DNA of 63,304 nt, counting the filler, from Octopus bimaculoides (Eukaryota): the NCBI RefSeq assembly GCF_001194135.2. It is 5 parts of 5 records of this genome, joined end to end, with 100 filler letters (N's around TTAATTAATTAA, not from the genome) between each part and the next. Parts side by side here need not be neighbours in the genome. Positions count along the whole stretch, not along the records: positions 24,375 to 44,423 come from NC_068989.1; 4 more parts are not named here. One strand, given 5' to 3'. The stretch's first letter is position 1; each line of letters begins with the position of its first letter. Positions 1 to 63,304 of the stretch are shown piece after piece. Position numbers and translations under genes: made by a program. The notes below the pieces were generated by a model that searched no databases, was not told where the DNA came from, and saw only the letters and a list, made by a program, of their open reading frames with translations.

Positions 1-837
1 TATATATATATATATATATTGTTGTGTCTGGAGAGAGCCATACTGCCTTAGTGCGTTATTATCTAACACACCGGCTCAATTTGTTTCGACACACGAATTC
101 ACATAAAGACTCTTGCAAACCAGATACAAAAACGAAATCTCTTATATAAAATAGGCCTGTGTGTGTGTGTGTGTGTGTGTTCGCTTTTCATGCGAAAACG
201 GCTGCGCGAAGTGCATGAATGATTTGACCTCGGATACATAATAGGGTCTTCAGTTTTATTTTTTCATTAAAAATAATGCTGCATTAATATATATAATTCA
301 CTTCTTTAAAAAGGTATCTCAATGTCAATTTCCGGTATTGAGTTAACAACGGCGAAATTTTCCGTTTTCATTTGCATAACCTCTCACTCTCTATTTTAAT
401 GTTTTCATTTCAAGTTTTAATTCGCTATTTGCAACCATTTAGTAAAAAATAGTTTTTAATGAGCTTTTATTCATACGATTTTGCATTTCATGTCTATTTC
501 ATTCATCGTTTGCAATGTCCTCTCTCCCCCTCTCTCACACACACACAAACTGTCTCTCTAATATGAACACACGCTGACTTTGTAATATAAACACACACTC
601 CAGCTTTGATTTCGTTATTACACAAATATCATAGAATCTTGCAATTCAACATGGAGCGTCCAAAAATATATGGGCATTATTTCGCTTGAACTCGCACACT
701 TCATTAATTTCCGTAAATTTTTTTATTTATTTACTTCTTACGTGCCGTGTTTAGCTCTATGTATTTGTAGTCAATCACACACGCACACGTGTGTTTTTGT
801 ATGTACGTTTGTATACATTTATGGATATGTGTGTGTT

Positions 838-884
<47 letters not shown>

Positions 885-1188
885 GCCAGTTGAGGGGTGT
901 GTTGTAATGTATACTTACAAACATAAATACATATGCATACATCTTTCTGCATGTATGTGCGCGCGCGTGTGTGTAGGTGTGTATGTGCATGGGGCGTTCC
1001 GCAGTCGCCATTTATTTCAATCACTTTTGTGAAGATATTCACGCAATTCATATTTTCATTTACTCTCCAATTTAATTTTCGAAAAAGTTTTCGAGAACAA
1101 TATTCTCACTCTGTACAAGAGGAGACGGAGTAGATGTAGATGATCAGTATTCTACAGCGAAGCAAAGACGAGTACAGGAGGCAGAGTC

Positions 1189-1900
1189 AATGTTAAATTA
1201 TGCAACTCTGTTAACTCTATTAAGTATGTTTGCAAATATATAAACAAAGGTTTAGCTGCTGCAACATACACTCTTATGCAGAATTGCGGTTAGCAGATAA
1301 ATAAAAATGATGAAGATGAAGAGTATGACAGAGGAAGATACATCAGTACCAATGAGACTTTTTGGCGCATCTTCAATTTTCTTGTTCATGGGAGGCTCCC
1401 AGCCATCATTCATCTGTGTGTCCGTCTAAAGAATGGCCATAGGGTTATCTTTACAAAACAAACAACCTTGCAACAAGCACTTTCTCTAAAAGAAACTCCC
1501 CTTACTGCCTTTTTTAAGTTGTGTCAAGTAGATGAAGAAGTAAGAAAACTCCTTTACCCACAATTACCCCAGTAAAGAGTTTGCTGCGTCCCCCCAAGAT
1601 AAGCAGAATGCTGCAACTTACGGCTACTTTTTCATGAAGTATGTGGTCCCAAATCATTCCGAGATTCGAGGTGGGTAAATGGCCATGTGTGTGAAACTTA
1701 TAAGGAAGCATGCTATCAACAAGGTTTATTAGAAATTGATGAGCATTGGGACTTTGCATTGACTGAAGCATCAGTATCAGATTCTCCAAGGAAACTCCGT
1801 AACCTTTTTGCAATTATACTGAACATGTGTCAACTTGGCAGTCCCTATAGACATCGTGAGAACATGGCTGAGAACTTAAAGTATACAGTTCAATAGGCAG
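1189..1900 (+). pseudogene. Helitron Rep C-terminal and linker region, broken by stops and frameshifts
   Basis: Manual translation gives NVKLCNSVNSIKYVCKYINKG (Rep motif 3), GRYISTNETFWRIFNF..HLCVRLKNGHRVIF, TPLTAFFKLCQ and TYKEACYQQGLLEIDEHW, all typical Helitron RepHel blocks. Confidence 0.85.
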
Positions 1901-2034
1901 ATCCAAATATCAATATTCAGTTCTCTGAAACAATTTTTAACCAAGCACTGATGTAAACTGAGGATCAAGTTTTGACTATGAGAGGCTAAAATTTGCAAGA
2001 GTCTGGCTCTGGACTGCCAAAAACAAACCGTTAA

Positions 2035-3000
2035 ATGAGTGATTTAACTTCAAGAGACATAGCAAGAAAGGCAAATTATGACACCACAGAGTTGGCTGCA
2101 TTTGCAAATGAACATGGACCTAAACTTCTTCCAGAACAACGCTGTGCATATGATAAAATTATTTCGTCAGTCAGAGAAAAAAGCGGAGGAATTTTCTTTC
2201 TTGATGCTCCTGGTGACACAGGTAAAACATCTGTAACAACATTGCTTCTCTCTAAGGTAAGGCAACAAAACAGAATTGCAGTTGCTGTTGCATCGTCTGG
2301 TATTGCTGCCACCCTTCTCCCAGGAGGACGAAAAGCTCATTCTGCTTTTAAATTACCGCTAAACCTGGCCACAAATGACAGTCCAATTTGTAACATAAAC
2401 AAAGGTTCAGATTCAGCAGAAGTGTTGCGTCAATGTTACCTGATCATTTGGGATGAATGCGCCATGTCACATACAGGTGCAATGGAAGCTCTTGATAAGA
2501 CCTTACAGGACGTAAGAGTCAACAATAAATCTATGGGAGGAGTTACATTAGTTTTATCAAGAGACTTCAGACAGACATTACCAGTCATTCCGAGGCGAAC
2601 AAAATCTGATGAAATAAAAGCATTTATTAAGTCTTCACACCTATGGAATAAAGTACAGAAATTCTCCTTCAATACTAACATGTGAGCTTTATTACATGGG
2701 GATGAATGTGCAGAACAGTTTTAAACCTGACTCCTCCAATTAGGAAATGGGAAACTATCATTTTATGGGAATGGGGATATTAATTTGGTGCATATTGCTA
2801 TCATGGTGAATTCCCCAGCTGAATTGATGGGCGGTATTTCCAAAAGTAATGATTATAATTCACATAAATGGTGGTATAAAAGGGCAAATTCTTGCTCCAA
2901 AAAATGAGACAGTAGCAAAGATTAACCGTGAATGAATGAATATGATTCCAACAGTCCTTAAGAAGTACAAATCAGGTAATTCAGTCCTTGATGAAAATCA
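2035..3000 (+). pseudogene. Helitron PIF1-family helicase fragment
   Basis: ORF 2035-2685 has FFLDAPGDTGKT (Walker A), VASSGIAATLLPGG, IIWDECAM and DFRQTLPVIP. After stops it continues with ILAPKNETVAKIN to about 3000. Confidence 0.92.
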
Positions 3001-3260
3001 AATATATTTATCAAACTTACATAAAAATATCTTGAAATACTAGAGAGTCAATTTATTAAATAAAATCTCCATTGGCTTCGACCACAGCCTTCGAAATCTC
3101 CTGCAACTCTTCTGGACGGTTCTTTTGTTTAAGTTGGTGAATGCTGCCATAATCCTTGCCTTCACCTCAAGTTTGGTGTTATAAGGTGTTTCGGTGGTCT
3201 CTCGCTCAACTGCGCCCCACAAATAATAATCAAGGGGGTTGCAGTCTGGGGAGTTATAAC
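3000..3260 (-). mobile_element. Tc1/mariner-superfamily (maT/DD37D-like) transposase 3' fragment
   Basis: Minus strand reads NSPDCNPLDYYLWGAVERET..NTKLEVKARIMAAFTNLNK, the SPDxNPxD motif and C-terminus of this family. Confidence 0.8.
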
Positions 3261-3830
3261 TAACGAGAGAAACGCCCTTATGTGAGGTTATTATCTAATG
3301 TACGTTCATCTAGAATCTCATAAAAATTCCACCAAGTATTAAGCAAACACATCTACATCTTTGCCTTGTAGATCTTTGTGGTTGTTTGGGAATGTAATGG
3401 AAAAAACTGCGGGCCCATCGTCCCAAATCTATGGCAGTATTGCTATTTTACTCTAGATAGAGACAGTGTGACCTTNNNNNNNNNNNNNNNNNNNNNNNNN
3501 NNNNNNNNNNNNNNNNNNNNNNNNNNNNNNNNNNNNNNNNNNNNNNNNNNNNNNNNNNNNNNNNNNNNNNNNNNNNNNNNNNNNNNNNNNNNNNNNNNNN
3601 NNNNNNNNNNNNNNNNNNNNNNNNNNNNNNNNNNNNNNNNNNNNNNNNNNNNNNNNNNNNNNNNNNNNNNNNNNNNNNNNNNNNNNNNNNNNNNNNNNNN
3701 NNNNNNNNNNNNNNNNNNNNNNNNNNNNNNNNNNNNNNNNNNNNNNNNNNNNNNNNNNNNNNNNNNNNNNNNNNNNNNNNNNNNNNNNNNNNNNNNNNNN
3801 NNNNNNNNNNNNNNNNNNNNNNNNNNNNNN

Positions 3831-3882
<52 letters not shown>

Positions 3883-4095
3883 TGTCTGTCTGTCTGTATG
3901 TATGTATGTATGTATGTATAGATGTATAGATGTATGCATGCGTTTGTTTCCCACCATCGCTTGGCAACCAGTGCTGGTATGTTTACATTCTCGTAACTTA
4001 ACAGTTCGGCAAAAGACACCATAGAATAGGTACCAATTCTTAATAAAAAAAAAGTACTGGAGTCGATTTATTCGACTAAAATTCTTCAAGGTTGT
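3831..4095 (+). mobile_element. SINE family 1, 3' half (head lost in the gap)
   Basis: (TG)n followed by CCACCATCGCTTGGCAACCAGTGCTGG..GTAACTTAACAGTTCGGCAAAAGA, matching the tail of the intact copy at 19622. Confidence 0.75.
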
Positions 4096-4368
4096 ATTCC
4101 AATTCAGGAAGCAAAAAGACGGAACAAATGCAACAAAGTTGTTTGTTTGATGTTCTCACAATTCCGGTAGTACATTGCGATAGAACTGGTAGTCAATTTA
4201 TTAACCGTGGTAGGTTGAAAGGTAAATTAGATGTAGGCAAGATTTGATCAGGGGACGGAAGGTGGTGGTATATATACCACAAGGCAATACGACGGGCGTT
4301 CTAATGATGCTGCCGACTCGCTTACACATTCATTCATATATACACATACATACTTACTTACATAGATA

Positions 4369-4399
<31 letters not shown>

Positions 4400-5064
4400 N
4401 NNNNNNNNNNNNNNNNNNNNNNNNNNNNNNNNNNNNNNNNNNNNNNNNNNNNNNNNNNNNNNNNNNNNNNNNNNNNNNNNNNNNNNNNNNNNNNNNNNNN
4501 NNNNNNNNNNNNNNNNNNNNNNNNNNNNNNNNNNNNNNNNNNNNNNNNNNNNNNNNNNNNNNNNNNNNNNNNNNNNNNNNNNNNNNNNNNNNNNNNNNNN
4601 NNNNNNNNNNNNNNNNNNNNNNNNNNNNNNNNNNNNNNNNNNNNNNNNNNNNNNNNNNNNNNNNNNNNNNNNNNNNNNNNNNNNNNNNNNNNNNNNNNNN
4701 NNNNNNNNNNNNNNNNNNNNNNNNNNNNNNNNNNNNNNNNNNNNNNNNNNNNNNNNNNNNNNNNNNNNNNNNNNNNTATATATATATATATATATATATG
4801 CGTACGTATATATACGTATATAAGTGTGTATGTATGTATGTATATATCGGTAGTGGTAGAGAAAATTCGGTTTTCTGATAGATTCTTTTCAGTTGAATTC
4901 AGTGAGGCTGAAATATAAATATAAAGACGTCGACATTTCTATTTCGACATCCAGAGCTGCTCAGGCAGGGAAATCTGTTTGTAAGAATTTGGTGATGCAC
5001 GGCAAAGCATTCGAACAATATCGCCAACGCCACCGCCGTCAGGAGGCAGCAGCAGCAGCAACAT

Positions 5065-5070
5065 CACCAG

Positions 5071-5130
<60 letters not shown>

Positions 5131-5137
5131 CACCACC

Positions 5138-5185
<48 letters not shown>
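5065..5185. repeat. (ACC)n/(ACT)n compound microsatellite
   Basis: Visible trinucleotide runs; source of the poly-L/P/V ORFs. Confidence 0.95.
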
Positions 5186-5186
<1 letters not shown>

Positions 5187-5227
5187 TGTCAGCATCTATC
5201 AACCTTGTAAAATTTACTGTCCGGAGG

Positions 5228-5490
5228 CATAGACATGACTGTGTGATTAAGAGCCACGTGGTTTCAGGTTCGGTCCTAAAGCACAGCACCCTGGGGACAC
5301 GTGCCTTTTACTAATAGCCCCATGAGTGTATCTTAGTAGGCGGGAAAATGTGTGGAAGCCCGTTGTATGTGTATGCGTGTGTGGGTGGGTGGTTGTGGGT
5401 GGGTAAGTGTGAGTGTGTGTGCATGTGCTTATTCCACCGCTTGACAACCGGATGGTCGCAGTCCAATAACTGAAACAACAAAAAGGCAAA
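5228..5490 (+). mobile_element. SINE family 1, degenerate copy
   Basis: tRNA-like head (GGTTTCAGGTTCGGTCC), AAGCCCG-(TG)n linker and GCTTGACAACCG tail. Confidence 0.6.
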
Positions 5491-6559
5491 GACGACAAAG
5501 ATACCAGGCTGGTCAATGTTTAATGTTTCTCGAATGTATTTCTGCCACCTAACGACGACTGTAAACCACGTTGAATGTGCAAAGTCTCTGTGTATTGTTT
5601 AATGAATATATAAATACCTGAACACTCTCGGCACTAATATTCCTTTTAATAATTTCAATTGGTCACGAAAATACAGGTTGCACTAAGAAAGACAAAATAC
5701 AATGTGAATAATGAAGTGTTCGATAATTATTGATTGATCCTGACTAGGTACAAGGTCAAATATTGCAAGAGTGGGAGAGGCTATGTTTTGGAAAAAAAAT
5801 TGATCTTGGTTGTTGCTCTCCTTTTTTTCTTTTCTTACTTCTAAAAACTTTGAAACCGAGTGTGCCACTATGCGGCTGTTTGACTTGCTAGTAATAGCAG
5901 TAAATTTTTTCTTGAATTACAATTCATTGTCTTCAAAAGAGAACACATAAGGTAATGTAGTATGGTGTGCTTTATTCAAGAATGACAATAAATGAATAAT
6001 ACGTACATATGTATACACACATAATATATACATGTATATATATATATATNNNNNNNNNNNNNNNNNNNNNNNNNNNNNNNNNNNNNNNNNNNNNNNNNNN
6101 NNNNNNTATGCATATATGTCGTTGCTATTATGTTAAACTGTCGTATGCTCAAATTTGGCCAAATGCGCTTTTCTTTTTCAATATCAAATTTTGCTTGCAA
6201 TAGCCGGTTCTTTTGATTACGCTATCGTATCCCCGGCTGCTTCAGATTCCAAGATATGAAAATTGTCAAAGTGTGGTACAATAGTTTAGCATTTGTCAAA
6301 AGTTTAGCAACTCCCACGTACGACACTTGCAAAAATATTTCTGACTGAAAATATCATACATGCATGGAGTTACGATTTTACGCACCCAAAAAAGTATTAT
6401 TGTTTAGCTGAAAATGTTGCTAATGTAAAAAGAAATAGAAAGCTGAAACTATTTTTACGTTTTTTGAAAAAGCAACGTTTTGGACTTACGACACTTATGC
6501 ATAATAGGAACGACATACATACATACATACATACATGAGACATGATGTAGCTAGGACAC

Positions 6560-7130
6560 TCTATAATGAAATCCTTTGAAAGGATAACTCCGAAGACAAA
6601 GAAATAAGAACCCACAGTATGGTAGAAGCCATAGCCACTCATAATAAAAAGGATTACTGGTGGAATGTCCCAGTGAGGATTTCAATAAAATCTAAGCACA
6701 ACAGATCTGATATAAGGATTTGGGATAGAGAAGAGAAACTGTGCACATTTCTGGAAATTAGCTGCCCCTGATGTTAACATAAAACTGAAGATCAGCGAAA
6801 AAATGAACACCTACGCTGAACTATCGAGAAATCTGCAGTAACTCTATTCAGATTACAAGTTCAGGTTTATATCTGTAATTATTTGGGCCCTGGGATATAT
6901 AACACACTGCTTAAATACCAATCTTGAGAAATTAGGCTTCTCAAAACCAGAAAGGATAAAGCTAATTCGAAGACTACAGATCCAATCCATCACAGGAACT
7001 GTAAAAATTTGTAAAACTTTCCTGATGTTTAGCATTTAAATATACATATGAGCATGTTTAGATATGCAACTATATGTATGAGCGTACATACATAAAGCAA
7101 AACATACAAATCTGCTCACATACATACATA
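6560..7130 (+). mobile_element. R4/Dong-type LINE 3' fragment (restriction-like endonuclease and 3' UTR)
   Basis: Translation YWWNVPVRISIKSKHNRSDIRIWDREEKLCTFLEISCP..KISEK..YAEL follows the PD-(D/E)xK RLE pattern, with stops and frameshifts. Confidence 0.8.
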
Positions 7131-7340
7131 CATACATACATACATAGATACCCCGTTGTTGATGTTGAAATTCCAATGAAGGAGCCTTGGATCTACGTTA
7201 GAAATCGTTGAAATAAGACTGAACATTGACATACATGCATACATACATATATACATACATACATTCATACATACATACATATATATGTACACACACACAC
7301 ACATATATATGCATACATACACACATATATAAAGATGGGT

Positions 7341-7583
7341 AGGCGTTGTTGTGTGGTAAGAAGCTTGATTCTCAATCATATATTTCAGAGTTCAATCCCG
7401 CTGTGTGGTACCTTGGGCAAGAGTCTTCGACTACAGCCTCAGGCAGTCCAAAGCCTTGTAAGTGGTCTTGGCAGACGGAAACTGAAAGAAGCCCGTCGTA
7501 TATATGTGTGTGTGTGTGCGTGTGTGTGCATGTGTGTGTGTGTGTGTGCGTGTGTGTGTATGTGTGTGTGTGTGCGTGTGTGA

Positions 7584-7620
<37 letters not shown>

Positions 7621-7745
7621 TGCACGCATGCTTGTCCTCCACCACCGCTTGAAATCGGTGTTGGTGTGTTCATTCGACTACAGATGTTTCAAGGCGATGC
7701 CCCAGCATGGCCGCAGTCTTAATAACTGAAACAAATATAAGATAA
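7341..7745 (+). mobile_element. SINE family 1 with expanded internal (TG)n
   Basis: Head TGTGTGGTAAGAAGC..GTTCAATCCC, core ACCTTGGGCAAG..AGACGGAAACTGAAAGAAGCCCGTCG, tail CCAGCATGGCCGCAGTC..ACTGAAACAA. Confidence 0.85.
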
Positions 7746-7814
7746 AAAAGTAATAGCTAATAGGTGGGGTTCCTTTGATTACAGATTTATTTAATCAAGT
7801 TTGATTTCGCGTTA

Positions 7815-8015
7815 ACAACAGCAGCAGCAGCACCAGCAGCACCAGCAGCACCAGCAGCAACAACAAAACAGCAATAGCTCCAAAGCAACAACAGCACAAC
7901 AGTAGCTGCACCAAAGCAACAAGAACAGTGACAACAGCAACAAAAGTAGCAGTAATAACAGCATCAACAACGACAACAACATTAAAAACGACAAAAACAG
8001 TAATAACAGCAACTA
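7815..8015. repeat. Degenerate (CAG/CAA)n microsatellite
   Basis: CAG/CAA/ACA runs; the poly-Q frame is stopped by TAG. Confidence 0.85.
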
Positions 8016-8499
8016 CAAGTACTTATTTGATCGATTAACAATCGATATGAAAGGCGCAATCGATAGCGATGGGTATTGTCCAGTAAATTTCGATTTATTA
8101 TTGAAAAGGCTTTGGGTTCACCGATAGTGGGTCGAGAAATATGATTGTCAGATATCGGTTTGATTTGATATATGCTCAATGTCTATAAGCGAAAACGGAA
8201 GATCTGAACCAATCATAGTTCATGGCAGCTACTGCTTTTATTGACCCTTCTCGAGATCAATATATCGGGAGTACCTTTCTTGGGACCAGTCTCCACCGTT
8301 TAGAACTCCTTACACACCGGATATATATGTTTCGTAGCTGACTTGCTGCTTGAGACAGAGGTTGCTGGGAGTCTATTTTGGTAGTGTGTGCCTCGTGTAT
8401 ATGTGGAGCTATTCTATACTGGATTTTAACTGAAAAAAAAACAACAACAAAAACAAAAAAACTAGGGTGTAACTTACACACGGGGCAAGGCTAGAACTA

Positions 8500-8740
8500 C
8501 AGTCGTTGCCAAAAGTTTGGAACATTCGTTTAAAAATTAAAATTGTAATGTCCAAGTATAATTCGATTCAAATACTTATCTAATAGCTGATCCACTGCTT
8601 CAATATCTAGAACAAAAAAAGAATTCAGACCTATACTCCAAACGTTTGGCCAAATTATAATATATTGCAAGTTAGATATAACTTTGGGCATTTAATATAA
8701 ACATTTTAATTTTCAGACCTATGTTTCAAACTTTTGGCCA
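8500..8740. mobile_element. Tc1-type MITE remnant
   Basis: TA|CAGTCGTTGCCAAAAGTTTGGAACA at 8500, with inverted partial copies TCCAAACGTTTGGCCA (about 8640) and TTTCAAACTTTTGGCCA (about 8730). Confidence 0.55.
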
Positions 8741-9644
8741 GGAAACATTTTCTATCAAGATTTAACACTAAATTAGGGGTGCCACTTATACACTAGTAAA
8801 TACGACGTATCTTCTTTCCATTTAGAAACCTCTGAAGTAGAAAGGATATCTGTACTGGTGAGGCGGATATTTTGCTGTGTTTGAGTCTTAGTAGTTTTGG
8901 TGATGTGAGATGTCAGGCTCCGACACAATGCTATATGCTTTTTGCAGTTTAATCATCGTCTTATCTTCGTTTGTTCACTGTTTGATGTTGCGGCACTTTT
9001 CTGTTTTCCGCTTCTCTTTTGTTTGATAATCTCTTAGCTATTTGGAGGAAATACTGTGTTTTAGACATTTTAGACCCTTGAACGTGGGTAACATATTTCA
9101 GTTTAATGTTCAGTTTGAAATTTGATAGGAAAAAATAAATAAATTAAATAAACGCAGTTAAGGGAGGAAAACCTGGGGGAAATGAAAGGTGGGTTTAGTG
9201 CAGGATACAGGATGAAGGACAAGGGAGCGAAGGGTTCAGAAGAAGAGATAGCTACATCGGTGGAGTAGGGCAAACAGTGTATGCAGCCTGTTAATTCAAA
9301 AGAAAAGCGATATGTTACGGGTAAACGAGTTAGCAAGAATAAACAGCAAGACTGTGAATCAATAGTTGTAGTGTTCTGTTATGATGAGTAAATATTTACT
9401 TATCAGTTGAGTTGAAACATCTTTTAGTTGCATCAAGGTTGTTTCAGGCGTCTGTATTTGTAGCTTCAGAACCATCCCTCAGATGTGTTTAGCACTGTCA
9501 TAAATAATTGCTCATAAGATTAGTAGAGGGTTATCAGTTTATGAGGGAGTATTTTGTGGACATGAAGAAGAAACCTAATCATTAGGCTGCAGAACTGGTA
9601 ATGTAACATTTCTGCCTTTCATCCTCATCTTCAGGAGTTCTCAT

Positions 9645-9790
9645 ATGAAGGTGCGTAGTCTAGTGGTTAGGGTATTGGGATCACAATCATAAGCTTGCAG
9701 GTTCGATTCATAAACTGGGCGGTGCGTTGTGTTCTTGTGCAAGGCATTTTACCTGATGTTGCTCCAGTCTTTTCCCCTAAAATGGTTCCC
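9645..9790 (+). mobile_element. SINE family 3 head
   Basis: GAAGGTGCGTAGTCTAGTGGTTAGGG..GGTTCGATTC..GCGTTGTGTTCTTGTGCAAGGCA..TTGCTCCAGTC, the same family as 27503. Confidence 0.7.
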
Positions 9791-9814
9791 GGTCTAGAGT
9801 TGGAACATACCTCC

Positions 9815-9870
<56 letters not shown>

Positions 9871-10657
9871 TCTTTCTCTCTCTCTCTCGCTCAGGCTATC
9901 ACATTCTAGATGTTCCACTCAGAGATGGAAGAGTCTGGAGGGTGTCTATGTCCACTCGCCGCGGCCACATAGCCCCCCCGCCTCAAACACAATAAAAGCA
10001 TGGCATGTGCTATTATGCCTTACGACTGACTGCTATAGTTCAAGAGCACTATGGTTGAATGTCTTTGTGGACGGCAGGACCAGGTAATGCAAACATAGCC
10101 TCTCGTCAAATTAGGTTCTTGTATTGCTGAACACTTCCGTTCTCAAACGTCAAATTATTCGACCTTATAATCTCTCATCTCACGAAACCCAGCAACATTT
10201 TCTCGTTTCGTTTTTCATTATTCATTTCCCTGCTCGTTCTTGTCATTCCTTCCTCTCCACTTTGTTATTACGTTCACTACTCCTCCTCCTTCAATTATTG
10301 ATCTCATTTAAGTCTATATTTGTTCAATTCCGGTTCTTATTTTTCTATCTTCGATTTATCCGTTTTCTCTTTTTAAAAAATTTTCCGCTATTAACATTTG
10401 AAACTCATTGCACTATTAAGGGAAGATGAATATTTGTACAATCGAAGAGTTATACACCTTAACGGAAGCAGAAACGATTTATTTTCCAAAGTATTTTTTT
10501 CCAAATATTATTGAATAAACAAGAATTGTAAAAAACCTTTAGTAACCACAATAAATGATCTGTGCTTCATAAAAACTGTACCAAAATATATATCACTCTA
10601 CATATGTGAATCGAGAGCAATACATTTAAAAATATATTCTTTATCAAATACGATGCG

Positions 10658-10658
10658 A

Positions 10659-10734
<76 letters not shown>

Positions 10735-10750
10735 AATCTATCTATCTGTC
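10658..10750. repeat. (TATC)n microsatellite
   Basis: Visible tetranucleotide run. Confidence 0.95.
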
Positions 10751-11689
10751 TGTCTGTCGGTCTGTCTGTATACAACAGGCTTCCTCAATTTTCATCTATG
10801 AAATTTCATTCACAAAGCATTGGAGAATCCTAGGCTATGTTAGAACACATGTCAAAGAATTCACACAATGGGATCAAACTCAAGACACACGTCTTAACCT
10901 CACAATCACGCATGCGCACCAAATATGCTTTCTAAACTCTTCTGTTTGTGGCTTCATTATTATTCAGTCTTCTCCCCTACAATTACTTTCACATAGGCAA
11001 CAAGCAATGGCATCTGTGTAGTTACTGCTCACGCCGTGTTACTGACTGGTATATCATATTTTTCATTGTTTTCACTTAAGTTGTCAGTGAAGACGTTACT
11101 AATAAAACAACAAGACATTCAAAGAAACATCACAATGATGAAGTATTTTTTTAAACACAAGCACAAGGGCACTTATTTTAGTGTAATAGTCGATTGCATT
11201 GATTCTAATCGTTGACTGGTACTTTCTCTTATTGCTTGCGGAAAGATAAGAGGCAAAGTCAACTAGGCATAATTTAAACATCAGAAGGAGGAAGGTTTTG
11301 TGTGGTTAATCAAAAGAGGGGCCGCAGTATCATAATATTTTTGTCTGACTTCAAAGACTAGTGTGAGAAATAGAGGCAGGAACCAAGGATCTGAGATGTG
11401 GCAATAAGAAGCAACAATATTCAATATTCAATACTAAGTTACTACTCAGAGTGGACTGCGCTAAAAACTTCCACAGATAAAATGATGGTGTTAATCTTGA
11501 TGGCGGTTAAGTCTACCGACCAAGAACAGCTACAGGTTTTCAGATGAGCTTCCTCATAGTTTCCCATCCTTCAGTTTCATTTGAGTCGGTCCAAGTATTG
11601 TGAGTCAAAACAGGCTGGTGGAAACTATGACGGAAACATGTCGGAGAGACTCGCTCTTATTAAATACCGAAAACCATTTTGCTGCTTAA

Positions 11690-11945
11690 TTCTGCCATTC
11701 TACACCCACTAGCTATAATGATAATCTCTTCTTCTATAAGTACAAGGTCTGAAATACGTGTGGTGATGGGTGGAGCTAGTCAGTTACATCGACATCAGTG
11801 TTTGATTGCTACTTATTTTATCGACCTCGAAAGGATGAAAGGCAAGGCCGACTTCGGCGGAATTTAAACTCAGAGCGTTAAGACGGGCGAAATACTGCTA
11901 AGAATTTTATCTAGCGTGTTAACGATTTTGCCAGCTCCCCGCCTT
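11690..11945 (-). mobile_element. SINE family 2 (Nin-like central domain)
   Basis: Reverse complement contains CCGCCGAAGTCGGCCTTGCCTTTCATCCTTTCGAGGTCGATAAAATAAGTA and a tRNA-like head. Confidence 0.85.
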
Positions 11946-12699
11946 CCCTGTAACTATAATGGTAATAATATATTTCCATTCCTCTATTTTACATGCAAAT
12001 GTGCATAATCACTGACCTTGTATCACCTGTTCTACTTATTCTGTCAATCCTGGATGGGTGAAAAAATATCTGTCGGTGGGAGCGAGTAAGTCAGCTAAAC
12101 TTTTTAGGCCTTAAGGTGGTCCTCATCTATAATCTATGACATTTAAACAACTCTTTCATTGAGACACAAAATCTTTTGTTTTAGTTGAGAAGGCCATAAT
12201 CAATTTAATCAATCAGATTTCAGTAATAATAACATATTTTACGCCTAATGAAAATCTAGATTGAGAGTATTAGGGAAATAATATAGGAAATTGTTTCATT
12301 CACGTTCTCCATCCACTAAAATCATAGGAAATATAATCGAACCGAAACTCATTAATAAATATCTCACATTAGCACAAAACTAAATAATTTAAGGATAGAA
12401 TAAACTGGATCTCCGTCCGTTTCGACGATAAGTATTCAGTTGTGTGATCAATTTAATAACCTGATCGTCGAATTAGCGTGTAAGTGGCTGAGTATTCCAC
12501 AAATGCATGTATCCTGAACGTAATTCACGGATGGAATAGATACGGTTTTAATTTGCAGGAGACTTTAAATCACAGGTAGAATCTATCCATCCGCCTTTCA
12601 CACAGTTTCCGTACGACTTATTTAACTTACAATGGCTTGGGTCAACCAGAGGTTATGATAAAAGTAAAAGATACCATCAAGTGGGACAGAACTCGAGTC

Positions 12700-15030
12700 C
12701 TTGTGTTCTTTAATGTTTTCGATGTTCTTTGATATTGTTTCAGGTTCTAGTAACAAATCCAGCATTGCTGAAACTGAACAATTTTGATACGATTTCTCTG
12801 TTCCATGGTACTTTTAGCGTAAAGTTTTAGGTCATCCATGTACAAGAAATGGTTTATTTTTTGCCTGAAGTACCTATAATCCATGGTGGTTTCGTTTAAC
12901 AAGTTTGTTAGCGGAGTCAGAGAAAGGTAGAAAAGCAGGGGTAACAGTGAGTCTTCCTGGAAAATCCCTATTTTTATGGGTATGGGGTAAGTTTTAGTAA
13001 CTTGTGAGTCATTTTTTAATATTATATTGCCATTGCATGTTTAGTATATTTTAGTAGTAGCGTGGCTACCTTATTTGTGCAGAGAGATTCCAGTATCCAT
13101 GAGTGTGGAACACTGTCGAATCCTTTCTGGTAATCAATCCAAGTCATGTTCAGGTTTGTCTTTCTCCTCTTACAGGCCTCTATTGTTGCTCGGTTTACCA
13201 GAAGTTGCTCCTTACAGCCATACATCCATCTCCGGCACACTTTTTGTTCTTCTGGTAAGACATTGTTGTTTTTCTGGTGCTTTATAAGCCTGTTATAAAT
13301 GACTGATGTTAGGGCTTTGTAGGATGTTGATAGGTATGTTATTGGTCTGTAATTTTGTGGGTGTACGGTGTCTTTGTTTTTGGAAATTAGGGTGGTTTGC
13401 CCTTCCAGCATCCACTTTGGTGTTGATTCTGGCTCACTTATCAATAAAGTTTCAACCAGAAGCTGGGGATATTGTCTATCCCTGAAGTTATCCAGTTGCT
13501 GGTACTCTTCCGTCTGTCCATGATATCTTGGTCTGTGATGGTGGGCCATATCTGTTGTTCTATTGTGTTCTTCCTTTCTTTACCCCTACGAATCCACTGA
13601 GCAATTTTGTTGTTCTTTTTTCGTTTGCTCCATATTGCTTTCCAGTATGACTGAATCGCTGATGTTAGCATTGCATTTATTAATATAGTTCTTTTGTTTA
13701 ACTTTCTATAAAAAATTTTGTGTTTATTTTGAATTCTCCGTTTTGTTGGAAGAAGCTTTCCTGTTTTTTATACGGTTTTTTTTGCTGCTATGCCCTGTAT
13801 AATTTTTTCTTTTACCTCCTAGGTACCTTCTTTATTTTTTTATTTTGTATTGTTTTGTTATATGGGACACTTCTTATTTTTCAAAATTGATCCCGTTTTC
13901 TCTAATTCACAAAGTAGTGATAAGTCTTTCTTTTGCTTTTGAATTTTATTTATTATGATCTGATTCCATTTTGGCGTTTGAGATTTGGCTTTGATTTTTT
14001 CCTCATCGTAGGGGTAAAGTCCAGTTTCCCTGGATATCACTACAAGTGTTGAATAGATCAAGTCATTTAGTTTGTTGATATTTAGTGTATCTTTTGACAT
14101 GGTCATTATTACTTGTAAGGCTCTGCTGTATCTATTTGTCCTTTCATAGAGTGGTTTATTTTTCTGTAGCACGAGGAGACGTTTACGCTGGTTCATATTT
14201 ATCGACTGTGTAATGTCTATTTTTCCTTCTATTGTTATTTCTTCAATCGGTTCGTCTTCGTACTCGGTTATAGCTGGTCTGTTATGGTGTTGTGTTATTT
14301 TGTTTGTTGTTGATTTGTACTTCAGTATTCACCTGTCTATGAATGTTGTTGATTTGCTGTGCCGTTCTATTTATTTCTGGGTTGGGTAGCTGCGTAGAGA
14401 TTTTACTCTGGTTTAGCCTTTTATTTACTGTTTGCAGTGTTATCTCTGTTGTGTTCCCTTCTTTCTATCATGGTGTCTTATGCGTTTTCGGAGATATAAT
14501 GTCTAGTGTGCTCTTTTCGCCTGATTGCGACCCATTGTTTGAGTTATGACGTGTTTTGTTTTATTTTCCGTGTGTATTTTATCTATTAGTTTGTTTATTT
14601 CAGTTTGGGGCACTTTTCCCTCTCGCGGGATATATCACCGGACATTCGCAAGTGTATTCTCTGAGACATTTCTCCTTCTATCAGTATTTCTTCTTCTCCA
14701 TATTTGGTATGTTTCTCTTGTTATTTCTGTGTTTCCTGGGTATAGTTTTGCAGTGTAAAATGCATATAGCACTTAGATGCAGTCGTCATCTGTCCACCGT
14801 TCTCTTTTGATTTTGTTTTTCGCTTGGGCAGTGACATTAGGAGAGGGGTCTGCCTGTTCAGAGTTAATTTTTGGCAGAGCACCGTTTCTGGTTGTATACT
14901 ATTTTTGTTTTCGTATCTCGAGCGCCTCAAGCTCATTAGATAAAAATTCGCCTTTATTTGTTTTCGAAGTTTTATTACCGAGGCATATCTGTTTCTTCTC
15001 GAAGTTTTATTACCGAGCATAACTGTTTGT
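12700..15030 (-). mobile_element. R4/Dong-clade LINE, decayed ORF from the N-terminus through the RT YMDD motif; 3' part missing
   Basis: PQNYRPITYL..YKALTSVI, EQKVCRR..GCKEQLL, WIDYQKGFDSVPHSWI (13022-13549), then GIFQEDSL.PLLF and INHFLYMDDLKLYA at about 12820-12970. Many stops. Confidence 0.9.
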
Positions 15031-15532
15031 TCTCTATTTAAAATGAGACGTGTTGCATTTTATATTTATTGCTATTATTATTTGTCTCGTTTAATCTATC
15101 TAAACATTGTGTGTTCTTCATTGTCTTGTTTATGTACGAAATATAAGGGTACATGTGTGAATCATATAAGCATTACATTTATGTGTATTTGTGTAGAAAT
15201 GAGACTGCATATACGATTATTTGTATTCACAGTTTTTTTCTTGTAGCGATGTCGCATTCTCGCGTATTGCTTCAGTTCTTGTATAGGCAAATCGCATCTC
15301 CGCGTGTTGTTTACATTTTCACACTTGTCTTTCTGTGACAACGTGCCTGACAGCAACTATGTTTCATATAGAGAGAAATATTTCGGTGTCCTGAAATGAT
15401 TTACATTAAGAACCAACTTTCTTTCATATTTTTTGCTCTTTCTTAAATCCTGTTTGCCGATGATCACAGATTTAATCTAACTTCGTACAGAGCTCGCACG
15501 TACACGTACGTCATGTTTGTTATTCGCTACGG

Positions 15533-15567
<35 letters not shown>

Positions 15568-15570
15568 AGA

Positions 15571-15688
15571 TTTGCTGTAGTTCATCTTTTATACCAAGAG
15601 TTTAATGTAACCCATCTTTCATACCAAGAGTTTACTGTAGCACATCTTTTATGCCAAGAATTTGCTGCAGCCCGTCTTTTATACCAAG
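15571..15688. repeat. 30-bp minisatellite, about 4 copies
   Basis: Unit approximately TTTRCTGTAGCNCATCTTTTATACCAAGAG, with copies at 15571, 15601, 15631 and 15661. Confidence 0.85.
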
Positions 15689-15689
15689 T

Positions 15690-15970
15690 TAGGGTATTGC
15701 ACTTAGGATCGTGAGATTATGGTTTCGATTCCTAGGCCGGGTGGTGCGTTGTGTTCTTGGACAAAAACACTTCATTTCACGTTGCTGTGCGATCATTTCG
15801 ACACTTGACGCTTGGTACACTGTGTACTTGTTCAGACAACGTCGATTGGATGGAGAGAGAGTGAGCTAATGTGTGGTACGAACATTTGATCACTATAAAC
15901 AAATCGTTTGTGCAGGTTGTTCAGCAAAAGCTGAACACTCATACGTCGTCTTCGATGGGAGAATCGAATA
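15690..15970 (+). mobile_element. SINE family 3 variant
   Basis: tRNA-like head (GGTTTCGATTCC) and GCGTTGTGTTCTTGGACAAAAACACTTCATTTCACGTTGCT core. Confidence 0.65.
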
Positions 15971-16214
15971 CTATTATTAAGATGTTGTACGTTCTACCGA
16001 TCTGGCCAATCCATCGCTCTAAAGCTCTTTGATATGAGTAATTATATCTTTTCTCGTGCCTTATATTGAATCAGCGACGTAGATCGAGTCAACGATGTAT
16101 TTAAGTGGCTGTCAGAATTCCTAAAAATAACAACCAAATATCTTTTAATCTTTTGAAAATAATTATCATCAACTAATGGACATTATTGCATCAGTCCTAC
16201 GACACAAAGGGCTG

Positions 16215-16425
16215 GTTATCTGATTTCCATAGTGTGTAAGTGACCGAGTTCATAACATTCCCTCTGAAAGGGACACCAGTTTATTACAGGGTTACTCATT
16301 TTCAACTGAGTGGGCAAGAGCAACATGAAACGAAGTGTTTTAGTCAAGATCACAACACACCACTCAGTCAAGGAATCGAAACCATGATCTTGCGTGTGCG
16401 AAGGCAATATCCTAACCAAGCGCCT
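16215..16425 (-). mobile_element. SINE family 3 variant
   Basis: Reverse complement reads GAAGGCGCTTGGTTAGGATATT..GGTTTCGATTCC..GTGATCTTGACTAAAACACTTCGTTTCATGTTGCTC. Confidence 0.65.
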
Positions 16426-18204
16426 TCACTTCTATCGTTTCATTGTCGATAAATATCCTACCAGTCTTCTACTGAAGTTTATTCTTTGATCCCCCTCTTT
16501 CTCTGTTTCTCTAAAAGCGCACCTCGTACCAGAGAAATATACCTTATGTCACAACGGCGATCCTGCCACTTCTAAGGAGTCGGGCGTCTAAGGAAGGCAA
16601 GTTACTTATATTATCCTCGGCTAATGGAAAGGCAAAAATGAACCGCAACGGAATTTCAATTCAGAAAAGCGAATAAGATATCGAACCCAGCAAGTCTGGC
16701 TTTCTGTTTCGGCCAGTTATTTCTTTGGAACAATTGCCGTTTCCTCTTGCTATGACTGACTACTGACTCATCCTCCGTATATTCCTGCCTCGTCTGAACG
16801 TTTACCTCTTTATTGATTAGGAATAGATATGTTGAACAAATAGATCTGGAATATTTACAAGAATTTACAGTATTTACTATTGATTTTTCTCAATATCAAT
16901 AGCAACATCAACAAATATTTAAAAATATGACTACAGAGTTTTTGTGAAAGAACGCGTGAATAGTAATAATATGAGAATATGTGACATATATATGAAACAG
17001 TTTTTCTGACTATTGTTTCCGGTTAAGCCAAAATTGTTTTTTGCCAATCTTGTCCTCTTTCAACAAGACATAACGTCAACATGATCAACTGGTTACGAAA
17101 TACCAAATCTTTATTAGAAAAACCCCTTTTCTTAATCATGGGGTCTTATACAACAGTTCTAATTGTGTAGAGAACACGTTGTTGTTTCTGATAAAGGCCT
17201 CACTTCTGTTAGAAGTAAACTTATTTAATTTCTTTCTCTTTGCCAAGCAGTAAAGAGACTGATCACTGTATCATAGTAAGGAAATGATGCTGGGAAATAA
17301 AAGAAACGAGCCATTTGAGTTATTTATTTAAAGTGTTTTTATATACACATATACATACATTCATGCATATATCTATATAATATATACATATAAAATATAT
17401 GACATACACACGCACACATTCACCCACTCACTCACACACACACACACACGCACGCACGCACGCACACACGCATGCACACACGCACGCACACACGCACATA
17501 CACACAAACACGCACGCACACACGCACATACACACAAACACGCACACACACACATTGGGTTGGTAGAATAAACAAGATAATTGAATCTCAATAAACGATT
17601 ATATTTTCTATTTTCAATAGGCAGCCGTAACTCTCAAGGACTGAGAGTTTTTTTTACGGTACTTACGTATGTATACATAAATANNNNNNNNNNNNNNNNN
17701 NNNNNNNNNNNNNNNNNNNNNNNNNNNTATATATATATATATATATAAACACACATATATTAATGTTTGTTTATATGTTCACGTATAATAAAGACAAATT
17801 TACATTAATCTGCTGGGTTAGTCTATACTTTTGTAGCGTACAAATTTAGCATTCTCAAACAGGATAGGTTTTGTCAGTGACTGCGAAGTTTCGGCCAGTT
17901 AAGCCATCATAAAAAAAATGGAAAAATAATACTCATATTTGGGCGTCATTGGATTGTGCAAAACGTACCGGCCTTCGTATCAAAATACAGGACCAGATAC
18001 TGCAAAACTTTGGAATTGAAAAGCCTTCAGCTCATCACTGTCTTTTGAAAAGCCTTGAGTAACTTACACGGAGTTGATGTAGACGTCTTCAGGACAGGAC
18101 TGAATCTCCTACAATCAAGAGTCCAGGATAAGCCAACATTACAACTTGGAAACAAATGAAGGCAGCAACATCAAACTCCCTCAGCCACCAAATGCCAACT
18201 ATAA

Positions 18205-18510
18205 GGCGTAGACATGGCTGTATGGTTAAGAAGTTCGCTTTGCAGCCATGTGGTTTCGGATTTAGTTCAACTGCTTGTAAGAATGTTTTCTGTAATATCG
18301 ATCAATATCTTGTGAATGAATTTGATAGACAGAAACTGTGAAGAAGCTCATCATGTATGTGTGTGTGTGTGTGTGTGAGTTATATCTGATAGAATAAGCA
18401 CCAGACTTTTAAAGAAACCTAAGTACTGGGGGCGATTTGTTCGACTAAATCCTCGAAGGGGGTGCCCCAGCATAACTGCCGTCCAAATACTGAAGCAAGT
18501 AAAAAATAAA
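18205..18510 (+). mobile_element. SINE family 1
   Basis: GGCGTAGACATGGCTGTATGGTTAAGAAG head, ACAGAAACTGTGAAGAAGC-(TG)n, and GGTGCCCCAGCAT..ACTGAAGCAAGTAAAA tail. Confidence 0.75.
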
Positions 18511-19252
18511 GAAAAAATCAGAGATTAGTGAAAATGTATCAAAAAAAATTTTTTTTATAAAACCTAAAAACCCCAAGAAACAAAAACAAACAAAAAACCG
18601 CATAAACGTCGTCCTAGCTTGGCCACAATTCTTGTGCTAAAACAGGTACAAGTGTATATATATCAATGTATCATTTCTTTCAATTTTCGATACAATTTAA
18701 TAAAGTATTGATTAGTTAGGCAGAAGAACTCAATTTCCATTTGAAATACAGAACATTGCATGCATAATTTAAAGAAAAGATCGATTTTTCTCTCTAATTT
18801 TTGTGTTTGTTTTGCAGCGTTCTCGCCCAGCAGCAACGGAATATGAAAATAGATGTTAAATGCTTAGAGTTGTGGATATTTTCAGATGCACACTCCATAC
18901 AGATATAAGTTATTCATTCAACATCGCAACGGCTAATGCAAAACAAAACAATATGTAGGTATGTATACTTAAATCCCTCTTTCCAACCCAATACATATAT
19001 AGCCATACAGATATATATTATTCATTCAACACTGCAACGTCCAATGCAAAACAATACATTGTATGTATGTATGTATAAATATATACACAAACACACAGAC
19101 ACAGATGTATATATATATATATATATATATATAGCTCTCACCTTTTGACTGTATATATACATATGTATGTACGTATGAATACACACTCACATATGAACAT
19201 AATATATGTGTGCGTCTGTATATATANNNNNNNNNNTATGTATATATTAATA

Positions 19253-19380
19253 TAGGCTGCACCTTATATTTGGGAATGCTGCCAGATGTCAGGTCTTAAC
19301 GACAGTATATATAACCTGTTCAACTATATGATTCAGTGGTACATTTATCTCTGCAAAACGAACATGAACTCATAATATAT
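19253..19380 (+). repeat. Copy 1 of a ~130-bp direct repeat (copy 2 at 20629-20778)
   Basis: ATAGGCTGCACCTTATATTTGGGAATG..CAGTGGTACATTTATCTCTGCAAAACGAA is near-identical at both sites; copy 2 has a ~19-bp insertion. Confidence 0.85.
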
Positions 19381-19621
19381 ATTCATATATATGTTTTAAT
19401 GATTCGCTTAGGTATTCCACGTGTGATGGAAAGTCGCTGAAGAGGTCACAGTATGTGTGACGAAAGATTTCAGAGAAAGGTCACTAAAGTAAGAATAATA
19501 ATAAAGCTGAAGCGAAGACCTAGTATATAGTGTGTATGTTTTACTGGCAAAATATACGACCATCCCCAAATATAGCAAAATCTGTTTCAGCACTCGATTT
19601 CACATCAGAAATTTTACAAAA

Positions 19622-19972
19622 GGCGCAGGAGTGGCTGTGTAGTAAGTAGCTTGCTTACCAACCACATGGTTCCGGGTTCATTCCCACTACGTGGCACCTT
19701 GGGCAAGTGTCTTCTACTATAGCCTCGGGCCGACCAAAGCCTTGTGAGTAGATTTGGTAGACGGAAACTGAAAGAAGCCCATCGTATATATGTATATATG
19801 TATATATATATGTATGTGTGTGTATATGTTTGGTGGTGTGTTTACGTCCCCGTAACTTAGAGGTTTAGCCAATGAGACCGTTAGAATAAGTACTAGGCTT
19901 CCTGGGGTTGATTTGCTCGCTTAAAGGCGGTGCTCAGCATGGCCGCACTCAAAGGACTGAAACAAGTAAAAG
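19622..19972 (+). mobile_element. SINE family 1, near-intact copy (tRNA-derived head, CORE-like ACCTTGGGCAAG box, internal TA/TG repeat)
   Basis: GGCGCAGGAGTGGCTGTGTAGTAAG..GGTTCCGGGTTCATTCCC..ACCTTGGGCAAGTG..GCATGGCCGCA..GAAACAAGTAAAAGA, with CpGs retained. Confidence 0.9.
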
Positions 19973-20284
19973 ATATATATATATATATATATATATGGTA
20001 ACTAGATACATTTGAGACTCCCAAGATATATTGTAATTCGTCTAATGACGGCAATAAAAAAATTTGTCGGGGCTATAACCAGACACAGAAGAAAAACAAA
20101 TGGAAAATATATGAATATCAACTATATCCATATAAATGAAACATATTTATATTTCCGTTCCGGTAAACATCCCAGGATACCTAAACGTTTCTTCAGTTAG
20201 TTTTGAAACACACAGCTTCGAGGAAGGCTTTCTCCCACTATCTCTCTCTCTCTCTCTATCATGTTCTCTCTCCCTCTCCCACTC

Positions 20285-20325
<41 letters not shown>

Positions 20326-20333
20326 TACATGGA

Positions 20334-20369
<36 letters not shown>

Positions 20370-20789
20370 AGGGAGAGAGAGGGAGAGAGAGAGAGAGAGA
20401 GGGAGAGAGAACAAAACAAAATATGAGAGATTGTTTTATAAGATATTTAGTTACATCAACGTACACACGTTTTATTAACATAAGGGGATTATTAATTATA
20501 TAATGGAAACTAGTAATGAAGACGCATTGTCAAATCATGTAACTTTTATACGTTACACTGGAAAGATGATTGGAAAGATGATTAAATTCATTACCGTGGA
20601 GATGGCTAAGGACTGTGCTAGATTAATATAGGGTTGCACCTTATATTTGGGAATGTTGCCAGAAAGACTATCAATATAGATATGTCAGGTCTTAGCGACA
20701 ATCTATATAACTTGTTCAACTATATGATTCAGTGGTACATTTATCTCTGCAAAACGAATACAAACTCATAATATATGTACCTTTTACTT

Positions 20790-21000
20790 GTGCCAGTTAT
20801 TAGACTGCTGCTATGTTGCGGCGCCGCTTTGAGGAAATTTTAGTCGTGTGAAGAGACGTCAGTACTTTATTTGTTTTTTGAAGCCTGTACTCATTCCATC
20901 GTTAACTTTCACCGAATTGCTAAGTTACAGGGAGGTAAACACATCATCATTGGACCTGACGCAGTGGTGTCAGACAAACGCATCAGACACACACACACAC
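20790..21000 (-). mobile_element. SINE family 1, 3' half
   Basis: CTTTTACTTGT..AGACTGC..CTAAGTTACAGGGAGGTAAACACATC is the reverse complement of the family 1 tail. Confidence 0.65.
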
Positions 21001-21148
21001 ACACACACGCACCCCCCCCCCACACACACACGTACACACACACACATACACACACACATATTCGCACACGTACACACACGCACACATGCATATGCATGCA
21101 GCTCTTTGTCTATCTGCCCGTCTATCGACCTCTCTCTCTTTCTCTCTC

Positions 21149-21195
<47 letters not shown>

Positions 21196-21489
21196 ATAAT
21201 ATATATAACAAATTAAATGAGTGGCTTTTTAGCAAATTGAACCTAAAGGCAAAATTAACAGAGGTCACAAAAGTAGCAGAAGGTACTGACCAACACCAGC
21301 TATTGCTAGAAACAAGAGTTAAAACAGCTCAAAAGCCACACAGCAATGTACTTAATGGCTGACAAAGGGAGGTAAGTCCCCCAAGCGTACACAGTGGAAT
21401 CGAACGATTTTGGATTATGATGTATAGCTTAACCCTTGTCTGCGATTTTGGATTATGATGTATAGCTTAACCCTTGTCTNNNNNNNNNN

Positions 21490-21521
<32 letters not shown>

Positions 21522-21805
21522 CTTTTACTTGTTTCAGTCATCTAACTGAGGCCATACTGGAGTACCGCCTTGAAGGGTTTTAGTCGGACAAATCGATCCT
21601 GGGACATTTTAAAAATCTAGTCCCCCAACATGGTAATTTTGCCAAATTGCTAGGTTGGGGGACGCAAACACACCAACAAGCGATGATGAGGGTCAAGCAG
21701 AGACACAAAGGCAAACACACATAGACATATGCATGCATACACATACACGCACACATACACATACACGCACACATACACATATGTGGGTGTATATATATAT
21801 ATATT

Positions 21806-22883
21806 TTATTCATCAAAGTAAGTACCATTACAATCAATACATTTTTGCCAACGAATTACAAGTTTGTTTATTCCAGTAACATAAGAATCTGGAGTTCTGG
21901 AGCTGATGAACTCTTTGAAAGCACTTTCAGCATCAGTTTGATTTTTGAACTCCTTCTCTCACAGGAAACCATCAAGGTGCTTGAAAAAGTAGTATTCGGT
22001 AGAAAAATGGTCTGGAGAATAATCTGGGTGACGAAGAATTTCGTAGGTAAGTTTTTTCAACTTCTGGAGCGTCATTAGTGAAACGTGTGGTCGAGTATTG
22101 TCATGAAGAATGATTGACCCTCTTCTGTTGACCAGTCTGGAACGGAGAAGTCGCAGTTTTTCGTTCATTTTGGCAATTTTATGGCAATATGTTTCTGCAG
22201 TAATAGTTTTCCCGAGTTTTAAGAAGTTATAGTGGATGAATCCAGCAGTATACAAGCAAACAATCACCATAACCTTCTTTTTGAAGACCTCGGGTTTATG
22301 GAAGGGTTTCGGTGCTTCATTTTGGTCCAACCAGGTCGAAGAATGATTTTTTATTGTACAGAATCCATATTTCATCGCAAATTACAATACAGTCGGGAAA
22401 TGGACCGGTCTGGTTACGAAGAAGAAGTGACGAGCAACTTTCGTATCTGCACATTTTCTGATTTTCATTCAAATCGTGTGGTATCCATTTGTCGAGCTGT
22501 TTTGATTTTCCGATCGAATGTAAATGGTTGCAGGCAGTTTTCTGGCTAACTTGAAGTTCTTTTGTCAGTTCTCGAGTGGTTTTACGTGGATCTTTCTCAA
22601 TGACGGTCTTTAATTGNNNNNNNNNNGTGGTTTTACGTGGATCTTTCTCAATGACGGTCTTTAATTGACGGTCATCGATGACAGATGGGCGTCCACTACA
22701 CTCACGATCTTCAAGGCTCAGGTCTTCATTGCGAAATGGTTTAAACCATCTTCGAGCCGACCACTCACTGGTCATTTCCTCACCAAACGTTTCGTTGATA
22801 TCACTAGCAGTTTCAGCTGATTTACGCCCTTTTTTGAAGTTGAATAGCAACATTGCTCGAATATCGCGCCTTGACAGTTCCAT
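21806..22883 (-). pseudogene. Mariner (DD34D, Hsmar1/cecropia-like) transposase, near full length, frameshifted
   Basis: MELSRRDIRAM..RRWF..F..LEDRECSGRP, WIPHDL, ICDEIWILY, ILHDNTRPH, HPDYSPD and RWQKCIDCNGTYFDE*. One frameshift and one stop. No TIRs recognised. Confidence 0.93.
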
Positions 22884-23097
22884 CTCAGATGATTGTAACA
22901 ACGATTCTTTAATTGCCCACGGTGGCAAAATATTTCCATAGCTCTCAAACACGTGGGACATTTTCCTTTTTCTGTCTGTCTCTCTTTTACTTTTGAGAAA
23001 GCTCGGTAGGTAGGTAGTAGCAGATCTAAAGAAATATTTAACATGAGGGATGTGGGTTCTGATTGTTTAAGCAGCAGTAGCCGAGGAAGGAGACAAC

Positions 23098-23160
23098 GTA
23101 GAAGAAGAAGAAGAAGAAGAAGAAGAAGAAGAAGAAGAAGAAGAAGAAGAAGAAGCAGAA
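23098..23160. repeat. (GAA)n microsatellite
   Basis: Visible run. Confidence 0.95.
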
Positions 23161-23479
23161 GCAGGGGGATTAGGAAAAGAAGAGAATGCATATGAAAAAG
23201 ACACGAGTGGTATGACAGTAGTATGCTGTTGCTAGAGTCTTCTTAAATGGTCAAGTGCCCTAAAATTGGCCTGTTGTGGTTATAGTATTAGTGACTGGAA
23301 TTGTTCTGCATAAATTCGTCTGTAGTAACTGTTCTGAATATATCGTTTTTAATATTTGCGTGGGTATTATTCTAAGACCCTTGTAGTAATGTCATTTGTG
23401 GTGGAAGCATTCAAAAGGGGTTTATATTTTGTGATAAAATATAACTCTTTGCTAATGCACTGATTATAGGTTGCATCGT

Positions 23480-23678
23480 CCCTGAATTTATAGACGGGAA
23501 AAATTCTTTCTACTATAGGCACGACCCCAGTGTTGCACTGGTACTTTATTTATCAACATGGAAAGCATGAAAGGCAAAGTCGACCTCGGCAGAATTTGAA
23601 CTCAGAACGTAGCGATGGACGAAATACCACTAAGCATTTCGTCCAGTGTGCTAACGATTCTGCCAGCTCACTGCCTTA
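23480..23678 (-). mobile_element. SINE family 2 (Nin-like), adjacent to a long (AAT)n
   Basis: ATGAAAGGCAAAGTCGACCTCGGCAGAATTTGAACTCAGAACGTAG..CTGCCAGCTCACTGCCTT. Confidence 0.85.
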
Positions 23679-23684
23679 ATAACA

Positions 23685-23837
<153 letters not shown>

Positions 23838-24274
23838 GACAGCTTTTGACTCGATTTAAGGATGACTTTTGAACGTGTAGTGTGTAAGGGACTGAAGTAG
23901 ATCATATGTTGATACACCTTACACTGACTTTCCGAGAAAAGTGAGTTTCAAATCGAAGCGTTTTGTTTGTTTTTGTTGTCAGCACTCCAAAACTCCATTA
24001 AAACAAGTATGATCGTTCATGAAATAAATAATCAAGGAATAAAATGGTAATTAAGAAACTAAGAAATAGTTTCACTTGAATGTTATATAATATTGATTTT
24101 TATTTGACTGGTTGCAAAAATGTTCTACGCTACAGAATGGGAATTGTAAGTTAACAAGTTCATGCATTAGCGACAGAGATGAAACTAAATGATTTTTCAG
24201 AGACACACACAAATCATTCTCTGTTCTCTGCTACTCACTATAAATCGTTTAATAAGGAGATATATATATATATA

Positions 24275-24374
24275 NNNNNNNNNNNNNNNNNNNNNNNNNN
24301 NNNNNNNNNNNNNNNNNNTTAATTAATTAANNNNNNNNNNNNNNNNNNNNNNNNNNNNNNNNNNNNNNNNNNNN
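24275..24374. other. Artificial scaffold linker N44-TTAATTAATTAA-N44
   Basis: Exactly 44 N, a palindromic six-frame stop 12-mer, then 44 N. Identical at four sites. Confidence 0.97.
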
Positions 24375-24593
24375 TATATATTGATTTTAACTATCTATTG
24401 AGTTGTGTCCCATTATATCAAAAGGTAAAGCTTAGTTATTCAATATACAGAAACTGATAAAATAATACCAGACTGAAATACATACAGGGGTGAACAAATC
24501 GAACTGAAATCCTTCAAATGTGATGCCTCAGTATGGCCACAGTCCAATGAATAAAGGAATTTGTATTCAATAAAAATCTTTCAAAATACATAC

Positions 24594-24812
24594 CTTTGTG
24601 ACTGCTGCCTGTTATTCAACAAAGAGGACTTGCGAGAAATCAAAGCATTTTTCTCAGAGAATCTTTCCATGGATAACATAATCCGAATAATTAAATAATT
24701 CCAGAAGTTATCTGGAATATATGACATTTTGTACAAGTGACTCACTCTCTTCCCCTCACTATCCATGTATTTTCCAAGAGGTTCTGTTGGTAGCAATGAT
24801 GGAATCAGCAAC
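24594..24812 (-). CDS. ROCO exon: COR (LLIPSLLP..YKMSYIPDNFWNYLIIRIM..QQSQ), 219 nt
   Basis: Acceptor tattctgtag|, donor |gtatgt, phase 2-2, 73 codons. Confidence 0.92.
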
Positions 24813-27800
24813 CTACAGAATACAGTAACAGGGAACAGTGACTACAATGATTATACAAAAACAGAGTAAAATTGTCATCAATATTATCACCACCATCATC
24901 ATCATCTCCACCATCACCACCATTAGTCATTCATACATGAATATCTGATCACTGTTGGTTTTCACCAACTTAGAACACCTCCTCCATTTAGACCAGTGAC
25001 TCTCAACCATGGGGCATATGCCCCACCAGTGGAGCTTGGGAAAATTGTGGTGGGATGTGGGATCCATTTTTGTTTTTTTTTGTTTTTGTTTTTAAGTGGG
25101 ATATGGAATTATGAAAAGCTTTTTTTCCCCAGCAAATATACTACGGCTATACTCAGCCTAGCCAAACCAATCCCTCTAGCCAAGCATACTGTGGAAGACT
25201 TTGCTAAAATATAGTGCTATTCTAATGCCCTAGTGTGGATATTTCTTTAAGGAAAGTATATGATTATGAAATATTAAAAATAAAGTTGTTTGTTTTCCAA
25301 CCATCTGTGGTGCACACATTTTTCTGGAAAGTTATCGTGGGGCCTTGGGGAAAATATGTTGGGAAACACTGCTTTACATGGTGTATGTTCATAGCACACA
25401 TGATTCACTGGTATAAGGAGACTATGAAACACTGCAATATTTCAATCTTACAGTGTGTCTTCTCAGTCAAAGCTACCCTGCCAGAACAATGAGAATCAAA
25501 CAAGAATACATGTTCTTCTTTATAGAAATCAGCAACCAAAATTATTTGCTGATGCATACTGATTCCTGCTAAACAGATAATTATTTATGAAGTGCACACA
25601 GAATAGCAAGAATCTAAACAATAACATATCCTATTGTTATATTTCAGGATGGTCATTGTTTTTTTTTTTTTTGTGACACTAAAATAAGAACAATAACAAA
25701 GATGAAGTGAAGAATAAATATATGGTGCGTGTGTTTATTTGGCAGAAAAAAAAAAAAATGACCATCCCCAAATATAACAATATTTGTTCCAACACACAAT
25801 TTCATATCAGGAATCTTGCAAAACAAATACATAAACATAATAACATATCCATTCATTCTCAGTGGTGGATTCAAACAGAAATACTAATTGCTACCAAGGA
25901 CACAGTGTTTTGTTTTGCAACTATAGCATACTACTTTTGTGTTAGCAGTGTGATGTCCTTATTCTTAAGTTTATCTCTACAGATTTTTTATATAATTTGG
26001 AATCAGTTGTAAAAGTTACAATGTTTTGTATATGGATATGTTTCTTATTTCTTTATTGCCCACAAGGGGCTAAACATAGAGGGGACAAACAAAGACAGAC
26101 AAAGGGATTAAGTCAATTACATCAACCCCAGTGCGTAACTGGTACTAAATTTATCGACTCCGAAAGGATGAAAGGCAAAGTCGACCTCGGCGGAATTTGA
26201 ACTCAGAACGTAGCGGCAGACGAAATACCGCTAAGCATTTCACCCGGCGTGCTATCGTTTCTGCCAGATCACCACCTTATATGTTTTGTATATGGATATG
26301 TTTCTGTAAACAATGTGATTGAAGTTAGAAGAAACATTTATTCTACTTATTTTTCCTATCTTCAATTGCATTGTTTATATAAACGTATATGCCTATGAAA
26401 CGTCGTAACATTCAATGCTGACTCTGAATTCTATAGAAAATCTATAGAGATAAACTTGTAGAGATAAAATCAAACATGAATATCTGATCACTCTTGTTTT
26501 ATGTCATGGGAGAACATTTCCTCTCATCAGACAAAGTTATAGGGGATGGTTTTAAACTAAATATGAAGACTTTAAAACGTGAGGTTTCATATTGAAGTAT
26601 CAGAAATAGCTTTAAGTGGGTTGGCATCAAAAGGATGAAAAAGAAAAAAAGAGAAAACATTGGATACTGTAGTTCTAGATATACTAATGTTTGGAAACAA
26701 AAAAAATGTAAGATAATAATGAATGAAATGTCTTTGACTATAGAACTGTTCAAACAGTGCTGATCTGGTCCACAGCATCTATAACATACAACAACATTCC
26801 ATTAGGTACCCACTACCACCACCACAAATATATTTTTGATATTTCAATGGAACCTTTACGTGGTCATTCGACCTGCTAGAAATAGCAACCAACTCTCTCT
26901 CAAAGTGCACATTAATGTCTTACATAAGAAAAAACGGAACAAATGACATAATGGAGATATATATTCAAGATATCTAGATGCAGACATGGCTTATAAGTTC
27001 AAGCATAGCTGGGTAGTTAAGAAGTCCACTTTGTAACAATGTAGTTTCAGGTTCAGTCCTACTACACAGAACACAGGGAAAATGTCTTCAATTATAGACT
27101 TGGGTTAATCAAAGCCTTGTGAGTGTATATGGTAGACAGAAACTGCACAGAAGCCCATAAGCCATTTTTGATGATTGCTGGATTGGATCTCATTTTGTTG
27201 CATGAAACCATTTGGTAATTTGGTTATCATGAAGCTATGATAAAGAGACCAATACAATAAATACTAGGCTAAAAGTATAGGGGTCTGTTTGAGTAAACCT
27301 TTCAGGGTGGTGCCCCAGTATGACCACAGTAAAATGACTGAAACAAGTAAAAGAAAAATATTTAATGTTTTATCATTAAAATAATTCCTAGATTAATCTG
27401 TGTTACAATCAATTTAGAATAGTAAGATTACATAAGATATAACCATTCCCATCCTGAAAAGATGGAGTGGTCATGGCTAAAATGCCTTTGATTATAATTA
27501 TAGGGTGAAGGTGCATGGCTTAGTGGTTAGGGTGTTCAGCTTACAATCATAGAGTCATGAGTTCAATTACCGATGACGCATTGTGTCCTTCAGCAAGACA
27601 CTTTACTTCACCTTGCTCCAGTCCACTCAGCTGGCAAAAATGAGCAGTACCTGTATTTCAAAGGGCCAACCTTATCACACTTGTGCCATGCTCAATCTGC
27701 CTGAGAATTACTTGAAGGGTACACGTGTTAGTGGAGTGCTCAGCCACTTGAACATTAATTTCACAAGCAGGCTGTTCCTTTGATCAGATCAACTGGAACA

Positions 27801-30506
27801 CTCACCATCATAACCAACAGAGTGCCATATATATATAATTATAGGTCTGCTGAACTAGAGGCCAGAGCTAACCAATGCAACTCCACCCCACCCCAGTAAT
27901 AAGTAACTGAACTTACAAGTCTTTTTTCAGCTTCATTGCTATTTCAAATCTTTCCAAAAGTTTGATGTAACACCAACTTGTCTCTTTAAAGATTCTTTTG
28001 AAAACTCGATCTGCTTTCTTCAGGTGCAAAACACAACTGTTGTTGATAAAGCCATGAATTTCCTGCAAGAAAATACAAATGTTGGAGCTATAACAAAGAA
28101 TATCTCTGCCATCATGGACACAATTATAAAATCAAAAAATCAGTACAGTACCCACAACTTTTGGAAACATTTTCATGCTCAGAATCATTGGAGCATGGAA
28201 TAAACAAGCCATGTCAGTTGGTAGCTGTCAGGACATTACATCCTCAAAAATTTCTACATCATCATCACCATCATTGTTTAACATCCATTTTCCATGCTGG
28301 CATGGGTTGGCTGGTTTGACAGGAGCTGGCCAGCAGGAGAGCTGTTCAGGCCCCAATTGTCTGCTTTGGCATGGTTTCTAAGGTTGGATGCCCTTCCTAA
28401 TGCCAACCATTTTACAGAGTTTACTGGATGTGGTCTATATGCCACTGGCATGGGTGCATTTATGTTACACCAGCAAGAATGCTTTTTATGTGAAACCGGC
28501 ATGAGTACATTTTACATGGCACCAACCCTGCAAGACAAAGACCTCTCAGCTGGAGAGGGAGTGGAGGTATGGCCATAAAGGGTATGCCTGTATGTATGGA
28601 TGGCCACAGTTTTACTTAGTTTGGCATGTCTTCTCAAGTACAGCAAACTTCCACAAGTTCCAGTCCCTTGTCTTCTCCTCAGTGAGACCCAGCATCTGAA
28701 GATCTTCTCTCACCACTTCATTCCGCATCTTTCCTTCCACAAGTTTCCTCCACAACACATTTCCTAAAATTTCCCAACACTACCTCTGACATGCCTATTC
28801 ACCCTTTCCTCTTTATAGCTCTTTCAATGTTAACGTTTCTGTCTTTTTGTGGTTTATTCTTTGTTCTGTGTATGTAATTTTTAGTTATCATTGTTATCTT
28901 TCTTTATTTGACTAATCGCTGTTTTCTGTCCCCTCTTTTACCTTCCACTTTTTCAAATGAGTTGTAAGCACTGTATACAATTGACTCATTATCTTCATTT
29001 TATATAATGCAGTAAGCTCACAGAACTGATAGCATACTTGACAAAATGCTTAGTAACATTGTCTTTCTTTATGTTCTGAGTTCAAATTCCACCGTGGACA
29101 ACTTTGCTTTTTATCCTTTTGGGGGTCAATGAATGAAGGACCAGTCAAGTACTGGAGGGGACAAGTAATTCACTTGTCCCTTCCCACAAAAATTTCAGAC
29201 CTTGTGCCTAGAGTAGAGAGGATTATTATCCTTATTATATGTTCATGCATGTGAAGGTGTGTGGCTTAGTAGTTTGAGTATTCAGCTCAAGAGTTTAATT
29301 CCAGACGACATGTTGTGTCCTTGAGCAAGACACTTCATTTCATATTGCTCCAGTCCACTTAGCTGGCAAAAATGAATAGTATCTGTATTTTAAAGGACCA
29401 GCCCTGTCATATTCTGTGTCATGTTGAATCTCCTTGGGAACTTTGTTAAGGGTACATGTGTCTGTGTAGTGCTCAGCCACATGCGTGTTAATTTCACAAG
29501 CAGGCTGTTCCGACGATTGGATCAATTGGAACCCTCATTGTCTTCGTAAGTGACAGAGTGCCACATGTTCATGCAACAAAATATAGCTATTTTTAGTATG
29601 TATACCTTTGCATTTCCTGCAACTAGATAAAGCAATTTCCCTGCAACTAGATACAGCTATTGTTAATATGATACTGAATTTCTTGTGACAAAAGCTAACT
29701 CTTGTTAAAGTTCAAAAAAAAAAAAAAAANNNNNNNNNNNNNNNNNNNNNNNNNNNNNNNNNNNNNNNNNNNNNNNNNNNNNNNNNNNNNNNNNNNNNNN
29801 NNNNNNNNNNNNNNNNNNNNNNNNNNNNNNNNNNNNNNNNNNNNNNNNNNNNNNNNNNNNNNNNNNNNNNNNNNNNNNNNNNNNNNNNNNNNNNNNNNNN
29901 NNNNNNNNNNNNNNNNNNNNNNNNNNNNNNNNNNNNNNNNNNNNNNNNNNNNNNNNNNNNNNNNNNNNNNNNNNNNNNNNNNNNNNNNNNNNNNNNNNNN
30001 NNNNNNNNNNNNNNNNNNNNNNNNNNNNNNNNNNNNNNNNNNNNNNNNNNNNNNNNNNNNNNNNNNNNNNNNNNNNNNNNNNNNNNNNNNNNNNNNNNNN
30101 NNNNNNNNNNNNNNNNNNNNNNNNNNNNNNNNNNNNNNNNNNNNNNNNNNNNNNNNNNNNNNNNNNNNNNNNNNNNNNNNNNNNNNNNNNNNNNNNNNNN
30201 NNNNNNNNNNNNNNNNNNNNNNNNNNNNNNNNNNNNNNNNNNNNNNNNNNNNNNNNNNNNNNNNNNNNNNNNNNNNNNNNNNNNNNNNNNNNNNNNNNNN
30301 NNNNNNNNNNNNNNNNNNNNNNNNNNNNNNNNNNNNNNNNNNNNNNNNNNNNNNNNNNNNNNNNNNNNNNNCAAATCGACCCCAGGACTTATTCTTTGTA
30401 AGCCTGTACTTATTCTATCGGTCTCTTTTGCCGAACCACTAAGTTACGGGGATGTAAACATACCATCGGTTGTCAAGCGATGGTGGGGGGGACAAACACA
30501 AATACA

Positions 30507-30544
<38 letters not shown>

Positions 30545-32006
30545 TATGTACGACAGGCTTCTTTCAGTTTCTGTCTACCAAATCCACTCACAAGGCTTTG
30601 GTTGGCCCGAGGCTATAGTAGAAGACACTTGCCCAAAGTGCTACGCAGTGGGAATGAACCCGGAACCATGAGGTTGGTTAGCAAGCTACTTACCACACAG
30701 CCACTCCTGCACTTATGCAAAAAAAACAAAATTTAGGAAAATTCAAAATTGATATGAAATTAAAGATTTCTTTGTATTTAGATTATTTAATGCACATTCC
30801 TATTGTTTACTATTGTTTCCTATTGTTTACATCTAAACAATTGAAAATTGCACATATAAAATTATAGGGGCCCTACAACAACCTAATTGTTGATATAATA
30901 TATCAGGATTTCCTGATATAGAATATAGCTAAGTGTAAATGCACTTACTTTAAGAGCATCTGCAAGGTCATTTAATCTGCTATAAATAGCAACCAAATCT
31001 CCTTAAATGATATGCTATCACCTTAAAAAAAGAAGAATGATGCTTTGAATAGTGTAGCCTTAGATAAACTATACCTAAGCACAAATCCAGAATGGTCACA
31101 TCTGGAACACATTTGATCATGGTTCTACTCAATCAAGGCCAAGTTAGGACAAGGCAGTTATAACAACATCATTTGCTCCAGAAATATGAAAATATCCAAA
31201 CTTACAAGCCATAAATACCATTCTATCTCTGCTAGTGTGAAACAATGAAGGAACCTCAGTCAAGTGACTCAAGCTGCTAGAAATAACAGCAAAATTTCTC
31301 TCATTCTATATTCATCCTATATTCCATTGTCTTGAAAAGATGCAGACACATTGTACAATGCAGTCCTAGATATACAATTTCCAACAAGAGGGCAGAATGG
31401 CCCTGGCTGAAATATATGTGACCTTAAGTCTGCTCAGATAGGGGCTAAACACAATAACTTGTATAGAGAGAAACTGGTGTGAAGCAATAAAACAAAAAGA
31501 AAAAAAAAAACTAAATCATGAATGATTAATAAAAACTTCCTTACCTCATCTGTGAAGATCTTTCCAAGAGTATCACAAAGCCAAGAAGGGTTGAAGAAAT
31601 ACATAGCTGAGTCATTACTTATGTGATATACAATGACTCCAATTTCACTGAGAAAAAGGGACGCTAAAGATATAGGATAAAAAAAAAAAAAGAGTGAAAT
31701 AAATATTTTTTAATTACATAACATAATCAGCTATCTTTTATCTCTTTCAGTCATTAGACTGTGGCCATGCTGGGGTACTGCCTTGAAGAATTTCTAGTCG
31801 ATTGTATCAACTCTAGCACTTATTTTTTTAAAGCCTGGTACTTATTCTATTGGTCTCTTTTGCTGAACATCTAAGTTACAGGAATGTAAACATACCAACA
31901 CTAGTTGCCAAGCAGTGTTGGTGAGGGACAAATACAGACACAAANNNNNNNNNNNNNNNNNNNNNNNNNNNNNNNNNNTGTGTGTGTGTGTGTGTGTGTT
32001 TGTATG

Positions 32007-32042
<36 letters not shown>

Positions 32043-35000
32043 TTTCTTTCAATTTCCATCTACCAAATCCACTTACAAGGCTTTGGTCATCATGAGGCTA
32101 CAGATGCACTTGCACAAGGTATCACGCAATGGGACTGAACCCCGAACCATGTCGTTGGGAAGCAAGCTTCTTACCACACAGCTATGCCTGCACCAATATC
32201 TACGTATAATATTTAACACATAGACACCCTTGAGAGGTGTGATACTGTTGTTTATGTCTGAGAGAAAAATCTCCTCATAGATATGCTGCGCTAAAAATAC
32301 AATATATATTGGAGCAAAAAAAAGGATGGCAAACTGGCAGATCATTAGCAAGCCAGGCAAAATGCTTAACGCCATTTCGTCCATCATTGCATTTTGAGTT
32401 CAAATTCTGCTGAGGTCAACTTTGCCTTTCATTCTTTTGAGGTTCATAAAATAGGTACCAGTTGAGTACTGGAGTCAATGTAATTGACTTTGTACCCTCC
32501 CCCAAAATTGCTGGCATTGTGCCAAAATTTGACATCTATATAAAATAGAGCAAAATGAAAAATCGTCTCAGTAGTGGTTCACAAGAACACCAGTTGCATT
32601 TAGGCCTTTTAGTTCCTTGTCAATGATGTGTACTTGCTAGTTACATGCCTACAGCTCCCCTCCAATATCTATGAAAGAGTGAATAATACATTCACTTGAT
32701 ATTGCAAATAACCACCAGGTTGAATAATATTGTTTTGATTGTGTAGAGTGAGATAACACTTATAGAATATTTGGGATGGATATAGCCAGTTTAAATGCTA
32801 AAAGGTTGAATTAAAACAAAACAAAAAAAAAATGGAAATTTAAAATTTCAATTTAATTTGATTTAATAATGTAAAAATAATCATTCCAAATTAACCTTTA
32901 TGTAATTCCTCAGGGGTTTTGATATCATTTCCTTCAATACCTTCAATAATCTCCATCATCCTGTGTTCAAAGATATACAGTGCTGGCATGTAAATATGAA
33001 GATTTTGATGAATTCCTTGTATTTTCTTGGCTAATGATATGTAACTCTGGGGAACCTGAAAAAAAAAAAGAAAGAAAAAATACATATATAAATAAATACA
33101 TAAGGTGCAAGCATGGTTGTGTGGTTAAGAAACTTACTTCCAAAGCCATGTGGTCTTGGGTTCAGTCCCACTGTGGGGTATCTTGGGCAAGTTTTCTACT
33201 AAAGCTCTCTACGGATCAAAGCCTTATGAGTAGATTTGTGTGTGTGTGTGTGTGTGTGTGTGCATCACTACTGTTTGGCAGCCATTGTTGGTTTGTTAGA
33301 ATAAGTAGATAAAATAAGTAACAAACTGAAAAACAAAAAATAGTACTGGGTGGGATTTGTTCAATTATTCCCTTCAAAAAGGTGCTACAGTCCAATGAAT
33401 GAAACAAGTAAAAAATAAAATACAAGTAAAACAATATCATCATCATCGTCATAATCAACATTTAATGTCCGTTTTCCATGCTGACATGGGCTGGACATTT
33501 TGACAGGAACGGCAAGGCTAGGGGCCATAAAGCTTCCATTATCTGTTTTGGCATGGTTCCTACAGCTGGATGCCATTCCTAATGCCACCTATTTTACAGA
33601 GTGTACTGGGTGCTTTGTATGTGACACTATCACCTGTTCTTTTTATGTGACACCAGTACCGGTGCATTTTATGTGGTATCAGCACCCGTACCAATGTTTT
33701 CTATGTGGCACCTTGGTTTTAGGATCTCATTTCTGTTGTGGTAGGTGGGTCTTCTTGAGTACAACAATGTACCACATATCTTGGTCGTCTATCATCTCCT
33801 TCATAAGGCTCAGCATTTTGAGATCAGTCTTCAATACTTCATCCCATGTCTTCCTAGGATCCCTCTTCCACAACTACCCTTCACTTCCCAGCACTTCTTT
33901 ATGCAACTGTCCTCATCCATCCGCATCACATGACCAAACCAGTACAGTCTCCTCTCTTGCACACTGCATATAATTCCTCTTATGCCCAATTACTCTCTTA
34001 ATATACCAGTGCTCTGTTACACATGCACATTGACATTGCACATGCAGTGGAGCATACTAGCTTCATTCCTCTCCAGCTTTTACATGTCCTCTACATTTAG
34101 GACCCAAGTCTCACTATCATGCAGCATTACAGTTCATACACAATATCTACAAATATATAAGAGAGTAATGGTTGTTGTTGTTATTTAACCTGAGGTCAGG
34201 TTTGATAGAGAAGAATTGTATTCAAAGATATTCCAGTCACAAACAGCCAATCTTTTTATTTGTTATATGCATATGTATATATATATATATATATATATAT
34301 NNNNNNNNNNNNNNNNNNNNNNNNNNNNNNNNNNNNNNNNNNATAATACAGAATGGGACAAGAACGCAAAAACATCTAGACAGTTAGGTGATACAAGAAA
34401 GGGACAAAACACAGATGGATGATACAAAGAAAACACAGACATGTCATTCAGAGTTTTCTCTCTTCAGTCGAGTTCCAGATTATCTTTGCGATTTCAGCTG
34501 GTTATTCTCAATATTGCTCCAATCTGGCCAGCCCCAAGGAAAAACTAAGCTAAGGGCATTAGATTCCTTGGAAGAAAGCAGAGAATGTATACAAAAACAA
34601 GGACAAAAAAAACGAACAATGTTACACAAATACAGTAAGAATAATAACAGGAAATAACAACAGATGTCTTTCGACTAAGGACAAATAAAAATAAGCTGGC
34701 GTATATGGAAATAAGGCCTTACAGCCAGGACACAAGATTTCACAGGCACAGGGAGAAATAACGATGTTGCACAAACAATGGCTGCCCAAAAAAAGAAAGG
34801 TCAGGCTTGGCCAAACACCGGTCACGTGGGAAGAGAGAGAGGTAGAGGCAGAGAGACAAAAGAATTAGGGAGGGGTGAGAAAAAATGACAGGGACACAGT
34901 GAAGTGAAAAGTGGAGGAGGAAGAGAAGGCAAAAAAATGTGAGCGAGGGGGAACGAAAGAACGAACAGTGGAATGAACGAATAAGGGTGAAGGGGCTGAT

Positions 35001-35073
35001 AGACAGAAATAGAGTCATACAAGATTTAGAAAAATATGTACTTACATATAAGAGACAAGTGTACATACACCGC

Positions 35074-35104
<31 letters not shown>

Positions 35105-37520
35105 CAGAATGGGACAAGTACGCAAAAACATCTAGACAATTAGGTGATACAAAAAAGGGACAAAACATACAGATGGATGATACAAAGAAAACACAGACAA
35201 TTGGAGCAATATTGGAAATAACCAGCCGAAATTACAAAGATAATCTGGATCTCAACAGAAGAGAGAAAACTCTGAATGACATGTCCGAGGCTATAGTAGA
35301 AGACACTTACCCAAGGTGCCATGCAGTGGGACTGAACCCAGAACCATGTGGTTGGTAAGCAAGCTACTTACCACACAGCCACTCCTGCGCCTATACATAT
35401 ATATTTCATTCCATAAATATTAATAATAATTATAAGCTTAAGAAAATAGTCTAATATTGGGGCATTTATATGCCTTGGTGAACATTTATAAGCTTTAAGC
35501 TTATAATTCTTATTATCATTCACAGAATTTTCACTCCTCATCATTTCTTCATTTAATGCAGAATATGTCATTATTTTTTTTATATATATACAATTTAATT
35601 TGGCTCCATGAAACTAGAAGTTTAGTTGGTTCCTGTTTCAAACCTAGAAATCTATATTTCACATAACCATCCCACCCCCAAATCAAATTGTTTTTTGACA
35701 GGCAATACATATTAAAAAGAGGATGGGAAAAGTGTCGGCTGTGGTAAGCTCTCAATAGTTGTGATCTAAACAGGTTTTGTAAGTATCTATCTACCAACCA
35801 AACAATGTCATATCAAGTCTATGAACTTCCTTTCTGTTGTCAACCTGTTTATATCACAAATATTAAGAACCCTGTACAATCAAGATCTCTTCTGACCTCC
35901 TGGCGTATAAAGTTTATTTGTTCCTGTCTATATGTTTAAGTATAAACATGTCACAACCTGACCTCACAACTGTTGTCTGTCTATTTGTACTTTTGTTCTG
36001 GCTTTCATACATACATACATACACACATGCATACATGTATACATACATAATACTGTGAAAATTTCAAAAACTTTTCAGAAGCATCTCATTTAAGTATATA
36101 TGCAAAAGTCTAGACATGCAACTATATGCATGAAAATACATACACAAAATATACAAATCTGCACATGCATTGACTTCAAATTACTGCACATATACACACT
36201 TACAAGTGAATTCCATCAGAAATCATAACAGAAATGTTATGACTTATACAGAAGGTGGGACATATAGCTTCCCATCTGGTGTATGCAGCAGAATACATGA
36301 AACACAACTTGATTTATGTTGGTTATACAACAAAACTATTAAACAAAAGATTCAATGGGCACAGATATGACATCTGGCACAATAACAGTAGTCCAACAGA
36401 ACTTGCTGAACATTTTGCATCAAATGACTGAAATTCTGAAAAAGACTTGTAAGTGCACATTCTCAGAAAATATCCTGAATCTGCTACACTTTCAGTACTC
36501 AAAATGCATGAGGACAAATATGTTTTCAGGTTATTAACATTACGCTCTGGAGGAATGAAAAAAATGACAGATTTCATCAGATTTACACAAAACTGTTTTA
36601 TCAAATAGTCTTCTTTTTTCTTCTCTTTTTTCTTTCTTTTTCTTTGTGCCAGTTGTATAATTGAAATTTGAAGATTGATGATGTCATTCCATCAACGAGG
36701 GGATGCTAGTTGCTCTCGTTCATATTGTGGATTTGAATTTCTAGAATTTTGAATTTTTATCATTTTCATTTTGAACTTGACAAAGACAGGCTTGCTGTCA
36801 AAATATCATTCAACCAATAGAATATCTATTGTAATTGCATCATTCTCCTTGCATATTCTGTTTACTTTTGTGAAGAGTTATGTCAATCCTTTCAAAATAT
36901 TGAGTGAGAGAGCATGTATACCAACAGCAATGCTACATGGCAATGAGATGTAGGCCCTGAATGCAGAAGACATACAAAGGCTAGAGGGGAATGAAGCTAG
37001 AATGCTCCACTGAATGTGCAATGTCAGTTTACATGTGTGACAGAGTGCTTAGTGTTTTGAGGGTAAAGTTGGGTATCAGAGGAATTAGACACAGTGTGCA
37101 AGAGATAAGACTGTGCTGGTCTGGTCAGGTGGTGCATATGGATGTAGACAGTTGCATACAAAAGTGCCAATCACTTAAAGTGGATGGAACTTGTGGACAA
37201 GGGAGACCCAGGAAGATGTGGGATGAAGTACTGAAGACTGATTTCAAGACACTGAGTCTTAGAAAGGGGGTGACTAAGAACTTAAATATCAGGCGCACTG
37301 CTGTATGCAAGAAGATCAGCGCACCACAACAGAATTGATACTGGTGCTGGTGCCATATAAAAAGCACTCATGCTGGTGCCATGTTAAAAGTACCCAGTAC
37401 ATTCTGCACCCAGCCATAGAAACCATGCCAAAACAGTCCATAGAGCCTGGTGCAGCCCCTGGCTTTACAATCCGGTCAAACCATCCAACCCGTGCCAGCA
37501 TGGAAAATGGACATTAAATG

Positions 37521-37584
<64 letters not shown>

Positions 37585-40500
37585 CATTCTCTTTATAATA
37601 CAGCAGGGTATAATTTAAAGGAGGTTTGGTTGTTATCTTTAGCAGGTTGAATCACCAGAGAGAGGCTTCTTCATTGGCTCATGCTGATGGCAGTTATTGT
37701 GGCAGGGTGCTCATTGGGCCTTGAGGAGCATCAGTTGACCATTGTCATCATATATGTGTCTAGAACAGATTGGTTTGGTAGAGTCCATTGCTCCTCTCCA
37801 ATTCTACACAGATGTTCCATCCTGAGTGGACTGATCTGTTGAAATTTAAGTGTCTTTGCTATAGACAAAACATAGCAAAGATGACAGAATATTGAAGCTT
37901 GGCTGACAGTCCAACACTGTACAGGGTGTCCCAGAATTAACTATTTCAATGAAGTCAGGCAAATAAAAAAAAAAACTGACAGAGTTTTATGCTTAATACT
38001 TAGTCAGGATACTAAAACAAATACATCTATAAACCTTACATCAAAACTTTATTTTTCTGTATCTGTTCTATCTGTATTCCTGCAAATTTCAAATCCATCC
38101 TTAGCATTGTGAAACACATTTTGAAGCACTTCAAGAGATATCTCCTGCACTGCTAACAGAATGTATTCTTTATGTTCAGCTAAACTATTTCTCCATCCTG
38201 TGGATGGAGGTAGAGAAAAAGACCGCAGCCAAATTGATAAAAAGCTGTCATAGACAGATAAGCGGGATCCAACAAGAATGAAAATAAAACAATAAAATTA
38301 TTATGAAAATTATAAAATTAAAAGCAAAATTAGAAATTTATACACTTTTAGCACATATTAACATGATTAAAATAAATAAAAGTGAGTTTTAAAAAAGATT
38401 AATCTGATTTCACTGAAATATATAGTTATTTACCCAACCAACCATTATTCAAATCTCACAAAGCAAGCACAAGAAGTAGCAAGAATTTTCAAGAAAGTGT
38501 ACCTTTCTATCCAGTAATTTAGTTCTGTTATTTTTAGCATCTTTCATTTCACTGGCAATATTATAAATCTCTGCTATCAGTTCCTTGATTCCAGTTTGAG
38601 TTTTTGAAGATATTCCCATAAATTTAACTATATGTAATGAGTATGTTGAGTTCTTTAAGTATTTGTCTATCTTGGACTCAACTGATTTCAAATAACTGCA
38701 TTTCTTATCCTGGACTTGATCCAAAAAAGTACCCACGATGATCACATAAGAACGTGGTGCTTTAGCCTGCAAAAAAATAAAATATCAAAATAACAAACAT
38801 AAAAAGAATTATTCAAAAACCCTTATGACAGAACCTAATTATAACAGTTTCAAATTTTGACACAAGGCCAACTATTTCGGGCAGGAGATAAGTTGATTAC
38901 ATCAACCCCAGTGTTCAACTGGTACTTATTTAATCAATCCCAAAGAGAGAGGCAAATGTAGAGCAAAATCCATTAAAAACCTATTTTTTATTAACATGTA
39001 GCATCACACTGTTTATATACCCTTCATACAGTCTGTTTTCAAAAGGATTTAATGAAATAAGACATACCTCAATACTTTGCAGCCACTGTTTAAGATTTTC
39101 AACTTTCTTCCTCAAGTCCCACACTAACAGGTACAGACTGTTTGGTGTGATAAAACTGTGGTGGATGGGACGGAATGTTTTTGCTTGTGAAAATTCCCAC
39201 ACATTAAATGTTATTGATGCTATTTCATCCTAGATGCAATACAAAAAGTAAAAGGAAGAAAAGAATGTGAATGTAAAATATTTATCCTACAACAAAACCA
39301 AATTTATAAACATTTTTTTTATGTGAGGAATTTTATTTTAGAACCATAAATTTAGTCAAGTCTATATTATTTGAAGGGAAGAAGAATAGATGGGCAGATG
39401 TATAGGTGGGATATATGTATGGCGGAATGAACATTAGTTCTTAGAGACATACAATCCTTTACAGTATATATTGGAATGTTCAAGGGCAGCCAAAAGAGCT
39501 GGTACATACACCATAAGTCTATATTTTGAGAGACAGACAATAGGAACAGCACAGCATTGTCAGGTCACATATGGTACCTGAAAGATTACAATACTGACAA
39601 CTTTAATATTACCTGGTCTAAACTGTACTTCAATAACAAATACACCTCTTATCCAAATTAATGTAGCCTTTGCAATGAGGAAAAGTACCTCATCTTCACT
39701 GAAAGAATAAATACCATAAACAGAAGATTTGAACTAACTTCTACATACAGCCATGAGAATAAGTTCTATCTTTTCAAATTCAATAGAATTAGTGGGCCAA
39801 AATAAATGTAAACATCCGAACAATCAAAAGTCTGCAGAACAGCATCCCACAAAATAAAGCAGAAATCAATAAAACACTAAACAATGCAGGAACAAACAAA
39901 TAAACAACAGCAAAGAGGAATGTAAGATGCTATCATGTTTGTAGTAGTGGGTGTTTTTAGCAAGTAAGATGGTAATGTACAAGAGAAAAAGTGAGAGACA
40001 AAATCAAATCTTGGAACACAATAGACTTGATAAAATGTAGGTCGGAGACCGCTTCATCTGCACATGCTGTGATGATGTGATGTGAAGGGAGCAACCAATC
40101 AAAAGGTATGTTATGTGCAACAACAATATTTTCACCAAATTTTTTGAGATTGAGATGAGAGCACAATGGTGCGTAACAAAAGAAAACAGATCATTAGATC
40201 TGACTTTATAAAAGTTGTATTGGTGATCATTAAGGAGGGAAAAGAGTTGGAATTGTTAAAAAGGTTATTGCTAATGGCTTCCTCTCTTTCTATCTTACTC
40301 CCTCTTTCTCTCTCACTCTCCCTATCACCTTTGAGTGAGAGAAGATCATAGTTAGCAGGGTCAGAGAGAGGGGATACTCTTCTTTTGAACTGAACACAGC
40401 ATAGTGTGTTTTAAAGGATCAAGATACTTCAGAGAGAGAGAGAGTATGCTAAGGATAGAGTTTAGTTCAAGGATGTATTGTTTGAGGGTAATAGAAGAGA

Positions 40501-41381
40501 CATTGTCATGGTCAGTAGCCATATGTGGTTGAAGCTTTCACACTTGACTGAATGTGTGCATGGTAGTGGGTTTGGTTTAGTTTTGAAGGAGATTAACAAG
40601 TATGTGCATTGTGGAGTTGAATGTAGAGCAAGCAGGAAATGTTGGAGTACTGATTCACTACTGGAGTAGCGTTATTCTCTGTGTGAGAGTATTGTGTGTA
40701 GAACCATTATGTTTGAGAAAGCAAAGGTACTTCAATTAAAAAGACCTCAACAATAACTTAACATGATTATTTAAAATATTAAAGAAAGATTTCAATGATA
40801 GTGTTAGATACACTTTCATATTTCATGTTCCTATTTATTTTTTGCTTTTTGTTTTTGCATTCAGCAATTGATCAGTAATAACTGTAATCTTTAACATTCA
40901 AATTACTGTCAAATGTAATGCTTATTTACTCACAATATTTTGATCTCATAATTTCAAATTTCAGTGATGTGATTATTTACTTTTTGAATGACACTGTAAG
41001 GTAGGAGTGAGAGGCTGAATCTTGTCAGTTTAAGCAAAAAACAGGAAGAAAATTTGAGCTACCTATGGTCAGTTTAAATGCTAAAAGATTAGATACAATA
41101 TTTTCCTGAAAAACTTCTGAGTCAGAAAATAACTCATAAAGCTTCTAAGTTTGCAAAATAGATTCACTTATCAACTTCAACTTCTTTCCTTTGTTGAAGA
41201 AACAGAATTAAAATGACTTAAAAAAAACAAAAAAAAAAAACACAAAGTAACTTACAAAAGAGAAGAGGCTTTTAGCTGAACGTTCTAAAACCCATTTGTA
41301 TGTATTCAATCCAAGACTGTTTTGAAAATGTTCACCACTTTTCTTCATCAGACATTCCAACAAAGCAGTTTTACCTTCTCC
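24594..41381 (-). CDS. LRRK-like: LRRK1/2-like ROCO protein, partial gene (Roc-COR, 7 exons, 1196 nt), incomplete at both ends
   Basis: Exons 41381-41256, 39229-39068, 38766-38503, 33055-32896, 31663-31545, 28062-27917 and 24812-24594 are all GT-AG. Intron phases 0,0,0,1,0,2 join without stops. The motifs GEGKT, SLYLLVWDL, VIIVGTFLD, VPQSY, FLSEIGV..YFFNPSWLC, LLERFEIA, LLIPSLLP and YKMSYIPDNFWNYLIIR are colinear with LRRK Roc-COR. Exact orthology is unresolved. Confidence 0.9.
24994..25371. mobile_element. hAT (Charlie-like) MITE
   Basis: Ends CAGTGACTCTCAAC and GTTGGGAAACACTG are imperfect TIRs. The 8-bp flanks ATTTAGAC and CTTTACAT resemble a decayed hAT TSD. Confidence 0.65.
26046..26280 (-). 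mobile_element. SINE family 2 (Nin-like), young full-length copy with a 25-bp TSD
   Basis: ATGTTTTGTATATGGATATGTTTCT is present exactly at 26021-26045 and 26281-26305. CpGs are retained. Confidence 0.93.
26978..27355 (+). mobile_element. SINE family 1, old CpG-decayed copy
   Basis: CAAAGCCTTGTGAGTG..AGACAGAAACTGCACAGAAGCCCA and tail GGTGCCCCAGTATGACCACAGT..ACTGAAACAAGTAAAAGA. Confidence 0.75.
27503..27828 (+). mobile_element. SINE family 3, full length (tRNA head and Meta-like GTGTCCTT..AGCAAGACAC..CCAGTCCACTCAGCTG core)
   Basis: GTGAAGGTGCATGGCTTAGTGGTTAGGG..GAGTTCAATT..AACAGAGTGCC. A second copy lies at 29250-29565. Confidence 0.85.
27917..28062 (-). CDS. ROCO exon: COR (EIHGFINNS..YIKLLERFEIAMKLKKD), 146 nt
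   Basis: Acceptor tattttcttgcag|, donor |gtaagt, phase 0-2. Confidence 0.9.
28250..28790 (-). mobile_element. RTE-clade LINE 3' end
   Basis: The same 3' UTR block (CCATTTTCCATGCTGGCATGGGTTGG..) as 33440 and 37500. The minus strand encodes decayed RKxWxEVVRxDLQMLGL. Confidence 0.75.
29035..29225 (+). mobile_element. SINE family 2, decayed
   Basis: GTTCTGAGTTCAAATTCCACCGTGGACAACTTTGCTTTTTATCCTTT. Confidence 0.75.
29250..29565 (+). mobile_element. SINE family 3
   Basis: Colinear with 27503-27828. Confidence 0.85.
30372..30715 (-). mobile_element. SINE family 1
   Basis: Reverse complement of the family 1 body; ends TTACCACACAGCCACTCCTGCAC. Confidence 0.88.
31545..31663 (-). CDS. ROCO exon: COR (ASLFLSEIGVIVY..YFFNPSWLCDTLGKIFTDE), 119 nt
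   Basis: Acceptor tatctttag|, donor |gtaagg, phase 1-0. Matches the LRRK2 HFLNESGVLL..YFVEPKWLC block. Confidence 0.92.
31738..32195 (-). mobile_element. SINE family 1 (contains a small gap)
   Basis: TTTCAGTCATTAGACTGTGGCCATGCTGGGG..CTTCTTACCACACAGCTATGCCTGCACC. Confidence 0.85.
32345..32530 (+). mobile_element. SINE family 2, decayed
   Basis: CTGGCAGATCATTAGC..GAGTTCAAATTCTGCTGAGGTCAACTTTGCCTTTCATTC. Confidence 0.8.
32896..33055 (-). CDS. ROCO exon: start of COR (VPQSYISL..TPEELHK), 160 nt
   Basis: Acceptor tttttttttcag|, donor |gttaat, phase 0-1. Confidence 0.88.
33103..33420 (+). mobile_element. SINE family 1, CpG-decayed
   Basis: GGTGCAAGCATGGTTGTGTGGTTAAGAA..ATCTTGGGCAAG..AAAGCCTTATGAG-(TG)n..GAAACAAGTAAAA. 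Confidence 0.8.
33440..34150 (-). mobile_element. RTE-clade LINE 3' end (RT C-terminal region, 3' UTR, GAT/ATC tail)
   Basis: The minus strand matches the + copy at 36905-37520 (ETW.LNVEDM.KLERNEASML..RLYWFGHVMRMDEDS). Confidence 0.85.
34343..35285. repeat. (TA)n-flanked interspersed repeat with internal direct and inverted duplication; family unassigned, possibly Penelope pLTR-derived
   Basis: 34344-34440 is repeated at 35100-35198, and 35199-35285 is the reverse complement of 34438-34524. Confidence 0.75.
35283..35392 (-). mobile_element. SINE family 1, 5' part
   Basis: CCGAGGCTATAGTAGAAGACACTTACCCAAGGTGCC..TTACCACACAGCCACTCCTGCGCC. Confidence 0.88.
36257..36575 (+). mobile_element. Penelope-like element GIY-YIG endonuclease fragment
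   Basis: HLVYAAEYMKHNLIYVGYTTKLLNKRFNGHRYDI..ELAEHF..HEDKYVFRLLTLRSGGM shows the GIY-YIG pattern (VY..IYVG, R..H, late E), with 2 stops. Confidence 0.85.
36771..36813 (+). ncRNA. Decayed minimal type I hammerhead ribozyme in the Penelope pLTR (probably inactive)
   Basis: TTGAAC-TTGACAA-A-GACAG(GCTTG)CTGTC-AAAA-TA-TC-ATTCAA. Stems I and II and the palindromic ATAT stem III are in place. Four substitutions from the CTGANGA/GAAA consensus, three of them G>A at CpG. Confidence 0.7.
36905..37580 (+). mobile_element. RTE-clade LINE 3' end with (ATT)n tail
   Basis: ACIPTAMLHGNEM*ALNAEDIQRLE..IRGIRHSVQEIRLCWSGQVVHMDVDSCIQKC..GRPRKMWDEVLKTD, then the 3' UTR and about 19 ATT units. Confidence 0.88.
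37922..38200 (-). mobile_element. Tc1/mariner-superfamily 3' end (TIR and transposase C-terminus)
   Basis: TA|CAGGGTGTCCCAG terminus; the minus strand reads SLAEHKEYILLAVQEISLEVLQNVFHNAKDGFEICRNTD. Confidence 0.6.
38503..38766 (-). CDS. ROCO exon: Roc G4/G5 (AKAPRSYVIIVGTFLD..ISSKT..KLLDRK), 264 nt
   Basis: Acceptor ttatttttttgcag|, donor |gtacac, phase 0-0, 88 codons. Confidence 0.92.
39068..39229 (-). CDS. ROCO exon: Roc switch II region (DEIASITFNVWEFSQ..WLQSIE), 162 nt
   Basis: Acceptor tttttgtattgcatctag|, donor |gtatgt, phase 0-0, 54 codons. Confidence 0.92.
40160..40720 (-). mobile_element. CR1/L2-group LINE RT fragment (same family as 52950-57100)
   Basis: The minus strand reads SDPANY.. 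and LNDHQYNFYKVRSNDLFSFVTH, matching NPTNYRPIAL and FNDDQYRFCKASSTGDLFFYIT at 55.8-56.0 kb. Confidence 0.68.
40888..41092 (-). repeat. Short interspersed MITE-like repeat (second copy 57925-58090, + strand)
   Basis: TGTCAAATGTAATGCTTATTTA..GATGTGATTATTT..GTAAGGTAGGAGTGAGAGG..TTTAAATGCTAAAAG is the reverse complement of the 57.9-58.1 kb block. Confidence 0.7.
41256..41381 (-). CDS. ROCO exon: Roc P-loop and switch I (GEGKTALLECLMKK..KSLFSF), 126 nt
   Basis: Acceptor tttgtttgttatag|, donor |gtaagt, phase 0-0, 42 codons open. Confidence 0.88.
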
Positions 41382-41487
41382 CTATAACAAACAAAGAAAT
41401 TATATACAACAATAAATTAAGTAAAATGCAATACAACAACACAAGTGTTAAATAGGGAAAATAAAAGTAGCTTTTTTTAACTTTTAT

Positions 41488-41700
41488 CTTTTACTTGTTC
41501 CAGTCGTTAGACTATGGCAATGCTGGGGTACAGCTCTGAAGAATTTTAGTTGAGCTTATCAACCTCAGTATTTATTATTTGTTTGTAAAGCCTGGTATTT
41601 ATTCTATCAGTCTCTTTTGCCAGACCGCTAAGTTATGGGGATGTAAACACACCCCCACTGGTTGTCTAATCGTAGTAGAGGACACACATACACACACATA
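41488..41700 (-). mobile_element. SINE family 1, 3' half
   Basis: CTTTTACTTGTTCCAGTCGTTAGACTATGG..CGCTAAGTTATGGGGATGTAAACACACC. Confidence 0.75.
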
Positions 41701-41957
41701 TATATATTGCTAATTTAGTGCTAGGTTACAAAAACTATCTACAACCTCAAGAAAGCCTCCTGGGCATTTGAGAGAGTCTAAGTCCTGTGTGTTCTTAGTG
41801 CTTATTGTTCCTGCACACCTGCCATGTACAAAGACAACTCTATCTGTTAATCTACCTGTGATTCCACTGCACCTCTTATGTATCCATAGCTAACACTAGG
41901 TGCAGCTAATGGAATTTCTTCCAATTCCTTTCCTGTATACTGAGCAGAGAAAGAGAG

Positions 41958-42402
41958 TGTAGGAAGTGAGGTTGGCGTTGGATGGGTGCCTCACAATTCC
42001 TTACATAAACATGGAAGGAAAATAGTGGAACAAGAATATCAAAAGAAATAAAAATATTTATTTTTCGTCTGTACAAGCGTTACATCTTGGGACAATCAGT
42101 AGCCAGGTTGCCTTGGTGTGGAAGCAGCAGAGTTGGTTTAATCACAAATGTGAAGGCATTCTTCACAGTTTAGCCAATGTCGTGTGGAGGTCTTCAGAAT
42201 TCCAGCTACATGGAGCTGGTCGAGATGCGTGTGTCTCAGTCAGAAGCAGGAGCATATAGGATGATATGGCGGTCAGGCCTAGCGGCTACTGATGACTGCT
42301 CATGCACGTAAGAGGCTTCCGGCAGGCCTTCCGGAAGCTCTAATCCCTGCGCATACATGGATGAAAATCCCAAAATGGCAACTGGAACTAGGCATCACTA
42401 CA
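41958..42402. mobile_element. Solo LTR, 445 bp, probably Gypsy-type
   Basis: TGTAG..CTACA termini, 4-bp TSD AGAG at 41954-41957 and 42403-42406, internal AATAAA on both strands near 42045-42065. Confidence 0.7.
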
Positions 42403-43034
42403 AGAGTCTTAGTTGCTTTCTTGCTAACAACTTTAGTCTTTGCTATTTCAAAGTTTTTCCCCAATTCTGAAATTGAAGAGTAAGTTTTCCTTCTTGAGAT
42501 GTTTTTTAAGAATACCCACTGTCAATTTCACTGCTCTGGAAGCTGAAAGACAAAGTTTGATGTCACCAAGATTTGAACTCAGAACAAATTTCTATAACTA
42601 AATTACTGCAGAGCAAATTGTCCATCTTTCTTATGTTTGCCACTCCAAATTTAGTGATGAATGCAATGATAAATGGAAGAATGAATAGAATGAAACAAAG
42701 GAATGGGTAATGGAGCAGGGTGGATGAGGTCAACAAAGAGGGAGGAAGTAAAGAATGGGAAAGGAAAAATAGAGAGCCAAACCCTTTAAGCAAGGCCAAA
42801 ATGGTGGTAAAGGGCAGAGGAAGGGGAACAGGAAGAAAAGAGAGGGAGCAGGAATTTAGAAGCAAAACTGCACCTAGAATATAGAACAGGAAAAATCTTA
42901 TAGTAAAAAATGGAGGAAAATTGTTTAGGAGCACGCATATATAGATAACCACAATGGTATTCATACACATATACAATAATAAAGATACATATGCAAACAA
43001 ATATCTGTGAAATTATATACATTTTATACACATA

Positions 43035-43440
43035 AGCACAGGCATGGCTGTGTGGTAAGAAGATTGCTTCCCAGCCATGTGGCTCTGAGTTTAGTCTCAC
43101 TGCATGGCACCTTGGACAAGTGTCTTCTACTAGAGTTTCAGGCCCACCAAAACCTTGTGAGTGGATTTGGTAGACAGAAACTGAAAGGAGCCCATCATAT
43201 ATAGAAATATATACATGTGTGTGTCTCCTTCTCTCTCGGTTTGTTCCTCACCACCACTTGACAACCAATGTTGGTATGTTTACATCCCTATTGCTTAACA
43301 GTTCAGCAAAAGAGACCAATAGAATAAGTACCAGGCTTAAAAAAATAAAGAAATCCCGAGATTAATTCATTTGACTAAAAATTCAAGGCAGTGCTGCAGC
43401 ATGACTACAGTCTAATGACAGAAACAAGTAAATGAAATAA
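43035..43440 (+). mobile_element. SINE family 1, CpG-decayed
   Basis: GCACAGGCATGGCTGTGTGGTAAGAAG..CACCTTGGACAAGTG..GAAACAAGTAAA. Confidence 0.85.
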
Positions 43441-43565
43441 AAGAGATAACTCCTTAAATATAAGGAGAATAGTGTAGGTGCCAAGACATGTTCTTGTTTC
43501 AGTCCACATGTGATTGGAAATTCTTCTGACAGCATTTTTGGTGGAATACACGTCCATATATATTG

Positions 43566-43725
43566 TTATTCATTGCTTGAACCTAGAGAGATAAAGTGAC
43601 CAGGACATCCAAAACGATGAAGAACTTTCCACATAGAAGCTCTTGGAACACTATCAAAGGATTTTTTGAAGTCATGCAAAACAAGGAATATGTGTTTTTG
43701 TTGTTCCCTGCTTTTCTCTTGGAGA
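43566..43725 (-). mobile_element. RTE-clade RT fragment
   Basis: LQEKSREQQKHIFLVLHDFKKSFDSVPRASMWKVLHRFGCPGHF. Confidence 0.8.
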
Positions 43726-43729
43726 AAAG

Positions 43730-43860
43730 GAAGAATCAAATGCAGAAAAGAAAAACTTGACAAAATCAACCTCATCCTCTACCAACATTACCATGCAGTC
43801 AGTGCCATCAAATCTTCTATGCAAGAATTGGTCTACAGAGTCATCAATGCCATCACCATA
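43730..43860 (+). mobile_element. RTE-clade C-terminal zinc-finger-like fragment
   Basis: LPCSQCHQIFYARIGLQSHQC, similar to the CxxC..RIGLxSH RTE C-terminus. Confidence 0.6.
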
Positions 43861-44085
43861 AAGGAAGCATTCAGCAAAGAAGAAACTAAATTCTTGGATA
43901 TGTGATAAAGCTGCTGCCACAGATGAATTGACTCTTAAATGTCAGATTCTCCTACTCCCAATGGCATACTAATTTACCCAACCTCATAATTTCAGTGTGT
44001 AATGTTTACCAACACAAACCAAACACCATTTTCTTCAGACTTTGTTTTTTAGTTAAAACATGAACTAATACTTATAACAAACCTC

Positions 44086-44423
44086 TAAACCTCTGTACCT
44101 GGCTTTCGTTGACATGGAGAAAGCCTTTGACAGGGTCCCCCGATCCCTTATCTGGTGGTCAATGAGGAAACTTGGGATAGAAGAATGGTTAGTGAGAGCT
44201 GTGCGAGCCATGTACAGAGATGCTGCCAGTAAGGTGAGTACAGCAATGAATTCCGGGTAGAGGTAGGGGTCCACCAAGGTTCCGTCCTCAGCCCCCTCTT
44301 ATTTATCATAGTCCTCCAGGCAATCACAGAGGAGTTCAAGACAGGTTGCCCCTGGGAGCTCCTCTCTGCTGATGACCTTGCCCTAATTGCGGAGTCACTA
44401 TCAGAACTAGAGGAGAAGTTTCA
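44086..44423 (+). mobile_element. RTE-clade RT core fragment, young, cut by the linker
   Basis: KPLYLAFVDMEKAFDRVPRSLIWWSMRKLG..GVHQGSVLSPLLF..ELLSADDLALIAES. Confidence 0.92.
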
Positions 44424-44523
44424 NNNNNNNNNNNNNNNNNNNNNNNNNNNNNNNNNNNNNNNNNNNNTTAATTAATTAANNNNNNNNNNNNNNNNNNNNN
44501 NNNNNNNNNNNNNNNNNNNNNNN
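44424..44523. other. Artificial scaffold linker N44-TTAATTAATTAA-N44
   Basis: Same structure as 24275-24374. Confidence 0.97.
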
Positions 44524-44864
44524 ATAATCGTTTAGTACACATCATTTTACACTTATTGCACTTTTTTCTCCTTTTTTGTGGCCGGGTGTCGAAGTCAGGT
44601 TAGGGGATCGTGTGAATTATCCGAGTCCGCACCCCACCCACCCCGCATCACAAAAATTGAAAAACAAATAGTGTACTAGTTGTAAAATAATGTGTAGCAA
44701 ACCAATACGAAGAAAAAAATTGCGCCAACGAACGGAGAAGTGGTGAGAGGACTCGGAACACTCCCGATGTGAATTTTCCGAGTCGTCTCCCCCCGCCCTC
44801 CCGTTCGCCAGCGCGCATTTTTTTTTTTTTTTCATTTCATATCTTGAAAATGATGAGAAAGTCA

Positions 44865-45090
44865 ATATGAGAGGTATAGAGAAAATAACAAAGTACTAGG
44901 ATCTAGCCATTGAGTTACAGAGGCTATAGAAAGTGCGGCTAAAATGTATTCCTGAAGTCATAGGCGCATTAGGAACTGTTCCTAAAGATTTGAACAGATG
45001 GATAGAGGAAATAGGCATAAAACCTAGCTTAACGCAGCTCCAGAAAACAGTATTATTAGGGACTGCGATGATACTTTGGAACTTCTTGCA
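44865..45090 (+). mobile_element. R4/Dong-type LINE RLE 3' fragment
   Basis: EKITKY*DLAIELQRL..IPEVIGALGTVPKDL..LQKTVLLGTAMIL. Confidence 0.82.
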
Positions 45091-45494
45091 GCCCGATGTT
45101 AGGAATTTTCCAACATGCTAATAGGTATTATAGGCACAAGCCTGACATTTTAGGGGTGGGGGTAGTCGATTACGTCGACACTAGTTCTTGAATGGTATAT
45201 GAAAGGAAAACTTTGTAGTTCGTTTGAATCATTGTAGTGCAGAAGTAAAATAATAAATAAATAGTAAATGAAAAGGGAATTGAGGAGGTTAAAGTTAAAA
45301 GACTTTTATATATTTCGGGTGTAAAGGCTAATCTCTAGAAGGAACAGTTAAAGAAATATATGTCTACGTAGATCCGGCTATACCTGCATAGCTGACTATA
45401 TTTGCACTATTAATAGCTTTCGTCATTTCCCTTTTCATTGGTTATTCTACATATCCGAAAGGATAAGAACAAAGTCGACCTCAGTAGAGTTTCA

Positions 45495-46091
45495 ACTTTG
45501 AACGTTATAACGATCAGATCGCCGATTTTAATAATGATAATGTCCTAATGCAGTACCAGGTAGTGGCTCTCATGGCTTTTGATCTTAATTGATTGGTAGT
45601 GTTATCATGTACATTGTTTTGTCTTGGTATAAAAAGATGGGCTACAGCAAATATTCTGCTCAATACCACAGATTTGCTTGTCAGTTGTTTGACCTTAATC
45701 GGTTGAGCATGTCCCTTGGTGGCTGACGATATGTGCATCTCTGATCCCGAGCAGAAGTAGTAGGGGAGCATCATAGCCATGTGTTGAGAGGAGTTCTTTG
45801 GGGTTTGAATAATTCACCTCTGGAAACATGGGTGTTTTGTTCATCATCCTTAAACAAACCTTATGCTGGGGCTTTTTGAGCAGGGCGGGCTACTCAACTG
45901 AAGAAAATTCTAATTAGGCCCCACCTGCAAGGTCATGCGCTGTTTATCTTGATATGAGATCACCATGTCGCGCACATGTGGTTGTGATACATGTGCCTGG
46001 TGTACCCTTATCAGACGAGTAATCATGATGGGTATATTGGGCTTCGTATAGTTTACCTCAGTGTCACTTTGATGGCATGCACTGCTCTCTC

Positions 46092-46115
<24 letters not shown>
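45495..46115 (+). mobile_element. Non-coding retroposon (SINE-like, or LINE UTR) with a 3' stem-loop and (AAT)n tail; family unassigned
   Basis: Ends ..GCATGCACTGCTCTCTC-(AAT)n. Stem-loop CCCTTATCA-GAC..ATC-ATGATGGG near 46006-46033. Recalled as an abundant octopus repeat, not verified. Confidence 0.55.
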
Positions 46116-46124
<9 letters not shown>

Positions 46125-46355
46125 TTTTTTTTTTTTTTTTTTTTTTTTTNNNNNNNNNNNNNNNNNNNNNNNNNNNNNNNNNNNNNNNNNNNNNNNNNNN
46201 NNNNNNNNNNNNNNNNNNNNNNNNNNNNNNNNNNNNNNNNNNNNNNNNNNNNNNNNNNNNNNNNNNNNNNNNNNNNNNNNNNNNNNNNNNNNNNNNNNNN
46301 NNNNNNNNNNNNNNNNNNNNNNNNNNNNNNNNNNNNNNNNNNNNNNNNNNNNNNN

Positions 46356-46519
46356 CCATTTGCTATCTCGTGAACAATATTTCGACATCTTGCGTGTCTT
46401 CCACTGGTTCAAAAAATAAATTTGTCAATCTACTTCATTTTCGTTTATATAGAAAGGATTGAGGTAACCAGTGGAAGACACGCAAGATGTCGAAATATTG
46501 TTCACGAGATAGCAAATGG
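46356..46519. repeat. Perfect 54-bp inverted repeat with 56-bp spacer (foldback/MITE-like)
   Basis: 46356-46409 is the exact reverse complement of 46466-46519. The left arm runs into the N gap. Confidence 0.95.
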
Positions 46520-46561
46520 CACTCTTCTTTAAATTTTAATAATAATAATAATAATAATAAT

Positions 46562-47005
46562 AATCCTTTCTATTATAGGCACAAGGCTTGATTTTGGAAG
46601 GAAGTGGTAAGATGATTACATCGACCCCCAACGTTCAGCTGGTATTTATTTTCTCGATCGCGAAAGGAGGAAATACAAAATCTACCTAGGCGTAATTTGA
46701 ACTCAGAACGTAAAGACGGGCGAAATACCGCTAAGCATTTTGTCCGGCTTGTTAACGATTCTGCCAGATCGTCGCTTCTAATTATAATAATAATCTTTTC
46801 TACTATAGGCACAAGGCCTGAAATTTAGGAAGGGACTAGTCAATTACATCAACCCCAATACTCAACTGGTACTTAATTTATCAACTCTGAAAGGATGAAA
46901 GGCAAAGTCGACCTCGGCGGAATTTGAACTCAGAACGTAAAGATGTACGAAATACCGCTAAGCTCTTCGCCCGGCCTTCTAACGATTCTGCCAGCTCACT
47001 GCCTT
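46562..47005 (-). mobile_element. Two tandem SINE family 2 copies separated and flanked by (AAT)n
   Basis: Each starts (AAT)n-C(C/T)TTTCTA(C/T)TATAGGCACAAGG and ends CTGCCAG(A/C)TC.; copies at about 46562-46780 and 46790-47005. Confidence 0.88.
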
Positions 47006-47006
47006 T

Positions 47007-47070
<64 letters not shown>

Positions 47071-47084
47071 GAAGGAAAGAAGAA

Positions 47085-47307
47085 AGAAGAAAAATGCTTT
47101 CTAATTGATATATCAATACCAGCAGATGACAACGTTTCCCTAAAAGAAATGGAAAAACTTTCAAAATACAAAGACCTGGAAATAGAGGTAACTCGAATGT
47201 GGAATCTAAAAACAGAAACAATTCCTATCATAGTAGGTGCTTTAGGTATAATAAAAAAATATTCAGACAAATACATAACAAAAACACCAAGACTTACAAA
47301 CATATAT
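47085..47307 (+). mobile_element. R4/Dong-type LINE RLE fragment, 5'-truncated, directly after (AAT)n
   Basis: CFLIDISIPADDNVSLKEMEKLSKYKDLEIEVTRMWNLKTETIPIIVGALG, open until the gap. Confidence 0.9.
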
Positions 47308-48013
47308 NNNNNNNNNNNNNNNNNNNNNNNNNNNNNNNNNNNNNNNNNNNNNNNNNNNNNNNNNNNNNNNNNNNNNNNNNNNNNNNNNNNNNNNNNNNNN
47401 NNNNNNNNNNNNNNNNNNNNNNNNNNNNNNNNNNNNNNNNNNNNNNNNNNNNNNNNNNNNNNNNNNNNNNNNNNNNNNNNNNNNNNNNNNNNNNNNNNNN
47501 NNNNNNNNNNNNNNNNNNNNNNNNNNNNNNNNNNNNNNNNNNNNNNNNNNNNNNNNNNNNNNNNNNNNNNNNNNNNNNNNNNNNNNNNNNNNNNNNNNNN
47601 NNNNNNNNNNNNNNNNNNNNNNNNNNNNNNNNNNNNNNNNNNNNNNNNNNNNNNNNNNNNNNNNNNNNNNNNNNNNNNNNNNNNNNNNNNNNNNNNNNNN
47701 NNNNNNNNNNNNNNNNNNNNNNNNNNNNNNNNNNNNNNNNNNNNNNNNNNNNNNNNNNNNNNNNNNNNNNNNNNNNNNNNNNNNNNNNNNNNNNNNNNNN
47801 NNNNNNNNNNNNNNNNNNNNNNNNNNNNNNNNNNNNNNNNNNNNNNNNNNNNNNNNNNNNNNNNNNNNNNNNNNNNNNNNNNNNNNNNNNNNNNNNNNNN
47901 NNNNNNNNNNNNNNNNNNNNNNNNNNNNNNNNNNNNNNNNNNNNNNNNNNNNNNNNNNNNNNNNNNNNNNNNNNNNNNNNNNNNNNNNNNNNNNNNNNNN
48001 NNNNNNNNNNNNN

Positions 48014-48110
48014 AGGAGGAGGAGGAGGAGGAGGAGGAGAAGGAGAAGGAGAAGGAGGAGGAGGAGAAGAAGAAGAAGAAGAAGAAGAAGAAGAAGAAGA
48101 AGAAGAAGAA
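48014..48110. repeat. (GAG)n/(GAA)n microsatellite
   Basis: Visible runs. Confidence 0.95.
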
Positions 48111-48329
48111 GAGTCTTGTAATCCTGGTTTTCTCTTACGTTTGTACTGACGTGTGCTTAGGTGTATACGCCTTGGTTTCTATGTTGCTTTATTCGCAACG
48201 TGTATCGATTCATTACTTCCAAATCACTCAATCACCTTATTTTTGTCAGTTTACTCCACTTTCTCCTCAGGCCTTTCCCTAACCATTTCCTCTGTCAACC
48301 GCCTACTGCTTTGTGTGTGTATCTGTGTA

Positions 48330-48331
<2 letters not shown>

Positions 48332-48412
<81 letters not shown>
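48332..48412. repeat. (TG)n microsatellite
   Basis: Visible run. Confidence 0.95.
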
Positions 48413-48416
<4 letters not shown>

Positions 48417-48722
48417 GTATCTTTGTTCACCTGTATGTGTGCCTTTTTAGTGCACGTATCTGTGTGTGTGTGTGTGTGTTTATTTATACCCATGCACATA
48501 TATGTGTGTGTGAGTGTGTGCATGTGTGTCTTTTTAGTGAATGTATCTGTGTGGGCGTGAGTGTGTATGTTTATACCTATGCATATATACGCGCGTGTGT
48601 GTGTGTGTGTAAACTGAAGCACGTTTATATGTATTTATGCATGTATATGTATCAGTGTTGTATGTCATACTAATAATTACCACTTGTTTCTTAAGCTCTT
48701 TAATTCTCCTTTCCTTGGTTGC

Positions 48723-48753
<31 letters not shown>

Positions 48754-51009
48754 TATGTGTATGTATGTATGTATGTATGTATAAACACCTTCATGCGTCG
48801 TTGTATCTGGGTACGTGTACATACACCTTCTTTCAACATTCTACCTCCCTCTTTCCCGCTTCCATTTTATTTTCCTTCATTTAATTCTGTCATTTCTTTC
48901 TAAATTTTGCTTTGTAAGTGAGAAAACGTTGATCAATTATTTTATAAATGGTCATCTCCTTTTCCACCTAATTTTTTCTTACATTCCACCTTCAATCACA
49001 GTCTTCCAACACTTTTCTCATTTCTTCAAATAACACTGGGAACGTTAGAGCTCACCTTTCCTCATTACCATGAATTTATCACATTTTCCGATGAGCCAGT
49101 AAGGAAGTTTCTACGCAGTTGTTTGGCTGCTTCAAATAGCCAAAACAAGTCTCTCAGACTACATATTTTCTACCCAAAGAAGACTGCACTGTAACTTAAC
49201 TAAAAAATGCATTACCAAAAACAAACAGGATAATCACGTCTTGCACGCTTTTGGTCATCAGTTCGCTTGATCAGGTTTGGTCTGCCACTAAGCAAAAACA
49301 ACAGTTTTTACGAAGATTGAATATATGTTCTTATTTTACGAGGAGTGAATATATGTTGTTACTACTGGGTAGCGCCATATCCTGACTGAGACATAGGTGT
49401 GTTCAATCAGGGCCTGCAAATAAAGCTATTAATAAACAAATAATGGCTAAAAGATATCGGATAAATATACCTCTTAGGTAGGAAAAGAAAGACATTTGCC
49501 TCTCCTTTGCGAATTGAACCACGTGCTTACAGGAGGCGGAACAGCAGGTACAAGCCACTACTTTCAGAATGACCATTAACTACTTTCTGAAATGTTCTCT
49601 TTACGAACAAAAGGGAATACATTTGTTTGAGTTTCTTTCTTTTTTTGAACATTGACAAAGTTGACAAGTCTTTTTTTAAAGAAGTTCAAATACAAATAAA
49701 GCTATCAATAAATAGAAAACAACTTGAAAATTTTATTGAACTTCTTTAAAAGAATACTTCTTTTCAAGATTCTCAATGTTTCGATTAAAAACCAAAATAA
49801 ATATATTTACTTCTCGCTTGTACAAATAAAATCTAATAAACTAACGAAGGTACTCGGCATCTGGTTAACTTATTTGTTCATTACAGCTGCGCTGTCTTTT
49901 TATAGCAGACATGTAGTTCAATTCCCCATAGGTGATTCTGTCTACCCATGTTCGAGCCATTATATACTTACTATTCGCTTCATTTGTATTCGAGCTTTAC
50001 CTTTTAAAAAGAAAAATATTTACTTTGCAATTTATTTTCTTTTTGTCCTACGTGCTGAACTACTTTCAATAAGCAGGTAGATGAGTCCTTTTTTTTTTTT
50101 TGTGTGTCATTTGGACAGAAATACGAAGTGTGAACAATTTGCTGCTCTTCTTGCAGCAAAACGGCTTATGCTAAAGAAACTTTTGTTTCACACATACAAA
50201 AAAAAACACTAATTAAGTCAATGTTGCACTCAGATTTGTGTCATCTTTCATTCACATTCTTATTTCATCGATGTAGATTTCCAAACAGATCGAAGAAATG
50301 ATTCGGATCAACAGGCAAAAATGTGACAAATGTAATAGTCTTAAATCTGGAGTCGCTCTTGGACGATCTTGAAGGATCTATGAGGCAAACAAACAATCGA
50401 AAATTTAAATGATACAAGACTGGTTGAGTTTCTGAGAAACCTAAATTGCATTCCGACTCCTATAAAAATAGAAAGATAAGACTTATTGCTATTAAGTGCG
50501 ATGCTGAACCAGAAGAGAAAGTCTGCTGAGCCTCTATCTGAATCCAAACGGCATCTCTTCTTTATAGCCAATGATTTACTGTTTTGCAAGAATGTCAAAA
50601 CAGACAAAAGGTGCAAATACCTCTAACATTGTTTTACATTCTGTAACAATATCGAAGCATATTAGAAGAGAAACTCGACTTCGCATACGTAAGAATAAAT
50701 ACAAAGACAACTTCTCATGATCAATGCAAAAGGAAATGACGTATTTAAGATAATACATGTATCAAATTTCGGTGAAAATATGGAGGCCATGTCAACCTTT
50801 AAACACAATAAAAATGTACAAGTTACATTATATTTTTCCAAGCGTATGTATTGCACACTGAATATGCAATGTTGCTACTTATAGTAGCATCTGCTGAAAT
50901 TAAAGCTCAGCATAGCCTTCTTGAGATACACGATAACACAGAAGGGCCTGAATGAGCAGGTCATTGAAAAAAACTTCCTAGGAGAATTGACTTCAGTGAA
51001 ATAAATGCT

Positions 51010-51235
51010 TCAAATTTTAGCACAAAGCCGGAAATTTTGAGGGGACGGATATTTCGATAACATCAACCCCAATCGCTCATTTGTTACTTATTTGATCGCC
51101 TCCCCCACCCCCACCCCCGAAAGGAGGCAAAGTCGACCTCGGCAGCATTAGAATTCAGAACGTAAGGAGCCGCTAAGAAATACTGCTAAGCATTTTTTTT
51201 GGTGCGGTAACGATTCTGCAAGCTCACCGCCTTAC
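51010..51235 (-). mobile_element. SINE family 2
   Basis: GGCAAAGTCGACCTCGGCAGCATTAGAATTCAGAACG..CTGCAAGCTCACCGCCTT. Confidence 0.8.
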
Positions 51236-51644
51236 TTCGGTGAAATGATAAGAACAGTTGCTTTAGAAAAGTAACAAAGTATATTTCGTTTACTTGTGAG
51301 TGTTCTCGACTGTACATTAATAAAGTCGTTAAAGTAATTTCAAATAATGTATTTAAAGTTGAAAAATTGCAAAAAATACGATAAAGCTTCGAGGGGGATT
51401 TCACTCCTTTGATCCTCATCAGGAGCTCTATTCATGAATCCTGTTCATCAAGGGTCCACTACCACTCTCGTCGGTCCTACACTTAATTAATTGGTCATGA
51501 AAGTTAATATAATGTTATGGAAATTTGCCTCTGCATACTGCAAAACTATATTGCGTACCTCATGGTTTGTTTTAGAGGTTGCTGTGTCTTAATTTTTGTT
51601 CCAATCCATTGTGTTCCTGTGCACTTAAAGTTTCTAAATGATGA

Positions 51645-51845
51645 TCGGAGTTGGACGAGTCAAACTCAGTCAAAGCGCAATATCTTTAGTCTATTTACGT
51701 TCGGAATTTAAATTCCGCCGAGGTCGACTTTGCCTTTCATCCAATCGGGGGCGATATATTAATTACCAGTTGCGTACTGGGGTCGATCTAATCGACTGGC
51801 CCCCTCCCCCCAAAATTTCGGGCCTTGCGCCTAGAGTAGAAAAGA
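51645..51845 (+). mobile_element. SINE family 2
   Basis: AAATTCCGCCGAGGTCGACTTTGCCTTTCATCC..GCCTTGCGCCTAGAGTAGAAAAG. Confidence 0.82.
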
Positions 51846-52949
51846 AAAGAATATCTTTGGTTTATCTTCATTTTATCCGATGTAGTGTGCATCTTAGCAC
51901 AGTAATCAAGGACGAGGATGGATAGTGAGTTTATCAATGTACTAACTAATAACCTGAAGTGGCTTCTTGTTGCCTACTCAACACTGAAAAGAGAAGTGAA
52001 TGCACTGTTTTCAAACTAATGAATCTATTTACTAATTATAATTTTACTTCTGCTTGTCATGATGCGCTGTCGCCATTTCATGATAAGTGCTTTGAAGATA
52101 GGTGGTTTTAGCGGTGACATGATACAAATTGACGACTTCTTTGGTCCGGTGTCCGATATTTTATAAACACGGTCAACTGCGTACTTCTGCCAACTGTCTT
52201 GAACACGATTAAACATTTTAATTAATAAACTGACATATTCAATTTTGTATGGAAGATTTCTGTCAACCAAATACTATTTATGCCAACTATACCGTGACTT
52301 CGTACCTGATATCAATTTAAAAAAGAGCATTTACTGCTAGAAAAAGCAGCCAAATATCCCAATTTTACCTGCTATCTTAAGAAATTCGGATAGTCATGCT
52401 GAAATGCTTTTGAACAGGTCCGCTCGATCAACAAATCAATTCTAAATGAGACCAACTCTGTTGGATATAGCTACTCTTCTGGTTGTTATTCTTATTTAGT
52501 CCCAGTTCAATCCTAATTAAGTAGACCCATGATCAAAGGTTTTCCAGCCCTCTGTATATTCCTTTTTGTACAGCTAGGGTTGAAATTCGCCATGCTTCCC
52601 TCTTGTTTTAAGATGATAGGTGTGATTTGAGGGAATACGGTTACTATTTCTAGCAGATCAAGTGAACGCCTAAAGGTGCCCTCGTTCCCATCTAATAATA
52701 CCTATTACTAGATTTCAACCCAACACTGTCACCTATCAAAGCATTCATCACTTGTATAATGTTGACGTTGCTTAACTGTCTTCACCACGAACCCAGTTCA
52801 ATGCAAATGTCAGTCAGTTATCAGGTAGGCAGCTCAGTCTTGCGTTATCCTCAATACAGAAATTTCCGCGAAATACAATCTAAATGAAGGAACAGTCGTT
52901 GTAAAGCAATGGTACGATATACCTGTTTACTGACTCTTTGTAGTTGGGT

Positions 52950-55900
52950 CGTTATTCTTATAATATAGTCCTGTTATAATTTTGTCTGGGTGGTGAATGC
53001 ATTACGCCACTCTGTTTATCACCACTACCTGTCCCATACATGCCTTTAGCGAAATTTATTCTACTGCAAGAATTCGGACAGGAGGTTGGGTGGGGGTTCT
53101 GCCTTTCGATGCACCATCATCTTGTAGCCTCCCCAAAATACCAAAAACAAGAACTAAATCAGCCGGGCATTTCTATAATCTAACACACGTGGGTTTTGCA
53201 CCAATCTAGAACCTATACATTACTTCTTGTTAGCACAAAAACTCTATATCCTATTCTTCTCCGAGGCACAAATTTCTAAAACCCTACCTATAGATCATCT
53301 TTGCTATCTTGGCTAAATTCCTTACTCAAATTTCATTCCAGAAAGTAGAATCTGCGCGTTTTTAAATTCCACTCCTCCTTATCACCTAGAAAATATTAGG
53401 TCATTAAGAATGAAACTTTCGATTTTGAACTGAAAGTTTATTTTACTTTATCTCAACAAAAAGCAATTCAATTAATCAAAGTATGCACCTAAATTATCAA
53501 CACAATTTTACCATTTTATTGGTAGTTTCTTTATGCCGGCAGCGAAGAATTCTTAAGAGCATGAGGTGATGAAATCACGAAAGGCTGTTTTTGCATCTTC
53601 TTCAGATTTGTCATATGCCTGGAAAACATGATAGTCAATTGGTGCAAGGTCTGGTGAATATGATGAACAGCAGAGTACTTCCAAGTTCAGTTCCTGTAAC
53701 TTGAGTACCGTTCTTTGAGCAATATGTAGTCAAGCATTGTTTTGCAAGAGAATTGGCCTGTCTCTATTGACCAATCTTGGTTGTTTAATTGCAAGTTCAC
53801 TCATCACTTCATCCAGTTGGTTGATGTATACATATGCTATAATTGAATTACCAGGTCTCATGAAGGTGTAGTGGATAACACCAGCAGACACCATTAGCTT
53901 TTTTTAGTGAAAATCCTTTTTTGAGTTATGTTTTAGCACTTCGTCTCTATCCAACCACCGTGCAGAACGCTTGCTATTGTTGAAAAGAATTCATTTTTCA
54001 TCACACGTAACAATACGATGCAAAAATGGTTCGCTTTTATGCCGTGACAGCTAAGAACAGCAAGTTTCAAGACGACGTGTCATTTGATGTTCGTTCAGCT
54101 CATGTGGTACTCACTTGTCTAACTTCTTGATCTTGCCGATTTCTTTCAGATAGTCCAATACAGTTGGAACCGAAACATCAAACCTTGCTGCTAACTCACA
54201 CGTAGTTTAAGATGTATCTGCTTCCACTACAGTTTCCAGCTTATCATTATCCACCTTGGTCTCTGGTCTACCACAGGGCTGATTTTCACGAGTAAAGTCA
54301 CCAGACCGGAACTTCTTAGACCATCGACGTACAGTGCGCTCAGTCGCCACATCTTCACCAAACACCTCATTGATGTTTCGAGCTGTCTTGGATGCATTGG
54401 TTCCACGACGGAACTAATATTCATAAACAACACGAATTTTTTATCTATCCATGGGTTCACAAAAATTGATTCACAGTATAATCAGATACCATGAATTGCA
54501 TTTCGAAAAGTGGTGATGTAACTCTTCAATGTTGTAAAACAAAGAATTGTCTGGATAAAACATTAGAGTTAACGACTGTCAAACTTGGTGCATAAGAAAA
54601 TCGAACATTTCATTCTTAATGACCTGATAGTAACAAAAACGTCCAGTTATTCTGGTCAAAATTCTCCCCCCCCCCCTCACTTCCCTCTGCCAACCTCTGA
54701 ACTCCTCCAACTATCAACAATTCTGCAAATATATCTGCGCACTGACATGTATTACACTCACCCCTCTCTCAATTTCCTAAGTTATCCTCGGTGATTCAAT
54801 GCTCACAACTCTCACGACTCTCAAAATCATCTTGTGTTGGTGTCGTAGGTGCAGAAACCGAATCTTTTGTGATCCTCAACTCTCTACATCAGCTTATTTT
54901 ATTCTCTACACGCATTCTTGACCAACTTACAGACTCCGAACACTCTTTTTCACCTCTAAATCCAAACTCTACCAGACTATAACTCTCTCTGCATATATCG
55001 AGTTGTCTGATCACTGCTTTATTGCAACTACCCAACACTCATTCATGTACAACACAACTCCTCCTTTTGGCACTTCACTTTAACTGACTCTGAAATTCCA
55101 CCAGTTTCATGCTAATTAACTCTGGCAGCATACGTGCTTCACTCCCGACCTATCAGAAGCAGTTACGCCTATAACTGAAACTATCCACTTATACATGCCA
55201 TCCTGTATTCTACACAACCAAAATTCAGTGCCTCGAGTCCTTCAAATGGTCCGTTTATAACTGCATTGTCACAGTTCAAGTAGAAACAAGTAGAAATTCA
55301 CCCACCCACAAAATCTGAGCAGCGTTTATCCAGCATCACAACTCTTGCACAATGACTAGTCTAACTATGAAGGATACTTCTTTGCGTTACGGAGCCCTCA
55401 AGCTTTTTTGAGATGTCTCAAACTGTAGCCGATTTTTCTGGCCCTTTTCCAAACGGATTCCTACCAATTTTACACAATCTAGTTTTCTCCACTTTTCAGT
55501 CATGATGATTCCTCAGAGAAAACTTCAAGCTTCGCTGCCCGTTATACGTCCAACTCTGCACTGCAAAAACTTAGTAAATATCCTTTAAATCTTTCACTTT
55601 CCATTTCACCAAATTCTCCATCTTGCACACATACACTTTAAGTGCGGATGTACCTCTGGTTGCATCAAATAACGAAACCCCCAACCCTAATAATGTACCT
55701 TCCATTACCCTCATGTAATACGTCCCATAGCTAGCCCCTATACTTACTAAGCTCTTCAATCTCTCTTTCTCTACCTGGATATATTTCTATGTTTGGAAAC
55801 TCACAATGTGTTCCATTTCCAGGAAAAGCAACCACTCTAACCCTACCAACTATCGTCCAATCGCACTTACATTCAATATCTGTAAGCTGATGGAGATAAC

Positions 55901-57100
55901 TATTAGCAACAATTTCACCATTCCCTTGAATTTTTCTCATTCCTTTAATGATGACCAGTACAGGTTCTGTAAAGCTAGCTCCACTGGAGACCTATTCTTC
56001 TATATTACTTACTAGTGGTATCTGTTGCCCTGCAGAAAGTTGGACAAAGTAATATTGTCTGTCCTCGGTTGTGATTAGCATGGGAATCTTCAGTCAAGGC
56101 TGCCTGCATGTAGGCTCCACCCATCTCTCAGCTTTTGGATTAGTACCTTCCTATTAGATTGCACTATAGCAACATGTGTTAATAGTTCCTCTGTTCCACA
56201 TTCTGCCTATTCTTGTGTATCCCACATTTCGGTTTCTCCCACATTCTTCCTCCTATACATCAATGGCCTACTTTTTGATGCATCAAAGAAACACTCAGTC
56301 GGGATATCACTCATCGTTTTTCTTCTCTAATATTCTTCAAACAAGAGTCAGCCACATTGCAACCAATAACCTGCACGCCAAACCTTCACTGATTCCATGA
56401 ATTTATACTATGAAAACACTCTTAAATGAGGACATGACAATTTTTCAACAGCAAAAAAAAAAAACTTTTATCATTGTTTATATCAAGAAATTATCACCGC
56501 ACCTCGCCACCCTAACACAAGATCAATCTACGACTAAAGCCTTTGTGAGCGCTCTAAATACTAGAGATCATCAACATTGAGGATCTAACATGGTGAATAC
56601 ACGTCATTAACCTAACTTAGAAACAAGCTTTTCTCTTCAGAGACCATGAATGCCACATCCTCCAATAATTACTAGCCCTCAACGAAGTTCAGTTGAGAAT
56701 CATACTAGAATACTACTCCAAAAACTGTAACAGTGCTACCGCTGCACACGCATCCTAAGCTACATTCATAGAAAATCCACTCGAATAATTGGTTTAAAGT
56801 CACTCACACACTCTGGCCTCTGGCCCATATGCTGTTACCTCTTTTTGTTCTTTCTACCTCTACTATAATGAACACTGCTTTTCGGGGCTGGCTCATTCCA
56901 TGATATCCCATTCGGGTACTCCCGACTTACACGTCTCTTTTCTTATCACTCGTGTTCACCAAGTGCACACTAACCACTCTTCCAATCCTCCCTTACAAGA
57001 ACGATAGTCCTTTGGAAATCCCTGCCTGCTCATCTCCTTTATGCAGCTGTCGGCTCGCAGCAGTATAAGTGGAACCCTAATGGCAACGATTTAACCGGTT
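52950..57100 (+). mobile_element. CR1/L2-group LINE (APE and RT), decayed, interrupted by a mariner
   Basis: The APE start (HFYNLT..RGFCTNLEPIHYFLL..FFSEAQIS) precedes the mariner. LGDSMLT, SDHCFI, NPTNYRPIAL, DQYRFCKASSTGDL and RTIVLWKSLP follow it. The 5' boundary is approximate. Confidence 0.75.
53396..54627 (-). mobile_element. Full-length mariner (DD34D) with ~31-bp TIRs and TA TSD; transposase decayed
   Basis: TA|TTAGGTCATTAAGAATGAAACTTTCGATTTT at the left and AAAATCGAACATTTCATTCTTAATGACCTGA|TA at the right. Minus-strand motifs RRWSKKFRSGDF, VPHEL, IVTCDEK and YSPDLAPIDY. Confidence 0.93.
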
Positions 57101-57137
57101 TTGAGGTTTCTCAAGACATAGAACATAAAACAAAAGC

Positions 57138-57195
<58 letters not shown>

Positions 57196-58114
57196 ATATG
57201 CATGTCTATTGCATAACATCACAGAAATACAGTTTAAGTACTGTATCCCAAATTAGAAATAGTGCTTACTTTAGCATTTTATAACAATTTAAACAAAGAC
57301 ATACAATTTATGTTGAAAGCACGTAAATACTTTTCTCCATTCAAACAAAGACAATCATTAATCAAGGAGATTATTTTAGCAGTGACTCTATTATTTATTA
57401 CCATTGCGGTTCAATGTTAACCTGATATCGTTTACACATCTATTCAATATTTCTAGTTTACTGCCTACTTCACAATGTCTTTTTACCTCTTTACAGTAAA
57501 TACTAGAACTGTCTCCATAAATTTAAATCGATCACAATTTCCTAACAGGTCGCTTCTTAAATGTATGTCAATGAGGCCACTCATTGCCTCTCCAATCTTA
57601 TAAACTTTTATTGTATTTGAGTTCCAGCTTGCCTCGCTCTCTATATTGCCGACCTCTCTTGTACATTTTATTATCATTCTCTACTATCTAACATGAGATA
57701 GTTGCCGCCATAATATGAATCTATGTTATTGGACATAACTCATGTTAGTTTCATCATCCATATTCATCCATGCAGGCTCAGGGAATCTTGGAGGAGGGTA
57801 TTAATTTGGGAGTTTTCTCTCTCCTAGATTGATAACTTTCACCGCTGCTAAGGAGCTCAATCTATCCTCACAAAAATCTTTTTAACCTATAGATGGAACA
57901 GGCTCCAGTCAGAATAGTAATGAACCCTTTATCGTTTAAACCGGTCATATCCGGCTAAATGTTCTACCTGTTTCATTTCAAATCAGCCATATTTGACCTC
58001 TCACACCTACCCTACAATATCATTTTTAAAATAATCACATCATCGAAATGTCAAAGCTATGAGCGCATGATCAATTCAAAACAATGGGAATAAATAAGCA
58101 TTACATTTGACAAA

Positions 58115-58200
58115 AGTGAAGGCGCCTGGTTTAGTGGTTAGAGTATTCGGCTCACGATCGTAAGGTCATGAGTTCAATTCCCGGTGACGCGCTGTGTCCC
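58115..58200 (+). mobile_element. SINE family 3 head
   Basis: GTGAAGGCGCCTGGTTTAGTGGTTAGAGTATTCGGCTCACGATCGTAAGGTCATGAGTTCAATTCCCGG. Confidence 0.8.
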
Positions 58201-58738
58201 ACATCTAATCCCGGGTGACATTTTTGTTGGGGTAACAGTAGACATAAGAGGAAAATGATACTCCCAACCAGAATAGTTTGACTTGGGTCAATAAAATTTT
58301 GTAAAAAACCCCTCCTTCACCTCATTCTCCTCCTCATCATCATCTTCAAAATAACCACCACTACCATCATGATCATCACCGCCACCATCACTATATTATG
58401 ATGTCCGCGTTTTTTATTTGTTCATTGGTAGAGTAAGTAAAGTGAATTCAATTGAGAATCGAAATCGGTTCGCGGACTCACGCTTGCTAGATTTAATCTT
58501 CCTCTTCAATACTCGCACCAACTCTATTAGGCCAACATTGCGTTTTTATATAGACACAAGACATTTTGTTCTCATGGCCACCTCGCCAACACTGCATCAC
58601 ATAACAGAGTTGTATTAGAAAGGCTGGGTTTTTAACTTAATGACAAAATCTAAGCTTATCTCAAGGGTAAAATCCCACACAAATAAAGATCCCATACTGG
58701 AAATCTCTCCTAATTTTAGGTTGGTGCACTCAAACACG

Positions 58739-58769
58739 CTCTCTTTCTCTCTCTCTCTTTCTCTCTCTC

Positions 58770-58809
<40 letters not shown>

Positions 58810-58862
58810 CCTCTCTCTCTCTCTCTTTCTATCTAGCTATCTAGCTATCCCTCTCCCTCTCA
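58739..58862. repeat. (CT)n microsatellite
   Basis: Visible run. Confidence 0.9.
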
Positions 58863-59280
58863 CTTTCACACGTGCTAATTTATTATAAAATACCTCCAAA
58901 CAAAATTTCATCCACTTGATACGCGAACGTATACTCACCTCAATATCCTACTTGCTCGTCTTTTCTCGCTCTATCTCCTCCTGTCACTTTACATCTACAA
59001 CAGCTACTACTTGTCTAAACTTGATCTATTGCTGTTCCTTTCTCTTTCTACTCCTGAACCCTGGACTAATAACTTCGTCCACTCCTTCCCCCCACCCCCC
59101 GCAGAACTTCATCTTTGCAATATTTAAACTCATTTTCCGTTATACGAGACTTTACTTCTGTCAGAAATTCAATATCAACATATTTCCAACTTTATTTAGT
59201 AGGAAGTTAGCCTTTCAATCTCGACGCCACCAGCTAGAAATAGCAGCATTGACAGACTTGCTGTTGTTATTGGTGGTGGT

Positions 59281-59380
59281 NNNNNNNNNNNNNNNNNNNN
59301 NNNNNNNNNNNNNNNNNNNNNNNNTTAATTAATTAANNNNNNNNNNNNNNNNNNNNNNNNNNNNNNNNNNNNNNNNNNNN
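59281..59380. other. Artificial scaffold linker N44-TTAATTAATTAA-N44
   Basis: Same structure. Confidence 0.97.
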
Positions 59381-59614
59381 ACATACATATGCGTCCTGCC
59401 CTACTCTTCGAAACGCCGGTGTTAAAATGGGTGTAGCTGATGAAGGAAAATGTTCTCTATGTGGCCCGTGTGTTTTCTGTACTCTGGTTATTATTATTTT
59501 CTTGTCTACGTTTTGTTTGCAATGTCCTGTACCCAGATATGTACCTATATATACAGGTAGACGTAGGTATGCACATACCTGTACGTATATATGCATATAC
59601 TCATTTATTATTTG

Positions 59615-59654
<40 letters not shown>

Positions 59655-59994
59655 GTTTTTTTAAAATTATACACACACACACACACACACACATATATAT
59701 GTATAGGTATGTCAAATTTTCCGTTTGTTGTCTTTTTATTTAATCTTGAAAATATTATCTATGTAGCGCACGTTCTCCTTAATTCTTTATCCATTAATTC
59801 TTTACACAGCTTCTCTTCTCTTTCTTAAATCATTATATCAGGTCTGATGTACTTACATTTATTTGAGGTCTTCACTGGGACATTCCACCACTAATCCTTT
59901 TTATGACTTCTACCATATTGTGGGTTCTTAATTTTCTTTGTCATCGGGGTTATCCTTCCGACGGATTTCATTATAGAGTGTCCTAGCTACAATA

Positions 59995-59996
59995 TC

Positions 59997-60028
<32 letters not shown>

Positions 60029-60138
60029 TGTATGTATGTATGAACGAATGTATGTATGTATATATGAGGGACAGGTAAATAGATAGATAGATAGATAGAT
60101 AGACAGACAGACATACAGATAGATAGATAGATAGATAC

Positions 60139-60182
<44 letters not shown>
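59995..60182. repeat. (TATG)n and (GATA)n microsatellites
   Basis: Visible runs. Confidence 0.93.
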
Positions 60183-61015
60183 ATGGATGTACTTATGTAT
60201 AAATATATGCGTGTATGAAGTGATTTTGTTTTCTTAATTGCATATTCTTCTTTTACCAGTCAGTTTGATATTATGTAAAGTATATTGTTTTGGCCAATTC
60301 TTCTCCTCATATAACTGACCTTCAGCTTTTAGAACTTTGGAAGTCTGACTCTATTGTTGTTCTCGTATTCATTTCCTCTTTGTTTTCCTGTTTTCCTGTC
60401 TTCCTCCCCTTCTCTTCTGCTGCCTGCTTTATTTATCCTCATTAATAATATTAAAACTAGTTATTATTAATATCTGTTTTTGTTAATAATAGTGACGTGG
60501 GACGGACGCTTGACGACTTTATTGAATCAGAGTACGTTTATTATATTAACCTGAAATAGAAATCTACGTATTATTAGCAAATAAACGAATGTAGTAATTT
60601 TTACACCAATTCTTACACACACAAACATGCACACACAGACACACATAGAAATACATATATGTAAGGGACGACCGTGCGAACTCATAAAAGGAGAAATGGT
60701 GACGAATGGAAAAACAGAGGACTCCTTTTATTTAAACGTGTCACACGGTCGAACATACAATAGATATATCGATGATGATATATATGATATGTTATGCGAC
60801 GATAACATAGATGACCAGTAATGAAAGACCACAACCGTATTAGATGAATAACAGAGATATTTATTATGGCGTTAAAGATGTATGTCTGTGTGTGAGTGTG
60901 AATGCGACATATAAGAACATAATCAAAGACAGGCCGTCATACAAAGTAAAGTGTGTATGTGAGTGATACATGTGTGTATGAGAAATATTACAGCAGAGAG
61001 AAAGAGAGTCAATAA

Positions 61016-61115
61016 NNNNNNNNNNNNNNNNNNNNNNNNNNNNNNNNNNNNNNNNNNNNTTAATTAATTAANNNNNNNNNNNNNNNNNNNNNNNNNNNNN
61101 NNNNNNNNNNNNNNN
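61016..61115. other. Artificial scaffold linker N44-TTAATTAATTAA-N44
   Basis: Same structure. Confidence 0.97.
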
Positions 61116-61199
61116 TATATATATATATATATATATATACATATTTATATATCCATATCTTTTGATATGTATGTGCGTGCACCCAACTGTGGGTGTGCA

Positions 61200-61400
61200 T
61201 GTGTGTGTATATCTTTGTGTCTATGTCTGTTCCCCCCTCCCACCACTTGTCAACTGGTCAGTATGTGTTCATGTCCCCATAAGTTAACGGTTTGGCAAAA
61301 GGGGCCCTTAGAATAAGTCCCAGGCATTAAAATATTAAGTTCTTCTTCAATCTGGTGCCCCAGCATGGCCACAGTCTTAAAAATGTAAAGAATGAAAGAT
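61200..61400 (+). mobile_element. SINE family 1, 3' half
   Basis: (TG)n..CCACCACTTGTCAACTGG..GGTGCCCCAGCATGGCCACAGTC. Confidence 0.7.
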
Positions 61401-62140
61401 ATACACAATTGAGGTTGTTTGTTTTGTTAGAAGAGTGAATGTGTGTATAAATGGGTGTGTATAAATGGGTGTATATAAATGGGTGTATGAGTGCACATGT
61501 TTGGAAATCCCAAAACTCAAAGAAATACGTACAATGAATAAATTTTGTGTGTGAATGCGAAGTAAAAGTTTTTAATGGTTGTTATTTTTACACTTGGATA
61601 AGCATTCACATAAAATGCTTAGAAAGCTTTTGTTGGATTTAAACATCCTCAACAAAGAGCCTGGGAAAATTTTAATTTAAAAACATTTTCTCAGTATTAC
61701 TGTGTGTGTGTGTGTGCGTGTGTGTGTGTATACATGCATGTGTGTATGTATGAATATATATGCATATATCAAGGTGTATATTTGTGTATATATATAACCA
61801 TGTACATATATGTTTGTGTACATGTGCCTATGCAAGTGTATGGATGCGTATAGTTAATGTTTGGCACTTATGATCCTAAGATTGAAGTTTCAATTCCTAG
61901 ATCAGGCAATACATTGTTTTCTTGAGCAAAACCCTGCATTCCACTTCCCCAGTCCATTCAGCTGATAAAAATGAGGAATCCAGTGATGGCCCACCACCCT
62001 GTTCAGTGGGGAAATATATACACAACAGAATCTGAGAAACCGGCCTTATGAGTCAATGACTTGAGATGTAAGAGTCAGTGGCTTGGGAAAGTTTTGATCC
62101 TGTTTCATCATGTCTGTATATATATGTATGTATGGATGTA

Positions 62141-63304
62141 CCGGGGTTGGACAAAATAATGGAATCACCTTAAAATTTCAGACAAATTTGCTTTAATATG
62201 GGGTAGGACCACCTTTAGCAGTAATTACAGCTTAAATTCTATGAGGTATGGACTCATACAAAGTTTGAATTGTTTCCAAAGGAATTTTTGTCCATTCTTC
62301 AGCTAAAACAGTCTCTGGTTCTTGTAGTGATTGTTTTTCTAAAATGCACAATAAATGTTCAATAATAATGAGATCTGGGGACTGTGGAGGCCAGATAAGA
62401 TGTGCAACTAGAATGTTCCTCGTGCCATTCAGTAACAACTTCAGCTGTGTGAATTGGTGCATTATCATCCTGAAAGATTGCATTTCCCTCCAGAAACAGT
62501 TCCACAACCATAGGATGAATATGATCAGACAAAATGCTTACATAGTCTTAACTATTAATTCTGCCATGAAGGGAAACCTTTGGGCTGCTGGATTTCCAAG
62601 ATATAGCACTCCAGATCATCACAGATCCTCTTCCAATGTTTAACAGTTGGAAGAAGGCAGTCTGAATCAAATGCTTCTTTTGGCTGTTTCCACACGTATA
62701 CTCAGCCGGTGGTGGGAAATTGAGTAAAGGATGACTTGTCTGAGAAAATAACATTCTTCCATTGCTCTAGGGACCAATTCTCTAGATTTTTGCTCTGCTC
62801 TTTATTTTTGTAAGCAGTGGTTTTCTGATTGCAGCCCTCCCATGAAATCCAGCCTTGTGCAGCTCCTGGCCAACAGTTTTTGTGGAAACTGGGCTCTAGA
62901 GGTTGTCATTAAGCTCTGCAGTAATTTTGGGAGCTATACTTTTGTGATACTTCTGTGTCCAACAGTCTCTATATGAAAGTTTGGGTTTTCTTCCAGAGTT
63001 TTGTTTTGACGAGGATGTTTTCCCTTTTTTCTTAAAGGCTGTGATTACTTTCGAGACAGTAGCTCTTGATACACCAGACATTTTGTCTACTTTCATTATG
63101 CTAGCACCTGCCATACGAGCACCAACAATTTGACCTTTTTGAAAGTCCGATAGATCTGTCATTTTAATGGTTTTTAATTACCTTTTACTGATGATATCTG
63201 AAAAGAAACAGCCATTTTAGCAAAGCATATTAAGCAACACCAATTAAAAAATTAAAAAAATATAAAAATAAACAAGCTTTTGATGGTTTTATAGATATTT
63301 CAAA
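62141..63304 (-). mobile_element. Tc1 (DD34E) transposon, decayed, extends past the window end
   Basis: TA|CCGGGGTTGGACAAAATAATGGAATCACC TIR. N-terminus MTDLSDFQKGQIVGARMAG..VSRATVSKV..SGRKPKLS; C-terminus WPPQSPDLIIIEHL..EEWTKIP..LYESIPHRI. Confidence 0.9.

Follow-up and report, generated by a model that had tools for sequence, protein, structure and literature searches.

The Roc domain encoded by the octopod ortholog of LRRK1 carries, as its sequence reads, a G3 motif in which both residues of DxxG that are normally constant have been replaced, and because these replacements were then conserved across cephalopods, the altered domain is probably no longer an ordinary on/off switch. The reading that we favor, with modest confidence, is that this Roc could still bind nucleotide while having lost normal switching, similar to pseudoGTPases such as Rnd or RGK. 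Evolution has exchanged the two residues of the Roco motif with the strongest conservation in a gene that stays intact and constrained both in octopods and in one or more distant relatives of cephalopod type, and the altered G3 is put forward here as a sequence-level lead with a proposed mechanism. LRRK2 is tied to Parkinson's disease and LRRK1 to bone disease, and how the Roc GTPase controls the kinase is an open question at the heart of LRRK biology, on which the evidence comes mostly from engineered point mutants.

The gene was resolved from Octopus bimaculoides (GCF_001194135.2) in a piece of record NC_068989.1 that occupies positions 24,375 to 44,423 of the window, the window being the whole stretch of 63,304 nucleotides (filler included) that was analysed. 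Seven consecutive LRRK1 exons, covering Roc and most of COR, could be found on the minus strand (Table 1); all seven are bordered by AG/GT with compatible phases and together give an open frame of 398 codons (Roc-COR), which bears out the clean frame described in an earlier note on this DNA. The LRRK1-like gene of Argonauta hians has the same exon lengths as the octopus gene, and its protein (P0002) shares 78% identity with the 398-residue fragment. The exon that should encode strand 1 and the beginning of the P-loop was sought in 41382-44423, and since scores there were only at the level of shuffled queries, this upstream exon is placed beyond the edge of the piece. The interval 38052-38297 was rejected as the next exon after the phase-0 donor at 38503, with which its frame clashes, and it ends in a stop; the real one lies at 33055-32896. 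The introns of the piece contain assembly gaps, and an Rfam scan of the piece gave no matches.

Table 1. Exons and G motifs of the octopus LRRK1 gene, in positions of the window
Feature	Positions	Strand	Content and evidence
Roc exon 1 (as seen in the piece)	41256..41381	-	P-loop second half GEGKT, helix 1, switch I; AG acceptor and GT donor; 79% identity to Argonauta residues 645-683
G1, GEGKT	41381-41367	-
Switch I, NSLG	41321-41310	-
Roc exon 2	39068..39229	-	Strand 3, G3/switch II WEFSQ, helix 2, strand 4, into helix 3; translation DEIASITFNVWEFSQAKTFRPIHHSFITPNSLYLLVWDLRKKVENLKQWLQSIE
G3 motif W-E-F-S-Q	39185..39199	-	Codons TGG GAA TTT TCA CAA
Roc exon 3	38503..38766	-	AKAP, strand 5, G4 TFLD, G5 ISSKT, last helix
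G4, TFLD	38730-38719	-
G5, ISSKT	38613-38599	-
COR exon, VPQSYISLAKK ... EELHK	32896..33055	-	tblastn against Argonauta residues 828-881; splice sites checked; ends with intron phase 1
COR-A exon, SLFLSEIGVIVYHISNDSAMYFFNPSWLCDTLGKIFTDE	31545..31663	-	COR-A Pfam match
COR-A exon, EIHGF ... LLERFEIAMKLKKD	27917..28062	-
COR exon, LLIPSLLPTEP ... YIPDNFWNYLIIRIM ...	24594..24812	-	82% identity to Argonauta residues 971-1043; last exon of the gene within the piece

The protein had been taken for a ROCO protein, an assignment that held and could be narrowed. The Roc domain matched Pfam PF08477 at 54.9 bits (cut-off 27), and COR-A, directly downstream in the same reading frame, matched PF16095 at 38.1 bits (cut-off 35.3). 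Human LRRK1 (8e04, 8e05, 8fac) was the best match of the fragment among solved structures by sequence and also by fold, and the Argonauta ortholog scored 615 bits against LRRK1 vs 304 bits against LRRK2. A neighbour-joining tree placed the cephalopods inside the molluscs and within the LRRK1 clade (support of 100/100 for the cephalopod pair, 100/100 for the mollusc clade, and 93/100 for the LRRK1 clade), and by these comparisons the octopus gene is orthologous to LRRK1. The ANK-LRR-Roc-COR-kinase-WD40 order, identical to that of human LRRK1 in the Argonauta protein, is complete both there and in P0003, a transcript of a distant cephalopod-type relative with 43% identity to the fragment, the octopus piece spanning Roc and COR only. 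Structure modelling, which the earlier note had advised, predicted a G fold with confidence: the AlphaFold model (19-sequence alignment, without ligand) reached a pLDDT of 80, with strand 3 at residues 48-55 and helix 2 at residues 58-68, and its G-domain order of strands and helices matches the structures of LRRK1, LRRK2, MbRoco2, and CtRoco, the best fold match being LRRK1 8e05 (TM-score 0.75). An earlier model from three sequences (pLDDT 42) was discarded. We class the gene among the ROCO members, noting its aberrant G3; ExxQ does not stand in the way, because DxxG is a conserved feature of the family and not its formal definition.

In the phmmer alignment, the octopus segment 'fnvwefsqaktf' aligns column for column with 'FNVWDIGGPASM' of human LRRK1 and 'LNVWDFAGREEF' of LRRK2, and therefore Glu stands at the Asp position and Gln at the Gly position of DxxG (WEFSQ, vs WDIGG in LRRK1 and WDFAG in LRRK2), so that the double replacement originally read from the codons GAA and CAA stands. 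The Ser of NSLG is aligned with the switch I Thr of relatives, again as had been proposed, and the same position is Asn in P0003. GEGKT, TFLD, and ISSKT were all located, in agreement with the claim that P-loop, G4, and G5 are kept: the first P-loop Gly falls in the upstream exon and was taken from Argonauta GNEGEGKT, TFLD is aligned with the THLD of LRRK1 and LRRK2 and keeps the guanine-specificity Asp, and ISSKT keeps a G5-like SSK. GKT, the G4 Asp, and G5 are retained in the octopod sequences, and likewise in P0003 except for a diverged G5. Measured against a canonical switch GTPase, the octopus Roc lacks the Thr of switch I as well as the Asp and Gly of G3, and has the Asp of G4. Further likeness to human LRRK1 was seen in the IEAKAP motif, with the AKAP Lys of Roc exon 3 at the position of LRRK1 K746 and LRRK2 R1441, in TFLD for THLD at G4 and SSKT for SCKT at G5, and in a Pro that Argonauta and P0003 share with vertebrate LRRK1 where Ras has Gln61; the differences within Roc are WEFSQ instead of WDIGG and Ser in place of the switch I Thr. 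Both GTP binding and GTP hydrolysis have been reported for human LRRK1 (PMC7886321).

With GKT, the G4 Asp, and G5 present, nucleotide binding is probably retained. GKT and the G4 Asp speak for a switch that is non-canonical yet binds nucleotide, and against a dead domain; the pseudo-GTPase status is one that we infer. Two arguments of the earlier note for a broken switch could be kept in part only. Glu does stand at the Asp position, but the D>E change alone may be harmless, since Haliotis LRRK1 has WELPG and GTPases of the G3E family function with Glu at this position. Ser does stand for Thr, but the argument drawn from it is weaker, since switch I varies among Roco proteins (PMC6337361). 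PseudoGTPases, in a published scheme (PMC5593906), are G folds without conserved catalytic or switch motifs, a description that fits the predicted G fold with its non-canonical G2 and G3; the class within the scheme depends on a measured loss of nucleotide binding or of hydrolysis.

DxxG is the most conserved region of Roco proteins according to a review (PMC6337361). In a survey set of 166 Roc-matching proteins, made up of the 150 best hits of an exhaustive search and members of their clusters, Asp and Gly are both kept in 144 of the 166 aligned ROCO Roc domains and both missing in seven. Four of these seven are relatives of the cephalopod gene, and one, P0050 ('IWEFSREKTFRE'), was rejected as a motif relative, being a translated tandem repeat that matched by chance. 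Other molluscan LRRK1s (Haliotis WELPG, Pecten WDMAC, Potamilus WDLAG) keep at least one G3 residue, unlike the cephalopod gene, and both residues are lost only in cephalopods among the molluscan LRRK1s compared. In the tree these three proteins group with the cephalopod gene (100/100), and they resemble it in lacking the switch I Thr in all cases and in having a TFLD- or TFYD-type G4. The relatives came from the exhaustive search; a word-index protein search returned one genomic ORF only for the Roc fragment and no result for a three-sequence alignment, and it is uninformative on absence because the Argonauta protein, 79% identical and in the same collection, was missed. In the literature, no paper was found with both 'pseudoGTPase' and 'LRRK1', and papers mentioning LRRK1 and octopus do not concern the Roc domain.

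An artefactual motif, or one in a gene that is dying, is extremely improbable, whether the cause were faulty assembly or sequencing, a pseudogene copy, or mRNA editing back to DxxG; no supporting evidence was found, the intron assembly gaps mentioned above being the feature of the piece that could be set on this side. The same codons occur in four independent read assemblies of another, closely related species (L001-L004) and in the Argonauta genome, all reading WEFSQ, and WEFSK was found in the P0003 transcript, with the RNA-derived contig L006 reading GAG ... AAA, which, as far as these data go, rules out an assembly error and gives the conservation among orthologs that the earlier note had wished to see checked. 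Between species, synonymous codon differences were seen (GAA or GAG for Glu, CAA or CAG for Gln). Cephalopods edit mRNA heavily, but A-to-I editing of GAA or GAG could give only Gly or Glu codons and that of CAA or CAG only Arg or Gln, so that Asp at the first site and Gly at the second are unreachable and editing, raised earlier as a route back to the canonical motif, drops out. Canonical G3 peptides of about 150 relatives aligned in the piece at 39229-39065 only, with no second G3-like exon.

The orthologous G3 exon of L001 differs from that of the octopus at 6 of 162 positions (3.7%), vs 236 of 1341 (17.6%) in the introns (Fisher p = 3.7e-7), corresponding to 96% identity for the exon and 82% for the flanking introns, and dN/dS against Argonauta is 0.12 overall, 0.165 in Roc, and 0.08 in COR. 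Together with seven open exons and intact splice sites, these values rule out a decaying private copy; the gene has stayed intact, with strong purifying selection acting on it.

In the mechanism that we propose, Roc would still fold and still bind guanine nucleotide, but the Thr of switch I and the flexible Gly of switch II, the two contacts through which the switches close on the gamma-phosphate, would be lost. Roc would therefore not alternate between a GTP shape and a GDP shape in the canonical way and would resemble H-Ras T35S or G60A in the open 'state 1'. Roc could thus be a nucleotide-loaded structural partner for COR and the kinase, a pseudoGTPase of class ii or iii, with control of the kinase then left to other inputs. 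Although they bind a GTP analogue, the H-Ras mutants T35S and G60A are found mostly in state 1, which is open and effector-incompetent (PMC4867591). The two mutated positions are structurally those of Ser22 and Gln57 of the octopus fragment. The H-Ras changes, however, were made in the laboratory and in another GTPase, whereas the cephalopod Ser and Gln/Lys were fixed by evolution and accompany other switch II changes.

Rnd-type behavior is, we think, the most likely for the octopod Roc. Rnd proteins differ from it in being free-standing members of the Rho family, homologous only in the G fold, and in having retained the Gly of DxxG, their changes lying at the catalytic positions. They are placed in class ii. 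Their P-loop is intact, the sequence near switch II is degraded, and GTP is bound permanently and not hydrolysed (PMC5593906). The RGK proteins (Gem, Rad, Rem) share a non-canonical G3 with the octopod Roc but are small stand-alone GTPases without a COR or kinase partner. Their G3 is without the usual Gly-Gln. They belong to class iii and retain nucleotide binding and measurable hydrolysis (PMC5593906).

It is possible, though unlikely in our view, that the octopod Roc is itself such a class iii pseudoGTPase in the RGK manner, a working GTPase and switch with a non-canonical G3, in which Glu would take the Mg2+/water role of Asp, and Gln or Lys at the Gly position would be tolerated or would even act as a displaced catalytic residue. 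Roc retains G1, G4, and G5 and is under strong purifying selection (omega 0.165), and single G3 changes are tolerated, since intact LRRK1 genes of Haliotis and Pecten carry WELPG and WDMAC; RGK proteins, moreover, hydrolyse GTP despite diverged G motifs (PMC5593906). LRRK1 is generally without an equivalent of Ras Gln61, with Pro there in vertebrates, Argonauta, and P0003. Weighing against such a working switch, the Gln is not conserved at the site, where P0003 has Lys, the closed state is lost in H-Ras G60A and T35S (PMC4867591), and within molluscs the kinase domain is better conserved than Roc, the two being about equal in annelid, brachiopod, and amphioxus comparisons. Two further points run against the reading of bound nucleotide without normal switching: the G3 Gly contacts the gamma-phosphate via its backbone NH, which is available in any residue, and RGK proteins hydrolyse GTP without a canonical G3 (PMC5593906).

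The loss of both G3 residues and of the switch I Thr, together with the relaxed constraint on Roc relative to the kinase domain in molluscs, would also be consistent with a Roc that binds no nucleotide and serves as a scaffold only, which would place it with CENP-M and the pG domains of p190RhoGAP in class i of the pseudoGTPases. We consider this quite improbable: GxxxxGKT and the G4 Asp are kept by the octopod sequences (the first Gly taken from Argonauta) and by P0003, whereas class i examples are typically without any G motifs (PMC12490416).

Should the octopod Roc indeed bind nucleotide without switching, an LRRK could function lacking the canonical Roc cycle; if GTP is still hydrolysed, the known sequence tolerance of G3 would widen. 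A broader suggestion, which we offer tentatively and consider rather doubtful, is that cephalopod LRRK1 may be a natural 'switch-dead' LRRK, in which the gamma-phosphate sensors of Roc and the Gly of the kinase DYG were replaced in the cephalopod stem. DxxG may there have become ExxQ/K, the switch I Thr Ser/Asn, and the position of LRRK2 G2019 Asn, with purifying selection afterwards. If this were true, control of the kinase would be uncoupled from the GTPase cycle, and cephalopods would provide a natural system in which to ask whether LRRK kinase function needs Roc cycling. The kinase motif in question, DYG in human LRRK1 and in all three of the other molluscan LRRK1s, reads DYN in the cephalopod orthologs.

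The window carries part of an octopod LRRK1 ortholog, because its domains, closest protein match, exon lengths and phylogeny all agree. The gene lies on the minus strand, in eukaryotic DNA dense in introns and repeats, and seven exons could be assigned (see table), all seven with AG/GT borders and compatible phases, giving a joined frame of 398 residues without interruption; the exon for strand 1 and the first P-loop Gly is absent from the piece concerned (24375-44423). Against Pfam, this fragment scored 54.9 bits for Roc and 38.1 bits for COR-A, both exceeding the cut-offs, and exhaustive search matched P0002 (GAB1603577.1, annotated 'LRRK1-like', Argonauta hians; 1889 residues) with 79% identity over Roc. 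P0002 has the domain order ANK-LRR-Roc-COR-kinase-WD40 and scores 615 bits against human LRRK1 versus 304 bits against LRRK2, and its genomic locus (L005) has the same lengths as the window for all seven exons (126, 162, 264, 160, 119, 146 and 219 bases). P0003, a more distant cephalopod-type relative (1879 residues, 40-43% identity), is one open reading frame in an RNA-seq assembly. A neighbour-joining tree built on the Roc-COR-kinase region from 48 long ROCO kinases paired the Argonauta protein with P0003 in 100 of 100 bootstraps; all 100 also grouped this pair with Haliotis, Potamilus and Pecten, within an LRRK1 clade (93 of 100) that takes in vertebrate, echinoderm, amphioxus, hemichordate, annelid, brachiopod and nemertean proteins. 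This is consistent with a published LRRK phylogeny in which LRRK1, LRRK2 and LRRK3 are all represented in spiralians (PMC10643122).

Exons, G3 codons and intron repeat pairs of the octopod LRRK1 gene
Feature	Position	Strand	Remarks
Roc exon with GEGKT, then NSLG	41381-41256	-	adjoins G3 exon, AG/GT borders
Roc exon with G3	39229-39068	-	AG/GT flanks; reverse complement translates to DEIASITFNVWEFSQAKTFRPIHHSFITPNSLYLLVWDLRKKVENLKQWLQSIE
WEFSQ codons	39199-39185	-	TGG GAA TTT TCA CAA
Roc exon with AKAP, VGTFLDQ, ISSKT	38766-38503	-	adjoins G3 exon, AG/GT borders
COR exon	33055-32896	-	guided by Argonauta ortholog
COR exon	31663-31545	-	guided by Argonauta ortholog
COR exon	28062-27917	-	guided by Argonauta ortholog
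COR exon	24812-24594	-	guided by Argonauta ortholog
Intron repeat pair	36915-37338 with 34142-33727		opposite directions as listed; repeat comparison
Intron repeat pair	43031-43348 with 30717-30389		opposite directions as listed; repeat comparison
Intron repeat pair	29251-29566 with 27505-27830		same direction as listed; repeat comparison

WEFSQ occupies the Roc G3 position, canonically WDxxG. By phmmer, 'fnvwefsqaktfrpihhsf' gave a gap-free alignment with human LRRK1 'FNVWDIGGPASMATVNQCF' and LRRK2 'LNVWDFAGREEFYSTHPHF', and an AlphaFold model of the octopod fragment (19-sequence alignment as input; pLDDT 80, pTM 0.79) placed predicted strand 3 at residues 48-55 and the switch II helix at residues 58-68, the invariable site of DxxG. 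The top structural match of the model was LRRK1 8e05 (TM-score 0.75), followed by LRRK2 and prokaryotic Roco Roc-COR structures. In switch I, NSLG has Ser in the alignment column where Thr stands in LRRK2 ('ATVG') and in the LRRK1 of annelids and brachiopods ('ATNG'). The octopod Roc thus keeps its fold, GKT, the G4 Asp and G5, with non-canonical G2 and G3; P0003 has a diverged G5. The codons, alignment and model placement bear out the earlier note, which had claimed a non-canonical G3, an altered switch I, an intact GKT, G4 and G5-like motif, and a clean frame.

WEFSQ is neither an assembly error nor a sign of decay nor an editing product, and an artefactual or decaying origin is extremely improbable. 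Four independent read assemblies from a related species (L001-L004) contain the orthologous exon with identical WEFSQ codons, so that the motif withstood the check for misassembly. It equally withstood that for a decaying copy, since the window and L001 differ at 6 of 162 positions in the exon, compared with 236 of 1341 in the flanking introns (Fisher p = 3.7e-7), and against Argonauta a gapless alignment of 398 codons gave dN 0.12 and dS about 1.0, with omega 0.12 overall, 0.165 in Roc and 0.08 in COR. Glu is encoded by GAA in the window and L001 and by GAG in Argonauta and P0003; for Gln, the window and L001 use CAA and Argonauta uses CAG (P0003 has AAA, Lys). Synonymous change that retains the amino acid is a signature of selection acting on that residue. 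A-to-I editing, raised in the earlier note as a way of recoding these codons, causes A to be read as G, so GAA/GAG could only become GGA, GAG or GGG and CAA/CAG only CGA, CAG or CGG; editing therefore cannot yield Asp at the first site or Gly at the second. The RNA-derived contig encoding P0003 (L006) reads WEFSK, and no alternative G3-like exon was found within the piece.

According to a review, no part of Roco proteins is better conserved than the DxxG region, and switch I is variable in both length and composition (PMC6337361). Among 166 Roc-matching proteins (the 150 best exhaustive-search matches and their cluster members), both Asp and Gly are present in 144, one is missing in 15 and both in seven, namely the four cephalopod sequences, one chance tandem-repeat match and two short unnamed fragments. 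A non-canonical G3, at about 13% of those surveyed, is thus not very rare among ROCO proteins. P0050 (ENA, 511 aa), which gave seven query matches via 'IWEFSREKTFRE', was rejected as a motif relative, being a translated tandem repeat with a unit of ~85 residues whose likeness to the G3 region is due to chance. The deviations concentrate in LRRK1: WELPG in Haliotis (P0007), WDMAC in Pecten (P0028), WVIGG in a sturgeon copy (Huso, P0160) and FDLKC in the crinoid Antedon (P0093). G3 is canonical in the bivalve Potamilus (P0021) and in every sampled annelid, brachiopod, nemertean, hemichordate and amphioxus LRRK1, and the switch I Thr was found in none of the molluscan LRRK1s sampled. Canonical motifs occur in a Pecten LRRK2-like protein and in a protein of the gastropod Bulinus that the tree placed outside the LRRK1 clade. 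Between molluscs, Roc identity (0.36-0.42) is lower than kinase domain identity (0.51-0.59); the two domains are conserved about equally when annelids are compared with brachiopods or with amphioxus. The overall pattern is one of a Roc switch loosening step by step in molluscan LRRK1, furthest in cephalopods.

The G3 Asp of Ras-like G domains contacts Mg2+ by way of a water molecule; the gamma-phosphate is bound by the switch I Thr together with the G3 Gly backbone NH, and this binding closes both switches. Given that G2 and G3 are altered and GKT, G4 and G5 are kept, the motif basis of the earlier suggestion, that the protein may bind nucleotide and not switch normally, stands; as to function, we infer with slight preference that the octopod Roc would bind guanine nucleotide without canonical GTP-dependent closure, and could act, loaded with nucleotide, as a structural partner to COR and the kinase. 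An atypical GTPase that still works is a possible, less probable reading. G3E-family GTPases have Glu at the G3 Asp position and Haliotis LRRK1 retains ExxG, so the D-to-E change by itself may have little effect; the bulk of the argument for a non-switching Roc rests on the loss of the Gly and the switch I Thr. An experimental parallel is offered by H-Ras T35S and G60A, which bind a GTP analogue yet remain mostly in 'state 1', the open form (PMC4867591). In the pseudoGTPase scheme of PMC5593906, the proposed behaviour would correspond to class ii (Rnd-like, binding without hydrolysis) or class iii (RGK-like, diverged motifs with some hydrolysis). A nucleotide-free scaffold (class i, no binding) is rather unlikely, as the octopod Roc has retained its P-loop.

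Furthermore, the kinase activation segment reads DYN in both cephalopod orthologs (L005, L006), the kinase exons lying outside the window piece, and DYG in every other LRRK1 sampled (Haliotis, Potamilus, Pecten, Owenia, Lingula and Polyodon). This Gly is the position of LRRK2 G2019 and LRRK1 G1411, and human LRRK1 G1411S has activity equal to wild type (PMC7886321); since the catalytic Lys, Asp and Asn are also present, the cephalopod LRRK1 kinase is probably active. The alteration of two 'invariant' glycines, in G3 and DYG, in one lineage deserves attention. The LRRK1 family and the LRRK1-like annotation of the Argonauta protein were already known, and our searches found no paper linking LRRK1 or Roc domains to pseudoGTPases and none discussing cephalopod LRRK1. 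What appears to be new is the loss, maintained under selection, of both DxxG residues from the Roc of an LRRK1 ortholog, a solid observation at the sequence level that makes cephalopod LRRK1 a natural system in which to test what the Roc cycle does.

Just downstream of the third Roc exon, an open stretch of 82 codons at 38052-38297 (-) is exon-like, with a good polypyrimidine tract and AG; as a next exon it mismatches the phase of the donor at 38503, terminates in a stop and has no Argonauta counterpart, so that it is probably intronic, or possibly an alternative terminal exon. Three assembly gaps, N runs at 29730-30371 (642), 31945-31978 (34) and 34301-34342 (42), lie in introns of the gene, and none touches an exon. 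The introns within 24375-44423 are dense in interspersed repeats, 70-95% alike and in both orientations, and several copies contain open stretches (e.g., '...GRGRPRKMWDEVLKTD...') that look like a retroelement tail. The intron upstream of the P-loop exon contains a reverse transcriptase-like fragment at 43778-43569 (-) (FLVLHDFKKSFDSVPRASMWKVL...; Pfam RVT_1, E = 3.6e-4, 20.7 bits, under the cut-off), whose presence may account for the far greater length of this intron compared with its counterpart of roughly 700 bases in Argonauta. Short arrays of a 26-base unit occur within related repeat copies at 28447-28514 and 33609-33686, and a perfect (ATT)20 microsatellite lies at 37521-37582.
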